Positions 1 through 64,000 of a stretch of DNA of 64,000 bases are shown piece after piece. The stretch lies in the NCBI GenBank assembly GCA_040220235.1, contig JAVJTO010000006.1; one strand, written 5' to 3'. Below the pieces are notes generated by a model. It was not told the origin of the DNA. It made no database searches and saw only the letters and a program-made list of their open reading frames with translations. This DNA comes from Coleofasciculus sp. B1-GNL1-01. GTDB taxonomy: Bacteria > Cyanobacteriota > Cyanobacteriia > Cyanobacteriales > Coleofasciculaceae. The translations under genes and the position numbers were made by a program. Numbering within the stretch: the first letter of the stretch is position 1; every line of letters starts with the position of its first letter.

Positions 1-569
<569 letters not shown>

Positions 570-650
570 TCACTCAAGGCTAGGAATGGATTGGTAGGAT
601 TTTGGACGTTAGACTCACCCATCCTAGAAATAACGAGGTTGATCAGTGCG

Positions 651-705
651 ATCGTGATCCATTTTTACACTTGTTATCGATTGTTGCAGGATTTTTGGTT
701 CTCAT
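651..705. repeat. ~55-bp imperfect direct repeat, copy 1 (copy 2 at 2461-2514)
   Basis: atcgtgatccatttttacacttgttatcgattgttgcaggatttttggttctcat versus atcatgctccatttttatacttgttatcggttgttgcagggttttggttcttat. Confidence 0.85.
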
Positions 706-747
706 ACCAAATCCGGGTTAACTACCCCTTACCGAATAGATAGGCGA

Positions 748-2274
748 TTAACAGCCACCACCGCCGCAACCGCCGCAACCGCCGCCACCACCGCCCCCGC
801 AACCGCCGCCGCCACCACCCCCGCAACCAACGCCACTACCACGATTACTACTCACTTTACTCCTAGATACTGAAGTGAATACCATCTTTAAATCAGCCAA
901 CAAATCGTGTCGTAAAACTTTATTCCCCCAAATCGCAAATGCTAGAGCGAGTTGAGAATCTTCAGGACTTAAAACGTTTAAGGGGATACGGCTACGAAGA
1001 TCATGTAATACTTGATCACCATAGCGACTACGATGTTTTGGAGTCTCCGCTAAACATGAAATCATGAGACTTATAATAAGACACATGATAACTAAAAACC
1101 CCACCGATTTTCCTCGATAAATACCGACGCCTATTTTTGCCATGCCTAATCCTAACAGGGCAACGATTAAAAGGGTTGGATAAACTTGGACTTTAAATAA
1201 TTGCTCCTGGCTGATTAAGAGTTCAAGTTGGTGTAATCGATTTTTAATTTCCTCGATTATTACATCTATTGTTTGAGTCGCCTGTATCCGAACCCGATCA
1301 ATATGACAGCCATCTGACGTAATAGCGTTGGCAACGGCTTGCTCTACAGGATGAGACAATACTTCTACAGTTCCCACCAATGTCAAGGTTCGTTGTTCTG
1401 GCTGTACGGTTACATATTCCTTTTGGACAAGACTAGCGATCGCCGTATCCACAACCCGATTTTTACCTTCAGCCAGATAAGCTACTTCGTAAGGATTAAG
1501 AGATACGGGTTTTTCTACTAGATTGCCACCCGGTAGTCGCAGATAAACTTGGAGGCGGAAAGCGATGAATACAACACCAATGGATAACAGGAAGTAGAAA
1601 ATCAAAAATTCCGAACCTGTGAAGTTTAAGGGATTGGGAATTGTGTAAACAATTTGGCAACCCGTGACAACTGATGCCAAAATAAACAAAAGGAAGAGGA
1701 TGGCGGTGTGTTGGTGTTGCCGTTTGGGTAGCCAATTTAAAGATAGCTTAGGCACAATCCAGTTGTGCTGGGTATTCACCCGAACAACCTGTAAATCGCG
1801 CCCAAATCGGTCTTTGGGATCAGACCAAATATCGATGGGAGGAATCTGCCCAAAAAAGTGTTTGTAACTTTCTAATGTCCTACTATACAAGTCTTCAAAC
1901 TTCAACTGCTCCGATGAACCGCCGCGACTTGGCTCGTGATGCAATGGAGTTTGTAATATTTTTGGGCAAAACTCTTGCCAGTATGATCGCGTATAACTCA
2001 GATGTAAGTGCCAAACTTGATCAACCTGTTCCGATGGCGCGACTGGATGTCCTGCGGCAACAGCGAGAAAGGTAAACTTCTTGTATTCCTCAATTACTCT
2101 CTGAGTATAGTCTAATGACCAGCGGTTATCCTTTGCCAACCGTTTGCTGAACGATAATTGATCATCTAACTGATCCAATGAAAACGCCTGAATTCTTTTG
2201 TATAACTCTGTTTGTGGAGAGTCCATTGTTCTAAACTGGCTATTCATAGGTTTTGTTGACTGATTATATAGCAT
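748..2274 (-). CDS. Glycine-rich-domain / TIGR04222-like membrane protein with a Gly/Cys-rich C-terminal tail
   Basis: N-terminal IEEYKKFxFL...PSEQVDQVWHLHLSYTRSYW block, then GSEFLIFY...YEVAYLAEG membrane region and a GCGGGGGGGCGGCGGGGC tail. The true start may be a downstream Met. Confidence 0.8.
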   Translation of the reverse strand: MLYNQSTKPMNSQFRTMDSPQTELYKRIQAFSLDQLDDQLSFSKRLAKDNRWSLDYTQRVIEEYKKFTFLAVAAGHPVAPSEQVDQVWHLHLSYTRSYWQEFCPKILQTPLHHEPSRGGSSEQLKFEDLYSRTLESYKHFFGQIPPIDIWSDPKDRFGRDLQVVRVNTQHNWIVPKLSLNWLPKRQHQHTAILFLLFILASVVTGCQIVYTIPNPLNFTGSEFLIFYFLLSIGVVFIAFRLQVYLRLPGGNLVEKPVSLNPYEVAYLAEGKNRVVDTAIASLVQKEYVTVQPEQRTLTLVGTVEVLSHPVEQAVANAITSDGCHIDRVRIQATQTIDVIIEEIKNRLHQLELLISQEQLFKVQVYPTLLIVALLGLGMAKIGVGIYRGKSVGFLVIMCLIISLMISCLAETPKHRSRYGDQVLHDLRSRIPLNVLSPEDSQLALAFAIWGNKVLRHDLLADLKMVFTSVSRSKVSSNRGSGVGCGGGGGGGCGGGGGGGCGGCGGGGC

Positions 2275-2460
2275 TTGTAAATGAGTTGTAAACCTAGGAG
2301 ATCTTTTCTTAGATTACTTAAAAACCCTGTATCTCTTTCCCCTATTGCCTATTGCCCATTGCCCATTGCCTTTTTACCAGGTTCCTGTGTTCACGACCCA
2401 AATGAAAACGCTATAGCGATATTCTTCTCAATACAAATACTTATTCTTTGCTAATCTTCA

Positions 2461-2514
2461 ATCATGCTCCATTTTTATACTTGTTATCGGTTGTTGCAGG
2501 GTTTTGGTTCTTAT
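2461..2514. repeat. ~55-bp imperfect direct repeat, copy 2 (encodes the C-terminus of the HEAT protein)
   Basis: Matches 651-705 with about 6 substitutions and 1 indel. Confidence 0.85.
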
Positions 2515-5233
2515 CCTGATTTCTGCGTTCTGTGGCGTCCTCTATTGGTTCCGCGATTTCCTTTTCAAGAGGGCTTATCTTCACTCCTCTTTTCGTGGAG
2601 TGCAAATCCTGGATAACTGATTCCACAGTATTAGCTTGAGGGAAGTTTCCCGCTTTAAGGTTATTGTAATGGCGTTGGAGTACATCACTATCCTGAGACT
2701 TCCAAGAGACAAGACGAGTCACTACGGCTATCTTTTCGGCTAAATCATTTTGCAGTTGAGGTAAATCCTGAGCATTGTTCCAGACTTGGAGGAAGAGTTG
2801 CAGTGTTTTTTTACCCTCTTGATAGTTGAGGGCAGTGGGAATTGATTTAGGCAAGCCAACCCATTTCAACAGGGTTTTTACTTCATCAGTCCCCCCACTT
2901 AGGAAATAGGTTAAAAATCGCCATCGTTCAAAACCTTCAAGTTTCAACTGATTGGGTTCATAGACATTATCCAGGATAACAACAACCTCATTCAACTCCA
3001 ATTTTCGGAGATTAGCTAATGCCCTAGCCGTCCTAACATGAAAATATGAATTTACAGTTTCATCTTGGAGGAAATTGAGAATATCAGAGATGTATGGGGC
3101 GCTGACTTCCCCCAAATTGACTAATGTTCTAGCCGCCAAGCGGCGAATGTCTGAGTCAACGGTTTCATTCTGGAGAATATTAGCAATTTCAGGGATGTAC
3201 TGGATACCAACTTCCGCTAACTTCTCTAATATATCAGCCGCCTTGATCCGAACCTTAGGATCAACAGTTTCATCCTGGAGGAAGTTGAGAATCTCAGGGA
3301 TGTATTGGACGCTGATTTTTCCTAGATTGCTTAAGGCATCAGCTACGTCACCACGAACCGATGAGTCAACAGTTTCATCCTGGAGGAAGTTGAGAATTTC
3401 AGGCATATATTGGACGCTGATTTTGCCGAGATTGCTTAATGCATAAGCTGCCTGACCACGCACAGATGAGTCAACCGTTTTATCCTGGAGGATATGGGCA
3501 ATCTCAGGGATGTACTGGACACCAACTTCCGCTAACTTCTCTAGTATATCAGCCGCTTTGGCACGAACCTTAGGATCAACAGTTTCATCCTGGAGGAAGT
3601 TGAAAATCTCAGGGATGTATTGGACGCCGATTTCCCCTAGCTTGCTTAAGGCATAAGCTGCCTGACCACGCACCGATGAATCAACGGTTTCATTCTGGAG
3701 AAAATTGAGAATGTCAGGTATATATTGGACGCCGATTTCCCCTAGATTGCTTAAGGCATAAGCTACCTGACCACGGACATAAGAGTTAAGGGTTTCATCC
3801 TGGATAAAATTGAGAATGTCATGCATATATTGAACGCCAACATCTCCCATGTTTAATAATTTTTTAGCCGCCCATCCACGCACTCCATCATTAACGGTTT
3901 CATCCTGGAGTACGTTAGCAATTTCAGGAACGTATGGGACGCTAGCTTCTTCAAAATTGGCAAATGTAAATATTTCAGTCGCAAAGTAACGCACCCCATA
4001 ATCAATGGTTTTATCCTGAAGGAAGGTGAGAATCTCAGGTATGTATTGGACGCCGATTTTGCCGAGATTGCTTCTTGCTAATGCTATTGCCGCCGAACGC
4101 CGAACCTTAGGTTCAACGGTTTCATCCTGAAGGAAATTGAGAATATTAGGCATATATGGAGTGCTGCTTTCCCCCAGATTCTCTAATGCGATAGCCGCTC
4201 TGACACGAACCTCATTATCAACCGTTTCATCCTGGAGGAAATAGAGAATATCAGAGATGTATGGCGGGGTGGCTTCCCCCAAAGTAAGTAATGCCTCAGC
4301 CACCCCGCCACGAACGTTATCATCAACGGTTTTATCCTGTAGAATGTTAGCAAGCTCAGGGGTGTATGGGACAGTTTCCCCCAGATTCTTTAGCGCATTA
4401 GCTGCCGAGACACTAAAGCCATTATCAACAGTTTTATCCTGGAGAACGTTAGCAATTTCAGCGATATATTTTACGCCAGCTTTCCCCAGATACCCTAATA
4501 CTTTAGCTGCCAAGGTACGACCGACTAAATCAACGGTTTCATCTTGGAGAATATTGCCAATCTCAGGGGCGTATGGGACGCCAACTTGACCCAGATTTGA
4601 TAATGCTCTAGCCACCAAGCCACGAACTCCATCATCAACGGTTTCATCCTGGAGGAGGTTGAGCATCTTTGGGATATATTGGACGCCGCCTTGTCCTAGA
4701 TTTCCTAATGCTTCAGCTACCCTACCACGAACTCCCCAGCCAAGGGTGGTATTCTGGAGGAAGTTGAGCATCTCAGGAGTGTAGGGGGCGGCGGCTTCCC
4801 CCAGATTGCTTAATCCATCAGCCGCCCTCCAACGCGCCCCATCATCAAGGGTTTGATCCTGAATGAAATTCAGAATCTCAGGAACGTATAAAACACCAAC
4901 TTCCCCCAGATTTCCTAAGACTCTAGCTGCCGAGGCACGCACCCATACATCAATAGTTTCATCCTGGAGTAAGTTGGCAGCTTTCTGGGCAATATCCTCG
5001 GGTTTTTCAACCACCGTTTGCCAGTCTAAAGGCTGGTATGCAATTAATTGCTCCAAAGCATCCAGCTTTACCTCGTCATGCCCATCATCCAGAGCCGCGA
5101 CTATCCCATCAATCTGCCAAGATTGTGGCTGAGGTTTGGGCGGTTCTTGAGCGCTAACCCAAGGGAAGGCAAGTAGGAGCGTCAGAAACAGGGTAAACAG
5201 GAATAAGAAAAACGGGTTTTTGTGATTAGTCAT
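2462..5233 (-). CDS. Signal-peptide HEAT-repeat protein (paralogue 1)
   Basis: Hydrophobic N-terminus ending VSA-QEPPKP and about 19 tandem 35-aa repeats (QDETVD..VR..AA.AL.NLG...QYIPEILNFL). Confidence 0.9.
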   Translation of the reverse strand: MTNHKNPFFLFLFTLFLTLLLAFPWVSAQEPPKPQPQSWQIDGIVAALDDGHDEVKLDALEQLIAYQPLDWQTVVEKPEDIAQKAANLLQDETIDVWVRASAARVLGNLGEVGVLYVPEILNFIQDQTLDDGARWRAADGLSNLGEAAAPYTPEMLNFLQNTTLGWGVRGRVAEALGNLGQGGVQYIPKMLNLLQDETVDDGVRGLVARALSNLGQVGVPYAPEIGNILQDETVDLVGRTLAAKVLGYLGKAGVKYIAEIANVLQDKTVDNGFSVSAANALKNLGETVPYTPELANILQDKTVDDNVRGGVAEALLTLGEATPPYISDILYFLQDETVDNEVRVRAAIALENLGESSTPYMPNILNFLQDETVEPKVRRSAAIALARSNLGKIGVQYIPEILTFLQDKTIDYGVRYFATEIFTFANFEEASVPYVPEIANVLQDETVNDGVRGWAAKKLLNMGDVGVQYMHDILNFIQDETLNSYVRGQVAYALSNLGEIGVQYIPDILNFLQNETVDSSVRGQAAYALSKLGEIGVQYIPEIFNFLQDETVDPKVRAKAADILEKLAEVGVQYIPEIAHILQDKTVDSSVRGQAAYALSNLGKISVQYMPEILNFLQDETVDSSVRGDVADALSNLGKISVQYIPEILNFLQDETVDPKVRIKAADILEKLAEVGIQYIPEIANILQNETVDSDIRRLAARTLVNLGEVSAPYISDILNFLQDETVNSYFHVRTARALANLRKLELNEVVVILDNVYEPNQLKLEGFERWRFLTYFLSGGTDEVKTLLKWVGLPKSIPTALNYQEGKKTLQLFLQVWNNAQDLPQLQNDLAEKIAVVTRLVSWKSQDSDVLQRHYNNLKAGNFPQANTVESVIQDLHSTKRGVKISPLEKEIAEPIEDATERRNQDKNQNPATTDNKYKNGA

Positions 5234-5236
5234 TTG

Positions 5237-7900
5237 TCATTCTCCATTCAGGTTGAGGATAACTGACTCAACCGTATCAGCTTGGGGGAAGTTTCCCGCT
5301 TTGAGGTTATTGTAATGGCGTTGGAGTACATCACTATCCTGAGACTTCCAAGAGACAAGACGAGTCACTACGGCTATCTTTTCGGCTAAATCATTTTGCA
5401 GTTGGGGTAAATCCTGAGCATTGTCCCAGACTTGGAGGAAGAGTTCCAGCGTTTTTTTACCCTCTTGATAGTTGAGGGCAGTGGGAATTGATTTAGGCAA
5501 GCCAACCCATTTCAACAGGGTTTTTACTTCATCAGTCCTCCCACTTAGGAAATAGGCTAGAAACCGCCATCGTTCAAAATATGAATAATAAGTCATATGT
5601 TCATAGGCATTGCTTATAATAATCACAGCTTCATTTAACTTAAGCTTTCGGATATTTACTAATTCCTGAGCTGTCCGGTAACGAACCCATGAATCAACTG
5701 CTTTATTCTGAATTAATGTGAGAATATTAGGGATGTATGTAGCACTATTTTTATCCATTTTTCTTAATAAATCAGTTGCCGCACTACGAACCCGTAAGTC
5801 AACGGCTTCATCCTGAAGTAAGTTGAGAAGATCAGGAATGTATTGGCTGCTAACTTCCTCAAAATTGCCTAAGCGAATAGCCACATAGCGACGCGAATCG
5901 TTGCGAACAGTTTCATTTTGAAGATAATTGAGGAGTTCAGGAATGTATGTGGGTCTTGCTTCTCCCAGATCGACTAATTCCCGAGCTACCCAGTAATAAG
6001 TCCCTAAGTCAACGGTTTCATCCTGAATAATTTTGGCAAGATCAGAAGTGTATTTTGCTTCTCCTTGACCTAGATATTTTAAGGTTTTAGCAATCGCAAA
6101 ACGTATCCACGATTCAACAGTTTTGTTGTCGATAATACTGTTAATTTTAGGAATGTATGGGGCAGTAACTTCCCCCAGATAACCTAATGCTTCAACCGCC
6201 GCATTACGAACCTCTGAGTCAACGGTTTTATCTTGGATAATGTTGAGAATATCAGGGATGTATGGGGCAGTAACTTCCCCCAGATAACCTAATGCTTCAA
6301 CCGCCTCACTACGAACGTTAACATCAACGGTTTCATCCTGGATAATGTTGAGAATTTTCGGGATGTATGGATCGCTAGCTTCTCCCAGATTACCTAATGC
6401 ATCAGCCACATCACTACGAACGTAATCATAAATAATATCATCCTGGATAAATTTGAAAATATCAGATAGGTATGGGGTGCTGAATTTCCCCATATTTATT
6501 AATGCCTCAGCCGCCTCAGCACGAACTTCATCATCAACGGTTTCATCCTGGAAAATCTTGGCAATCTCAGGGGCGTATTGGGCAGCGACTTCTCCCAAAT
6601 TTCCTAATACATTAGCCGCCCAACGACGAGCGTATGGCTCAATGGTTTTATCCTGGAGTAACTTGAGAATATCAGGGATGTATTGGGCGTCGGCTGTATC
6701 CAAATTCTTTAATTGATAAGCCACCCAGGAACGAACTCTATGATCAATAGTTTCATTCTGGAGGAAATTAAGAATCTCAGGGATGTAGGGGGCGCTGGCT
6801 TCCTCCACAGTCCCTAATACATTAGCCGCCGAGAGACGAACCTCATCATTAACGGTTTCATCCTGGAGGAAGTTGAAAATCTCAGGAATGTATGGAGCGC
6901 TGGCTTTCCCCAGATACCTTAGTCCTCTAGCCGCTCTTTCACGAGCGTTATGATTAGCAGTGTCATCCTGGAAAAAGTTGAGAATCTGTGGGATGTATTG
7001 GACACCTGCTTCCTCTAGATCTAGTAATGCATAAGTTGCCTCGACACGAACCTGAGCATTAACTGTTTTATCTTGGACGAGGTTGGCAATCTCAGGGGCA
7101 TATTGGACGGCGACTTCTTCCCGATTACTTAATGCATCAGCCGCCCAACGACGAGCGTCTGAATCAACGGTTTCATCCTGAAGGAAATTAAGAATAGCAG
7201 GGATGTATGAAGTGCTAGCTTTCCCTAGACTGAGTAATGCTTCAGCTACCTTGCCACGCACGTTATCATCACAGGTTTCATCCTGAATAATTTTAGCCAT
7301 TTCCGGGGCATATTTGGCGGCGGATTCCCTTAGATTTCTTAATGCATAAGCCGCCTCATCACGGATCTCTGAGTCAATGGTTTCATCCTGGAGAAAGGTG
7401 AGAATTTGTGGAATGTATTGGACACCTGCTTCCTTTAGATGTCCTAGTGCATAAGCTGCCGAGACACGAACTGTGGAGTCAATGGTTTCATCTTGAAGAA
7501 AGTTGATAATCTGCGAGATGTATTGGGGGTCTGCTTCCTCTAGATATCTTACTAGATATCCTAATGCATCAGCCGCATCGCCACGAACTTCTGAGTCAAC
7601 GGTTTCATCTTGAAGAATATTGGCAACTTTCTCGGCAATATCTTCGGGTTCGTCCACCACAGCTTGGAAGTCGCGAAACTTCGAGTAATCAGCTAATTTC
7701 TGCAAAGCATACTCTTTTACCTGGTCATGCCCATCATCCAGAGCCGCAACTATCCCATTAATCTCCCAAGGTTTTGGCTTAGGTTTGGGGGGTTCTTGAG
7801 CGCTAACCCAAGGAAAGACAAGCTGAAGCGTCAAAAACAGAGTAAACAAGAAAAGGAAAAAGAAAGAAAATGGTTTGGTTGTATGAATGGTTTTTAACAT
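5237..7900 (-). CDS. Signal-peptide HEAT-repeat protein (paralogue 2)
   Basis: Same architecture as 2462-5233. The N-cap (GIVAALDDGHD) and ~105-aa C-cap (FERWRFL...VESVI) are nearly identical between the two genes. Confidence 0.9.
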   Translation of the reverse strand: MLKTIHTTKPFSFFFLFLFTLFLTLQLVFPWVSAQEPPKPKPKPWEINGIVAALDDGHDQVKEYALQKLADYSKFRDFQAVVDEPEDIAEKVANILQDETVDSEVRGDAADALGYLVRYLEEADPQYISQIINFLQDETIDSTVRVSAAYALGHLKEAGVQYIPQILTFLQDETIDSEIRDEAAYALRNLRESAAKYAPEMAKIIQDETCDDNVRGKVAEALLSLGKASTSYIPAILNFLQDETVDSDARRWAADALSNREEVAVQYAPEIANLVQDKTVNAQVRVEATYALLDLEEAGVQYIPQILNFFQDDTANHNARERAARGLRYLGKASAPYIPEIFNFLQDETVNDEVRLSAANVLGTVEEASAPYIPEILNFLQNETIDHRVRSWVAYQLKNLDTADAQYIPDILKLLQDKTIEPYARRWAANVLGNLGEVAAQYAPEIAKIFQDETVDDEVRAEAAEALINMGKFSTPYLSDIFKFIQDDIIYDYVRSDVADALGNLGEASDPYIPKILNIIQDETVDVNVRSEAVEALGYLGEVTAPYIPDILNIIQDKTVDSEVRNAAVEALGYLGEVTAPYIPKINSIIDNKTVESWIRFAIAKTLKYLGQGEAKYTSDLAKIIQDETVDLGTYYWVARELVDLGEARPTYIPELLNYLQNETVRNDSRRYVAIRLGNFEEVSSQYIPDLLNLLQDEAVDLRVRSAATDLLRKMDKNSATYIPNILTLIQNKAVDSWVRYRTAQELVNIRKLKLNEAVIIISNAYEHMTYYSYFERWRFLAYFLSGRTDEVKTLLKWVGLPKSIPTALNYQEGKKTLELFLQVWDNAQDLPQLQNDLAEKIAVVTRLVSWKSQDSDVLQRHYNNLKAGNFPQADTVESVILNLNGE

Positions 7901-7988
7901 AATGAAAATTGTGCCGAACCAGAAAGGCAGAAGGTTCTAAGACAGAAAGCAGCAGGCAAAGGCTTGCTTCTCGCTTGCACGAGTAGGA

Positions 7989-8019
7989 CAAATGACCAAT
8001 GACCAATGACCAATGACCC
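7989..8019. repeat. Heptamer short tandem repeat (CAATGAC)n
   Basis: caaatgaccaatgaccaatgaccaatgaccc. Confidence 0.85.
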
Positions 8020-8071
8020 ATAACTAAGCTATGGTATCGGATAATGCTTTAAATGCTAAGGAACTGGGAAA

Positions 8072-9424
8072 ATGAAGGTAGAGTTACAGACATTTTTTAA
8101 AGCAACGAACCCTAGCCGGACGCTGGTTGCAGACAATCCGGAAGACCAGAAATTTTATATCGACTTTTCCCCGGTACGCGGGGGGAAGATTATTGAGGAA
8201 CTTAAGGATAATATTACCTTTTTCTCCCCTGATGAACCTACCTGCGCCTTATTTACCGGACATATTGGCTGTGGCAAATCCACAGAGTTATTGCGACTGA
8301 AGGCAGAATTAGAAGCAGATGGGTTTCATGTCGTCTATTTTGAGTCGAGTGAAGACTTGGAAATGGCGGATGTGGATATTGGCGATGTGCTATTGGCGAT
8401 CGCACGGCGGATTTCTCAAAGTTTGCAAACCGTCCAACTCGGCAAATTGACGGGGTTACAGACGCTGGTACAGGGGGCTGCAAGGGTATTAAACGCTGAG
8501 GTGCAGGGGGTGAGAATTAAAGTGCCTAACCTGGGCGATGTGGGTGTTGTCTCTCAAAATGATACCGTTTCTCTGGCGTTTGGGATTGGTGAAATCACCG
8601 CGAAGACAAAAAGTGATGCGATGATGCGACAGCGACTAAATCAGTACCTCGGACCCCAGAAAACCCAACTCTTGCAGATCATTAATCAGGAACTGATCGA
8701 ACCTGCGATCGCGAAACTTAAACAGCAGGGTAAAAAGGGTTTAGTCGTGATTGTCGATAACCTGGATCGGATCGATAATAGCCCAAAACCCTGGGGGCGT
8801 CCACAGCAGGACTATTTATTTGTGGATCAGAGTGAATGTTTAACCAAGCTGTACTGTCATCTGGTTTATACTATGCCCTTGGCGCTGAAATTCTCCGATG
8901 ATTATGGGGTGTTGACGCAACGGTTTCCGGAACGACCGAAAATCTTGCCCATGGTTCCGGTACAGTTAAAAGATGGCAGCGATTGTCAAGCGGGAATCCG
9001 TTTACTGCGACAGATGGTTCTCGCACGGGCATTTCCGGATTTAACAGAACAGGAACGCCTGGAAAATTGTACTGAAATTTTCGATACTTTGGAAAGCTTA
9101 GACTATCTTTGCTACCGGAGTGGGGGTCATGTGCGCGATTTGTTAAAGTTATTGAATGATTGGATTAAAAAAGAACGAAAGTTTCCCTTGTCGCGCCCAA
9201 CTCTGGACAAATTAGTTCGACAATATCGCAATGAAATGACATTGAGAATATCGGATAATCAGTGGGAGTTATTGCGACAAGTGCAGCAACGGAAATGGGT
9301 AAGCGATGATCAGGGTTATGAACTGTTGATTCGCAGTCGGCTGGTGTTTGAATATTATTATGAGGATGAGTCTTGGTTTGATGTGAATCCGATTTTGGTT
9401 GATGCTCAAGAGTTACAGGGATAA
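8072..9424 (+). CDS. P-loop ATPase, cyanobacterial ATP-binding protein family
   Basis: Walker A GHIGCGKS, Walker B VVIVDNLDR, sensor-like SGGHVRDL, C-terminal WFDVNP. Confidence 0.85.
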   Translation: MKVELQTFFKATNPSRTLVADNPEDQKFYIDFSPVRGGKIIEELKDNITFFSPDEPTCALFTGHIGCGKSTELLRLKAELEADGFHVVYFESSEDLEMADVDIGDVLLAIARRISQSLQTVQLGKLTGLQTLVQGAARVLNAEVQGVRIKVPNLGDVGVVSQNDTVSLAFGIGEITAKTKSDAMMRQRLNQYLGPQKTQLLQIINQELIEPAIAKLKQQGKKGLVVIVDNLDRIDNSPKPWGRPQQDYLFVDQSECLTKLYCHLVYTMPLALKFSDDYGVLTQRFPERPKILPMVPVQLKDGSDCQAGIRLLRQMVLARAFPDLTEQERLENCTEIFDTLESLDYLCYRSGGHVRDLLKLLNDWIKKERKFPLSRPTLDKLVRQYRNEMTLRISDNQWELLRQVQQRKWVSDDQGYELLIRSRLVFEYYYEDESWFDVNPILVDAQELQG

Positions 9425-9480
9425 TATTTGAGGTAGGGGCGCAAGGGCTTCATCCATCATCCATGTAAACTTAAGCTTAA

Positions 9481-9522
9481 CCCCTCTCCCCCAGCCCCTC
9501 TCCCACCAGGGGAGAGGGGAGC
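9481..9522. repeat. GC-rich palindrome CCCCTCTCCC-accag-GGGAGAGGGG (REP-like or stem-loop)
   Basis: The inverted arms are visible between the ATPase and STAND genes. Confidence 0.6.
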
Positions 9523-9569
9523 AAGAAGGAAACGGTTAAGAGAATAGCCTCCATTATATAAAATGTAAT

Positions 9570-12500
9570 ATGGATAACTATATAGACGAGAGTACCATTG
9601 ATAATCAGGAAGCCTTAGAGGAATTAATCTGGGCAATTGAAGCCTCTGAGGGACGATTTTATATAATGCTAGCGCGTTGTAATTATGCGTATTTGCAAGA
9701 CCGTTTAATCCAGCAGGTGCAAGACCAATGTGTCCTTGATATTCGAGTCATTCACCTGAAGCAATCAGATCGAACCCTTTACTCGACCATTTGCGCCCAA
9801 TTAGGACAGGAAATGCCCGACGCCCTGATGGTATCTGGATTAGCTACGGTGGATAATCTGGATGATATGCTGAGGGCAACGAATCAGGTGCGGGAGGAGT
9901 TTCGCAAGAATTTCCACTTTCCGGTTATTTTGTGGATTAATGATGCAGTTCATGTCAAGTTTCTGAGAATTGCACCCGATTTTGAGAGTTGGACAACGAC
10001 CACTCGATTTGCTATACCAACGAATGAGTTAACTGAGGTTTTACAGGAGACGTTTGAGTCGTTATTGGCGACAGCATTAGCCGTTAATTCCTCTCAATCC
10101 TTATACAACTTAAGCGACGTTTTAGATCAAGGGTGCTTAAGTCGTTCAGAAGTTGACTTGGCGTTAAAAGAGTTACCCCATCGGGTGCAAGACTTAGACC
10201 CCCAGCTTGAAGCGGGATTGCAGTTTATTCGCGGGTTAAATGCTGGAGATAGTCCCGAAGCGTTAGAGTATTTTCAGCAAAGTTTAACATTTTGGCAGCA
10301 GGTAGGGGCGGGTTTAACTGATGACTTATCGGATCAAACCGATAACCTCACTAAACTCGCCCCGATTGACCCCAAAGTCGGGGAACTTGATAACGAAATT
10401 CAATCCACCCCGATTAATTCCAAATTAAAAGCTGGATTGGTTTTATTTCATATTGGACTCTACCACTATCGCACAACTGACCGCCAAAAACACCAGGCGG
10501 TTAACTGGCAAAAATCTAAGATTTACCTCCAGCATGGTATAGACTTATTTGAGCAAGAAAACCGCCCCGATTTAGTAGCAAAATGCATTACTCAACTCGA
10601 ACGAGTGCTGCAACGGATGCAAGCCTGGGATGAATTGGAACAGGTAGCGCAAAAGGCTTTACCTTTACATCAACAGTATGGCAGTACCAGTAAATTAGTT
10701 CAAGATTATAGCTTTTTAGCCGAAGTCGCCTTACAGCAACAGCGCTGGGAGGATGCGCGTCAAGCCGCACAGCAAGCGGAGGATATTATTACTCAACTTC
10801 CGAAACCTAAGCGCTGGATTCAGGGATTAAATTTGCTGTTTTTAGCTCAAGCTGAACGGCAATTAGGAAATAAGCAAGCGGCGATTTTTCATTTAGTTAA
10901 AGCTAGGGAATTAGGTGATTTTCGGCATCCCCTGATTTCTGTTCGCATATTAGAAGAGTTACGAGAACTCTATTTTGAAGAAAGGCAATATTTAGCGGCG
11001 TTTGCGACAAAAAAACAGCGACGTTCCATTGAACAGCAATATGGTATTCGTGCTTTTATTGGTGCGGGACGACTGCAACCGCACCGAGAAGATGCTTCTT
11101 ACTGGTCACGGGATTTGGAAAACCTCTCTCCTGCAAGGAGAGAGGCTTTGGGTTCTTTCTCCTTAAAAAATCAGCAAGAAGCTTCAGTCAAAACAGATAA
11201 CCAAGAGTCAGTCGCACCGGAAATTATCGCCTCTGGACGACAGCGAGATTTAGAGCGCTTATTAGAACGGATTGGACGGAATGATTGTAAATTAATTGTC
11301 ATTCACGGACGTTCTGGGGTGGGAAAAAGTTCGTTAGTGAATGCCGGATTAGTTCCAGCGTTGAAGCACAGAGTTATTGGTACTCAGAAAAATGTTCCGA
11401 TTTCAATCCGAGTTTATACCAATTGGATAGAGGAATTAGAAAAGCAGTTACTTAATGACGATGAACCCGTAGGGGCGGGTTTAGACGATAACCTTTCGGG
11501 AAAACCAATAACCGCTCAACAAAACCCGCCCAATTCTTCTGATTTAGAGGATAACTGTCCCGAAAAACCAACAACATCTCCACCCAATCCCCCTTATTTC
11601 CAAATCCTGGAACAGTTACGACAGGATGAACAGCGTCAGCGGCGGACAGTGCTAATTTTTGACCAGTTTGAGGAATTCTTTTTTGTTTATACCAATGCGG
11701 CTGAACGACGACAGTTTTGGCAGTTTTTGGCAGACTGTTTGAATATTTTATCGGTGAAGGTGATTCTGTCGCTACGGGAAGATTATTTGCATTATTTGTT
11801 AGAGTGCAATCGCCTGGATAGCATGAGTGTGATTGGTCATGACATTCTGGGGAAGAATGTGTTGTATGAATTAGGGAACTTTTCACCAACCGATGCCAGA
11901 GCCATTATAGAAGATTTAACCACGCGATCGCGCTTTTATTTAGAACCTGCTTTAATTGACCAACTGGTGAAGGATTTGGCGGGTAAAACGGGGGAAATCT
12001 TACCGATTGAATTGCAGGTAGTGGGGGCGCAGTTACAGGCGGAAAATATTAAAACATTGACGGAGTATCGGGAGTTAGGCACGAAAGAAGAATTAGTCAA
12101 GCGCTATTTGGAGGAAGTGGTTGAGGACTGTGGCGCTGAGAATCAGCAGGCGGCGGAATTGGTGCTGTATTTGCTGACGGATGAAAAAGGAACTCGTCCG
12201 CTGAAGACTCGCGCTGAATTGGAACGGGATTTAGAGGGATTAGCGGCGGATTTAACCCGGGAAGCGGGTAAATTGGATTTGGTCTTAAGGATTTTCGTGG
12301 ATTCGGGTTTAGTATTTTTGTTGCCAGAAACGCCTTATGACCGTTATCAATTAGTTCATGATTATTTAGCTGAGTTTATTCGTAAGCAGCAGGAATCGAG
12401 GTTAAATGAGTTAATTGCCGAACTGGAAAAAGAACGAGAACAACGCCAAAAGGCAGAGGCGCTTAATCGGCTAGCTCAAGAAGAACTAGAAAGGACGGAA

Positions 12501-15242
12501 AAGAGTAAAAAGGTATTGGCATTGGCTAATCAACAAGCCAAGCGTCGGATTCAGATGGGTTCGGCAATACTGGGTTTAACTCTTGTAGCGGCAGTAGTGA
12601 TATGGATATGGTCAGAAACGAAAGTGTCAACTGCACAACTACAAGTTGAACAAGCCGAACAGCAAGTCAAGGATGCTGACATCAGAGTAAAGGAAGCTAA
12701 TTCTAGAGAAATTCAAGCGGAGCAAAAAGTAAAAACTGTAGAGAAAAAAGTAAGTAACTCTCAAAAAAGAGCAAGAGAAGCCAATCAAAAAGTTGAAGAA
12801 GCTAAGAAGCGTTTAACAGTAGCCAATCGAGAGTTAAATAACGCTCGTCTTAGAGAAGCGAAAGCGAGGCAAAATTTAGATGCAGTGAAAGCAGAACAGA
12901 ATCGAGTTGCTCAAGAGGCACAGCAAAAAATTCAAGTAGCAGAGCGGAAAATCCAAGATGCGGAGAAACGACTGATAACTGCACAGACAAAACGACAGCA
13001 GGCAGAAGTACAAGCAAGAGATGCTCAAACCCAATTTGAGCAAGCACAGATAGCAGTAGCCGAGGCTAAAACACAGTTAGAACTGGCAGATTCGGCACGG
13101 AAAGAAGCCATTATAGGTACTAAATTAGAGCAAGAAGGAGCAAGAGCTTTACTGCAGTTTCAATCGGGTCAACAACTAGAAGGTTTACTTTCAGCGATTC
13201 AGAGTGGGAAAGAGTTGAAGGCTTTGTTAAACGATAAACGTCCTATCCAAGACTATCCCGCGAGTAGTCCTCTATTGGCTTTACAAAGTATTCTTGCCAA
13301 TATCTATGAACGAAATCGATTTAATGGGTATCAAGACGGTGTTTGGGGTGTAAGTTTAAGTCCAGATGGGAAATATATTGCCACTGGAGGCGAAGACGGT
13401 ACAGTCCATATTTGGAATTTAGCAGGACAAAAAATTGCTAAATTGGATGCTCATCAGCGTGAAGTTATGAGTGTCAGTTTTAGCCCAGACGGGCAACGTT
13501 TAGCTACATCTGGAAAAGATGGCAACGCCAAACTCTGGAATTTATCTGGACAACAAATTGCTCAATTTGATGGACATAAAGGTTCAGTAATTTGGGTTCA
13601 ATTTAGTCCAGATGGACAGCGTATAGCAACTACAGGAGGAGATAATACCGTTAGACTCTGGGATTTATCGGGAGAACAAATCGCCTTATTTGATACTAAT
13701 CAGCAAGGAGTGTGGGATGTAAATTTCAGTCCTAATGGACAGTATCTCGCTACCACAGGATTTGACGGCACCGTTAAACTTTTGAATTTGTCTGGACAAA
13801 TCATTGCTGAAATGAAAGGTCATCAAGGAATAGTGCGGAGTGTTAGCTTTAGTCCAGATGGTCAGTATTTGGCTACGGCGGGAGATGACGATACAGTCCA
13901 AGTTAGAAAACTGTCAGGGCAACAAATCAATATAGTAAATAAATTTAAGGGAAATCAGAATGGAATCTGGGACGTAAGTTTTAGTCCGGATGGAAAACGT
14001 CTAGCTACAGCAGGACTCGATGGTACAATAAAAGTCTGGCAACCGTTTGCACGGTTTGCACAGCCAACTGCTGAAATACAGGGTCATCAGGGTATTGCTT
14101 ATCACGCAATATTCAGTTTAGATGGACAATATTTAGTTACTGCCTCTGAAGATGAAATTTCTAAAATTTGGGATATATCAAGTCACTATTTTAGTCAGTT
14201 TATTACAAGTCAGGTTAAAATAAATAATATAATTTTTAGCCCTGATTATAAACATATTGCTACAGTTGGTGCAGATGGCACAGTTAAGATCTGGACTCTC
14301 TCAGGAAAACAGGTTACCCAATTAGAACCGAAACTCAGCAATACTGAAACAGATGAGAACGGAACTCAACTGCGTTTTATACCATATAGTCGATACTTAA
14401 TGAGTGTTGATTTTAGCCCAGAGGCAAACCGTTTAGCTACGGGTGGCGAGGATGGTTTGATTCGCCTGTGGAATTTGTCAGGTCAACAATTAACTGAATT
14501 TCGGAGCCATCAAGAGGTAGTTCGTAGTGTAAGTTTTAGCCCCAACGGAAAACGTCTCGCCACTGTAGGAAAAGATGGCAGTGTTTTTCTGTGGAACCTA
14601 TCTGGTCAAAAATTAGCCGAATTTAAGGGGCATTCAGAGGCATTCCTCAGTGTCAGTTTCAGCCCGGATGGACAACACCTCGCTACTGTGGGAGAAGAGG
14701 GCAGTGTTTTTCTGTGGAACCTATCTGGTCAAAAATTAGCCGAATTCAAGGGGCATTCAGGGGCAGTCCTCAGTGTGAGTTTTAGTCCCGATGGAAAACA
14801 ACTGGCTACTGCAGGAGAAGATCAGACAGCTCGACTTTGGGATTTATCGGGAAAACAAATAGCTCCCTTAAAAGGGCATCAAGAGGCAGTCTTAAGTGTG
14901 AAATATAGTCCAGATGGACAGCGTTTAGTCACAGCAGGAGAAGATGGAATTGCACGACTATGGGACTTATCGGGACGACAAATTGGTCAAATTGATGTAT
15001 ATCAACGTGTTTATAGTCGTGGTGTTTATGAAAACGTATCTCTAAGTGTAAGCTTTAGCCCAGATGGTAAACTGTTGGCTACAGCAGGAGAGTACAGTAC
15101 AGTTAAATTGTGGCGTATGGAAGGATTAGAGGAACTGTTAGAGAGAGGCTGTGATTGGTTGCGCTTCTATTTGAATAACCCCAGTGCCAATCTGAATGAG
15201 AGCGATCGCCGCATCTGCGACGGTATTAATAGTAACAGTTAG
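9570..15242 (+). CDS. STAND (nSTAND1-like) NTPase with N-terminal degenerate ATPase-like/TPR region, TM helix, coiled coil and ~14 WD40 repeats
   Basis: Walker A GRSGVGKSS, Walker B VLIFDQFEE, LSLREDY, YQLVHDYL, TM segment ILGLTLVAAVVIWIW and repeated GH...SVSFSPDG..LATAG.DG...LW. Confidence 0.9.
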   Translation: MDNYIDESTIDNQEALEELIWAIEASEGRFYIMLARCNYAYLQDRLIQQVQDQCVLDIRVIHLKQSDRTLYSTICAQLGQEMPDALMVSGLATVDNLDDMLRATNQVREEFRKNFHFPVILWINDAVHVKFLRIAPDFESWTTTTRFAIPTNELTEVLQETFESLLATALAVNSSQSLYNLSDVLDQGCLSRSEVDLALKELPHRVQDLDPQLEAGLQFIRGLNAGDSPEALEYFQQSLTFWQQVGAGLTDDLSDQTDNLTKLAPIDPKVGELDNEIQSTPINSKLKAGLVLFHIGLYHYRTTDRQKHQAVNWQKSKIYLQHGIDLFEQENRPDLVAKCITQLERVLQRMQAWDELEQVAQKALPLHQQYGSTSKLVQDYSFLAEVALQQQRWEDARQAAQQAEDIITQLPKPKRWIQGLNLLFLAQAERQLGNKQAAIFHLVKARELGDFRHPLISVRILEELRELYFEERQYLAAFATKKQRRSIEQQYGIRAFIGAGRLQPHREDASYWSRDLENLSPARREALGSFSLKNQQEASVKTDNQESVAPEIIASGRQRDLERLLERIGRNDCKLIVIHGRSGVGKSSLVNAGLVPALKHRVIGTQKNVPISIRVYTNWIEELEKQLLNDDEPVGAGLDDNLSGKPITAQQNPPNSSDLEDNCPEKPTTSPPNPPYFQILEQLRQDEQRQRRTVLIFDQFEEFFFVYTNAAERRQFWQFLADCLNILSVKVILSLREDYLHYLLECNRLDSMSVIGHDILGKNVLYELGNFSPTDARAIIEDLTTRSRFYLEPALIDQLVKDLAGKTGEILPIELQVVGAQLQAENIKTLTEYRELGTKEELVKRYLEEVVEDCGAENQQAAELVLYLLTDEKGTRPLKTRAELERDLEGLAADLTREAGKLDLVLRIFVDSGLVFLLPETPYDRYQLVHDYLAEFIRKQQESRLNELIAELEKEREQRQKAEALNRLAQEELERTEKSKKVLALANQQAKRRIQMGSAILGLTLVAAVVIWIWSETKVSTAQLQVEQAEQQVKDADIRVKEANSREIQAEQKVKTVEKKVSNSQKRAREANQKVEEAKKRLTVANRELNNARLREAKARQNLDAVKAEQNRVAQEAQQKIQVAERKIQDAEKRLITAQTKRQQAEVQARDAQTQFEQAQIAVAEAKTQLELADSARKEAIIGTKLEQEGARALLQFQSGQQLEGLLSAIQSGKELKALLNDKRPIQDYPASSPLLALQSILANIYERNRFNGYQDGVWGVSLSPDGKYIATGGEDGTVHIWNLAGQKIAKLDAHQREVMSVSFSPDGQRLATSGKDGNAKLWNLSGQQIAQFDGHKGSVIWVQFSPDGQRIATTGGDNTVRLWDLSGEQIALFDTNQQGVWDVNFSPNGQYLATTGFDGTVKLLNLSGQIIAEMKGHQGIVRSVSFSPDGQYLATAGDDDTVQVRKLSGQQINIVNKFKGNQNGIWDVSFSPDGKRLATAGLDGTIKVWQPFARFAQPTAEIQGHQGIAYHAIFSLDGQYLVTASEDEISKIWDISSHYFSQFITSQVKINNIIFSPDYKHIATVGADGTVKIWTLSGKQVTQLEPKLSNTETDENGTQLRFIPYSRYLMSVDFSPEANRLATGGEDGLIRLWNLSGQQLTEFRSHQEVVRSVSFSPNGKRLATVGKDGSVFLWNLSGQKLAEFKGHSEAFLSVSFSPDGQHLATVGEEGSVFLWNLSGQKLAEFKGHSGAVLSVSFSPDGKQLATAGEDQTARLWDLSGKQIAPLKGHQEAVLSVKYSPDGQRLVTAGEDGIARLWDLSGRQIGQIDVYQRVYSRGVYENVSLSVSFSPDGKLLATAGEYSTVKLWRMEGLEELLERGCDWLRFYLNNPSANLNESDRRICDGINSNS
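10302..10363. repeat. GTAG-type REP-like palindromic element, in frame inside the STAND gene
   Basis: GTAGGGGCGGGTTTA...AAACTCGCCCC, encoding VGAGLTDDLSDQTDNLTKLAP. Confidence 0.8.
11469..11531. repeat. GTAG-type REP-like palindromic element, in frame inside the STAND gene
   Basis: GTAGGGGCGGGTTTAG...CAAAACCCGCCC, encoding VGAGLDDNLSGKPITAQQNPP. It resembles the intergenic copies at 59592-59750. Confidence 0.85.
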
Positions 15243-15299
15243 TCGTTTAGTCAGTGCGCGTAGGCGCACCATTCTTTGTATAGCTGCGATTTCCAATCG

Positions 15300-15485
15300 C
15301 CAGGTATTATCTAATGCCAAAAAATCTGCCTTAACTTGGTCTAACCATTCCTTTTGAGCGGCTGTAAGTTCGGGTAATTCTCCCTGCCATTCCCCAAAAA
15401 ACTGCTCATCCTCAACTTGTTGCAGATTGAACTTTTCTTTGACATCATGCAGGGTTAGTTCACTGGCTTGAATCACTTGTGCCAT
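15300..15485 (-). pseudogene. Truncated N-terminal fragment of a small cyanobacterial restriction-endonuclease-like protein (often annotated as restriction endonuclease subunit R)
   Basis: MAQVIQASELTLHDVKEKFNLQQVEDEQFFGEWQGELPELT...WLDQVKADFL matches the family N-terminus as I recall it. The ORF then runs into unrelated sequence antisense to the STAND gene end. Confidence 0.55.
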
Positions 15486-15599
15486 AATCGTTGAGTCATT
15501 AGCTAGCATTCTTTTAGTATAAGGGTTTAAGCTGCTGATGTAACAGGACGCGATCGCCTCTCTAAAAGGTATCATCTAAGCGTCTCAAAATTGTAATTT

Positions 15600-15668
15600 C
15601 AATAATAGCGAAATCTTTGTAGTGCGTTTAGCGAAGCCATGCCGCAGGCTTTGCATCTTGCTCGCTAA
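15600..15668. mobile_element. Internal fragment of the AGCTG-ended MITE family, reverse orientation relative to 33982-34105
   Basis: caataatagcgaaatctttgtagtgcgtttagcgaagccatgccgcaggctttgcatcttgctcgcta is close to the reverse complement of 34011-34078. Confidence 0.75.
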
Positions 15669-15679
15669 TCATCAGACAA

Positions 15680-15808
15680 GGGCGACCCGATCAAATTGAG
15701 AGGACTAGAGTTTTTAATTTGTGCAAGCGGGTCGCCCCTACCCAAAAATTAACTATCAAATTGAGAGGAATAGAATTGTTAATTCATGCAAGCGGGTTGC
15801 CCCTACAA
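15680..15808. repeat. REP-like GGGCGACCCG / CGGGTCGCCCCTAC elements, partly duplicated
   Basis: atcaaattgagagga and tgcaagcggg(t/c)gcccctac each occur twice. A related arm is at 17776-17792. Confidence 0.65.
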
Positions 15809-15813
15809 GAAAT

Positions 15814-16572
15814 TTAACGATAGATTGCCTGATCAATAGTCACTCGAAAAAATGCTCCTTCTGACTCAAAACGTTCGCTACCAAAATGCCATCCACCTAA
15901 CAAGCGAGTCGGGATAGTGTAGCCGCCAAACGTCCCTTCTGCTTCCACCACACCGCCGAAGTTTTCATAATGAAACTCACCACCTTCAGGATTACCCCAA
16001 CGCCTCAGATTGACACTCTCCAATCCCCCTTGATGATCAACCGTGAGGATCAGGTTGCACCTCTCGCCAAACTGGGTTAAGTTACCATGAGCATGAACGG
16101 TATCGGGTGCAGTCCAGGATATATCCTGTTGACAGAGTACAGACGGTAACCAAATCAATTCTGCCAACATTCGACCCACAGCCGATCGCGTCATATCTGC
16201 ACCTGAATCTGTCATCACGGGAAATAGCCCAAACAGCTTCCACCGCATCCCGCCAACGCCATCCACCAGCCGATCAGATCCCCATATCGGTAAGCCATTC
16301 ATCCGTACCGCCGCCCGCCAAATAAAACCTCGACGCCAAGAGATGACTTGTTCAGCCGTGAAGGGAAGCCAACCCCGCAGTTTAATTTCACCATGCATCC
16401 GCAGTCGCACCGCAGAGGCTAATGGTGTTCCGGGCGCGATCGCATGGTTCAGATAGCGTTGTACCGTATCAGGATACCCTACTAACTGATCGGGTTGAAA
16501 TATCTGTTCGCTGGGTGGCGTTGACTCCCACAACTCGTTTAGGGAAACTGCTTGACTCATCACTACCTCCAA
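15814..16572 (-). CDS. Conserved hypothetical protein (DUF6544-like)
   Basis: P..VQRYL...G......VRLRMHGEIK...W.PFTAEQ...GFIWRA...LAELIWLPS pattern, recognised from memory. Confidence 0.65.
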   Translation of the reverse strand: MEVVMSQAVSLNELWESTPPSEQIFQPDQLVGYPDTVQRYLNHAIAPGTPLASAVRLRMHGEIKLRGWLPFTAEQVISWRRGFIWRAAVRMNGLPIWGSDRLVDGVGGMRWKLFGLFPVMTDSGADMTRSAVGRMLAELIWLPSVLCQQDISWTAPDTVHAHGNLTQFGERCNLILTVDHQGGLESVNLRRWGNPEGGEFHYENFGGVVEAEGTFGGYTIPTRLLGGWHFGSERFESEGAFFRVTIDQAIYR

Positions 16573-16784
16573 CCCTGATTCTTAAAAACAATTGTCCGGA
16601 TTAAATCGTTATAATCCAGTATTTATTATTAGTGAAGCTAACCAATTCATCAGGTTGCTATAGGAAGATACAAATCTGTTCTCAGACTACACAAACCTTC
16701 CCTCTTCCATAATCAGCATTTTCCAATCACGAATCATCAATTACCAGGTTGCAATCCACCTAGTCATAAACCTAGCCAATCCAG

Positions 16785-17723
16785 TTGGCGTTTATAACTG
16801 CTAGTCCTATTGAAATTGTACCGATGTCACGTCACCATTTATCCAGTCCTCAGCGAAAATTCACTCGACGTTCATTTCTAGTCCTAGGTGGTGCAGCTTT
16901 AGCCCAAGGGTTGGGACTTGTTTCCCCAGTTGCCGCCGAGTCTGTCAGTCTTCGCCGCAGTACGATTCTCGGTGTTCCCCTCTATCAAACCCATATTGAT
17001 CTGACCAACCCCGATACATTTATCGCCATTGGTTTAGCTAATAATTCCACGTTGGGAAATCATCAAGGGGCGATTGGCGAGGAATCGTTTGGTAATATGG
17101 TTCGTCGCTATCATGCGGCTGTCGTCGCCAGTGGCACATTTTTTAGTAAAAAAGACCCAAAACGGCTGATGGGAAATATGGTCTCCGCTGGAACCTTTCT
17201 CAAATACAGTCCCTGGGAAAATTATGGCACGACGCTGGGATTACGGGTCGGAAACCAACCGGAATTAGTGACAGCGCGAGTGGATGGAAAGCCAGACTGG
17301 AGTCAACATTGGTTTTCGCTGACTGGGGGTCCCAGACTGCTGAGGAACGGGAAAGTTTGGTTAGCGCCGCGTAGTGAAGGATTTACTGACCCGCGTGTTA
17401 TGGGTGTGGCGCATCGCTGTGCGATCGGGTTTCCCGCTAGTGGCAAAAAATTAGTCTTGGTCACGTTTCTAGCACCGTTACCGTTATGGAAAGAAGCGAA
17501 GGTAATGCGGGCAATTGGGTGCAGCGAAGCGATGAATTTAGATGGTGGTGCATCTAGCGCATTATACCAGAGGGGGAGGATTTTAGTGAATCCTAAACGG
17601 ATGCTCACGAACGCGATCGTGGTGTATGATTCCCATCATCCTGCACCGACATTCTTACGAGAGACTTGGCAGAAGTTTCAACAAGGAGAACGACCTGTTG
17701 TTCCCCAGTTATTCAGAGTTTGA
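16785..17723 (+). CDS. Phosphodiester glycosidase (NAGPA-like) family protein with a probable Tat signal
   Basis: GGPRLL, R.AIG and AMNLDGGASS motifs; TRRSFL twin-arginine signal. The start may be the ATG near 16824. Confidence 0.85.
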   Translation: MAFITASPIEIVPMSRHHLSSPQRKFTRRSFLVLGGAALAQGLGLVSPVAAESVSLRRSTILGVPLYQTHIDLTNPDTFIAIGLANNSTLGNHQGAIGEESFGNMVRRYHAAVVASGTFFSKKDPKRLMGNMVSAGTFLKYSPWENYGTTLGLRVGNQPELVTARVDGKPDWSQHWFSLTGGPRLLRNGKVWLAPRSEGFTDPRVMGVAHRCAIGFPASGKKLVLVTFLAPLPLWKEAKVMRAIGCSEAMNLDGGASSALYQRGRILVNPKRMLTNAIVVYDSHHPAPTFLRETWQKFQQGERPVVPQLFRV

Positions 17724-17816
17724 AGGATTAAAAAATATATCGTCTTAAAAAGAGCGATCGCCTGTTCAGATCCCTGTAGGGGCGACCCGCTTAGCCTAAT
17801 TAACACCACCAGTCAC

Positions 17817-17878
17817 AGGGCGGGTTTACAAAAGTTACCAATTTGGGCTTGCATGTTATAGGTCAAACCCGCCCCTAC
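17817..17878. repeat. REP-like palindromic element
   Basis: AGGGCGGGTTT...AAACCCGCCCCTAC. Confidence 0.85.
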
Positions 17879-17984
17879 AGATTCTCGGGTCGCCTTCGAT
17901 ATGATTAAGACCGATATTACTATCGTTATCGTTGATGGTTCTCTAGAAACAGTTATACCACCTCTAGGGACACGGCACTGCCGT

Positions 17985-18025
17985 GCTGTTATGCATTTAA
18001 ATTGGGTATTAGTAGCGAGCAAGAT
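17985..18025. mobile_element. One-ended fragment of the AGCTG MITE
   Basis: gctgttatgcatttaaattgggtattagtagcgagcaagat is nearly identical to 33983-34023. Confidence 0.8.
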
Positions 18026-18409
18026 ATGCTACTCAGAGATCGAGAGATTTACGATGTGAATCAATCTATCATCGCCGCTGAAACTGGAGTGCCTGTGAGT
18101 GCTGAAGTTCTGGCACTTGTACTCAATAGTCTTGATGACAGTAGCTCTAGAGTTTGGTTAGGTGGTACTGTGTCTATTCCAGAAACAACAGACTCGGAAA
18201 TAATCGATATACTGATTAGTACAGGTTCGTGGGGGGCGGTTTTGTGGGAACCCTTGGCTCATTTAGGTCACATAGTTGTTGTTGATGGAATTGACGAGAC
18301 TGGAAAAATTCTAATTCGTGACCCTTAGGATGCTACAAGTTATAAGATGGATAGAGAAGAATTTATAAATTATTGGAATAGTCAAGCCATTTATTCACTA
18401 AGGCGATGA
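18026..18409 (+). pseudogene. Disrupted C39/papain-like cysteine peptidase
   Basis: GHIVVVDG...ILIRDP followed by TAG at 18326-18328 where TGG (RDPW) is expected. The frame continues as DATSYKMDREEFINYWNSQAIYSLRR to TGA 18409. No upstream catalytic Cys segment is present; the MITE fragment abuts the 5' end. Confidence 0.7.
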
Positions 18410-18900
18410 ACGTAAAAGTTTTATCAATTAAACCCGCCCAAAAGCCTAACTCCTATGAGGTATTGTTGTCGATTGGTGAAAATAAGCACTTATTCAAATT
18501 TACCACTGAAGTTAATCAAGTGGGAGGTCGTCAACTTCAGACAACTCATGGAGAGCGCAGGTTTTTAGATTGGTTCAGGTTTAATCAGCGGGTAGCCATG
18601 AATGTAAGTAAGTTAGTCTCTCAATTTTACAAGAAAGAAGCCGTTGAACTTCCAGCAGATGTCGGTAAATTTGTGACTTCTGAAGAAGCTGTATCAACAT
18701 TGAAGCCATTTAAATGCGATCGCCAGCCAGAAACGGGTGATGGCGGTAGAGAAAGTTTAATTGATCAGGATACAGGAAAGACGAGTCAGGACGTTCGTCA
18801 AAAAGCGATCGCGTTAGTCGAAAACTTGCCAGACTCTTTGCTGGATGAAGCCGTTCACGTTTTGGAATCGTTGTCTGTCAAGGCTAATACTCCAGAGTAG
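18406..18900 (+). CDS. Hypothetical protein coupled (ATGA overlap) to the peptidase pseudogene, with a short helical C-terminal module
   Basis: 164-aa ORF. Its ATG overlaps the restored stop of the upstream frame. C-terminus DVRQKAIALVENLPDSLLDEAVHVLESL. Confidence 0.7.
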   Translation: MNVKVLSIKPAQKPNSYEVLLSIGENKHLFKFTTEVNQVGGRQLQTTHGERRFLDWFRFNQRVAMNVSKLVSQFYKKEAVELPADVGKFVTSEEAVSTLKPFKCDRQPETGDGGRESLIDQDTGKTSQDVRQKAIALVENLPDSLLDEAVHVLESLSVKANTPE

Positions 18901-18914
18901 CGATCGCTGAGAGT

Positions 18915-20495
18915 TCAAAACCGTTCTCCTACGCCCAAATGCACCTGAGAATCCCCCTGATCATTTAAGCCAAAATCCACCTGTACTGGACCAAAAGGCG
19001 ATCGCACTCTCACCCCAACCCCATAACCAAATCCACTCCCTGGCTTATCCCGCACCTCTCCCGGTTCCCCAGTAACAGTATCCCCTGAACCTAAATCTGT
19101 GGCATAATCCGCAAATATCCGACCCCCTAACCAAGTAAACACCGGAAACCGATATTCAGCCGTGGCTTGCAGGTAAGACCGACCTGCACCCACTTCCCCA
19201 CTCTGATAGCCGCGTACCGAACTCCCCCCGCCGAGGCTAAAGGCTTCATAAGCAGGTAAATCGCCAATCACGGTTCCTCCCTGAAGATTAAACACTAAGG
19301 TTTGATCGCCAGAGGTGAACCCAAATAACTCCACCGGAACATATTGGGTATAACTTCCACTCACCCGATTAAAAATAATATCGGCTTCACCCACAGGAAC
19401 CGACTGATCCATCCCGACTCTGACATTAGATCCTTGGCTGGGATAATCGGTATCATCGCGATTATCTTGCACCGCCGATAGATTCACCGTCAATAAATCA
19501 TCTTGACCGCGATCGCTTAAACTCAACGGATTGCCAAATTCATCCACAGGCTGCACCTGATCGGTAAACGCCTGATCCCGAATCGACACCCGCTGATAAG
19601 ATACTCCTACCCCAGCCTGCCAATTCCCTCCCAGAGGACGAAACACTTCCCCACTTCCCCCCAAACGATGCACCCACGGCGTTTCCCCATTCGGCAAATC
19701 CACCTCGCGATCGCCACCAATAAACACTTCCGATGGAGAACGCTGATTAAATACCGCCAAACTGTACCCTGTCCGCAACGGATCACCCGCAATCCACGGA
19801 TCAGTAAAACTCACCTCAAATCCTAGAGTATCTTCGCCCCCTTCCAGTTCTAGCGCCAAGTTCTGATTATTCCCGCCCAGATTCTCCTCCTCTAACCGCA
19901 ACACCCCATAAATCCCTTTTGCCCGACTTGCACTGGGAAAAGCGGTGACATTAAAGGATGAATCCTCAACCACATTCACAATCATGACAATTTGATTGGG
20001 TTGATTGGTCTGTTGGAGACTGAGGGTAGCATCCTCGACACTATCTAACTGCGTGACTCGTTCTAACCCCTGCTGGGCGACCTCTGGACGATAAACGTCT
20101 CCAGGTTGCAGATCAAATTCTCGCGTAATGATATAAGGACGAGTGTTTCCGGGAGTGGGTTGACCGTCTTCATCAACAAAGCGAACTTGGATATCCGCGA
20201 TCGCAACAGGTCTCCTGGAAGGAATAGGATTACGGTTTGGTGATTGAGGACGTTGAGGCACATCGGGGAGAGTCGTCTGCTTCTGGAAGGGTTGCGATCG
20301 CCTCTGGCGGTACGTGGGGTTTAATCGCGCTTCGATTGGCATCCCCTGATTATCCACAAACGAACCATACTCAACTGGCGAAACTACGTCTATTTCCTGT
20401 CCCCGACTCGATGCAGCCGCCAATAATTCTGCACCTACCCCAGCCAATACTAGGGGAAGAATAAACCACTTGCGCCACCGTTGGTAGAACCCCAT
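18915..20495 (-). CDS. Omp85/BamA-TamA family outer membrane protein
   Basis: Signal peptide, Pro-rich linker, POTRA-like GNTRPYIITREF segment, barrel motifs NLGGNNQ and LGGGSSVRGY, C-terminal GERF. Confidence 0.92.
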   Translation of the reverse strand: MGFYQRWRKWFILPLVLAGVGAELLAAASSRGQEIDVVSPVEYGSFVDNQGMPIEARLNPTYRQRRSQPFQKQTTLPDVPQRPQSPNRNPIPSRRPVAIADIQVRFVDEDGQPTPGNTRPYIITREFDLQPGDVYRPEVAQQGLERVTQLDSVEDATLSLQQTNQPNQIVMIVNVVEDSSFNVTAFPSASRAKGIYGVLRLEEENLGGNNQNLALELEGGEDTLGFEVSFTDPWIAGDPLRTGYSLAVFNQRSPSEVFIGGDREVDLPNGETPWVHRLGGSGEVFRPLGGNWQAGVGVSYQRVSIRDQAFTDQVQPVDEFGNPLSLSDRGQDDLLTVNLSAVQDNRDDTDYPSQGSNVRVGMDQSVPVGEADIIFNRVSGSYTQYVPVELFGFTSGDQTLVFNLQGGTVIGDLPAYEAFSLGGGSSVRGYQSGEVGAGRSYLQATAEYRFPVFTWLGGRIFADYATDLGSGDTVTGEPGEVRDKPGSGFGYGVGVRVRSPFGPVQVDFGLNDQGDSQVHLGVGERF

Positions 20496-20623
20496 CAGCC
20501 ACCTTACCCGCTACGTGCCAGTTCCGCTTTTACAACCGATGTTATCAGTATATTTCCCATCAGGGAAGGTAGAGATATTCCGCCGGAATATCTCTACAAT
20601 AATGTTACGCTTTGTTGAAATTC

Positions 20624-20926
20624 CTAGAAATTCCCAAAACCCGGACAAAGCACATTCAAAAGTTCAGGCGGAATCTCCTCGTAATGTTCCAGCACAAAGT
20701 CCATAAAGGCGAGATGGCGCAAATCTCTGGGTTGAGGACGGCGGTAATTACGACCTCTTCTGAACCAACTATCAACAGTAGACATGGAACGGGAACAGAT
20801 AAAAGCCATCGTTTCATGATTTACCAGCCATTTCGCATAAAACTGTTGCGGCGTCATTCCCAGTTGACAGTAACCATAGAGGTCAATTAAAGCCTGTTCG
20901 CGTTCAGTGATAGGACGGGGTGTCAT
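20624..20926 (-). CDS. Small helix-turn-helix protein (cyanobacterial family)
   Basis: MTPQQFYAKWLVNHETMAFICSRSMSTVDSWF HTH-like segment. The ATG at 20926 overlaps the stop of the upstream gene. Confidence 0.75.
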   Translation of the reverse strand: MTPRPITEREQALIDLYGYCQLGMTPQQFYAKWLVNHETMAFICSRSMSTVDSWFRRGRNYRRPQPRDLRHLAFMDFVLEHYEEIPPELLNVLCPGFGNF

Positions 20927-21549
20927 CGGCTTTCCTCCCAAGGTTCCAGGTCATCTTCCCAAGCCGTATCAGCTACCGTCCACCGGGAACTGGGGGAACA
21001 TTTGTCCAGCCAAATCAGATAACACCATGTCCAACCACAGTGATGAGACGCAAAGCCGTAGAATCTGCCGATCGCAGTTCCCCAGTCTGGAGATGTTGGC
21101 GGATTGGGGAGTTTCGGGTTGAGGCTGTCTGCGCGATCGCGAATCCATTGCAGCTTATCCCCATAGAGAAATCTCGGCGGTTTGACGTGAGGGAAGTCAG
21201 TGGGGAGTTCAACGACTGAGAAGCGCTTGTGACTAAAGCTGATGGGTAAGTCGCAGCCGCCATAACCCATGGCTTTGAGGTAGCCGGATACAATTTTGCC
21301 ATTGAGAGTCGCGGTTAACTCTCGGATCAGGATTGCGGCGAGGCTTTCCAGTTCCGATTGGCTTACATTCATCCCGACTGCATCAAACTCAGTGTTACAG
21401 AGGGTTTGCAGGCGAGAGAGGAGAGAGGCGATCGCAAAATCATCCAAGGCTTGCTGATAGCCCCTCTGGTCAGTGGATGGGCGAATTAAGTCGCGATCGC
21501 ACGTACTTTTTGAGAAATTTGGCATAGGATTGAAATTGCTCCTATTCAA
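20923..21549 (-). CDS. Hypothetical protein with a Trp-rich C-terminal domain
   Basis: 208-aa ORF coupled to the HTH gene. C-terminal PPRFLYGD...DWG..IGRFY...W.WCYLIWLD..SPS. Start codon uncertain. Confidence 0.65.
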   Translation of the reverse strand: MNRSNFNPMPNFSKSTCDRDLIRPSTDQRGYQQALDDFAIASLLSRLQTLCNTEFDAVGMNVSQSELESLAAILIRELTATLNGKIVSGYLKAMGYGGCDLPISFSHKRFSVVELPTDFPHVKPPRFLYGDKLQWIRDRADSLNPKLPNPPTSPDWGTAIGRFYGFASHHCGWTWCYLIWLDKCSPSSRWTVADTAWEDDLEPWEESR

Positions 21550-21562
21550 TAGTGGGAGTCAG

Positions 21563-21606
21563 CGCCAGACCTATCGCTTTGGACGGCAGGAGGTCTGGCG
21601 TTTTTG
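21563..21606. other. Stem-loop CGCCAGACCT...AGGTCTGGCG followed by a T-run on the + strand
   Basis: 10-bp perfect arms around atcgctttggacggcagg, then tttttt. Confidence 0.6.
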
Positions 21607-21648
21607 TATAGTGCCTGCGCGTTTTCTAAACATTTGAAATACTTGAAT

Positions 21649-21703
21649 TTAGTTAACGCGCATTTACTGTACATGACTATATTAGAACATGCGCGTTAAC
21701 TAA
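21649..21703. promoter_or_regulatory. 15-bp perfect inverted repeat with a 25-bp spacer in a divergent promoter (putative operator)
   Basis: TTAGTTAACGCGCAT-N25-ATGCGCGTTAACTAA. The operator role is inferred. Confidence 0.65.
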
Positions 21704-21757
21704 TCAATAGGGAATGTTAGAATTTTTTTAGAATATGCGTATGAACTAAACGATAAT

Positions 21758-21976
21758 ATGCCCAAAGGTAAAAAGCGTGTCAGGGGAGAACCCGTTGATC
21801 ACAATGAATTAAAGAAAAGTCTTAACTTGACAGTTACACCGACGGGGGCGCGTGGACTAGAAGAAATCGCCCAGGAATTGGGGCTAAAATCTAAAAGTGA
21901 GTTAGTGGATCAAATTGGGCGTAGGCGGCTAATCGTTTCTCCAAATCCAGTAATTGAGAAGGATACAGAGGAGTGA
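21758..21976 (+). CDS. Small ribbon-helix-helix (CopG-like) DNA-binding protein
   Basis: KKSLNLTVTPTGARGLEEIAQELGLKSKSELVDQIGR: a beta strand plus two helices with an S.SEL motif. Confidence 0.75.
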   Translation: MPKGKKRVRGEPVDHNELKKSLNLTVTPTGARGLEEIAQELGLKSKSELVDQIGRRRLIVSPNPVIEKDTEE

Positions 21977-22167
21977 AATTAATCTCTTTTCGTGGTTTTC
22001 CTGTCTTCAGAAAAGATATAGATACAAAAAGACGAGCTGCTTTGGTAAAATAATAGGTTTGTCTGAAGCTTAGAATCAGAGACAGCAACGCCATTACCGC
22101 GAGGAGACCAGGTAAGTACGTGAATTTCAGATTAGGTTAGAACAGTGACATAATAGGTTTAATTTTA

Positions 22168-23448
22168 ATGATTAGTATCAACCAAGAGAAAAATGATAAA
22201 ATTCATGAATTATGCAATTTGCCAGAGGGCTGGCAATGGAAAAAATTATCGGAAATAGCTGATACAACAAGCGGAGGTACACCTAGAAGAAACCAATTAG
22301 AATACTTTCAAGGAAATATTAATTGGTTTAAATCAGGTGAATTACAAGATGCAGAAATATTTGAAAGCCAAGAAAAAATAACTTTGGGAGCTATAAAGGA
22401 TTCAAATGCCAAAGTTTTTCCAAGAGGTACTCTTTTGATAGCTATGTATGGTGCTACGGCTGGTAAGTTAGGAGTTTTAGGTGTAAAAGCTGCTACCAAT
22501 CAAGCCATTTGTGCTGTTTTCCCCAAAAAACAGTTTGGTTTACCATTGCTCAACAATTGGTTCTTGTTTTATTACTTTAAATCCATTCGGCAGCAACTGA
22601 TCAATCGTAGTTTTGGTGCAGTTCAGCCCAATATAAGCCAAAGATTAATTAAAGAGACTTATATACCAATTCCATTTCCTAAAGATATTGTTCTCTCTCT
22701 TGATATTCAGAATCGCATTGTAGCCCGCGTCGAATCCTTACTCGGTGAATTGAAAGGCGATCACCAGATTCTGGACAAAATGCATCGGGATACTAGCCGA
22801 TTTATTGACATGAAATTGGAGGAAATTTTTGAAATTTTGCAGTCAGCTAGACAACCACTGATGGATGTTATTGAATCACCTCCCAGAAACGGATGGTCGC
22901 CAAAATGTGATAATAACCCCAATGGAACTCCTGTACTTAAGCTGGGAGCAGTCTTAAAGTTTCAGTATAAGCCCGATGAATTTAAGCGAACAAGCCTACC
23001 CACTGATCCGAATGCACATTACTGGCTTAAACCAGGAGATGTTTTGATATCTCGAAGTAATACATTCGAACTTGTAGGTCATGCGGCTATTTATTCAGGA
23101 ACTCCTTTTCCCTGTATTTATCCAGATTTGATGATGCGGATTAGAGTGGATCAATCAAAAGCTGATAGCCGTTTTCTAGTTTATTGGCTTCAGAGTAAAG
23201 AAGTACGTCATTTTATTCAATCTCGTGCTTCTGGAGCCAGTCCGACAATGAAAAAAATTAACCAAGGTCATGTATGTAATATTCCATTTCCGGTAATTTC
23301 TTTAGATGAACAACGTCAATTAGCTCATTATTTAGACTCTATTCAATCTGAAGTTAACCAAATGTTGAAAACAATGCAACAAGATGCAAAACTACTTGAA
23401 CGATTAGAACAGGCAATTCTAGAGAAAGCATTTCAGGGGCAGCTATAG
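22168..23448 (+). CDS. hsdS: Type I R-M specificity subunit with two TRDs
   Basis: LPEGWQWKKLSEI, SGGTP, ATNQAI, QPNISQ, Q.RIV, a second TRD ending FPVISLDEQ..., C-terminal LEQAILEKAFQGQL. Confidence 0.93.
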   Translation: MISINQEKNDKIHELCNLPEGWQWKKLSEIADTTSGGTPRRNQLEYFQGNINWFKSGELQDAEIFESQEKITLGAIKDSNAKVFPRGTLLIAMYGATAGKLGVLGVKAATNQAICAVFPKKQFGLPLLNNWFLFYYFKSIRQQLINRSFGAVQPNISQRLIKETYIPIPFPKDIVLSLDIQNRIVARVESLLGELKGDHQILDKMHRDTSRFIDMKLEEIFEILQSARQPLMDVIESPPRNGWSPKCDNNPNGTPVLKLGAVLKFQYKPDEFKRTSLPTDPNAHYWLKPGDVLISRSNTFELVGHAAIYSGTPFPCIYPDLMMRIRVDQSKADSRFLVYWLQSKEVRHFIQSRASGASPTMKKINQGHVCNIPFPVISLDEQRQLAHYLDSIQSEVNQMLKTMQQDAKLLERLEQAILEKAFQGQL

Positions 23449-23451
23449 ATT

Positions 23452-25467
23452 ATGACGAGCGCCAGCGAAAAGCTTAATCAGGTTTGGTCGGAATTCCAAA
23501 AAGCTGGAATTACCGATGATTTAAGCGTCATTGAATATATTGCCAGATTTCTCTTAGAAGAAAGCAATTCAATTGTAGCTTCATCCAGCGACTCAAAAGC
23601 CCAGAGTCTTGTCCCCCATGATCCAGAAAAATTTCCATCAGAGAAAGCAATACCTAAAAGACCACCTAGTGACTTAAATATAGATATAGAAACTATCAAG
23701 CAGTATTTGCGTGAAGCAGCAGAACAAGCAGGAGACATCGCAACCCTATTTGACCGTTACGTTCTCTTTCGCTTACCTTCCATACTTCCAGGGGGACGCT
23801 ATCCGACTCCCAGGCACATAACTACTTTTCTACAGCGTATTGCCCAGGTTAAACCCAGTCATAGTATGGTAGATATTGCCTGTGGCAGTGGTGGTTTTTT
23901 AGTCGCTCAAGGGATAACTGTTACCTCCCCACTAAGAGTGGGCATTGATATTTCTCCTGAATGGAAACGACTCGCATGGGCTAATACCAGATTGCACGGC
24001 TTTGTCCCACGCTTGCTCAATGGAAACGCTCTTGATAGTAAGAATTTAGCAAAAGTTTTTACTGATAATAAGTTTGACCGCATTTTAATAAACCCGCCCT
24101 TCGGCGAAAAGATTGATAACAAGTTAGCAGAAAGCACCCTTGGGCAGAGGGTGGGTAGCCGAAGCGAAACAGCCCTGACTACACTAGCTCTCAAAAAACT
24201 ATCTGAGGGAGGAAAAGCAGCTATCTTAGTTCCTTCAGGTTTGCTATTTAGCAACAATACAGGTGAGAGAGAATTACGAAGGCAGCTAGTCGTTGACTAT
24301 AAACTTGAAGCGGTCATCTCCTTACCCAAAGACGCTTTACAACCCTACAGTCCGTTACAAACTCACCTGCTGCTTGTGAGTAAACCCGATAATTCCGCTC
24401 AACCCTCAAAAAATGCAGAGAATCCAATCTGGTTTTGGCAGCTTGAACAGGACGGCTACCCTAGTGGTCGAGGTCGTGACTTAACTCAAGACCCCAATGA
24501 ATCAGCAAGTGACTTACCCTTTGTCACCAGAGTTCTCACCAATCCGAATCCCCCTCTTTTATTTCCCCAACACAATCCTCGAATAGCCATCAGCAGAATA
24601 GCTGAAGGTACTTCGCTACTGGGCTTTGTTTGCCAAGCGACCTCGACAGAATTGACCTCGGTCACGTTTTATCCACAACCGAATGAAACCACCTCTGCAT
24701 TCCTGTTAACTGAGACTGCACCCCTAGGTGAACAGCGCATCTGCGATCGCATCCCTTTGGATGGTAGCGAACCCTCACAGGTTGAAAATCCACAGCAGCT
24801 AATTCAAGACCTATATAAACTTAAACAGAAAGACCCTGATCCGGGTAAACGCCTATTCTCTCAACCCGTAAAAGCAGCAGCAATCTCAGTTTTACCCGAA
24901 AGCCAAGCTGTAGGAAGCAATAGAGTCAGACTCCTCGGTGTAGCGGTGCAATGGGACACGATTCAAGCGCCAACCTACGATTTACGCCCAGAACGTTATG
25001 TTGAAAAGCAGGAGGAACCGCGTTCGACTGATTCTCCGGCTGAACTCCTTAGCCAAATTTACCAAAACCAGAGAAAGCTGTCTGGGCACATTGAGAGCCT
25101 ATTTGGTCGTCTGGAACTCCCTGCGATCGCCAATCAACAACTTCCTTCTCCCTTGGCAAATATAGCATCCCTGGGAATTCTCGAAAAACTGAATCCAGAA
25201 CAGAAGACCATTTGGGAGCGAATTCAGGCAAAAATAGAAAAAATTGATAGCCGTGATCAAGATAACCCACAAACCGCAGTACACTTTACCTTAGAGGAGT
25301 TGCTCCAAGAGGATGACAGCGAGATATCAGAAATGACTCGTTCAACTGTCGATCTCCTGGAACGCCTGGGAGTAATTGTACCAGTGACGATTACAACTCC
25401 TAGCACCGATGAGTCAATTCAGTGCTATCGTCGTGTTACAGAGCGAGACTTGTGGCAGTTCGACTGA
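23452..25467 (+). CDS. HsdM-like N6-adenine DNA methyltransferase with an internal insertion and an extra C-terminal domain
   Basis: GRYPTPRHI (motif X), DIACGSGGFL (motif I), NPPF (motif IV), AAILVPSGLLF, LEAVISLP, HsdM-like tail YDLRPERY...SPAELL, then about 110 additional residues. Confidence 0.88.
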   Translation: MTSASEKLNQVWSEFQKAGITDDLSVIEYIARFLLEESNSIVASSSDSKAQSLVPHDPEKFPSEKAIPKRPPSDLNIDIETIKQYLREAAEQAGDIATLFDRYVLFRLPSILPGGRYPTPRHITTFLQRIAQVKPSHSMVDIACGSGGFLVAQGITVTSPLRVGIDISPEWKRLAWANTRLHGFVPRLLNGNALDSKNLAKVFTDNKFDRILINPPFGEKIDNKLAESTLGQRVGSRSETALTTLALKKLSEGGKAAILVPSGLLFSNNTGERELRRQLVVDYKLEAVISLPKDALQPYSPLQTHLLLVSKPDNSAQPSKNAENPIWFWQLEQDGYPSGRGRDLTQDPNESASDLPFVTRVLTNPNPPLLFPQHNPRIAISRIAEGTSLLGFVCQATSTELTSVTFYPQPNETTSAFLLTETAPLGEQRICDRIPLDGSEPSQVENPQQLIQDLYKLKQKDPDPGKRLFSQPVKAAAISVLPESQAVGSNRVRLLGVAVQWDTIQAPTYDLRPERYVEKQEEPRSTDSPAELLSQIYQNQRKLSGHIESLFGRLELPAIANQQLPSPLANIASLGILEKLNPEQKTIWERIQAKIEKIDSRDQDNPQTAVHFTLEELLQEDDSEISEMTRSTVDLLERLGVIVPVTITTPSTDESIQCYRRVTERDLWQFD

Positions 25468-25496
25468 AGCGAATCAGAATTAGAGGGGGAGAGTAT

Positions 25497-27032
25497 ATGA
25501 AATTGAAACGACTCTACCTAGGAGATTATCGGGTCTTACGTGACCTAGAGATTCGCTTTTGTCCACCGACTGAACGCCGCCTAACTTTTACTCGCAACTA
25601 TAGCCTTGACTTTCTCGTTGGTGTCAACGGCACAGGCAAATCAACGGTGCTGAAGATATTATGGAACTTAATGCAGCAATTAGAGGGAAATCCTTACATT
25701 GAATATCCCTTTGAACTGGAATATGAACTGGGAACGGATAACCAAAAGCGCACGATTAAAATTTCTAATCGCCACGAAGATCCGGAAACCGAAGAAATGA
25801 TTTTCACCCCAGTTCCCTCAGCTTTGGAAAATAACCAACCTATTGCGATAAGTCGTGATATCTTACCGGAACTCGTCGTTGCCTTTACAACAGGTAGCGA
25901 AGGAGAATGGGATTTGGGTGGAGACCAAAAAAGTTTTGACAGTGGCAATTTAGCTGAATTACAAGACTTGTCTCAACTCGAACGAGCAATTCGAGAGTTA
26001 CCCGGAAAGCGAACCAACTTGGAAATCACGGAGGGACGAAATACAAGCGAAGGTAGTCGCTGTTTGTTTATCAAAAACCATCAGCTTCCTTTACTCACCC
26101 TTTGTAGTCTATTAGTCGATTTAGCAGAAAATTCTGATCAGTCAGGTTTAAAGGACGTTTTTCAAGAAGTATATATAAAACCCATATCCGGCTTTTCCCT
26201 GAAATTCCGGAAAACTCATGATCCCGCTTATTTAGGTGACTGGGATGATGTCAAGAGTTTAGCCCGGATAGCATCTTTGTGTCTGCATCAAGGAAATGAT
26301 TACTTATTGGTGTTTGACTTAACTAGCACTGGGCATTCCATTGCTAAAGAGATTTTTAACAGCTTCTCTAGTGGTTTGGAGTTGTTCAAAAAACTCTCCT
26401 TACTCGCTAATGTGGATGAAAATGGACAATCCGTCTTGAGAGAAGTCAACATCTTTTTAGAACGGACAAATTCCCCGCATCCCGAAACCCATCTAGACGT
26501 TCCCCCCTTACACCTGTTTGAGTGGCTCAGTGACGGGGAACGTAGTTTTTTAGGTCGGATGAGTCTATTTACTTTGTTAGGTACTACCGAAGCTTTGATT
26601 ATTCTAGATGAACCAGAAGTTCACTTTAATGATTTCTGGAAACGCCAAATTGTGCAACTCTTAGACGCTAAGCTCAAAGATCGCCATAGCCATGTTTTAA
26701 TTACGACTCACTCCAGTATCACATTAACTGATGTTCCCAAAGAAGATATTGTCGTCTTAGATCGGAATGGCAACTACACTCAGAGTTCATTTAATCCAAC
26801 ATTGCGAACCTTCGGAGCTGATCCTAGCGATATCATGGTGCATGTGTTTGGTGCGCCACATCCTGCTGGAGCATCCAGTGTGCACCGTATTGAGCAAGAG
26901 TTAGAAAACTCATTAAATCGAAGTCCCCATGAACGACGAGAGGTACTCGAAGAATTGCTGAATAATGTCGTTGCTCAAGGATATTGGAGCTATCTAATTC
27001 GTCGCGAATTGCAAACAATGGAAAAGGAATGA
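25497..27032 (+). CDS. ABC-family (AAA_21/PtuA-like) ATPase
   Basis: Start MKLKRLYLGDYRVL after a GAGGGGGAG RBS. Walker A GVNGTGKS, signature LSDGE, Walker B IILDEPEVHFN, H-loop LITTHS. Confidence 0.9.
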   Translation: MKLKRLYLGDYRVLRDLEIRFCPPTERRLTFTRNYSLDFLVGVNGTGKSTVLKILWNLMQQLEGNPYIEYPFELEYELGTDNQKRTIKISNRHEDPETEEMIFTPVPSALENNQPIAISRDILPELVVAFTTGSEGEWDLGGDQKSFDSGNLAELQDLSQLERAIRELPGKRTNLEITEGRNTSEGSRCLFIKNHQLPLLTLCSLLVDLAENSDQSGLKDVFQEVYIKPISGFSLKFRKTHDPAYLGDWDDVKSLARIASLCLHQGNDYLLVFDLTSTGHSIAKEIFNSFSSGLELFKKLSLLANVDENGQSVLREVNIFLERTNSPHPETHLDVPPLHLFEWLSDGERSFLGRMSLFTLLGTTEALIILDEPEVHFNDFWKRQIVQLLDAKLKDRHSHVLITTHSSITLTDVPKEDIVVLDRNGNYTQSSFNPTLRTFGADPSDIMVHVFGAPHPAGASSVHRIEQELENSLNRSPHERREVLEELLNNVVAQGYWSYLIRRELQTMEKE

Positions 27033-28261
27033 TTTATCAAGTAGAGTTACCTGAACTCACGCTTAAGCGACTGACGGATGTAGTTTACCTACAAATGCGT
27101 TTACTAAGATACGCTGCTTCTACGGAGACTCTAAGTCGGCAAACCTGTGAGCGTTACCTGAAAGGATATAAAAGGTTTCGAGGACGACATAAACAAATTG
27201 CTGATTGGCTTTGGCGAGGTCCAAAAAGGCGCAAACTTTTAGAGAATTTTTCTCAAGGTTCACGTCCAGAAAAACTTGAATGGAGCAGATGTTTGTTTCG
27301 AGAAGCGCTGGCATTTCTGACTAACCCAGTCGGTTATATGACACCATATAGAAAAAAAGCCGCCCCAGATTGGCAGCAAGCAGGCGCTGAGTTTCTTTGC
27401 CTGTTCTATGAATATCTGGGTAAAGAATTACCTGATTACTTTTTTTCAGAAAGAGGAGCAACCCAATTTAATAAAAATAACCTTAAATCTAATTTTTTTA
27501 AGACTAATAATCAACTTGAAGTTTGCCCTGCTTGTGACTTTTCAGCTACTCGTAGTCAAGTTGATCACTATCTTCCCATTAGCCTCTATCCCCACCTTTC
27601 TTGTCATCCTTTTAACTTAATTCCTATCTGTAGTGAGTGTAATTCGTTAATGGTTAAGGGAAATCATGACGTACTTCAGAAAAACTCAAAAAATCGACGT
27701 AAATTAGAAGATATATTTTTGATATACAAAAATTGTGGACTTGGAGACTTAACTTATTTAAAGCTTGAACTAGAAAAAGGCTATAGGTCTATAAGCTTGA
27801 TGGAATTTAAGCCGCGTAAAGGAGAAAATCTCCGTGACTGTATCGACGCATACTGTAATGCCTACCAAATTCCAGATAGATGGTTGGAAATAGTGAAAAC
27901 AATTGAAAACCAGCTTTTCAGTCAAATTAAACAATTTATGAAAGCAGCCAAAGGACAAAGAGAATCACTTAACATTTTTGACGTAGACCGTGGACTTACA
28001 GAACTGCTACAAAGCTTGTGTGAAAACCAAGGTAAAATACCCTTTGCATTTCCCATGTCTTGGTGGCTTGCCACTTTAATTGAGAGAGAATTAAAACCAG
28101 CTATCAGTAGTTCTCAGCAGATAGAGGTCAAAAATTTTCCCTTACTTGAGGAAATAGCTGATTGGATACGCCAGGATAACATACAACACCCGGCTTACAT
28201 TAAAGAACCACACCTTGAGCAAGCCCGAAATTTAAGGACAATAGTAGCAGAAGAAGGGTAG
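27029..28261 (+). CDS. HNH endonuclease-domain protein
   Basis: CPAC...VDHYLPISLYPHLSCHPFNLIPICSECN zinc-binding HNH motif. ATGA overlap with the ATPase stop. Confidence 0.88.
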   Translation: MIYQVELPELTLKRLTDVVYLQMRLLRYAASTETLSRQTCERYLKGYKRFRGRHKQIADWLWRGPKRRKLLENFSQGSRPEKLEWSRCLFREALAFLTNPVGYMTPYRKKAAPDWQQAGAEFLCLFYEYLGKELPDYFFSERGATQFNKNNLKSNFFKTNNQLEVCPACDFSATRSQVDHYLPISLYPHLSCHPFNLIPICSECNSLMVKGNHDVLQKNSKNRRKLEDIFLIYKNCGLGDLTYLKLELEKGYRSISLMEFKPRKGENLRDCIDAYCNAYQIPDRWLEIVKTIENQLFSQIKQFMKAAKGQRESLNIFDVDRGLTELLQSLCENQGKIPFAFPMSWWLATLIERELKPAISSSQQIEVKNFPLLEEIADWIRQDNIQHPAYIKEPHLEQARNLRTIVAEEG

Positions 28262-28295
28262 ATTTGTATTCTTTATAACCCACCCGACAAGCAAT

Positions 28296-31200
28296 TTATG
28301 TTTTCTCGATCAATGGTTTCTCAATGATCGCGTAACTCCGAATCTGCCAAGGCGCTATCCTCAAGGCTTGCAGTGTCGGTGATTCTGGAGACTGATCCAC
28401 AGGACGTTCTAACAAATCCACAGAACCTTCTATCGCCAAACCTAAATCACTATTGAATGAAACTTCCGCTTCCTCTCCCTGAGATTCATAACACCGCAGA
28501 ATCCAACGGTGGGGATTATCTTGCGATCGCTTGAACGCAATCACTACTAAATTTTCCGCTGATAACTCTAGCAAGGAACCCCTGGGGGGCAAGGAGTTAA
28601 TACCCTGATTCGCCCTGTCTTCCAGCCGGACAACTTGCAGGGGGAAATTTAACTCATACCCTCGCTGAACCGTTTTCGCGGCTTGCCAAGTTCCTGCATG
28701 AGGATAAAGGGCGTAAGTGAAGTGGTGAATTCCGCGATCGGCGTCGGGATGGGGCCACATTGGGCTTTTGAGTAGGGTTAATCGGAGTTGAGAGGGTTGG
28801 GCGTCATAGCCGTATTTACAATCATTCAGGAGACTCACGCCATAAGTTTCATCAGCCAAATCTGCCCAACGCAATGCTGGAACTTCCCATTTGGCTTGTT
28901 CGGCGGGGGTTTGGGGTTTTGTCGGGCGTTGAATTGCGCCGCAGGGAATTTCATAGGTGGCGTAGTCGGCTTCTAGGTTTAAGGGGAATGCGGCTTTGAC
29001 TAATACCTGGCGTTCCTGCCAATCTACGGTTGTGGCTATTTTAAGTAGGGGTGAATCTGATGTCAGGATGTAGTCTTGGCAAAACTGGGATTGTCCTAAT
29101 TGACGAATGACTTGGAGACGCGATCGCAGGTTTCCGCGTTCTAGCCATTGAATGGATTGTAGTTGGGTTGGTGGTAAGGGATGTTGATGGTAATTGGGGT
29201 CAATATTCCAGGCGTCCCAATATTGTCCTTTGTCTTCAAAGGCTTGCAGTTGATTCCCGGCACCGCTTAATATTTCTCGTTGGTTTTGTTTATCAAAAAT
29301 GCTGCTTAAGTCGCCTGTATTGGGATTGACGATAACTTTCAGGTAGTCATTTTCGAGGATAAATTCGTTGTTGGGTTGGGGATTGGGGTTGTCGTTTTCT
29401 GGGGGAGTGTCTGTGGGACAAAGCCAGACTATTTTATAGCCGATCGCGGGGATATCTTTTGCCAGAAATAGCAGATGGGTTTGATTCTTTGCTTCGTTTG
29501 TATGGAACCCGATTTGGCTGGGGATTTTTTCGCCGTTACTATCGTATAGTTGCCCGGATTGATTGTTGGTGATTTGGATTTGTTTTTTCAACGCAGAGGT
29601 TCGCAGAGGGAAGCGCAGAGGTAGCGCGAACGCGCCGCTATCGCTAACGCAGAGGGAGAGGGGAATGAGTTCTGAACGTTGCCAGTTGAGGGGGTTGAAA
29701 ATGATTAGGGGTTGGGCGTTGGGGTGAGGGGGTGAGGGGAGGGTGATTTGGGACGCGATCGCGTTTAGGGATTCGGCGATAATGGTTTGGGTTATTGTCT
29801 CGGTTTGTTGCCATTTTTGGTTGGCTTCAATGAAGACTTCGGGAATTGAGGTTCCGGGTAAGATGTCGTGGAATTGATTAAAGAGGACGTTTTTCCATGC
29901 GGTTTCTAGTTGAGTTTGAGGATAGTTTTTTTGGGTGATTAGGGTGGCGAGGGAGGCAAAGAGTTCGGCTTGATACAGTAATCCTTCACAGCGACGATTC
30001 CAGCGTTTTTGGTCAGCGTGGGTGGTATAACAGCCGCGATGGAGTTCTAGATAGAGTTCGTTATTCCAAATTGGATTAGGAATTGAATAGTTGTAGGGGC
30101 GGGTTTCACTATTATTGTTTTTTGTCCCCCTGATGTGACTAAACCCGCCCTCATCTCCTCTATCTTCCCTATCTCCCCTATCGCCTCTCTCTTCTAATTG
30201 ATTCTCAAGATTCTGCAAATATTTCAACGCGGTGGTAAATTCTATTTTTGGAAAAAAGGGAGACTGTTGCCAACGCTGGGCGACTTCTAGCATATCGCGA
30301 GTGGGACCACCGCCATGATCGCCTACACCAGGTAACCAAAATATATCCTTAATTTTGGTTTGGGTTTGCCACTTAATCCCATAATTGGTCATGGTAATTG
30401 GATTCGTGTCCATGACTCCAGTAATATTGGGTGGTGACATTAAACTGAGAATTTGAGTTCCATCCGGTGATTGCCACCAAAAGAGGTGATAGGGGAATTC
30501 AGTTGTGTCATTCCAATGCAGTTTTTGGGTGACAAAATAGTTGATTCCGCCTTGTTTTAAGAGTTGCGGTAATTGCCACGTAAAGCCAAAACTATCTGTA
30601 ACCCAGGCAACTTGACTAATTTGACCGAATTTTTCTTGGGTATAATGCTGACCATAAAGAATTTGGCGGACAATGGATTCACCGTCAATTAAGTTGAGTT
30701 CTGGTTCAACCCACATCCCACCAACTGTTTCCCATTTTCCGGCGATGACTTGCTGTTTTATTCGGCTAAATAAGTCGGGACGATTCTGTTCGATCCAGGC
30801 ATAAAGGGCAGGTGTTGTATGACAATAGGTTAAATTAGGAAAGTCTTGCTGTAAACTGAGAACTGATTCAAACGTTCGCACGGCAACATCCCAAGTTGCC
30901 TGAGTTGACCATAACCAAGCCATATCTAAATGGGCATGACCGAGTAAGTGGAATGTAGCGTTAGGGGTGAGGTTTTGGGATAGTAAAGTTTGGCGTAATT
31001 GAGTTAGCGATCGCGTAAACTGATCGGCATCAGATACCCTCTGCCAGTTAATCTCAGCTACAGCAGCAGCCAGTGTTTCTAATTGTTCCGGTGCAAAGGC
31101 GGTTAAATACTTCTGCAATACGGTTAATTCATCCGCCACAAATCCCGGATCAATCGAATTTGTTGATTCATAAATACAGCAAGACCGCATTAACCCGCCA

Positions 31201-31634
31201 ATATCATGACCTGGACTCACTAACCGTACCATTAAGGTAATGATTTCTCCAGGACTAACGGTTGAACTTAAAAGGATTCTTGCTGAAGAATCAAATAAGT
31301 CTCCTTCTTGGACTAACTCACCATTCACAAAAATTTTGGCATCTTCCGCCCACCAGGTTAGCGCTAGTCGTAAGGTTAGTCCGGCTAAAGGATAGTCTTG
31401 TAAATCATGAGGAATGATAAATTGTTGCCCGAACCACATTACTTGGCGTCCGGCTGACCAGATAATATAGCCTTTATCATTGAGTTCAACACTTGACCCG
31501 TTTACCAAAATATGGTTACTTATCTCCTCCAGAGGCAGATCTTCAGACCACAGTTTCCAATTAGTCTGCACATTCACCTGAGTTAAGGCGCGGAGTTTGG
31601 CAATAGAGTCAGAAAGGGAGGGTAAGGAAGACAT
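28296..31634 (-). CDS. Alpha-mannosidase, glycoside hydrolase family 38
   Basis: GHAHLDMAWLW, DSFG, GVGDHGGGPT, ELYLELHRGCYTTHA, NQFHDILPG. Confidence 0.95.
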   Translation of the reverse strand: MSSLPSLSDSIAKLRALTQVNVQTNWKLWSEDLPLEEISNHILVNGSSVELNDKGYIIWSAGRQVMWFGQQFIIPHDLQDYPLAGLTLRLALTWWAEDAKIFVNGELVQEGDLFDSSARILLSSTVSPGEIITLMVRLVSPGHDIGGLMRSCCIYESTNSIDPGFVADELTVLQKYLTAFAPEQLETLAAAVAEINWQRVSDADQFTRSLTQLRQTLLSQNLTPNATFHLLGHAHLDMAWLWSTQATWDVAVRTFESVLSLQQDFPNLTYCHTTPALYAWIEQNRPDLFSRIKQQVIAGKWETVGGMWVEPELNLIDGESIVRQILYGQHYTQEKFGQISQVAWVTDSFGFTWQLPQLLKQGGINYFVTQKLHWNDTTEFPYHLFWWQSPDGTQILSLMSPPNITGVMDTNPITMTNYGIKWQTQTKIKDIFWLPGVGDHGGGPTRDMLEVAQRWQQSPFFPKIEFTTALKYLQNLENQLEERGDRGDREDRGDEGGFSHIRGTKNNNSETRPYNYSIPNPIWNNELYLELHRGCYTTHADQKRWNRRCEGLLYQAELFASLATLITQKNYPQTQLETAWKNVLFNQFHDILPGTSIPEVFIEANQKWQQTETITQTIIAESLNAIASQITLPSPPHPNAQPLIIFNPLNWQRSELIPLSLCVSDSGAFALPLRFPLRTSALKKQIQITNNQSGQLYDSNGEKIPSQIGFHTNEAKNQTHLLFLAKDIPAIGYKIVWLCPTDTPPENDNPNPQPNNEFILENDYLKVIVNPNTGDLSSIFDKQNQREILSGAGNQLQAFEDKGQYWDAWNIDPNYHQHPLPPTQLQSIQWLERGNLRSRLQVIRQLGQSQFCQDYILTSDSPLLKIATTVDWQERQVLVKAAFPLNLEADYATYEIPCGAIQRPTKPQTPAEQAKWEVPALRWADLADETYGVSLLNDCKYGYDAQPSQLRLTLLKSPMWPHPDADRGIHHFTYALYPHAGTWQAAKTVQRGYELNFPLQVVRLEDRANQGINSLPPRGSLLELSAENLVVIAFKRSQDNPHRWILRCYESQGEEAEVSFNSDLGLAIEGSVDLLERPVDQSPESPTLQALRIAPWQIRSYAIIEKPLIEKT
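30093..30192. repeat. REP-like palindrome plus 9-bp repeats, in frame inside the mannosidase
   Basis: GTAGGGGCGGGTTT...GATGTGACTAAACCCGCCC (similar to intergenic 36416-36475) followed by (tatctcccc)-like units, encoding ERGDRGDREDRGDEGGFSHIRGTKNNNSETRPY. Confidence 0.85.
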
Positions 31635-31947
31635 AGTAATGAATGATAAAAATGAATAGTTAACAATCAGAATTACGAAAACATCTGTCGCATTAATCCG
31701 TCTGGGGTGGAAACCTAAGAAAGCAAGCGTTTAAGTACGCTTTAGTTTACTACAGTAAAGACATTGAACCCGTTTTAACGGGTTTTAGCTTTGACGCGGA
31801 AATTTATTTCCCGGCTAGACTAAATTAAGGGTGTATGGTGGGTGATGCCAACGTTTATGGCGCTAAAGCGCAACTACGAACATTCGCGAAGAAAGCGATA
31901 GAGTATGGAATAATAAGTAAGTCATCGCTGCTTCTGCTTGCATCACC

Positions 31948-33864
31948 ATGTCTGCTTCTACCCCAGGTCGCTACCGCAGCCGATTGTTCAATCTTATCAA
32001 TCACCATTCTCGCCGACTCATCGATCGCGGTGAACGGGCGATCCGACATCTGAAAGTCGCGGCTGTTTGGGGAACGCAAATTCTCCTCTATCCTATCTAT
32101 ATGGTTGTCCAAGCCAGTCTCACGGCTGGGCGTCAGCTTTCGGCAGAGGCAAAAGCGGGATGGATTCGATTAAAAGCTTTGACCCACTCCCAACCGCCAG
32201 AACAACCGCCTGCTGTTGATACGCCGATTCAACGGGTTCTTAATTCGACTGGGCGGTTGAAACCGCAGCTACACAAACAAAACCTGCCTACGCAGGTTTC
32301 CCAATCCCCACGGGTAGAAATTCAAGGCGTAGCCAGTCTCCTCGCCACCCGAACCCTAGTTCTGGTTTCCGTCGCTAATGAAATTCTGGATATCCTCACC
32401 CCAGAACAACAGCAAAAACTGGCGGCGAGAATAAGCTGGGAACTGGCTACCCTTTATCGTCAGTGGCGCTTAGTTGATAATTTAAAGGTTTCCTGGGTAC
32501 ACCGCCAACTCAGTCACTTGGCTAAACCGTCTCTGTTTCTCCCCTTAAGACTATTTTGGCAACTCATGGCATGGGTGCAAACCAGTCCGGTTGCGATCGC
32601 GATTAATCTTTTCGGTGAGTCTACCTTATCAGACTATCAGGAACCCATGCCTGCGATCGCATCTCCCACCGAAATCCCCCAAAGCTTTGCCTATTCCTGG
32701 CTGCAACAATTCGCACCGGGGGGAACATTAGCCGCGATCGATGACACCATTGCCCAATGGGAATCGCACCCGTTACAGACATCAAATCACGTTGCGATCG
32801 CACTCCGTCACCGCAGCCAAACTCTACTGCAAACCTTCAAAACCTCGTTCATCACTCCTCGACAATCCACTGATCCAACCCAGACATCAGCATCTCACTC
32901 CTTTTGGCTGGTAGGATTAATTTACGCCGCGATCGACTACTTTTTTGGTCAGCGTAGTTCTCACCCATTCCATCACCAAGACACAACCTCAGTTAATCCT
33001 ACTGAGGACATTAATCAACGATTCGCTAATTCAACAAGTTTCGTCACCCTTCCTGGGGCAGAATTCACGTATAAAACTGAACCTGATCCATGGTTAACCT
33101 GGGATGATTTATTTGGGTGTCCAAACCCCACGTTCACACCAAATTCTGCTGTCACTAACTTTATTAGCTTGAAGGGAAACGTTACCCCAACGTTACCCCA
33201 ACTTTCCCCAGGATTTACAGTCAAAAAAATGACTATCCGGAACAACGCTATTGGTGCTATTCTCCAGCGTTTTGGTTTCTATAAACAAGCTGAAACCCTA
33301 CGGATAAGCGATCAAGAACACCCCAAGGCACAACAAAAATTTGTTAACTTTAGACAGAGTATTCAATCTAAATTACTACGTTGGATTCCTCTCCTGAACC
33401 TAACCGAAAACGTCGATCAAAACCACAACCAAGTTACTCACACCCAAACGCAAATAGTTAAGTCTTTCCCTCCACTGTTATATCCAATAGCATTAAAAAT
33501 TTCAGGACTTTCTACATTAGAAAATAACTTAAAATCTGGAACAGTAGTCAAGGTATTTCCGGCGACCTTATCAGAGCAAAGTTCGACAAGTTTACCTGAG
33601 CCTTTCCCCTCCTATTCATCTTTGCCGTTATCTTTTCATTCTGCCTTACCTTCACCATCCGAACAACCCATTTCCTATTCCCAAAACCATGATATCGAAC
33701 CTGCGCCCGACTGGATTGAAACGGAGGCAATTGCCACAGGATATGTTAAACACCCCTTAGAAGAAATCCTAGAATGGTTGGATGTGGGTATGCTTTTGCT
33801 GGAGGAGGTAACGATTAAAGCTTGGCAATGGATGCGACAATTTTTTACCAAGGACAATGCATGA
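31948..33864 (+). CDS. Hypothetical protein (cyanobacterial)
   Basis: 638-aa ORF with ordered ends (YRSRLFN..., WIETEA...GYVKHPLE.ILEWLD) and a low-complexity middle. Confidence 0.75.
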   Translation: MSASTPGRYRSRLFNLINHHSRRLIDRGERAIRHLKVAAVWGTQILLYPIYMVVQASLTAGRQLSAEAKAGWIRLKALTHSQPPEQPPAVDTPIQRVLNSTGRLKPQLHKQNLPTQVSQSPRVEIQGVASLLATRTLVLVSVANEILDILTPEQQQKLAARISWELATLYRQWRLVDNLKVSWVHRQLSHLAKPSLFLPLRLFWQLMAWVQTSPVAIAINLFGESTLSDYQEPMPAIASPTEIPQSFAYSWLQQFAPGGTLAAIDDTIAQWESHPLQTSNHVAIALRHRSQTLLQTFKTSFITPRQSTDPTQTSASHSFWLVGLIYAAIDYFFGQRSSHPFHHQDTTSVNPTEDINQRFANSTSFVTLPGAEFTYKTEPDPWLTWDDLFGCPNPTFTPNSAVTNFISLKGNVTPTLPQLSPGFTVKKMTIRNNAIGAILQRFGFYKQAETLRISDQEHPKAQQKFVNFRQSIQSKLLRWIPLLNLTENVDQNHNQVTHTQTQIVKSFPPLLYPIALKISGLSTLENNLKSGTVVKVFPATLSEQSSTSLPEPFPSYSSLPLSFHSALPSPSEQPISYSQNHDIEPAPDWIETEAIATGYVKHPLEEILEWLDVGMLLLEEVTIKAWQWMRQFFTKDNA

Positions 33865-33946
33865 TATTAAGTTAGGTTGAAGGTAGTGGAGGAGATGGGG
33901 TGATGGGCGAGTCATGTTCCAGATATGGTGCAAGAAGTGTCTGTGT

Positions 33947-34134
33947 GTAGGGGCGGGTTTAGGGATTAATATTGAATGTTAAGCTGTCATGCATTTAAAT
34001 TGGGTATTAGTAGCGAGCAAGATGCAAAGCCTGCGGCATGGCTTCGCTAAACGCACTACAAGGATTGCGCCATTATTGATATTAAGGTTTAAATGCCGAA
34101 CAGCTTATCCCTAGCTTAGCTGCAAAACCCGCCC
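33947..34134. repeat. REP-like element interrupted by a MITE
   Basis: The left arm GTAGGGGCGGGTTT and right arm AAAACCCGCCC are separated by the 124-bp insertion. Confidence 0.8.
33982..34105. mobile_element. 124-bp MITE with ~18-bp imperfect terminal inverted repeats and flanking TA
   Basis: TA|AGCTGTCATGCATTTAAA...TTTAAATGCCGAACAGCT|TA. A second full copy is at 41007-41129. Confidence 0.85.
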
Positions 34135-34137
34135 GAC

Positions 34138-34264
34138 CAAATGACAAATGACGAATGACAAATGACAAATGACAAATGACAAATGACAAATGACGAATGA
34201 CAAATGACAAATGACAAATGACAAATGACAAATGACAAATGACAAATGACAAATGACAAATGAC
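34138..34264. repeat. Heptamer tandem repeat (CAAATGA)n, about 18 units
   Basis: Directly visible; it ends about 5 bp before the TrkH-type start codon. Confidence 0.95.
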
Positions 34265-34269
34265 GACTT

Positions 34270-35604
34270 ATGACTATCCCGCGCACCATTTGCCTCGGAT
34301 TCTTAGCCATGATTACTGTAGGCACATTTCTGTTAATTCTACCGTTCTCGACTCAGGATGGAACGTGGACTGATCCAATTACTGCCTTATTTACCGCAAC
34401 CTCGGCTGTCTGTGTCACAGGTTTAGCTGTAGTCGATACAGGCAGTTATTTTTCGGGTGTCGGTCAGTTTTTTGTCCTTGCCTTATTCCAGCTTGGGGGA
34501 TTAGGCTATATGACAACCACGACCTTTATGTTACTCTTGGTGCGTCGGAAGTTTAACTTACGCCATAAAATAGCAATTCAACAAGCGTTTGATCGTCCAG
34601 GCTTAGAAAAAAGTTCGTTTGTTATTCGCTCAATTATTGCCACAGCATTAATTTTTGAATTAACTGGGTTTTTCCTGTTATTGCTCGTATTTGTTCCCGA
34701 TCAAGGCTGGGATAAAGGATTGTGGTTGTCTATTTTTCACAGTATTAGCGCTTGGAATAATGCGGGATTTAGTTTGTTTTCCGATAGTTTAATGGGCTAT
34801 CAGTCCTCTGTTTGGTTACTTGTGATTATTTCAGGACTGATTGTCTTGGGTGGAATTGGTCAACCTGTGCTTTTTGAACTGTATCTCTGGTTACGCGATA
34901 TCTTCAAGTATAAACGGGAAAAACTCACCTTTTCTCTGAATTTTAAAGTGGTAACCAGTACAACGCTATTCCTATTAATTTTAGGAACAATCGCCTTCTT
35001 CTTTGTCGAAGTAAATAACCCGAATATTTTAGGGAATTTAAGTTTCCGGGATAAGCTTTTAAGCGCATGGTTTCAGTCGGTGACGACAAGAACGGCAGGA
35101 TTTAACACCATTGATATTAGTCAAATGACAGCAGCGGGTTTATTTATGACAATTGCCTTCATGTTTATCGGTGCCAGTCCAGGCGGAACCGGGGGCGGGA
35201 TGAAAACGACAACGTTTCGGGTGTTGGCGAGTTGTACGAAGGCGATTTTACAAGGAAAAGAGGAAGTTTATCTGTACAGACGTCAGGTTCCGCTCAACCT
35301 TATCTTAAAAGCCACGGCGGTTCTGGTTGGTTCCGTCACCACTGTCATTTTTTTGACCATTTTAATCGCGATCACCGATCCCCATATTCCATTTATCCAA
35401 CTCCTATTTGAAGTTGTATCCGCTTTCGCTACAGTTGGACTTTCAACGGGGATTACCGCCAGTCTCTCGGCGTTGGGAAAACTGATTTTAGTGGCAACCA
35501 TGTTTATCGGGCGGGTAGGAATTATAGCATTTATGGCAACCCTCCTGGGAGATCCGCGTCCTAGCCATGTTCGTTATCCGGAAGAAAATCTACTCGTAGG
35601 ATAA
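34270..35604 (+). CDS. ktrB: TrkH/KtrB family potassium uptake membrane subunit
   Basis: ALFTATSAVCVTGL, SAWNNAGF, VTTRTAGFN, PGGTGGGMK, EVVSAFATVGLSTG. Confidence 0.92.
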   Translation: MTIPRTICLGFLAMITVGTFLLILPFSTQDGTWTDPITALFTATSAVCVTGLAVVDTGSYFSGVGQFFVLALFQLGGLGYMTTTTFMLLLVRRKFNLRHKIAIQQAFDRPGLEKSSFVIRSIIATALIFELTGFFLLLLVFVPDQGWDKGLWLSIFHSISAWNNAGFSLFSDSLMGYQSSVWLLVIISGLIVLGGIGQPVLFELYLWLRDIFKYKREKLTFSLNFKVVTSTTLFLLILGTIAFFFVEVNNPNILGNLSFRDKLLSAWFQSVTTRTAGFNTIDISQMTAAGLFMTIAFMFIGASPGGTGGGMKTTTFRVLASCTKAILQGKEEVYLYRRQVPLNLILKATAVLVGSVTTVIFLTILIAITDPHIPFIQLLFEVVSAFATVGLSTGITASLSALGKLILVATMFIGRVGIIAFMATLLGDPRPSHVRYPEENLLVG

Positions 35605-35665
35605 TGCTAATCTAATGGGTGTAGGGTTATGATCAATAATATTTAATTTAGGAAAGGACAAGGGT

Positions 35666-36361
35666 GTGAGTTGGTCATCTATAGGATTCTGGCGGAACCT
35701 GCATCGCGAAAATAAGCAATTTGCTGTCATTGGTTTAGGGCGTTTTGGTCGAGGCGTTTGCTCATCCCTACACCATCTTGGACATGAAGTTTTAGGAACA
35801 GATATTAATGAAAAACTGGTTAGTCAAGTCTTGACCGATCAAATCGCCGCCCATGCGATTCAACTCGACTCCACCGATCCCAAAGCTTTGAAAGAGGCGG
35901 GAATTTTTGAATTTGATACGGTGATTATTGCGATTGGCAACTATTTACAGGAAAGTATTATTACCACGCTCAATATTAAGGAAGCTGGTGTCCCATACGT
36001 GGTGGCTAAAGCGTCTTCAGAAGTTCATGGTAAATTGTTAGAACGGGTTGGTGCGGATCGAGTGGTTTATCCGGAATATGAAGCGGGTTGTGCTTTGGCG
36101 CGATCGCTAACTCAGCCGTCTATTTTAGATCGCTTTGAGTTAGACCCGAATCACAGTATTGTCGAGATATCAGTTCCCGAAGACTTTAATGGCAAAACCG
36201 TGATGGAACTGCAACTGCGGAATCGTTATGGCTTAAACTTGTTGGCAGTTGGTCAAGATGATCAGTTTGAGATTAATCCCGCCCCTACAACTCGCCTGTT
36301 TAAAGGGTTTGCCATGGTGGTGATTGGTTCCAATCGAGATATTGAGCGTTTGCCTATTTAA
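35666..36361 (+). CDS. ktrA: TrkA/KtrA family RCK regulatory subunit
   Basis: FAVIGLGRFG NAD-binding motif, GADRVVYPE, and a TrkA-C domain. Confidence 0.92.
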   Translation: MSWSSIGFWRNLHRENKQFAVIGLGRFGRGVCSSLHHLGHEVLGTDINEKLVSQVLTDQIAAHAIQLDSTDPKALKEAGIFEFDTVIIAIGNYLQESIITTLNIKEAGVPYVVAKASSEVHGKLLERVGADRVVYPEYEAGCALARSLTQPSILDRFELDPNHSIVEISVPEDFNGKTVMELQLRNRYGLNLLAVGQDDQFEINPAPTTRLFKGFAMVVIGSNRDIERLPI

Positions 36362-36415
36362 GGAACAGTTATCAGTTATCAGTTATCAGTTACCAGGGAA
36401 CCTAGGAGAGGCAAT

Positions 36416-36542
36416 GTAGGGGCGGGTTTGACTATTATCCTTTCTTCCTTCACCCAGATGTGACTAAACCCGCCCTGATCGGTGTAGGTATCATTTTCAA
36501 CAGGGCGGTTGACACCGCAACTAAACAAACTAAACCCGCCCC
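36416..36542. repeat. Tandem REP-like palindromes between convergent genes
   Basis: GTAGGGGCGGGTTT...AAACCCGCCC, then AGGGCGGTT...AAACCCGCCCC. Preceded by a (CAGTTAT)n heptamer at 36366-36395. Confidence 0.8.
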
Positions 36543-36570
36543 GATTCCCCTATCTTTCATCATTAATAAT

Positions 36571-37302
36571 TCATAACACCTGAATTTCATCCAATTGTGC
36601 GATCGCGACATCTGCATCGGGGAAATTAACCGATGTTCCCCAGCTAATCCCAATACAACCCGCCGCACCCGCACGACTTGCCATCGCCATGTCTCCGGCT
36701 GAATCTCCCACCATCAGCGTTGCACTCACCGAAACGCCCAAACGTTCACAGGCTTGCAGAAATAACGCTGGATCAGGTTTACTAAGGTCTGTATCAACCC
36801 CTTGTTGTAATTGAATATAAGGCTCTAACTGGTGACGTTTGACAAAGGCTTGCACTCCTGCTGTGGAAGCCGCCGACAGAATTCCTAATTTTAAACCCGC
36901 TTCAGACAGGGATTTGAGGACATCTAAACTCCCTGCAAATAACGGAGAAGTTCCCGCTGCATCCTTGAGATATTGCTCCGCTTCCGCAAAGGCATTACGG
37001 GCAATCTCTAGGGATTCTAACCAACCGCGCCCCGTTTCCGCAATATAAGCCGCTGCTGCGATTTCACTTTCTCGACGGCTACCCACCGCCATCAATCCTG
37101 TCGGATCAAGGCTATCATCCTGAATCCCAAACGCCATCAGCAAGGGTTCACCCACACCAGGAATTTGAGCATCAATCAAGCGCGATCGCTTATAGGCTAA
37201 TTCTCGCAAAAAGGCTTGTGAGTCTTCTAACGTTCCATCTTTATCAAAAATGATCGCTTCTATATTCGGGAAAGTCACCTCCCGACAGCGAATAGTTACC
37301 AA
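36571..37302 (-). CDS. HAD-superfamily hydrolase
   Basis: IIFDKDGTL, KPDP, MVGDS..D motifs. Confidence 0.92.
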   Translation of the reverse strand: MVTIRCREVTFPNIEAIIFDKDGTLEDSQAFLRELAYKRSRLIDAQIPGVGEPLLMAFGIQDDSLDPTGLMAVGSRRESEIAAAAYIAETGRGWLESLEIARNAFAEAEQYLKDAAGTSPLFAGSLDVLKSLSEAGLKLGILSAASTAGVQAFVKRHQLEPYIQLQQGVDTDLSKPDPALFLQACERLGVSVSATLMVGDSAGDMAMASRAGAAGCIGISWGTSVNFPDADVAIAQLDEIQVL

Positions 37303-37393
37303 GGGTTACACTCCTAGAACACGGCGCATCAGCTATTAGAGATTATCTTCCCATGTTGCTGATCATTCGTACAGGAGTGCAGGGAGTACAGGT

Positions 37394-37798
37394 GTAGGGG
37401 CGGGTTTTACCGATAACATTTTGCCACAAACCAATAACGTGACTAAACCCGCCCTTGGGAAAACATGGGGAGTTACAGCGCTTTGCACTTTAATAAAGTA
37501 CGGTAGATCAAAGTCCCCCTTCAGATCCCCCTCCCGTCCCCCTTTTCGATCCCCCTCCCGTCCCCCTTCAAAAGGGGGAAGCCAAAGGATGCTTCGCTTT
37601 TTGTTCCATGGGGAAGCCAAAGGATGCTTCGCTTTTTGTTCCATGGGGAAGCCAGAGGATGCTTCGCTTTTTTTGCTTATGGGATTTAGGGGGATCTGAC
37701 AATGTACCGCATAGCAGAGCAAACTGCTGTAGTCAGGGCGGGTTTTGCACAAACGTTACCATCAATAGTGACAAGAAAATCCCTAAACCCGCCCCTAC
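37394..37798. repeat. Cluster of REP-like elements and short duplications
   Basis: REP copies at 37394-37454 and 37735-37798; gatccccctcccgtcccccttt/c twice; ggggaagccaaaggatgcttcgcttttt three times. Confidence 0.8.
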
Positions 37799-38067
37799 AA
37801 ACCAGGACTCTTGAGCCAAGCAAAGAGTCTTCCCAGATGTTTAATAGAACATGAAACTGTTTAAGTCTGTCGCAGGCGTTTCTTGATTCACTTGGACGGC
37901 TGGAGACATTGAGGATGTCGGCGTTAAAATTGCTGTGCCTAATAAAGTTAAAAACCCCACAAATCCTACTAATAATAGTTTAGTGGCTTTGGCGTTCGAT
38001 GTTCCTTTAGGTGATTTTGCTCATGACGCCCAAACCTTTACTGTTGCCTTGCTTACTCCCTTCTGCC

Positions 38068-38646
38068 TTATGCCGTCTTGTACCCCCCAGCATAAGTAAT
38101 GACACACATATTTTGATACTGAATATGATAGCCAAAGGCTACACCTGCAACTTGAAAGGCTGAATTAAAGATATTGTTTCGATGACCGCGATCGCGCACC
38201 CCATCATCGATAATTAATTGCATGATAATGTCATCCGCCCGCGCCACGCCGTAAGTAATATTTTCACCCGCCGTGATCTGCCAACGCCCATACCGATTCA
38301 GACGGATAAAAGGAGTGCTGCGATCGCCACCAATATGCCCAATGTTTCCCGTTTCTCCTTGATCACGAACATGATCCCTCGCTGCTTGTGACATCCCCAG
38401 CGATAGTTTTAACGGCGATAAGGGACGAGTGGATTGGAGAAAATCAATCGCCTCATCAACCGCATTGACACCTTCAATGGTACGTAAAAACACTTGTTGA
38501 GAAAGTTTGACTTGGTTCCCCGAAAACCGCTGTTTCCAGTTATCTAAAAGCGGAATATAAGACATGGGCTGAGTTCGCACTTTATTCGTTTCCTCAATCA
38601 CTCTCAATTCCAATGGCGAGAGAATAATTATCTGTGCTGAATTCAT
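38068..38646 (-). CDS. CAP/SCP domain protein
   Basis: AARDHVRD...[33 protein letters not shown]. Start taken as MNSAQ. Confidence 0.88.
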
Positions 38647-38792
38647 GATTGATCCTTGGGTGTGGGATATCACATAATTACAATAGACGTATTGGGTTCT
38701 GGAAAAACGGCTCACGGAAGCTACCCTATCCCTGCTGTCGCCCAGAACATTGATATGTACTCGCCCATTACCAATTTCTCAGGAACAACGCC

Positions 38793-40760
38793 GTGCAAAT
38801 TCCGCGACTGCACCCAGACACCATCGCCCAAGTCAAAGAACGAGTAGACATTGTGGATGTCGTCTCGGAGCAAGTTGTGCTGCGAAAGCGGGGTAAAGAG
38901 TATGTGGGCTTGTGTCCCTTCCATGGCGAAAAGACACCCAGTTTTACCGTCAGTCCCAACAAACAAATGTACTACTGCTTCGGCTGTGGTACGGGTGGAA
39001 CTGCGATTAAATTCCTCATGGAAGCGGGAAAACAGTCCTTCAGTGAGGTGGTTCTCGATTTAGCTCGGCGCTATCAAATCCGAGTGAAAACCCTGGAACC
39101 TGAACAACGTCAGGAATTACAGCGTCAGCTATCCTTACAGGAGCAACTGTATGAGATTTTGGCACTCGCCGCCTCATTTTATCAGCACGCACTCCGACAA
39201 CCCCAAGGACAGCAGGCGCTAGAGTATTTACAATCTCAGCGACATCTGGGTGAGGAAACCCTGCAACAGTTTCAGTTAGGGTATGCGCCGGCGACGTGGG
39301 AAACCCTGTACCGTTATCTGGTGGAACAAAAAGGCAAACCCGTACAACTGGTTAAAGATGCGGGATTAATTTTGCCACGCAAATCAGGAGACGGCTATTA
39401 TGATCGGTTTCGCGATCGCATCATGATTCCGATTCATGATCGTCACGGGCGAGTGATTGGGTTTGGCGGGAGAGCATTGGGGGATGAACTCCCTAAATAT
39501 CTTAATTCTCCCGAAACGCCGCTATTTAATAAAGGGAAAACCTTATTTGCTTTAGACAAAGCCTACAACGCGATCGCGGATCAGGATCAAGCCGTAGTTG
39601 TGGAAGGTTATTTCGATGCGATCGCGTTGCATCGGGTAGGGATTCACAACGTCGTCGCCTCCTTGGGGACAGCCTTAAGTCTGGATCAAATGCGCCTACT
39701 GCTGCGTTACACCGAATCCAACCAAATCATCCTCAACTTTGACGCCGACAAAGCCGGAACCACCGCCGCCGAACGCGCGATCGGAGAAATTGCCGACTTA
39801 GCCTACAAAGGACAAGTCCAACTGCGGATACTTAACCTCCCGGATGGTAAAGACGCCGACGAATTCCTCACCCATACCCCCGATGGGACAGAACAATACC
39901 AACAGCTACTCCAAAACGCGCCCTTATGGTTACATTGGCAGATTGATCAACTGATAATTGGAAAAGATCTCAAGCAAGCCCACCAATTTAAACAAGTTGC
40001 TCAGAAAATCGTCAAATTGCTGTACAAATTAGAGGACGTTAATCAACAAAGTTATTACATCAACTACTGTGCCGAAAAACTGAGTCTAGGAGAAAGCCAA
40101 ATGATTCCTCGACTCGTCCAAGCGTTACAGACGCAACTGAATAAATTACGCATCACTCCAATCAAAAAAGATGACAAGTCTAATCTAAAGCAGCAAAACT
40201 TACCCATTTCGATTGACTTATCCATTAGTCAAGAACACAGTCTACTCGAAGAAGCGGAAGCCTTACTCTTACGAATTTATTTGCATCGTCCCGAATATCG
40301 CCAGACCATTATCGACATTTTAGAGGCAAAGGATTTGTTGTTTAGTCTTGCTCCTCACCGATTTTTGTGGCAGCAAATCTTAGACGTGCAATCTGTCGCG
40401 CAATCTATCCTATTACAGCATCCTGAAAAGCTAATTTCCCTGTTACAAGACCGCAGTATCCAGTTTCCAGAGGAAATGGTTCTGGTGGAACATTTATTCC
40501 ACTTAAATGAGAAGCGTAGTCAAGATCTTACTCGCACTCCCTTAGCCATTCGCACCGCTGCTGCTTGTTTAGAAGTCGTGACGTGGAACAAACACAAGCG
40601 ATATTGTATAGAACAATGGCAAAAGCTAAATTTCGCTACTGACCCAAAACGTAAGGAATACTATTCTCAAGGAATTCGGGAAGCCTATAAACGCTTGCAA
40701 GAGTTACAGAAAATCCGTCAAACTAATATCTTAGACATCCATCAATTTGCCCCCATATAG
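38793..40760 (+). CDS. dnaG: DNA primase
   Basis: Zn finger CPFH...CFGC, YDRFRDRIMIP, KYLNSPET, VVEGYFD, TOPRIM FDAD.AG, KDADE. Confidence 0.98.
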   Translation: MQIPRLHPDTIAQVKERVDIVDVVSEQVVLRKRGKEYVGLCPFHGEKTPSFTVSPNKQMYYCFGCGTGGTAIKFLMEAGKQSFSEVVLDLARRYQIRVKTLEPEQRQELQRQLSLQEQLYEILALAASFYQHALRQPQGQQALEYLQSQRHLGEETLQQFQLGYAPATWETLYRYLVEQKGKPVQLVKDAGLILPRKSGDGYYDRFRDRIMIPIHDRHGRVIGFGGRALGDELPKYLNSPETPLFNKGKTLFALDKAYNAIADQDQAVVVEGYFDAIALHRVGIHNVVASLGTALSLDQMRLLLRYTESNQIILNFDADKAGTTAAERAIGEIADLAYKGQVQLRILNLPDGKDADEFLTHTPDGTEQYQQLLQNAPLWLHWQIDQLIIGKDLKQAHQFKQVAQKIVKLLYKLEDVNQQSYYINYCAEKLSLGESQMIPRLVQALQTQLNKLRITPIKKDDKSNLKQQNLPISIDLSISQEHSLLEEAEALLLRIYLHRPEYRQTIIDILEAKDLLFSLAPHRFLWQQILDVQSVAQSILLQHPEKLISLLQDRSIQFPEEMVLVEHLFHLNEKRSQDLTRTPLAIRTAAACLEVVTWNKHKRYCIEQWQKLNFATDPKRKEYYSQGIREAYKRLQELQKIRQTNILDIHQFAPI

Positions 40761-40794
40761 TTAGGGCTTGCTGAATAAGTTGTGGTTGTGGGTG

Positions 40795-40862
40795 GAGCTG
40801 GGGGAGCAGGGGAAGCTGGGGAAGCTGGGGAAGCTGGGGAAGCTGGGGGAGCTGGGGGAGCA
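40795..40862. repeat. Nonamer tandem repeat (GGGGAAGCT-like)
   Basis: Directly visible downstream of dnaG. Confidence 0.85.
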
Positions 40863-40961
40863 ATGGTACATTTTTTCTGATTCCAATCGCCACAAACACC
40901 GAATTGGATGAATTAACCTTACCCCCAGAATCCGTAGGGGCGCAAAGCTTTGCGCCCAATT

Positions 40962-41228
40962 TATAGTGCTACGCGCCAGGCAATAGGCAATAGGCAATAG
41001 GCAATAAGCTGTTCGGCATTTAAACCTTAATGTCAATAATGGCGAAATCCTTGCCGTAGTGCGAGCATCTTGCTCGCTACATTGAGCATCTTGCTCGCTA
41101 CCCATTCCCAATTTAAATGCATAACAGCTTAGGCAATAGGCAATAGTAAATAAAAACGCTTACCTGACAAGGGATTGAGCGATTTTAATTTTTCTTGATA
41201 TGTCCTAACTAGAGTGCGTAGTGCTATA
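40962..41228. mobile_element. Putative TATAG-ended MITE containing a (CAATAGG)n tract and a nested AGCTG MITE
   Basis: Left end TATAGTGCTACGCGC; right end GTGCGTAGTGCTATA (imperfect inverted repeat). A related left end TATAGCGCTACGCGC followed by CAATAGG repeats is at 43602. Confidence 0.6.
41007..41129. mobile_element. 123-bp AGCTG MITE, opposite orientation to 33982-34105, with TA target duplication
   Basis: caa-TA|AGCTGTTCGGCATTTAAA...TTTAAATGCATAACAGCT|TA-ggcaa, splitting one CAATAGG unit. Confidence 0.88.
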
Positions 41229-41251
41229 ATGCTAAGCTCTAGTCTTAACAG

Positions 41252-41749
41252 TTAAAAACAGAACAAAGTATCGCGAGTTTGCCGACCTGTGGTAGGGTTT
41301 TTGCCGATAGCAATTTGACACAATTGTTCTTCGGCTTTGGGATCAAGAAAAGCATCGGTAAAATCAGCCCCTTCAATTATCGCGCCATCAAACTGAGCAT
41401 TGAAAGCGTAGGCACTTTCAAGCACAGCATTCTTCAAATTAGCACCATTCAAACGCGCTTTGTCTAACGTTGAGTAACTGAGATTTGCCCCTTCCAAATT
41501 CGCCAATTTCAGATTTGCCCCAAAAAAACTAACTCCCTGCAAATCCGCATGGCTAAAATTACTTTCCCGCAAATCCGCCTGGTTAAAACTGGCATCAGTC
41601 AGCACGCGATCGGAAAAATCTGAATTAACCAAATATTCTTTGTTATAATCCACAGCCAAAGCCGGGGCAGCGTGAAGCATCGCTAGGGTAAAAGGACTAC
41701 CGATAAAAATTAAGAAGCTAGCTATCCCAACTAAAATGAATCTGAACAT
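41252..41749 (-). CDS. Pentapeptide repeat protein, probably exported or lumenal
   Basis: A(D/N)LxxA repeats, signal-like N-terminus, LC..A.G.NPTTGRQTRDTLFC tail. Confidence 0.92.
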   Translation of the reverse strand: MFRFILVGIASFLIFIGSPFTLAMLHAAPALAVDYNKEYLVNSDFSDRVLTDASFNQADLRESNFSHADLQGVSFFGANLKLANLEGANLSYSTLDKARLNGANLKNAVLESAYAFNAQFDGAIIEGADFTDAFLDPKAEEQLCQIAIGKNPTTGRQTRDTLFCF

Positions 41750-41993
41750 AATTTGTAAAATCTGTAGATGTTTCTGACCAATTATATAAGGAGTCGTACT
41801 TTCATTAAAGTTAACGATTGAGATTAGGCAACAGGCAACAGTAAGGGTTTGAGGGTTGTTAACATTTCTTAGTAAAGGGTACAGAATTTATGTCCTGGCA
41901 CTTAATCATCCTACCATTGACAGTTTCTCGATGAGTGAGTATGACAAATGACAAATGACGTAGCTTGCTTCTCGATAAAAGCGAGTATGACAA

Positions 41994-42527
41994 ATGACAA
42001 ATGCAAAAGGACAACTAGGAGAACAACTCGTTGCCACCTGGTTACAAGCCCAAGGTTGGACTATTTTACATCACCGATGGCACTGTCGCTGGGGAGAAAT
42101 CGACCTGATTGCCTATCGGGATGGAGAAGTCAAGGAAAATCCTGTCTCCAATCTGGATATAAACTTCCAATTTCATCCCTCTACCCCCTTGCCAGCAAAC
42201 GCGGAGTCACCTATCTTAGCCTTTGTCGAGGTGAAAACTCGCAGTCGAGGGAATTGGGATGCTGATGGTCAATTGGCGATTACATCCTCTAAGCAAGCCA
42301 AAATTTGGCGAACAGCCGAACTATTTTTAGCAGAAAATCCCGATTTAAGTGATCTTCCTTGTCGGTTTGATGTTGCCCTTGTTCGCTATCACCGTATCTG
42401 TAAAAACCCACGCCCTGTTAATACTAGGAATGTTTTGCCGACTTCAGCCCCTCAATTTGGTGAACCGTTTATTCTTGGAGGATATGAGCTTATCCTACAA
42501 AACTATATCGAATCCGCTTTCTGTTGA
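41994..42527 (+). CDS. YraN family (UPF0102) endonuclease-like protein
   Basis: GQLGE, GEIDLIA, FVEVKTRS, CRFDVA. Confidence 0.9.
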   Translation: MTNAKGQLGEQLVATWLQAQGWTILHHRWHCRWGEIDLIAYRDGEVKENPVSNLDINFQFHPSTPLPANAESPILAFVEVKTRSRGNWDADGQLAITSSKQAKIWRTAELFLAENPDLSDLPCRFDVALVRYHRICKNPRPVNTRNVLPTSAPQFGEPFILGGYELILQNYIESAFC

Positions 42528-42699
42528 CGAAGGGCAGGTTTTGTTGTAGCGAAGTTCGAGTTCCCTCCCCTTGTCAAGGGGAGGGTTAGGGAGGGGTCAA
42601 ATCAAGCGATTGAAGATGTTTGAGCTTAAATTGACCTGGTAATTAAGGAAGAGGTAATTGGTGATTAGGAAGTAGGAAATTCTCCCCCATCCCAATGCA

Positions 42700-43488
42700 T
42701 CACGCCGATTTCATCGTTGTCATCGGTTCGGGTAAGGTTAGAATCTCTACCCCATCTGACGTAACTGCTATAGTATGCTCAAACTGAGCCGAAAGCTTAC
42801 GATCCTTTGTCAGCGCTGTCCACTTATCCGCCATAATTTCCACTTCCCACGTTCCTTCATTAATCATGGGTTCAATGGTGAACACCATCCCGGAACGCAG
42901 ACGCTTTCCTTTACCGCGAGTACCATAGTGAGGCACCTGGGGAGCCGTATGAAAGATTCGATTAACGCCGTGTCCGACAAAATCCCGCACCACAGAAAAA
43001 CCATTAGCTTCGGCGTATTCCTGAATAGCCGCCCCAATATCACCAATGCGGTTTCCCGGTTTCACGGCGGCGATTCCCCGCATCATACAGTCGTAGGTGA
43101 CTTCAACCAGTTTTTTGGCGGTGGGTGAAGGTGTACCGACAAAAAAGGTTCGGGACGTATCCCCGTGAAATCCATCCACAATCGGGGTTACATCAATATT
43201 GATAATGTCCCCATCCTTGAGAATTTGTTTAGCATTGGGGATACCGTGACAGACGACTTCATTAATACTGGTACAAATTGACTTAGGAAAGTCATGATAA
43301 CCGAGGGGAGCGCTTTTGGCTCCATGTTCCTGAGTCCAGCGCTCGGCTTCATCATTGAGTTCCAAGGTACTGACTCCTGGCTGAATCATGGGTTCAAGGT
43401 GATCCAGGAGCTTGGCGGCTAAACGTCCAGCTTGACGCATTTTCTCAATTTCTCGGCTCGATAGGAGAACGATTCTTTCTGGTGCCAT
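42700..43488 (-). CDS. map: Type I methionine aminopeptidase
   Basis: CTSINEVVCHGIP, NIDVT, GDTSRT, GHGV, FTIEPMIN, SAQFEHT. Confidence 0.97.
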   Translation of the reverse strand: MAPERIVLLSSREIEKMRQAGRLAAKLLDHLEPMIQPGVSTLELNDEAERWTQEHGAKSAPLGYHDFPKSICTSINEVVCHGIPNAKQILKDGDIINIDVTPIVDGFHGDTSRTFFVGTPSPTAKKLVEVTYDCMMRGIAAVKPGNRIGDIGAAIQEYAEANGFSVVRDFVGHGVNRIFHTAPQVPHYGTRGKGKRLRSGMVFTIEPMINEGTWEVEIMADKWTALTKDRKLSAQFEHTIAVTSDGVEILTLPEPMTTMKSA

Positions 43489-43601
43489 GACTATTTATGC
43501 GGTTATTTCCCTAATCAACGAGGGTGTATCTATGTGAGTCTTTCTTCACTTTACTGCGAACTCTTGCCTCTTCCCCACTGCTGTTGAATTTCGTTATTGG
43601 T

Positions 43602-43860
43602 TATAGCGCTACGCGCTCGGCAATAGGCAATAGGCAACACCTCAACCCTTCGACAGGCTCAGGGCATCGCTTACCTCGATGGTCAGTGAGCCTGGTCGAA
43701 CTGCGCTCGGTAACACGCTCGGTGTGGAATATGCAATAGGTTAATGGGTTATAGAAATTTTGTCTCCCCTGCTCCCCCTGCTCCCAGACGTAGCATGCTA
43801 CGTCTCTACATTGCTCCCCTGCTTCCAGACGCGCCATGGCACGTCTCTACATTGCTCCCC
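43602..43860. repeat. Mosaic of short dispersed repeats
   Basis: TATAGCGCTACGC end, CAATAGG units, nonamers, and two AGACG...CGTCTCTAC palindromes (43786-43809, 43827-43850). Confidence 0.7.
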
Positions 43861-44440
43861 TTCTGCCTTCTTCATCAACTCTTTACATGAGAATTCAGAA
43901 ATTTCCCAATTCTTTAGTGAAGTGTGGCTTAAAATAATAAATAGGTCGTTATACTCATTCAAATCAATCAAAATGACAATCTGGGTAAATGTCGGAGAAC
44001 GCTCAAACTAAGCCAAATTAGCTTTATGAAAAAGTTAATTTTATTCTCAATACTACTATCAGTGAGTTCTCGTAATTTCCCATTAATCCTAATATAAAGT
44101 TACAGTGTTTTTGAAGTCATTTTATCTGGTAGGGTGGGGGAATGCTCGGCTAAGACACATTTAAATTAACTATTGCCTGTTCTTTGTATCCCTTTACTAA
44201 AATCTGGGTAGGTCGTTTAAATCCACAGCCGCTCAGTAACATCAACAGTCTCTTACTATATCTGTTGAATAAAGATTAAATGCCAATCAATTTCTAAAGT
44301 GTAATTTGTCGCTTTGGAGGCAAAATCGAGTAGGTTCAAGGTCTGCTCTGGTTAACAACGTCGCAATTTCAACAAAATATTATTCCTTAACTATCTACCA
44401 CTAATCATCAGAGATAATAGCCCGGTTTTTTTGAGGTGCC

Positions 44441-44944
44441 ATGACAGAGCTAGCCCTAATCCGCAAACCCATTATTCAACCCACTGAAATCCTGAGTCAG
44501 TTACAGACAGGACAACTCCTCAGGGTGAATAGTACTCGTGGTAATGCATTAATCATAATGCACCGTCATCATGCAGAACTAGCGGGTTCTGGTGCTGCCG
44601 TTGGTGGGCTTTTTGATGCGGATTGTACGCGAGTTGTTCCCATTGGTTCGCTTTCGTTAGTCTATCCTGAATCACGGTACGAACGCCAGAAAGCGTATCA
44701 ATTACGGCAGCGCTGGATCTTGTTTACCCAACATGCCATGACCACTTATGTGCCACTACACCGTGCCAGAATCTTATTACGTTTACTCTATCAATATTTC
44801 GACGCCCAGCTTATTGATGAACTCTCTGATGACGTGATTGCTCAGTTAGTTGGAGTTTTGCCAAAAACAATTAGTATAGTTCGTCGATCGCGAATGTCAC
44901 CGACTCACCAGAAACCCCAGACGAGGAAATCCGTAGGGGTTTGA
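44441..44944 (+). CDS. Hypothetical protein with a possible C-terminal Crp-like HTH
   Basis: GAGG RBS. C-terminal LSDDVIAQLVGVLPKTISIVR is HTH-like. Confidence 0.65.
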   Translation: MTELALIRKPIIQPTEILSQLQTGQLLRVNSTRGNALIIMHRHHAELAGSGAAVGGLFDADCTRVVPIGSLSLVYPESRYERQKAYQLRQRWILFTQHAMTTYVPLHRARILLRLLYQYFDAQLIDELSDDVIAQLVGVLPKTISIVRRSRMSPTHQKPQTRKSVGV

Positions 44945-45079
44945 CTCAATGAACAGTCATTAGGTTACTAGGGGCGATAATCAACTTGCCGCCCTTAGTG
45001 CTTCTTAGGGTAAAAGGTTCTCTAAATCCCATAAAACTGGTATAGTTTAAAATAATCTTTTAAAATCTGTCCGTTAATT

Positions 45080-46462
45080 ATGAAATCCGTTAACGAGTTA
45101 AAAACTCCTGGTTTCTGGCAAAAGCTACGATGGGTTTTTGATCCGGTAGGTTATCTGGAGAGTGCTGCCCAGCGTCATCCTGACCTGTTCACGGCTCGGA
45201 TTAGCTCGGAAGCCTCCTTTATTTTTGTCTACCATCCCCAAGCCTTACAGCAAATTTTAATCAATGATAGAAAGAAGTTAACGGCTCCCGGTCATTTGAA
45301 TACATTAATACAACCTTTAGTCGGTCAATACTCTCTACTTCTGTTAGACGGGGAAAGCCACAAACGAGAGCGAAAACTTTTGATGCCTTCATTTCATGGC
45401 GATCGCATGCATGTTTATGGAACGTTAATTGATCAACTCACAGAGCAAGTGATCAATCAACTTCCCCTGAATCAACCCTTTAAAGCCCTTGATGTTACCC
45501 AAATGATCACCATAAAGGTAATTATACAAGTGGTATTTGGACTCTATGACGGAGAACGCTGTGAACAGATTATCCAAAAATCTCGGAGTTTACTCAATTT
45601 CCTGAATTCTCCCTTAACTGCCAGTTTGCTATTTTTTTCATCCCTGCAAAAAGATTGGGGGGTATGGAGTCCTTGGGGATACTTTTTATACTTGCGAAAG
45701 CAACTGGATGATTTGCTTTATGCTGAAATTAGCGAACGTCGTCAAAACCCTGATCCAAATCGAACGGATATCCTTTCCCTACTCATATCGGTTCGAGATG
45801 AAGCGGGTCAAGGCATGACGGATCAAGAGTTGCGCGATGAATTGCTGACATTTTTGTTAGCGGGTCATGATACAACAGCACTGGCAATGGCTTGGGGATT
45901 GTATTGGATTCATCGTTACCCTGAAGTTCGAGAAAAACTAATTCAGGAGTTGAATAGCTTAGGCGATACACCTGATCCTCTAAGGATTTTCCGACTCCCT
46001 TATTTGACGGCTGTGTGTAATGAAACGCTACGGATTCATTCCATTGCGATGTTAAGTTTTCCCAGGGTAGTACAAGAACCGATTGAGTTATTCGGACATC
46101 AGTTAGATACAGGGACAATACTTATGGGTTGTTTTTATCTTACCCATCAGCGTGAGGATCTCTATCCCCAACCGAAAACCTTTAAGCCAGAACGATTTCT
46201 AGAACGCCAGTTTTCTTCCTCTGAATTTATCCCCTTTGGTAGTGGAACCCGTCGTTGTATGGGTGAGGCGTTAGCCCAGTTTGAACTCAAGTTAGCGTTA
46301 GCCAAAATTGTGTCATCCTACGAATTGGAATTAGCGGAAAATCGACCCGTAAAACCCCAACGTCGAGGTGTTGTATTGGCACCTAAAGGGGGTGTAAAAA
46401 TGATCCTCAAGGGTAAACGTGCTTCTCAAAATGAGAAGAACGCTTCCTTGAGTTTTGCATAA
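45080..46462 (+). CDS. Cytochrome P450 (CYP110-like)
   Basis: AGHDTT, ETLR, FKPERF, heme ligand PFGSGTRRCMG. Confidence 0.95.
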   Translation: MKSVNELKTPGFWQKLRWVFDPVGYLESAAQRHPDLFTARISSEASFIFVYHPQALQQILINDRKKLTAPGHLNTLIQPLVGQYSLLLLDGESHKRERKLLMPSFHGDRMHVYGTLIDQLTEQVINQLPLNQPFKALDVTQMITIKVIIQVVFGLYDGERCEQIIQKSRSLLNFLNSPLTASLLFFSSLQKDWGVWSPWGYFLYLRKQLDDLLYAEISERRQNPDPNRTDILSLLISVRDEAGQGMTDQELRDELLTFLLAGHDTTALAMAWGLYWIHRYPEVREKLIQELNSLGDTPDPLRIFRLPYLTAVCNETLRIHSIAMLSFPRVVQEPIELFGHQLDTGTILMGCFYLTHQREDLYPQPKTFKPERFLERQFSSSEFIPFGSGTRRCMGEALAQFELKLALAKIVSSYELELAENRPVKPQRRGVVLAPKGGVKMILKGKRASQNEKNASLSFA

Positions 46463-46546
46463 ATGCCACTGAATTAAGGCTAATGGGTAGTGCCTACCCT
46501 AGGATATATAGCAGATTTCAGGTTGATGAGGTACAGTCTCTAAGCA

Positions 46547-46579
46547 AGATCCCCGACTTCTTCAAGAAGTCGGGGATCT
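46547..46579. repeat. 33-bp perfect palindrome between convergent genes (dispersed repeat, possible terminator)
   Basis: AGATCCCCGACTTCTT-C-AAGAAGTCGGGGATCT. A second copy is at 51848-51880. Confidence 0.85.
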
Positions 46580-46587
46580 GTCTATGC

Positions 46588-48429
46588 TTATTTGAGTTGA
46601 TAAAGGGCAATGGGTTGTTCACTGTCCTCAAATTGCCACTGTCCCATCGGTTGCGGTGGCTGGGGCAAATGGTTCGCGATCGCCTCATAAACGCTATGAG
46701 ATATACAAATCCCGCCAGGAGGGGCTTCTGCGGTAAGATGATGGGCAATGTTGACGCCGGGTCCACTCACACCCGTGTAACAAAAAATAACATCTTCCCA
46801 ATGGATACCAATCCGATAACAGAGTCCCGGCGTTAAGTCCCGTTGAACGGCGGATTGAAGCGTTAATTGAATCTCTTGGGCAAAGTTAATCGCCTGGAGG
46901 CAACTGGGAAATACAATTAACATTCCTTGGTCAATGGATTTGATAATTTTTCCGTCAAATTCTTGAGCAAGCTGGACAAACAATTGTAGGTCTTTGTAGA
47001 GTTGATTAAACGTCGGTTCTGGATGAGCCAGTAGGTTAGCAGTTAAGTTGACCCCCTCAATCACCACCATGCTAGCTTGGCGGGTTTCGGGGGGAAATTT
47101 TAAGCCGAGGGGTTTGAGGCGATCGCGAAAATAGTGGTGATATAATTGGCAACGCAGTTTAACCTTGCCCTGAGCCACCTGTACCAGTCCTAGATTTTGC
47201 AAGCGACGGGTAAGAATTGGCTCAAACTCTACAGGCGTTGATGAATTGGCAAGTTGAATCAAGGCATTCATGAGTGCTGAATCCTGGTGGAGATGTTCTA
47301 AGCACTGGTGCAAATGCTCTCGATAAATGTCAGCTTCTGCGGTAACAGTTGCCAAAAATTGGTCAATCGGAATTTTTTCGGTTTTAATCGCATTTAACGT
47401 TAGCTGGAGCAGATACGGATGACCCCCTATCAACTGATACAATTGCGTAACCTGTTGCGGTTGCCAACTGAATCCATGGCGAATCACTAACTCTTGGACG
47501 TGTTCCCTAGTAAACTCGGGTAACTGGAGCGATAATTCTGCTGTAAATTCCATAGACTTACCTCCAGACATGGCGTAAACGTCAGTCGAATTTACAATCA
47601 CGAGGCGCAATTTTTGCCAAAGTTGACTACATCTATCCCCATAACTGGCTTTTTCGCCCCAGGTTTGCAGCAAACTAAAAAAATCTCTAGCAATTTCTGG
47701 ATAGTTAAATAGTATATCAGCATCGTCTAATGCCAAAACTAAAGGATTATCAAGTTGCGGTAAGAGATAGGTTTCAAAATAATAGGTGGTATTAGCATTT
47801 CCGCCATAGATATCATCCCAATAGGTTGGCACTTGATGCGGTAAACCCAAGCCTCGTGTCACCACCGCACAGAACCATTGCAGGAATCGCTGTAAGTCAC
47901 GAACTATGGCAAATTCTGCCAGTTGCAGGTTTAAGGGGATGGTATGAAAGCCTTCCTCCCTAGCCTGCTGCAAGATTCGCGTCATCAGAGAGGTTTTTCC
48001 CATTTGCTTAGGCGCAACAATTTGGATGGAACTTCCCGGTTTGATCAGAGTTTCGTGACAAAGGGATTCAAGGGGTAAACGTTCAATATAAAAAGGAGAA
48101 TCAAGAGGAACTGGACTTTTGAGCGGAACTTGATCATAATGAGATGAGTTGGTATCTGCTTTGGTATAGTCGTTAAGATTAAGTGTCAGATCAAAGGCGC
48201 TGAAATAGGACATCAAGGTTTTGCGATCGACAGGTATCGTCCGCCGTCGTACTTTGATCAGGGTGTTTGGGCTTAAATGAGTACGTTCGCTTAATTGTTC
48301 TAGGGTGTAGGGTTTTCCCCGATTATCTTGAAACGCTAATTTGCGCTGCGCCGCTTTTAGGCGTTGCCAACCTTGAACGGAAAGAATAACTCCCCGTTGA
48401 CGTTTGGAAGGCTGATGTTTTGGTGACAT
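46588..48429 (-). CDS. N-terminal HTH + AAA_35-type ATPase + degenerate class III nucleotide cyclase domain
   Basis: RQRGVILS.QGWQRL...TLEQLSERTHLSPNTL; SPFYIER, APKQMGKTS, LVLALDDAD, GGHPYL; C-terminal YRIGIH.EDV...G.GVNIA....APPGGICIS. Confidence 0.85.
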   Translation of the reverse strand: MSPKHQPSKRQRGVILSVQGWQRLKAAQRKLAFQDNRGKPYTLEQLSERTHLSPNTLIKVRRRTIPVDRKTLMSYFSAFDLTLNLNDYTKADTNSSHYDQVPLKSPVPLDSPFYIERLPLESLCHETLIKPGSSIQIVAPKQMGKTSLMTRILQQAREEGFHTIPLNLQLAEFAIVRDLQRFLQWFCAVVTRGLGLPHQVPTYWDDIYGGNANTTYYFETYLLPQLDNPLVLALDDADILFNYPEIARDFFSLLQTWGEKASYGDRCSQLWQKLRLVIVNSTDVYAMSGGKSMEFTAELSLQLPEFTREHVQELVIRHGFSWQPQQVTQLYQLIGGHPYLLQLTLNAIKTEKIPIDQFLATVTAEADIYREHLHQCLEHLHQDSALMNALIQLANSSTPVEFEPILTRRLQNLGLVQVAQGKVKLRCQLYHHYFRDRLKPLGLKFPPETRQASMVVIEGVNLTANLLAHPEPTFNQLYKDLQLFVQLAQEFDGKIIKSIDQGMLIVFPSCLQAINFAQEIQLTLQSAVQRDLTPGLCYRIGIHWEDVIFCYTGVSGPGVNIAHHLTAEAPPGGICISHSVYEAIANHLPQPPQPMGQWQFEDSEQPIALYQLK

Positions 48430-48656
48430 TCAGGTTAAGAGTCGCTTAAGTGTCAGAATGGGTTCAAACCGTTCATTTTAAGCGAAAACTGTGAAAAAAC
48501 GGTGAATGCCTTGCCTGAACCCGCCGACTTTTCCATCCGCATTACCCCGTCGGTGGTTAAGTTGTGAACTTAACTTGTGATCTTGCGTTGTATTATTTGA
48601 GAACTAACGGCAAACTGCAATAACAAGTTGATAGGGCAAGTGTCTTAGTAATTACA

Positions 48657-49370
48657 ATGATGGGTATTATCGGTACTTTAAGCGACGTATCATTACCAGA
48701 GATTTTTCAGTTACTTGAAAAGGGCAAAAGGACGGGCTTGTTGACTGTTCGGGCGTTTCCTCCAGCTACTGGAACCTACTACTTATGGGTTAAACAGGGT
48801 CACATTATCGCGGCGGCGAATCGGCGAGATGGACAAGGTTTAATCTCATTGATTAGCAAATGTAAATTGGTTAGCGATCGCGTGTTAACTAAACTGGTTC
48901 AATGGTGTTGTCCCGTTAATCAGCCATTAGGCGTTTGTTTAAAACAACAAGGGGTTTTAACGCGCTTAAACTTAGAACAGCTATTTCAAATTCAACTGTT
49001 GCAGCAATTGTCTGTGCTGTTTCAACTAGAAGATGGTCAATTTCGATTTAATTCTGTGGCTGTAATTCCCACCCCAGAAATGACCGGGTTAAGTATTCCG
49101 GCGACAGAAGCAACCTTAATGGGATTGCGGGTTTTAGCCAATTGGGATAATTTGGCGGCTAAATTACCTGATCCGAATCAGAATTTACTCAGTACAATCG
49201 CCGATTATCCTTCCTATCAGCTAGATACATTAGAATGGCAAATTTGGCAGTATAGTAAAGGGGCGGAATCGCTTCATACCATTGCCCAACATCTCAAATT
49301 TCCTGTAGAACAGGTTCAACATATTGCCTTTAGGTTAATTAGTATAGGGTTAGCTGAAGCCATCCCTTAA
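48657..49370 (+). CDS. DUF4388 (PatA N-terminal-like) domain protein
   Basis: GTLSDVSLPEIFQLLEKGKRTGLLTV N-terminus, G.FRF, C-terminal winged-helix-like segment. Confidence 0.85.
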   Translation: MMGIIGTLSDVSLPEIFQLLEKGKRTGLLTVRAFPPATGTYYLWVKQGHIIAAANRRDGQGLISLISKCKLVSDRVLTKLVQWCCPVNQPLGVCLKQQGVLTRLNLEQLFQIQLLQQLSVLFQLEDGQFRFNSVAVIPTPEMTGLSIPATEATLMGLRVLANWDNLAAKLPDPNQNLLSTIADYPSYQLDTLEWQIWQYSKGAESLHTIAQHLKFPVEQVQHIAFRLISIGLAEAIP

Positions 49371-49408
49371 ACTTCGTTTGTCATTGGTCATTGGTCATTG
49401 GTCATTGG

Positions 49409-49750
49409 TCATTTGTCTTGTGTAAGGGTCAAATGTTTTATCCCCCATTCATGCATCGCTTCCAGAATCGGTTGAAGACTCTCACCTAATGGGGTTAAAG
49501 AATACTCAACCTTTGGCGGAACTTGCAGATAAACCTCCCGATGAACAATACCATCCGCTTCCAGTTCTCGTAACTGTTGCGTCAGCATTTTCTGGGTAAT
49601 ACCATGTAAAGCCCGATGTAACTGACCAAAACGCTTCACCCCTGCCAATAATTCCCGCAGAATCAAGACTTTCCAGCGACCGCCAATAACCTCTAATGTA
49701 CGTTCTACCGGACAATTGGCGCGTTCACTCTCGGCGCGTTTAGTTGCCAT
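49409..49750 (-). CDS. HxlR family transcriptional regulator
   Basis: [42 protein letters not shown]. Confidence 0.95.
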
Positions 49751-50035
49751 AGTATCGTTTTGGTAACTAGCTTACTTTCAAGTGCATACTTCCCATAATA
49801 GTGGTATGGGTTTTATAGTTGAACTATCAGGACTTACGCAGCCACACCATATATATTGGTTAAGGTGCGTTACGCTACGCTAACACACCCTACTGGCGTG
49901 GCACACCTAATTTGATAGATTAGCTTGGGTTCGTAGTAAGGGCTTTAGCCCTATATTTTGTTGGGATGCTTCCTGTGAATACCTAACCCAGTCCGATGGT
50001 TATAGGGATAACAAAGGACAAAGGACGAATGACAA

Positions 50036-50734
50036 ATGATTAAACTTCGCAAATCTCAAGACAGAGGACATGCTAATTACGGTTGGTTAGACACCTATCA
50101 CACCTTTTCATTTGCTAACTATTACGATGCAAACGCGATGGGATTTCGTACCCTGCGCGTGATTAATCAGGATCGGGTTAGTCCGGGTGCGGGATTCGGT
50201 ACTCACGGACATCGGGACATGGAAATTATTACTTATGTTTTAAATGGGGCGCTAGAACATAAAGATAATATGGGGAATGGTTCCGTGATTTATCCTGGTG
50301 ATGTACAACGGATGAGTGCAGGGACAGGTATCCGTCATAGTGAATTTAATCAGTCACAAACGGAATCGGTTCACTTGTTACAGATTTGGATTTTGCCCGA
50401 TAAAAATGGACATCATCCTAGCTATGAACAGAATAACTTTGGTATCGCCAAGAATCCTGGACAATTCCATTTAATTGCTTCAGGTGATGGCAGAGAAAAC
50501 TCCCTGACGATTCATCAAGATGTAAACGTATATGCAGCCGTCTTGACAAAGCGCGATCGCATCACTCATTCTTTCGCACCTCAACGCTATGGCTGGTTGC
50601 AGGTAGCGCGAGGTACGATTACGGTGAACGGGTTAACCTTAGAGTCAGGAGACGGTGCAGCGTTGAGTGAGGAAACGGATGTGGCAATAACTGCGACAAC
50701 CGATGCTGAAATTTTACTCTTCGATTTGGCATAA
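50036..50734 (+). CDS. Pirin family protein (YhhW-like)
   Basis: RGHANYGWL, GFGTHGHRDMEIITYV, MSAGTGIRHSEFN, LLQIWI. Confidence 0.95.
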   Translation: MIKLRKSQDRGHANYGWLDTYHTFSFANYYDANAMGFRTLRVINQDRVSPGAGFGTHGHRDMEIITYVLNGALEHKDNMGNGSVIYPGDVQRMSAGTGIRHSEFNQSQTESVHLLQIWILPDKNGHHPSYEQNNFGIAKNPGQFHLIASGDGRENSLTIHQDVNVYAAVLTKRDRITHSFAPQRYGWLQVARGTITVNGLTLESGDGAALSEETDVAITATTDAEILLFDLA

Positions 50735-50785
50735 TCTGAACTCTTGGGGGTGCATTTTATTGTCAGTATTAATTCCATTACGTCA

Positions 50786-51424
50786 CTATTGTCCTATCTG
50801 TTGAAACAGTAACGCGACTTTATCCAAATCTTTATCTCCGGGCGATCGCTCAACGCCACTTGAAAGATCAATCCCATCGGGGTGCAATCGTTTCAACGCT
50901 TCGCCAATATTCTCTGGGGTTAAGCCGCCAGCCAGAAACCACGGTAAAGGGGGATTAAAGTCAGCCAGCTTCTGCCAGTCAAGTGTTTTACCCGTACCCC
51001 CTAGCATCTGGGGATGGTAAGCATCGAGTAACAGGGTATCGACACAACTGACATAGCGATCGCCTAACTGTAAATCTTCCGGCGTTTTCACCCTCAACGC
51101 TTTGATCAATTCAATCTCAGGCAGACATTGCCGCAATTGGCTGCAAAATTCGGGGGATTCATTTCCATGAAGTTGAATGCTGTTCAATCTGGCTTGGGCA
51201 ACCGTGGCGCAGATTTCTTCAACACAAGCGTTGGCAAATACGCCGATAGTATCCACCGATATCGTCAATGACTCTACGATCAATCCGATTTGATTGGGGG
51301 TGACGTACCGGGGGGAAGCGGGTACACATACGAATCCCAGGGCGGTTGCACCCTTTTGCGCGATCGCTTGTCCTTGTTCTGGTTTGGTAATGCCACAAAT
51401 TTTAACCCGCATCGATAGCCCCAT
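50786..51424 (-). CDS. trpF: Phosphoribosylanthranilate isomerase
   Basis: VKICGIT, SPRYV, IQLHGNE, LLDA, GGTG, LAGGL, DLSSGVE. The start may be at 51412. Confidence 0.96.
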
Positions 51425-51536
51425 TCTCGTTTTTTCGTCAAATTGTTAAATATTACAACATTTTATGAATTTTATCCCGATAATTCTTTATTATTTTTTC
51501 ACTTGTATCTGTTTATCAAGACCAGGAGAATATACA

Positions 51537-51815
51537 ATGCTTAACACAACTTTACTCGCGGCGGTGCAATCGTCTGTACCCTCAACCCCTAGCTGGACTC
51601 CCACTGTGGGGCTAGTGATGATTATCTGCAACCTGGTGGTACTGGTTGCAGGGTACTACGCGATTCAAAATCCGGGTGTGGGACCGGATTTACCCCTGCC
51701 AAAACCCGCCATCTTCAAGCGTTTCGGTGTGACCGAACTGTTGGCAACGGCTAGCTTGGGACACCTGGTTGGCGCTGGTGTGATCTTGGGACTGAGTAAC
51801 GCCGGGGCACTCTAA
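51537..51815 (+). CDS. psaK: Photosystem I subunit PsaK
   Basis: AGGAG RBS; W.PTVGLVMI.CN, ELLATASLGHLVGAGVILGLSNAGAL. Confidence 0.93.
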   Translation: MLNTTLLAAVQSSVPSTPSWTPTVGLVMIICNLVVLVAGYYAIQNPGVGPDLPLPKPAIFKRFGVTELLATASLGHLVGAGVILGLSNAGAL

Positions 51816-51847
51816 GTCGGGATTTTGAGATACCTTCTTCCCTTCTG

Positions 51848-51880
51848 AGATCCCCGACTTCTTGAAGAAGCTGGGGATCT
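51848..51880. repeat. Second copy of the 33-bp palindrome, downstream of psaK
   Basis: AGATCCCCGACTTCTTGAAGAAGCTGGGGATCT. Confidence 0.8.
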
Positions 51881-51954
51881 AAAAGCTAATATCGTAGAAT
51901 ACGAATACTGTCAATTACCCCTAGTCCAGGTAAACGTCAAAGGAAGCAAAAACC

Positions 51955-53157
51955 TTGATACAGTCAAATTGGCGAATTGGCTCATTATTCGGAATACCTT
52001 TCTTTATTGACCCGTCGTGGTTTTTTATCTTAGCCTTGGTGACCTTACTCAAGGCGGGGAATTTCGATCCGAGTTTTCAGTCAATTTCCGCCTGGAGTCT
52101 GGGGTTGGTGATGGCGCTATTATTGTTTGCTTCGGTGTTATTGCATGAACTAGGGCATAGTTTAGTGGCGCGATCGCAGGGAATTAAAGTCAATTCGATT
52201 ACTCTGTTTATCTTTGGCGGCGTGGCGGCGATTGACCGTGAATCTCAGACTCCCGGTGATGCGTTTCAAGTCGCGATCGCAGGTCCTGGGGTTAGCCTCT
52301 GCCTGTTTGGTCTATTTTATGGGTTAACTCAGGTACTGCCCACGGAAAATCTGGGATATCTGGTGGCGGCGGATCTGGCAAGAATTAACCTTGTATTAAC
52401 CCTGTTTAATTTAATCCCCGGATTACCCCTCGATGGTGGACAAGTTCTCAAAGCGGCAATCTGGAAGCTGACGGGGAATCGCTTGCAAGGAGTGCGTTGG
52501 GCAGCACAGGCGGGTAAAGTGATTGGCTCTTTAGCGATCGCGGTATCCTTAGGACTGACTTTGTTAACTGGAGTATGGACAATCCTGTGGTTGGCGTTGA
52601 TCGGCACTTTTGTGTATCGCAATGCCAATGCTTATGATCGCCTGAGTATCTTACAAGAAGCCTTACTTGAGCTTCAAGCTTCCGACGCCATGACCCGCAA
52701 TTTTCGTGTCTTGGATGCCACCATGAGCTTACGGTCTTTTGCGGATGAGTACATTCTGGCAGATATTCAGACGAATAAGCCGTATTATGCCGCGTCGGAG
52801 GGACGTTATCGCGGTTTAGTTAAGATTCAAGACTTACAAACAATCGAACGCAGCCGCTGGGAAATAGAGTCCCTGGAGAGTCTGGTTCACCCGTTATCGG
52901 AAATTGCCACAGTTGAGGAGAAAACTCCGTTAATAGACGTAATTAAAACTCTGGACACTTGTCAGCTAAAGCATCTAACCGTACTTTCTCCCGCAGGCGC
53001 GATCGCGGGTGTTATTGACCGAGGCGATATTGTCCAGGCGGTAGCAGGGCGTCTCAATTTACCGATTTCCCAGGAGCAAATCCAGCAGATTAAGGCAGAG
53101 GGGAGTTATCCATCCTGGTTAAAGTTGTCTGCGATCGCTAAAGCTACAACGTCATAG
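51955..53157 (+). CDS. Site-2 protease (M50) with CBS domains
   Basis: HELGH, AIAGP, NLIPGLPLDGG, C-terminal CBS pair. Confidence 0.94.
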   Translation: MIQSNWRIGSLFGIPFFIDPSWFFILALVTLLKAGNFDPSFQSISAWSLGLVMALLLFASVLLHELGHSLVARSQGIKVNSITLFIFGGVAAIDRESQTPGDAFQVAIAGPGVSLCLFGLFYGLTQVLPTENLGYLVAADLARINLVLTLFNLIPGLPLDGGQVLKAAIWKLTGNRLQGVRWAAQAGKVIGSLAIAVSLGLTLLTGVWTILWLALIGTFVYRNANAYDRLSILQEALLELQASDAMTRNFRVLDATMSLRSFADEYILADIQTNKPYYAASEGRYRGLVKIQDLQTIERSRWEIESLESLVHPLSEIATVEEKTPLIDVIKTLDTCQLKHLTVLSPAGAIAGVIDRGDIVQAVAGRLNLPISQEQIQQIKAEGSYPSWLKLSAIAKATTS

Positions 53158-53230
53158 TGGTCAGTGGTCAGTTATCAGTGGTCAGTAATTGGCTGATAAC
53201 TGATAACTGATAACTGATAACTGATAACTG
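53156..53230. repeat. Inverted heptamer tracts (CAGTGGT/CAGTTAT versus GATAACT) between convergent genes
   Basis: The two tracts are roughly complementary and could form a hairpin. Confidence 0.7.
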
Positions 53231-53239
53231 GTAAACGAA

Positions 53240-53467
53240 TTACTGGAGTAGGGAATTAAAAAGCGCTAATGAAGTCCGTTTGGCTGTGAGTAAAATAGAC
53301 CCGACAATGAGCAGTTTTATCGCGAGTGGCGCTAAAATTAGATTCAACACCAGACAAAGTAACGCAATGATCGTTGCCCCTACTTGCACTAATTCCTCTG
53401 CGACATGGGTATGAATGTAAACCGCGACGAGAGCGATCGCGAGAATTAGCAGAGACGGTATAATCAT
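53240..53467 (-). CDS. Small hypothetical membrane protein
   Basis: 75 aa with 2-3 hydrophobic segments; GAGG upstream of the ATG. Confidence 0.7.
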   Translation of the reverse strand: MIIPSLLILAIALVAVYIHTHVAEELVQVGATIIALLCLVLNLILAPLAIKLLIVGSILLTAKRTSLALFNSLLQ

Positions 53468-53580
53468 CGAACAGTGCCTCTATACAGCTTGTAGTGGTTA
53501 TTCTGATTATCCACTACATCCCCCAGTCAAGACTTCCGTAAAATTTCTTAATAGAACTACGCCGATTGACTGAATCGCTA

Positions 53581-53880
<300 letters not shown>

Positions 53881-53933
53881 TCACCTGACTCTCCATTGAG
53901 TTAGCCTTGATTTATTGGGATAGGAGCGCCGCC

Positions 53934-54665
53934 ATGATACAGTACAACCCATTGCAATATCTTCCCACTGCTGAAGAACTGCCCGACTCAGACGATACTC
54001 CTGTGGATAATGAACTGCAAAACCTGATTCCAAATCTGCTACGAGCAATTCTGGCTTGGCTATGGGTAGAGCGCATGGACTGGTTTTTGGGCATCAATAT
54101 GGGGGTCTATTACTCTCCAGGAGTTGACGCAATTGTACCCGATGGTTTTCTCAGTCTAGGAGTAGAGCGATTCAAAGCAGGTGGTAAGCTCCGACTGAGC
54201 TATGTCCTTTGGCAAGAGAAGGACATTGTTCCTCAGTGGGTGTTAGAGGTGGTCTCGAAAACGCCGGGTGATGAGTACGACGGGAAAATGACCAAGTATG
54301 CCGAGATGGGGGTGCTGTACTACACTATCTACAATCCTGACTACTGGAAACGCGATAAGCATGACCCGTTTGAGGTTTATCGCCTGATGAATGGGGTCTA
54401 TGTACGTCAACAGGGAACGAAAGTGTGGATGCCTGAAATTGGGCTAGGAATTGGTTGTGAACAGGGTACTCATGAAGGATACACCAGGGAGTGGCTCTAC
54501 TGGTATGACCAGGAGGGAAACCGCTTGCCCGCTCCCGCGAATGTCATTGAACAGGAGCGACAGCGAGCTGAACAGGAGCGACAGCGAGCTGAACAACTAG
54601 AACGGCAGCTATTTGACTTGCGTACCAAGTTACGAGAACAGGGAATTGACCCAGATCTTCTTTAA
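53934..54665 (+). CDS. Uma2 family (DUF820) endonuclease-like protein
   Basis: ELPDSDDTPVDNELQ, IVPDGFL, VLEVVS, Y..K...Y; AGGAG RBS. Confidence 0.93.
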   Translation: MIQYNPLQYLPTAEELPDSDDTPVDNELQNLIPNLLRAILAWLWVERMDWFLGINMGVYYSPGVDAIVPDGFLSLGVERFKAGGKLRLSYVLWQEKDIVPQWVLEVVSKTPGDEYDGKMTKYAEMGVLYYTIYNPDYWKRDKHDPFEVYRLMNGVYVRQQGTKVWMPEIGLGIGCEQGTHEGYTREWLYWYDQEGNRLPAPANVIEQERQRAEQERQRAEQLERQLFDLRTKLREQGIDPDLL

Positions 54666-54835
54666 GTATCTTCCAATTTTGGGGTCTATTTTGTTGGGTT
54701 TCCTTGCGTTTTCCCAACCTACTGGACTGACACAGCTAAAATTGTGGAATAGATTTATCGTTAAATCGGGCGCACGTCGGTGCGCCCCTACAATGCTAAT
54801 CCACCAATTAAGGTGTGCCACGCCAATACAATGGG

Positions 54836-57800
54836 TTATAACTTATAATTTATCGCCTCTTGCTTAACTCGTTGGTACTCCGATTCAATTTGGGCAACGA
54901 GTTCACATAAGCCTGTGGTCACTTGAGACTTGCTTAAATTTTCTAAGTCTTGACAAAGCTGGGAGAATTTAATTGCCCCTAATGCCGCACTGGATGATTT
55001 TAATGTATGAGCCGTGTGTTGCAAAGTGGGTAAATTATTCTCTTGCAGGGCTATTTGCAGAGTTTCCAACATGACAGGAGTATCTTCTAAATAAATATCA
55101 ATTAATTGACGCAGCATTTCAGTCGCACTCTCGCCCATCATGTCGTGAAAGGTTTGTAAGACTTGGGGGTCAAGGGCTGACTCAGTTTGGGGTGCGGGTT
55201 CTGGGGGTTCCTCTGTCGGCTGACTCTGAGACAGAACCCGAACTAATTCATTGACGCGGATCGGTTTGCTGATATAGTCATCCATTCCTACCTCCAAACA
55301 TTTTTCGCGATCGCCTTGCATGGCGTTGGCTGTCATGGCAATAATTCGCGGGCGGTTTGTCAGTAACCCTTGTTGGCAGATATGGCGGGTGGCGTCTAAG
55401 CCATCCATTTCCGGCATTTGGACATCCATGAATACGACATCATAAGGCTGACGGCGCAGGGCTTCAATGACTTCTAATCCATTCCCAGCGACATCGGCGC
55501 GATATCCCATGCGCTGCAATAACTGTAGGGCTAATTGTTGATTCACTTTATTGTCTTCCGCCACTAAGATTCGCAGGGGGATTCGTTGCGCCAAAGTGGG
55601 ATCAAGGGAGGGTGAACCTACAGGCGATCGCTTGATTTTTGTGGGTTGTCCACTCAGGATTTGTGTTAATACGTTGTAGAGTTGCGATTGCTTAATTGGC
55701 TTACTTAAAAAGGCGGCAAAATTCGCTTCCACGACTCCAGAGGCAATCTCTGGTTTACCCATGGACGATAAGATTAATAGAGGGAATTCTTTATCCTTAA
55801 ACTGGTGACGGATTTGTTCGCCCAAGGTAATCCCGTCCATTCCTGGCATCTGCATATCCAGAATGGCAATATCATATTGTTCACCTTGAGACAGCCATGC
55901 TAACGCCTCTTGACCCGATTCTGTAGCTTGTGACTGCATCCCCCAAGACTGGGCTTGTCGGATTAAAATTTGGCAGTTTGTCGTATTATCATCGACAATT
56001 AATAGCCGTTTTCCAGCTAGGTGAGTGTCACAGATGGGTTGTTCGACTACGGCTGAATCGGGGATGAATTCAGACAGAATTGTGAAGTAAAAGGTTGAAC
56101 CTCCCGAACTCTCTTCTCCGCTATCAGTGGCTATCCATCCCGCAGGCGGATTTCCGGCGACTGATCCGCCACTTTCTACCCACATTTGACCTCCCATCAT
56201 TTCGCACAGGCGTTTACAAATCGCTAATCCTAATCCTGTTCCCCCATATTGGCGAGAGGTAGAAGAATCAACCTGGCTAAAGGATTTAAACAGGCGATAA
56301 ATCCGATCAGGGGGAATGCCAATTCCTGTATCTTTGACCGCAAATTGTAACTGATAGCGATCTCCCCTATCTTCCTCATCCCTCTCATCCGCCAAAATCT
56401 GGGCGGTTACGGAAACCAAAACCTCTCCGGTTGGCGTAAATTTAACTGCATTACTAATTAAATTCACTAAAATTTGACGCAACCGCGTCACATCTCCGGC
56501 AATCCAATTGGGGGTTTGGGAGTCAATTAAATAGGCTAATTCCAGATTTTTCTCGGCGGCTTTGGTGGTAAGCAGATCCAGGGCTTCTTCAATGCAGGTG
56601 CGGAGTTCAAAGGGTTGTTCCTCTAACTCCATTTTCCCCGATTCAATTTTTGAGAAATCTAGAATATCGTTAATAATCGTCAGCAGTGCATCTCCACTAT
56701 TACGAATAGTTTCGGCAAAATAGCGTTGATCTGAGGTCAAGTCAGTATCCAGAAGTAACCCGGTCATGCCAATCACCGCATTCATTGGCGTGCGAATTTC
56801 ATGACTCATCGTTGCCAAGAATTCACTTTTCGCTTGGGTGGCGGCTTCGGCGGTTTGTCGGGCTTTTTCTAAGGCTACATTTTGTTCGGTTAACTGTTGA
56901 CGTTGGCGGGTTTCCTGTTCCCACAAATGCGCCTGGGCGATCGCAATCCCGACTTGATCGGCAACGGCTTCGAGTAATTCAATTTCATGACTTGACCAAT
57001 GGCGATAGGAATCACACTGATGCAAGCCAATAATCCCATTCGGTTCCCCTTGATAGGAGGTGCGAATTGCCAGCATTGATTTTAATCCAATCTGACAACA
57101 TATTTGGGTACAGCATAACAACAATGGATCGGCATAGACATCTGGTGAAGAGATTGCCTTATCTTGTTTTAATAACTGTTGAACATGATAATTTCCCCGA
57201 ATAGGAACCTCTAACTGAAGAATAGATTCATATCCTGTTTCTAAATATTCTGCCACAAAGGGAATCGCTGGTGTCGGTTCCGTCAGGTAAGTATGAATCA
57301 CACAACGATTGACGCCAAAAGCCCGACCAATTTGGGTAGCGGTGGTTTGAAAGATTTCTTTGGTGTTTAAACTGCGGCGAATTTCTTGGGTAATTTGCTT
57401 TAGCAGTACCGTTCGCATTAATTGTTGCTGAAGTGCAATCTCGGCTTGCTTGCGATCGCTAATATCAATGGATACCCCTAAGACAGCGGGAACATCGGAG
57501 TCAGCGACACAAAAGGGTATTTTTGTAGTTTGCAGAATTCGAGTTTCGCCTTGGGCATTGGTAATCGTTTCTTCGGGAATATAAAGGGTTTCGCCACTGT
57601 TAATAACGTGCAGATCAGCTTTTCGGTATTGATGGGCATCGTCTACTGATGGGGCAACCTCTGTTTCTGCCCGATCCAGTAAGGCTTCGACGGTGGTTCC
57701 GTAAGTATCAGCCACGGCTTGATTGACTAAAATAAACTGACCGTCTTTATTTTTGGCAAAGATTAAATGGGGAACTAAATCAATGACTTGGCGAAGTTTT

Positions 57801-59551
57801 TGTTCGCTGGCTTTGAGTTGTGCATCTGCCCATTTGTAGTGAGTAATATCCCGGAGTGTGCCAGAGGTTCCGGTGATGGTATTATCGGGGGCAAAGGTTA
57901 ATTGGGCATGAACTTCAATCCAGCGATATCCGCCATCTTTGGTCAGATATCTAACTTCATGCTGACAATAGTCTTTTTTTCGTTCCAGTAAGGGTTGAAA
58001 TAACTCTACGTTATGTTGGCGATCATCGGGATGAATATACTCTAAGAAATTTGTGCCAATGCTTTCCCCTAAGGTAAAGCCAGTAATCTCTGTCCAAGCC
58101 GGATTCAGAAATGTCCATACCCCAGTTGCATCGGTTTGGAAAATGACTTCTTTAACGCTTTCAATCACTGAACGATAATTCTCTTCACTCTCCCGCAGTC
58201 GTTCTTCCACCTGCTTGCGGTCAGTAATATCAATACAGGAACCCGTATAGCCAGCAAAATGACCATTGGATGTAAACCGAGGCACTCCTGTATCTAAAAT
58301 CCAGCGATAGTTGCCATCATGTCGGCGTAAACGGTATTCCATGCGAAACCGTTTTTGGGCTTTAAAGGCGTTGGAATAGGTTTCTATACAATAGTGATAA
58401 TCATCAGGATGAATTCCTTCTGTCCAGGCATTACCTATTTCTTGATCTAAGGTGCGTCCGGTAAATTCTAACCAGGTTTTATTGAAAAAGTAACAGCGAC
58501 TATCGGTTCCGGCTAACCAGATTAAGACGGGGGCGGTGTCGGCTAGCAGGCGAAAGCGTTCTTCACTTTCTCGCAGGCGTTCTTCGGCGAGTTTACTTTC
58601 GGTAATGTCTTCAATTGACCCTTCATAATACAGAATAGTTCCAGAGTTGTCGCTAACCACACGGGCATTTTTACGAATCCATATTTTTCGTCCATCTTTG
58701 CGATAAACCTGGATTTCAAATTTAGATACGGCTTTTTTTTGTTGAATTAATTTCGTTAAACGTCGATGGTCATCCGGATTAACATAAAATTGTTGTTCAA
58801 TATTTTTTATAGAGTTTAAAAAATGGCTGGGTGAAGCATAGCCGAGTATCTGGGCAAAGGCTGGGTTAACACTGATATAGATACCATCAGGGGTACGTTG
58901 AAATATGCCCTCAACGGCATTTTCAAAGATACTACGATAATTAGCTTGACTCAGGCTTAATTGTTCATTAGCTGTCTGGAGTGCAGCGGTTCGTTCTTCA
59001 ACCAGTTCTTCTAAATGGTTACGATAGTCGGCTAATTCTTCTTCGGTGCGTTGGCGTTCTTTAATTTCCGCGATCGCCCGATCTCTCATGGTGCGATAGT
59101 TATGAACTTGTTGGGTGAGTTCGGTAACATCTTGAATCGATAATAAAGCATAATACTCGCCATTGTTTTCACTAGGAACGGCGGTAACGGTGGTATGTTG
59201 AATCCGTAATGATCCGTCGGCTAAAGGTGCAGGAATCAGGTGGATGTGAAGTTGGGAGGAAAAGACGGTGGGTGGTCCTCCAGTAAAAATTTGTTGCAGA
59301 CGGGTGGTATATTTGGGATGATTCAGGTGGGGAAAATGATCGGTAATTTTTTCACCGAGGATTTGCTGTTTGGAGAGATGCGTCCAGTTTTCTAAGCAAC
59401 GATTCCAATATAAAACCACTAAATCCGATCGCAGAACACAGTTGCCTATAGGGACTTGATCCAGGACATGAAATTGATGCGCCGCTGTTTGGATTTCAGT
59501 CGCGATCGCGGTTTTATTTCCAGGGTGATTTACGTGAGATGATAACACCAT
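54836..59551 (-). CDS. Hybrid histidine kinase: multi-PAS, GAF, HisKA, HATPase, two REC, Hpt
   Basis: [53 protein letters not shown]. Start taken at ATG 59551. Confidence 0.95.
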
Positions 59552-59591
59552 GTTTATTAACAAATGCAATAGAGTAGGTAATCAATCAATT

Positions 59592-59750
59592 GTAGGGGCG
59601 GGTTTAGGGACTAAATTAACCTATTCACCGATAACTGAACAGCAAAACCCGCCCTTCCCCACCGATAACTCTGTAGGGGCGGGTTTAGGGACTCAATTCG
59701 GCTATTTACCGATAACTGAACAGCAAAACCCGCCCTTCCCCACCGACAAC
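59592..59750. repeat. Two tandem REP-like units with an 81-bp period
   Basis: GTAGGGGCGGGTTTAGGGACT...CAAAACCCGCCCTTCCCCACCGA at 59592 and 59673. Confidence 0.9.
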
Positions 59751-59782
59751 TAATTCATTATTTTATAGATAAATTATTCAAT

Positions 59783-61321
59783 CTATACCGATAAAGGCAA
59801 TGTAACCGTAAACATGGTTCCTTCTCCCACTTGACTATTTACCATAATCTCACCCCCTTGTAAATCAACCGCCCGTTTAACAATCGCCAACCCCAATCCC
59901 GTTCCCGAAATATTCCCCACATTTTGCGCCCGATGAAACGCCTCAAAGAGTTTTTCTTGATCAGCGAAGGGAATTCCAATCCCTTGGTCTTTAATTTGGA
60001 AAATAGCGGATGAATCCTGACAGACGAGGTTCAAGGTAACGATTCCAGAATCGGGAGAATACTTAATCGCATTTGAGATTAAATTCGTCAGAATATGCCG
60101 CAACAGCTTCTCATCCATGCAGACGTTCAGGTTAGAACATTGATGCGTAAAGACCAGAGAATGGTGCTGTCCTAAACTCAACTGTAACTCCTCAATCAAG
60201 CCGTGGCAAAATTCAACTAAATCCAGAGGGACTGGATGCAACTGAAGTTTTCCGGCTTCGGCTTTGCCAATCAGAGTCACATCTTCTAAAACTTGGACTA
60301 AATGTTTAACCGTTCCTTGAATACGATGGATATGAGTAAGTTTTTTATCCGGTGTCCACTTATGACCATAATGTTCCAGTAATTCCGCCGAACTTAAAAT
60401 AGTAGTTAGGGGGGTGCGAAACTCATGGGAAGTCATAGTAACAAAACGAGATTTTAGTTCACTGAGTTCTTTTTCTTTAGCTAAAGCTTTGCGAATCTCC
60501 TCTTCCGCTTGTTTGCGATCGGTAATATCAATTCCCACCGAAACCGCTGCATGTCCTTGTTGGTATTTTTGGGCAACAATTAAGTAACTCCGGGTGGTAT
60601 CCTTGACGTAAGCTTCAATCACTTGGCTAGCGGCTGGTTCGGGACTAGCAATAAATTGACGCATAAAGTCAGCAAAGCCGGGACTCGCTTTCATAAAGCC
60701 GACATCTTGACCAATAAAATGATCGACAGTCAAGTTAAAGGTATCAGCTAGATGACGATTAACCCCCAGATATCGCAAATCCGAATTTACCCAGGAGACG
60801 AAACCAGGAACCGCATCAAAAACCGCTTGTAACTGTTCTTCTTGAGACCGTAAAGCGGCTTCAGCGCGTTGTCGTTCTTGGACTTCTGCTAAAGCGCGAT
60901 CGCGCATTTTTCGATAGTCTTGAACTTGTTGACTAAGTTCAGTAACATCTTGAATGGATAAAATGGCGTAATAGTCTCCCTCAGTTAAGCCGGGTATAGC
61001 GGTGACAGTGGTTCGCTGAATTCGCCGTTGTCCATTGGGTAAATGGGCGGGAATAAAATGAGGATGGAGTTGGGCGGAAAAAATGGTTGGGGGTCCCCCG
61101 GAAAAGATGGACTTTAGCCGCTTTTCATAGCGGGGATGGTTTAAATCAGCGAAATAGTCACTGATTTTTTGACCTAAGAGTTGATCTTTGGATAGGTGTG
61201 TCCAATCTTCCAAACAGCGATTCCAGAATAAGACCACGAAATCGGATCGGAGAATACAGACACCCAAAGGCATTTGGTCAAGAACACCAAATTTTTCAGC
61301 GGCAATTTCTATCTCATGCAT
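59783..61321 (-). CDS. PAS-PAS sensor histidine kinase
   Basis: [38 protein letters not shown]. Confidence 0.95.
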   Translation of the reverse strand: MHEIEIAAEKFGVLDQMPLGVCILRSDFVVLFWNRCLEDWTHLSKDQLLGQKISDYFADLNHPRYEKRLKSIFSGGPPTIFSAQLHPHFIPAHLPNGQRRIQRTTVTAIPGLTEGDYYAILSIQDVTELSQQVQDYRKMRDRALAEVQERQRAEAALRSQEEQLQAVFDAVPGFVSWVNSDLRYLGVNRHLADTFNLTVDHFIGQDVGFMKASPGFADFMRQFIASPEPAASQVIEAYVKDTTRSYLIVAQKYQQGHAAVSVGIDITDRKQAEEEIRKALAKEKELSELKSRFVTMTSHEFRTPLTTILSSAELLEHYGHKWTPDKKLTHIHRIQGTVKHLVQVLEDVTLIGKAEAGKLQLHPVPLDLVEFCHGLIEELQLSLGQHHSLVFTHQCSNLNVCMDEKLLRHILTNLISNAIKYSPDSGIVTLNLVCQDSSAIFQIKDQGIGIPFADQEKLFEAFHRAQNVGNISGTGLGLAIVKRAVDLQGGEIMVNSQVGEGTMFTVTLPLSV

Positions 61322-61466
61322 GGACGGATTAAGGGGTCATTGGTCAAAACACTGATTTCACAGATTTATTGTCCAGATGCGGGTAGAGGATAAAAGCTTA
61401 GTTACACTGATTACACAGAAAGCCTCGTTCTCTATCATTGGTCATTGCTCAAAAAAATGAATCAGA

Positions 61467-62072
61467 TTACACAGTGGTTAGCATGGCGATCGCGTCCAGT
61501 AATACGTCGAAGGAACCGACTTCAAAGACGAGGATAATATCGCCGCGAATCTGAAGTTGTTCGATAAAAAATTGGGTTTGGGCTAACAGGATAGTATTAT
61601 CCTGCTGATTGTCGCCGACGTTGATTAAGTTTTCGACAGTATCCTCGATGTAGCTGGGAATGGCATAGTCAAGGCGTTGATTGAGGACGTTACTAATTGA
61701 CCCAATCACGCTGTTGATTAAGATATTGCCAATCTCACTTAACGTACCAATGCGAACGGCGTCTAAATCCGGTGTTCCTAATTCTTCACCCGTGAGAACA
61801 GCGGCGAGAATCGAAGCACTATCGGTGGGAAAAACTAACTCCGCTAAACCCGAAAAAGATCCAGAGAAGTCTTGGCGAACTGCTGCAACTTGTTCCCCAC
61901 CGAGGCGAGTTTCCATTTCAGATTGAAAATCCAGAGGCGACCCAATTTTAATATAGGGAACTTGGAGGCGAATCGGGGCTTCCAGCATTTCATTCAGGAC
62001 GCTAGCCGCCCGACCGACACCAATATTAACGATTTCTTGGATCGCATCAATTTGATCGGGAGTTAAGTTCAT
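61467..62072 (-). CDS. CheC-family phosphatase-like protein
   Basis: Two E-x2-N...P motifs (DAIQEIVNIG...VP and TLSEIGNIL...IP). ATGA overlap with the upstream response regulator. Confidence 0.88.
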   Translation of the reverse strand: MNLTPDQIDAIQEIVNIGVGRAASVLNEMLEAPIRLQVPYIKIGSPLDFQSEMETRLGGEQVAAVRQDFSGSFSGLAELVFPTDSASILAAVLTGEELGTPDLDAVRIGTLSEIGNILINSVIGSISNVLNQRLDYAIPSYIEDTVENLINVGDNQQDNTILLAQTQFFIEQLQIRGDIILVFEVGSFDVLLDAIAMLTTV

Positions 62073-62443
62073 ACAGTCTCCTGAGGACAAGCTAAGATTT
62101 CACCCATAACGCGACGTAATTCGGCTTCTTTGGGGGGTTTATTAATAAAGCCTGATCCACCTAACTCGCGACAACGCTGGCGCACATTTTCTTGAATATC
62201 GGCTGTGATCACAATGACGGGGGTATTAATTTGGCGATCGCGCAAGGCGGTAAGGAGTTGAAAGCCATCCATAACGGGCATGAGCATATCGGTTAAGATA
62301 CAGTCGGGTTGATGTGCGATCGCCATATCCAGTCCTTCTTGTCCGTTGGTGGCTTCTAAGGTTCCATGTCCGTCAGCAACAAGAGTTTTTCTGATCATCC
62401 GTCGGGTAAAGGCGGCGTCATCAACGATTAGAATTAGTGCCAT
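62069..62443 (-). CDS. Single-domain CheY-like response regulator
   Basis: ILIVDD, ILTDMLMP, ITAD, INKP; GAGG RBS. Confidence 0.93.
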   Translation of the reverse strand: MALILIVDDAAFTRRMIRKTLVADGHGTLEATNGQEGLDMAIAHQPDCILTDMLMPVMDGFQLLTALRDRQINTPVIVITADIQENVRQRCRELGGSGFINKPPKEAELRRVMGEILACPQETV

Positions 62444-62560
62444 GAGTTTCCTCTATTTGGGTTACAGTTCTTTCAAGTCAAACAGTTGATTGAATGAAGT
62501 TAGCAAGTAGGTTGGGTTGAGGTACGAAACCCAACTCTCAACGAATCTGTACAGTTTATC

Positions 62561-62619
62561 AGGGCGGGTTTAGTAACATAAGGATGAAAAAACACGATAA
62601 TAGTGAAACTCGCCCCTAC
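62561..62619. repeat. REP-like palindromic element
   Basis: AGGGCGGGTTT...AAACTCGCCCCTAC. Confidence 0.8.
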
Positions 62620-62888
62620 TCATCAAAACCGTTTCATCCTTGTCTTTTATTGTCTAGGGAATGTCCGAGAATGTCATTCGGTGAAATCACGGATCTTTCT
62701 CATCCAGCCTTCTCAAGTTGGGTGGGATCACCGATAGCAGCGTTCCCTGCGCCAAGATAGACTCGGTTTAGTGGCGAAACTCAGTGAAATTGAATCCCAA
62801 TGACTTCCGCCGTATTTTTCTTGAAATAATTCCTGTCAGCTTTAACCATTAACGTCCCAGACTACATGTAAGCCATTACTTAACTATC

Positions 62889-64000
62889 ATGGATGAAGAT
62901 ATCAAAGCCTTTTTGGTAGAAAGCTACGAGAATATTAGCCAGATTGAGACGGATCTAGTCACGTTAGAGAAAAATCCAACTAATCAAGATTTACTCGAAG
63001 GAATTTATCGTTCCTTACATACAATTAAAGGAAACTGCGGCTTCATGGCGTTTCCCACTCTAGAAGCCCTTACCCACAGTGGTGAAAACTTACTCAGTTG
63101 TCTGCGAGATGGACAATTGCAGCTAAATGCAGAGATTACCAGCAGCTTGCTACAACTCTTAGACGCCATGCAGCAAATCTGCGCCCAGATAGACGCGATC
63201 GGACAAGAAGGCGATGTTGACTATTCTGGCTTAATTCAGACTTTAAATCAACTGCAATCTAGAGATACGGGAGATGAGGGCGGGTTTTGTACAAACGTTA
63301 CCATTAATAGCCAAAAGGAAATCCCTAAACCCGCCCCGACAAATCCTGAAGGGTCAAAACTTCCCTGCGATCGCGAGGAGTTGATGTCGGCGTTGACAAC
63401 CCCAAATACCGTTAAGTCAATCCGAGTCGATATTAATCTTTTGGATAAGTTGATGAATTTGGTGGGAGAATTGGTGTTAGTTCGCAATCAGATTCAACAA
63501 TTCTCCACGCTGCAAGATGAAACCGCCTTTGTTACCACCTCCCAGCAATTAAACCGACTGACAACAGAGTTGCAAGAAGGGGTCATGAAAACCCGAATGC
63601 AGCCGATTAGTACAATTACGCGCAAGTTTCCCAGGGTAGTTCGGGATGTGGCGATCGCGACAGAAAAACAAGTGCAATTGGAGATAGAGGGAGAAGAGAC
63701 GGAACTAGATAAAACGATTATTGAAGCGATTAAAGATCCCTTAACGCATCTACTCCGTAATTGTGTGGATCATGGGATTGAATCCCCAGAGGTACGTCAA
63801 ACTCAGGGGAAACCCGCCACAGGGCGATTACGTCTGCAAGCCTTCCATGAAAGTGGGTATGTAACCATTGAAATTTCCGATGATGGGGCGGGAATTGATT
63901 CAGAACGCTTGAAACAAAAAGCGTTAAGTTTAGGCTTAATTACGCCGAATCAAGCCAATCGCTTAAGTGATACCGACGCCCTCAATTTAATCTTTCTTCC
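62889..64000 (+). CDS. cheA: Chemotaxis histidine kinase CheA, 5' part (runs off the window end)
   Basis: Manual translation: MDEDIKAFLVESYEN...IYRSLHTIKGNCGF (Hpt), SIRVDINLLDKLMNLVGELVLVRNQ, RMQPI, DPLTHLLRNCVDHGIE, DDGAGI. Not in the ORF track because it is open-ended. Confidence 0.96.
   Translation, partial: MDEDIKAFLVESYENISQIETDLVTLEKNPTNQDLLEGIYRSLHTIKGNCGFMAFPTLEALTHSGENLLSCLRDGQLQLNAEITSSLLQLLDAMQQICAQIDAIGQEGDVDYSGLIQTLNQLQSRDTGDEGGFCTNVTINSQKEIPKPAPTNPEGSKLPCDREELMSALTTPNTVKSIRVDINLLDKLMNLVGELVLVRNQIQQFSTLQDETAFVTTSQQLNRLTTELQEGVMKTRMQPISTITRKFPRVVRDVAIATEKQVQLEIEGEETELDKTIIEAIKDPLTHLLRNCVDHGIESPEVRQTQGKPATGRLRLQAFHESGYVTIEISDDGAGIDSERLKQKALSLGLITPNQANRLSDTDALNLIFL
63277..63340. 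repeat. REP-like element, in frame in the CheA linker
   Basis: 57/64 identical by my count to intergenic 37735-37798; encodes EGGFCTNVTINSQKEIPKPAPT. Confidence 0.9.

Follow-up and report, generated by a model that had tools for sequence, protein, structure and literature searches.

A PtuAB-like ATPase-HNH pair coupled to a type I methyltransferase locus in Coleofasciculus: a candidate guard of restriction-modification

Introduction

What is the role of an ABC ATPase and an HNH nuclease encoded directly behind the specificity and methylation genes of a type I restriction-modification (R-M) system that has no HsdR? Such an arrangement is found in Coleofasciculus sp. B1-GNL1-01 (contig JAVJTO010000006.1), in a 64,000-nucleotide stretch referred to here as the window. 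The original prediction, made from this stretch alone, viewed the genes as a candidate four-gene HsdR-less anti-phage system, in which the ATPase-HNH pair either replaces HsdR or guards the M-S complex in the manner of PrrC.

Gene content of the locus

The four open reading frames and their junctions are as predicted, with gaps of 3 bp and 29 bp followed by an ATGA overlap (Table 1). All motifs proposed for the gene products were located and are intact. The methyltransferase (M2) retains motifs I (residues 141-149) and IV (NPPF, 214-217); the ATPase carries Walker A (42-49), LSDGE (344-348), Walker B (368-376) and an H-loop (402-406); and the HNH protein displays CxxC (166-169), DH (179-180), N196 and CxxCN (201-205), with catalytic and Cys residues that are invariant across 15 homologues. 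A PADLOC model search of the cassette also returned a PDC-M01B match (E 1e-16).

Table 1. Coordinates of features in and around the cassette, numbered from the first base of the window
Feature	Position	Strand	Description
hsdM1 deletion scar	22112..22167	+	just 5' of hsdS
hsdS	22168-23448	+	426 aa, two target-recognition domains (TRDs); Methylase_S E 2e-29
M2 MTase	23452-25467	+	671 aa, second HsdM paralogue; N6_Mtase E 1e-28
M2 C-terminal winged-helix tail	25135..25464	+	residues 562-671; putative tether to ATPase
PtuA-like ABC ATPase	25497-27032	+	511 aa; AAA_21 E 9e-15, PADLOC PtuA1 E 7e-31
PtuB-like zinc-binding HNH nuclease	27029-28261	+	410 aa, additional N-terminal region
variable island	20576..28322		between Omp85 gene and alpha-mannosidase gene

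The island slot is empty in the congeners G011 and G016, where the flanking genes lie 157-183 bp apart, and is occupied by another cassette, with an N6-MTase-like gene, in the congeners G012 and G015. The alignment to L156 skips the island, matching 20156-20575 and then 28323-28627. An Rfam scan of 18000-32000 gave no match, and a promoter scan found 7 sites against 13 expected by chance. In contigs from RNA run X9, which may include DNA, S and M2 are covered and the ATPase and HNH genes little.

The window holds no intact HsdR, as claimed, and the genome holds none either (G000, a draft of 172 contigs that is 100% complete by markers). A genome-wide search for a partner hsdR or hsdM1 recovered only a 308-aa N-terminal hsdR stub (C83:21286-22209), which is unlinked and has no M or S gene adjoining. 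Two other N6-MTases (C135, C13) are both without hsdS, and the window hsdS is the only one found in the genome. Measured against a complete type I R-M system, a two-TRD HsdS is present while HsdR and a canonical HsdM are absent. The gene described as HsdM-like is indeed a methyltransferase, but it is a second paralogue and not the system's own HsdM.

Operon architecture in relatives

In relatives, the full operon reads hsdR-hsdM1-hsdS-M2-ATPase-HNH; one named copy of it lies on a plasmid of Herpetosiphon aurantiacus DSM 785 (Haur_5278-5273). Among M2-type loci with informative upstream DNA, hsdM1 is present in 37/37 and hsdR in 27/37, which indicates that the four window genes form the 3' end of a type I R-M operon of six genes, making this a deletion derivative, not an evolved four-gene HsdR-less system. 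The original prediction had itself raised the prospect of homologues with hsdR and hsdM upstream, and this is largely what the neighbourhood survey found; a stand-alone four-gene design is ruled out by the six-gene relatives.

Among the fetched loci, the window alone has S-M2 and no M1. Its homology to the upstream region of a relative's hsdM1 stops at ~22117, at the hsdM1 start codon, and ~50 unrelated bases separate this breakpoint from hsdS. M1+ and M1- alleles are both present in natural populations: one contig of run X3 crosses the M1-less junction, while in runs X7 and X9 the sequence continues into hsdM1 at 22117. M1+ alleles also occur in congeners. The M1-less junction is found with two different M2 alleles, those of the window and run X3, which differ at 147 letters over 21400-24033. 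An assembly artefact at the junction is unlikely because the X3 contig that spans it is not identical to the window.

HsdR is missing from 4/4 congeneric carriers tested, and among relatives it has been lost at differing breakpoints with the remaining genes kept open, a pattern that points to repeated loss of hsdR with the rest intact. This loss may be ordinary decay, since broken copies are common (L022, L128, L153, L026). The window HsdS has TRD1 in common with L061 (87% aa) and TRD2 with L017 (95% aa), indicating that TRDs are shuffled among hsdR-less alleles. When hsdR-less congeneric alleles are compared, dN/dS is below 1 for every gene (0.07-0.62), although the purifying selection may predate hsdR loss because the alleles recombine.

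R-M genes are linked to the ATPase-HNH pair in 42/44 informative loci; two loci (L026, L113) have the pair with no upstream M2. The ATPase tree is a quick version that used 44 of 103 loci. Five-gene relatives (R-M-S-ATPase-HNH) bear the winged-helix tail on HsdS, and in six more loci the place of M2 is taken by an eroded MTase-like gene (hhalign probability 98, E 1e-13). Fusions of HsdS with the ATPase (1100 and 1116 aa) adjoin hsdM. An M2-ATPase fusion in L019 (1198 aa) was set aside, as a shift of one base close to the end of M2 would produce it and may be a sequencing error. Viral contigs gave two weak partial matches and no intact relative.

The second methyltransferase and its winged-helix tail

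M2 shares 26-32% identity with hsdM1 over the core (six loci). The HsdM_N family (PF12161) matches M1 of relatives (E 9e-17 and 1.5e-13) and 0/3 M2 scanned. The HsdM-type C-terminal helix is retained in M2 (residues 528-550), and the protein ends in a winged-helix tail of ~110 residues. Most M2, including that of the window, retain NPPF. Motif IV is other than NPPF in 9/51 M2 from loci, 34/84 M2 representatives and 1/29 M1, the matched contrast (9/51 vs 1/29) being not significant (Fisher p 0.085), and NPPY occurs in 0/51 and 0/84 M2, respectively. M2 is often catalytically eroded and appears to serve as an adaptor.

A profile of the M2 tail only, searched against 66 HsdS, matched exactly the 5 tailed HsdS (E 5.6e-8 to 1.4e-4), with the next-best HsdS at E 0.26 and a reversed control at 0.24. 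All 5 belong to five-gene R-M-S-ATPase-HNH loci, and the tail is always on the gene directly upstream of the ATPase, either M2 or HsdS. Among 1.84 billion representatives the tail had 228 matches, and the best 150 of these 228 comprise 102 M2 with an MTase core, 41 short fragments, 6 partial M2-like proteins and 1 unrelated-looking 1126-aa repeat match. The tail profile found nothing better than E 0.01 in a PDB sequence search, and the best ESM Atlas match (0.77) was below the threshold for a lead. A fold search gave solely tied winged-helix matches, transcription factors among the top ones (top Z 7.7, none at or above 8). Kleisin C-terminal winged helices, which sit on SMC heads, match the tail fold at Z 6.3-7.1 and offer an analogy only.

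Co-folding of two ATPase copies (1-440) with M2 558-671 scored 0.68, while the best of three controls scored 0.00; runs agreed in at least 83% of contacts, with a partner pLDDT of at least 74. This mark was reached by 116/157 solved and 2/215 mismatched pairs, counts that are rough guides here. The co-fold is a model, built on custom alignments and outside the tool's calibration range. The predicted interface joins M2 635-643 and 660-668 to ATPase 231-277 and 316-343. Conservation is higher at interface residues of the ATPase insertion region (0.57, n=29) than at the remaining residues (0.43, n=228), with p 0.003 by permutation and burial uncontrolled. Prediction and genomics together support docking of the M2 tail on the ATPase dimer.

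A candidate guard and its rivals

These features are explained best, and with slightly better than even confidence, by a PtuAB-type nuclease tethered to a type I methyltransferase as a guard resembling PrrC and retrons, fired when the complex is attacked. M2 would act as the adaptor, its winged-helix tail clamping the ATPase dimer as prediction and genomics suggest. Given established type I architecture, the HsdM-type helix near its C-terminus should permit M2 to occupy an HsdM site on HsdS. Restraint of the PtuAB-like pair would fall to the M/S complex, a part played by RT-msDNA in retron Eco7 and by EcoPrrI for PrrC. Binding or disruption of the methyltransferase complex by a phage anti-restriction protein would then activate the HNH nuclease. 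Its most likely action would be to cut tRNA or DNA and so abort infection, and hsdR-less forms would become Ronin-like decoys. Of the two readings offered originally, replacement of HsdR by the ATPase-HNH pair as a design is contradicted because both coexist in 27 loci. The PrrC-like guard coupled to the M-S complex gained support from the tail on HsdS or M2, the HsdS-ATPase fusions and the co-fold, with its trigger and target inferred.

The same tether evidence, namely the tail profile on HsdS and the co-fold, also speaks for a second cutting arm, in which HsdS delivers the tethered ATPase-HNH to unmethylated sites so that invading DNA is cut and HsdR is backed up or substituted. TRD shuffling continues among hsdR-less alleles, DNA cutting is reported for one Septu system (as cited in PMC11555353), and MADS is described as coupling methylation to ATPase-nuclease modules (PMC13662399). 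This reading is nevertheless unlikely: HsdR and the ATPase-HNH pair occur together in 27 loci, M2 catalytic motifs are commonly eroded, and, unless M2 can methylate by itself, host sites should become open to attack by an intact nuclease once hsdM1 is lost, yet in the M1-less allele all four genes are open and the X3 contig spans it. Less probable still are independent modules, with M1-M2-S forming a heteromeric methyltransferase that has a DNA-binding winged helix and ATPase-HNH riding along as a self-sufficient Septu-like passenger. Winged helices commonly bind DNA, and transcription factors figure among the tail's top fold matches; heteromeric M1M2S enzymes are known (PMC5100572), stand-alone Septu is reported to give defence (PMC13096335), and two loci have ATPase-HNH without M2. 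Such independence fits poorly with a tail confined to the gene directly upstream of the ATPase, with the HsdS-ATPase fusions, with a co-fold that passed its controls, and with the absence of NPPY from every M2 in both sets.

Whether the window copy is alive is a separate matter. It is roughly a toss-up that the family is a guard but this copy is dead or dying, hsdR having been lost first and then hsdM1, with the other four genes intact only because the deletion happened recently or because the pair, once its scaffold is gone, does no harm. The lack of any other fetched locus without M1, the M1+ alleles of congeners and of runs X7 and X9, the frequency of decay intermediates and the volatility of the island slot all favour decay, and the HNH dS to L016 is just 0.004, leaving little time for lesions. 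Against it stand the two M2 alleles that share the M1-less junction, the intactness of every motif, and Ronin, which is reported to need neither HsdR nor MTase activity (bioRxiv 2023.04.06.535777). For m4C-type systems, no methylation is reported from M2+S alone (PMC5100572), which counts against the guard explanation. On balance, the M1-less copy is somewhat more probably a weakened or dead remnant than a live decoy. A bolder form of the guard proposal, held only tentatively, is a portable winged-helix tether carried by HsdS or by an HsdM paralogue drifting towards a pseudo-enzyme, or made redundant by direct HsdS-ATPase fusion, in operons that repeatedly shed HsdR and, in the window, even the working HsdM; the window cassette would then be a minimal live decoy, a lure shaped like a methyltransferase that attracts phage DNA mimics and is connected to an abortive nuclease.

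Relation to known systems

The cassette matches no named system in PADLOC and family-model searches (NF041760, TIGR04435, MADS), in keeping with the original prediction. Septu and retron I-A PtuAB share its order of ABC ATPase followed by zinc-finger HNH, and PDB profile searches matched the ATPase to PtuA and the HNH to 9N69_F (E 0.003; structures matched 8EE4, 9VH1 and 9N69). In retron Eco7, the pair is described as kept inactive by a scaffold until a phage protein releases it to cut tRNA-Tyr (PMC12673091). Retron I-A possesses an RT and msr/msd, whereas the locus has neither (six island ORFs scanned, no Rfam match) and scores 51 on NF041760 against a cut-off of 500; the Eco7 HNH has 216 aa compared with 410 aa here, and the proposed scaffold is instead an HsdM paralogue ending in a winged helix. 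Septu is a stand-alone two-gene unit, unlike the R-M-linked pair of this family, and for stand-alone Septu a candidate trigger is reported to have been ruled out (PMC13096335).

PrrC is described as an ABC-ATPase-based nuclease in a type I R-M locus that is activated upon inhibition of the R-M enzyme (PMC12707154). It is one polypeptide, whereas the window ATPase and HNH are separate genes with a dedicated M2 adaptor. The PrrC nuclease domain is HEPN-type. Ronin (Silas et al.) is presented as HsdM and HsdS without HsdR, a decoy for Ocr/ArdA in which MTase activity is dispensable (bioRxiv 10.1101/2023.04.06.535777). The window shares this composition, with M2 replacing canonical HsdM, but Ronin has one HsdM and its effector is RonA, a 61-aa membrane protein, instead of an ATPase-HNH pair; the window junctions (3, 29, -4 bp) leave no space for a RonA-like gene inside the operon.

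Loci of the TIGR04435 family (restriction system-associated AAA family ATPase) resemble the window's relatives in placing ATPase and HNH after type I R-M genes. They have no M2, their HsdS bears a long C-terminal extension, and hsdR is absent from the stretch read in 3/6 fetched; the window ATPase scores 101.4 against a cut-off of 300, and their S-tail has no detectable homology to the M2 tail (hhalign probability 1.5). The m4C/m6A type I M1M2S enzymes (PacII; PMC5100572) also combine two MTase genes with one HsdS. There, M2 is described as having NPPY and high similarity to M1, in the order M1-M2-S-R (PMC5100572), whereas M2 of the window family has NPPF or is eroded, is ~28% identical to M1, lies downstream of hsdS and has the additional tail. 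MADS likewise brings HsdM-like, HsdS-like and ABC ATPase-nuclease genes together in one defence operon, but is described with eight genes including the Toprim MAD4 (PMC13662399) where the window's partner is an HNH, and its models score far below cut-off (MAD2 43 vs 720, MAD3 22 vs 420, MAD5 67.5 vs 400).

A full-text search of the openly accessible literature found no paper describing an R-M1-S-M2-ATPase-HNH system, though Krishnan et al. 2020 (NAR, ABC ATPase classification) may describe such neighbourhoods. R-M-linked ATPase-HNH loci have been catalogued, and no experimental study of them was found in the literature searched. Restraint and triggering of PtuAB are structurally described for retrons. 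The present locus offers a mutable predicted interface and a natural deletion series of six, five and four genes, and the guard, decoy and second-nuclease models are therefore directly testable. If the guard proposal is true, a dedicated adaptor, sometimes a pseudo-methyltransferase, would join the ways in which restriction enzymes are guarded against Ocr/ArdA-type inhibitors.

Operon architecture and its relatives

The window operon encodes, in co-directional order, proteins matching HsdS, an N6-methyltransferase (M2, a second HsdM paralogue), an ABC ATPase and an HNH protein. The 3-bp, 29-bp and ATGA junctions and all the catalytic motifs listed in the original prediction were found as claimed, and PADLOC and family checks gave type matches for the proteins, placing the ATPase closest to Septu PtuA and the HNH protein closest to PDC-M01B. 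The claimed absence of HsdR also stands. A search of the host genome (8.66 Mb, 100% complete by markers, one hsdS) found no intact hsdR, only an unpartnered stub on a separate contig (see table). The closest named relatives of the ATPase (96-97% identity) lie on Coleofasciculus contigs.

ATPase relatives were fetched from genomes and metagenomes and annotated with profiles made for this analysis. Among 103 classified loci, 59 run off their contig before the layout can be judged; the 44 informative ones include close relatives, and their counts are not independent. The order hsdM1-hsdS-M2-ATPase-HNH occurs in 37/44, including L022, where hsdS and part of M1 are gone. Five carry hsdR-hsdM-hsdS(+tail)-ATPase-HNH, lacking M2, and two the ATPase-HNH pair alone. 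Upstream of the 37 M2-type loci, hsdR is present in 27 (two cut by a contig end; one, in L034, with stops) and absent within at least 1.5 kb in 10; none lacks hsdM1. This survey turns the proposed undescribed four-gene, HsdR-less system into a deletion allele: the window operon is a truncated six-gene operon (hsdR-hsdM1-hsdS-M2-ATPase-HNH). The M2 gene is present in 4/9 congeneric genomes, its tail in 3/401 genomes of a phylum sample, and the ATPase in 5/301 genomes around a Chloroflexota centre. Two relatives, L118 and L130, have a half-size HsdS (265-272 aa) and the M2 motif APSF; the upstream methyltransferase of L130 is atypical (391 aa).

Coordinates of the operon and of other features in the window and related loci
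Feature	Location	Strand	Description
Truncated operon	window 22168..28261	+	hsdS, M2, ATPase, HNH
hsdR fragment	G000:C83:21286-22209 (host genome)		N-terminal, 308 aa, EcoAI/EcoKI-type, isolated; neither M nor S gene nearby
Two small ORFs	window 20624-21549	-	105 and 208 aa, inside island, divergent from operon; no Pfam match; several paralogous copies elsewhere in genome
P-loop ATPase and nSTAND1-WD40 protein	window 8072-15242	+	450 aa adjoining 1890 aa
Two HEAT-repeat proteins	window 2462-7900	-	divergent from the P-loop ATPase/nSTAND1-WD40 pair
Alternative slot cassette	L155:417-4225 (G012), L158 (G015)		927-aa protein, weak N6-MTase match, and 346-aa protein
HsdS-PtuA-like ABC ATPase fusion	L179:4223-7522 (G363), L180:9477-12824 (G359)		single ORF, 1100/1116 aa
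Eroded MTase-like X	L181-L185, L188	opposite to hsd genes in L188	hsdR-hsdM-hsdS-X-ATPase-HNH; X tail resembles M2 tail
M2 and ATPase in one frame	L019:7976-11572		1198 aa, motif IV NLPF; real fusion or one-base error possible
Long HNH homologue	L027:11689-13740		683 aa, ~300 additional C-terminal residues

Loss of hsdM1 and hsdR

Two congeneric loci at the same chromosomal site, L017 and L061, have hsdM1 ahead of hsdS. Their upstream DNA aligns with the window as far as the start codon of hsdM1 at ~22117, beyond which the window skips to hsdS. Both M1+ and M1-less alleles are present in public sequencing runs: a single 8-kb contig from X3 covers 21400-24033 without a joint, at 147 letters different from the window, while in X7 and X9 the sequence goes on into hsdM1 at 22117; X1 breaks at that same place. 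The entire block sits as an insertion in a variable slot; in G011 and G016 that slot is empty, and in G012 and G015 it is occupied by another cassette, split in G015. The 346-aa protein of that cassette has a HAHRDH metallo-hydrolase-like motif and weak PADLOC LmuA/RTasMBL matches.

Loss of hsdR occurred repeatedly. Stubs of its 3' end, of differing length, precede hsdM1 in L019, L020, L029 and L128, and none is kept in the Coleofasciculus loci. Searches of G013 and of the genomes behind L016, L017 and L030 gave no orthologous hsdR; the genomes of L019 and L020 carry other, more distant hsdR genes. A quick ATPase tree, built without a clade test and with the careful tree search unfinished, scatters the hsdR-less loci over at least four positions among those that have hsdR. 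The ATPase and HNH frames are open in 9/10 hsdR-less loci (L128 is broken). When the congeneric alleles that lack hsdR are compared, every gene shows dN/dS below 1; their M2 tails share 97-100% identity, and their hsdS TRDs have been shuffled. This selection may partly predate hsdR loss, since recombination among alleles is evident (window M2 residues 1-240 show dS of 0.5-0.8 to other congeneric alleles). Three TIGR04435-positive cyanobacterial loci (L173, L174, L175) read hsdM-hsdS(tail)-ATPase-HNH, with no hsdR within the fetched stretch.

M2 and its tail

M2 resembles type I HsdM in fold and shares 26-32% identity with M1 over ~225 core residues (six loci); the HsdM_N match of M1 is absent from M2. 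The C-terminal helix of type I HsdM binds HsdS. The window M2 has a helix at 528-550 that matches the C-terminal helix of M1 (E 0.001), and 13/18 M2 proteins match at E < 0.05 (best reversed control, 0.41). The helix is followed by a domain of 110 residues with a predicted helix-helix-helix-hairpin layout (pLDDT 81); structurally it is most like winged helices (top Z 7.7, rmsd 2.9, 80 aligned; rows tied). Motif IV differs from NPPF in 9/51 non-redundant M2 from loci versus 1/29 M1 (matched Fisher p 0.085) and in 34/84 M2 representatives, and six phylum-sample loci have at the M2 position a far more eroded, still M2-homologous gene with DPP plus an aliphatic residue as motif IV. Going by these departures and eroded versions, some members of the family seem able to do without catalysis; that of the window M2 may be intact. 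The window methyltransferase is an HsdM paralogue that looks like an adaptor.

A profile built from 41 M2 tails only matches the C-termini of 5/66 HsdS, and these five are the HsdS of the five-gene loci (E 5.6e-8 to 1.4e-4; next best 0.26, reversed control 0.24). A sixth tailed HsdS (L178) matched at E 3e-4 when a small set was searched. Searching 1.84 billion representatives with the profile gave 228 proteins, the best 150 of which are M2 or fragments, save one repeat protein. In TIGR04435 loci proper, HsdS carries a long tail different from that of M2, and in two cyanobacterial loci HsdS is fused to the ATPase, with hsdM before, a 316-aa gene after and no hsdR within the 16 kb read around them. 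The tail, judged by these sequence matches, travels with the ATPase. It is also predicted to contact the ATPase dimer: co-folding two ATPase copies (1-440) with M2 558-671 scored 0.68 (three controls: 0.00 at best), with at least 83% of contacts agreeing between runs and partner pLDDT of at least 74. Of solved pairs 116/157 reach the mark, and of mismatched pairs 2/215; these counts apply only roughly to a tail-ATPase model. In the modelled interface, Q584, F612 and G640, which are invariant in the tail, meet conserved, non-catalytic ATPase positions.

Proposed function

M2 would occupy an HsdM site on HsdS and in this way tie the ATPase and HNH proteins to the methyltransferase complex. We lean towards a guard that would fire upon anti-restriction attack, by analogy with retron Eco7, PrrC, Ronin and PARIS; to that extent the original prediction, whose second reading was such a guard, is supported. 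The retron Eco7 RT-msDNA scaffold binds PtuA dimers and keeps PtuAB toxicity suppressed until a phage nuclease cleaves the scaffold and so releases that toxicity (PMC12673091); PrrC is switched on when T4 Stp inhibits EcoPrrI (PMC12707154); Ronin uses HsdMS as a decoy, without HsdR or MTase activity (bioRxiv 2023.04.06.535777); and Ocr binding releases AriB in PARIS (PMC10802264). Eco7 and Septu EcB88 cut tRNA-Tyr, and another Septu is reported to cut DNA (PMC11555353; PMC13096335).

The ATPase-HNH pair is unlikely to be a site-directed second nuclease: the window copy survives without hsdM1, which speaks against a working nuclease directed to unmethylated sites unless M2 can methylate by itself. 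Somewhat less probable still is that the pair and the R-M genes are independent co-resident modules. The window copy itself may be dead, as decayed relatives are common and m4C systems gave no methylation from M2 plus S alone (PMC5100572).

While the window system would work like PrrC, Ronin and the retron-PtuAB guard, it proved to be a member of none of them, nor of TIGR04435, the m4C M1M2S systems or MADS (PMC13662399). R-M loci with an ATPase are already catalogued under the TIGR04435 family name, and passages of two papers refer to pairs of an ABC ATPase and a nuclease that neighbour BREX and R-M systems, without describing the M2-adaptor layout (PMC12839542, PMC12065111). No description of the six-gene form with M2 as adaptor was found in the literature searched, though Krishnan et al. 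2020 may cover it. The parent operon carries an apparently undescribed adaptor that would couple type I R-M with a Septu-like effector.
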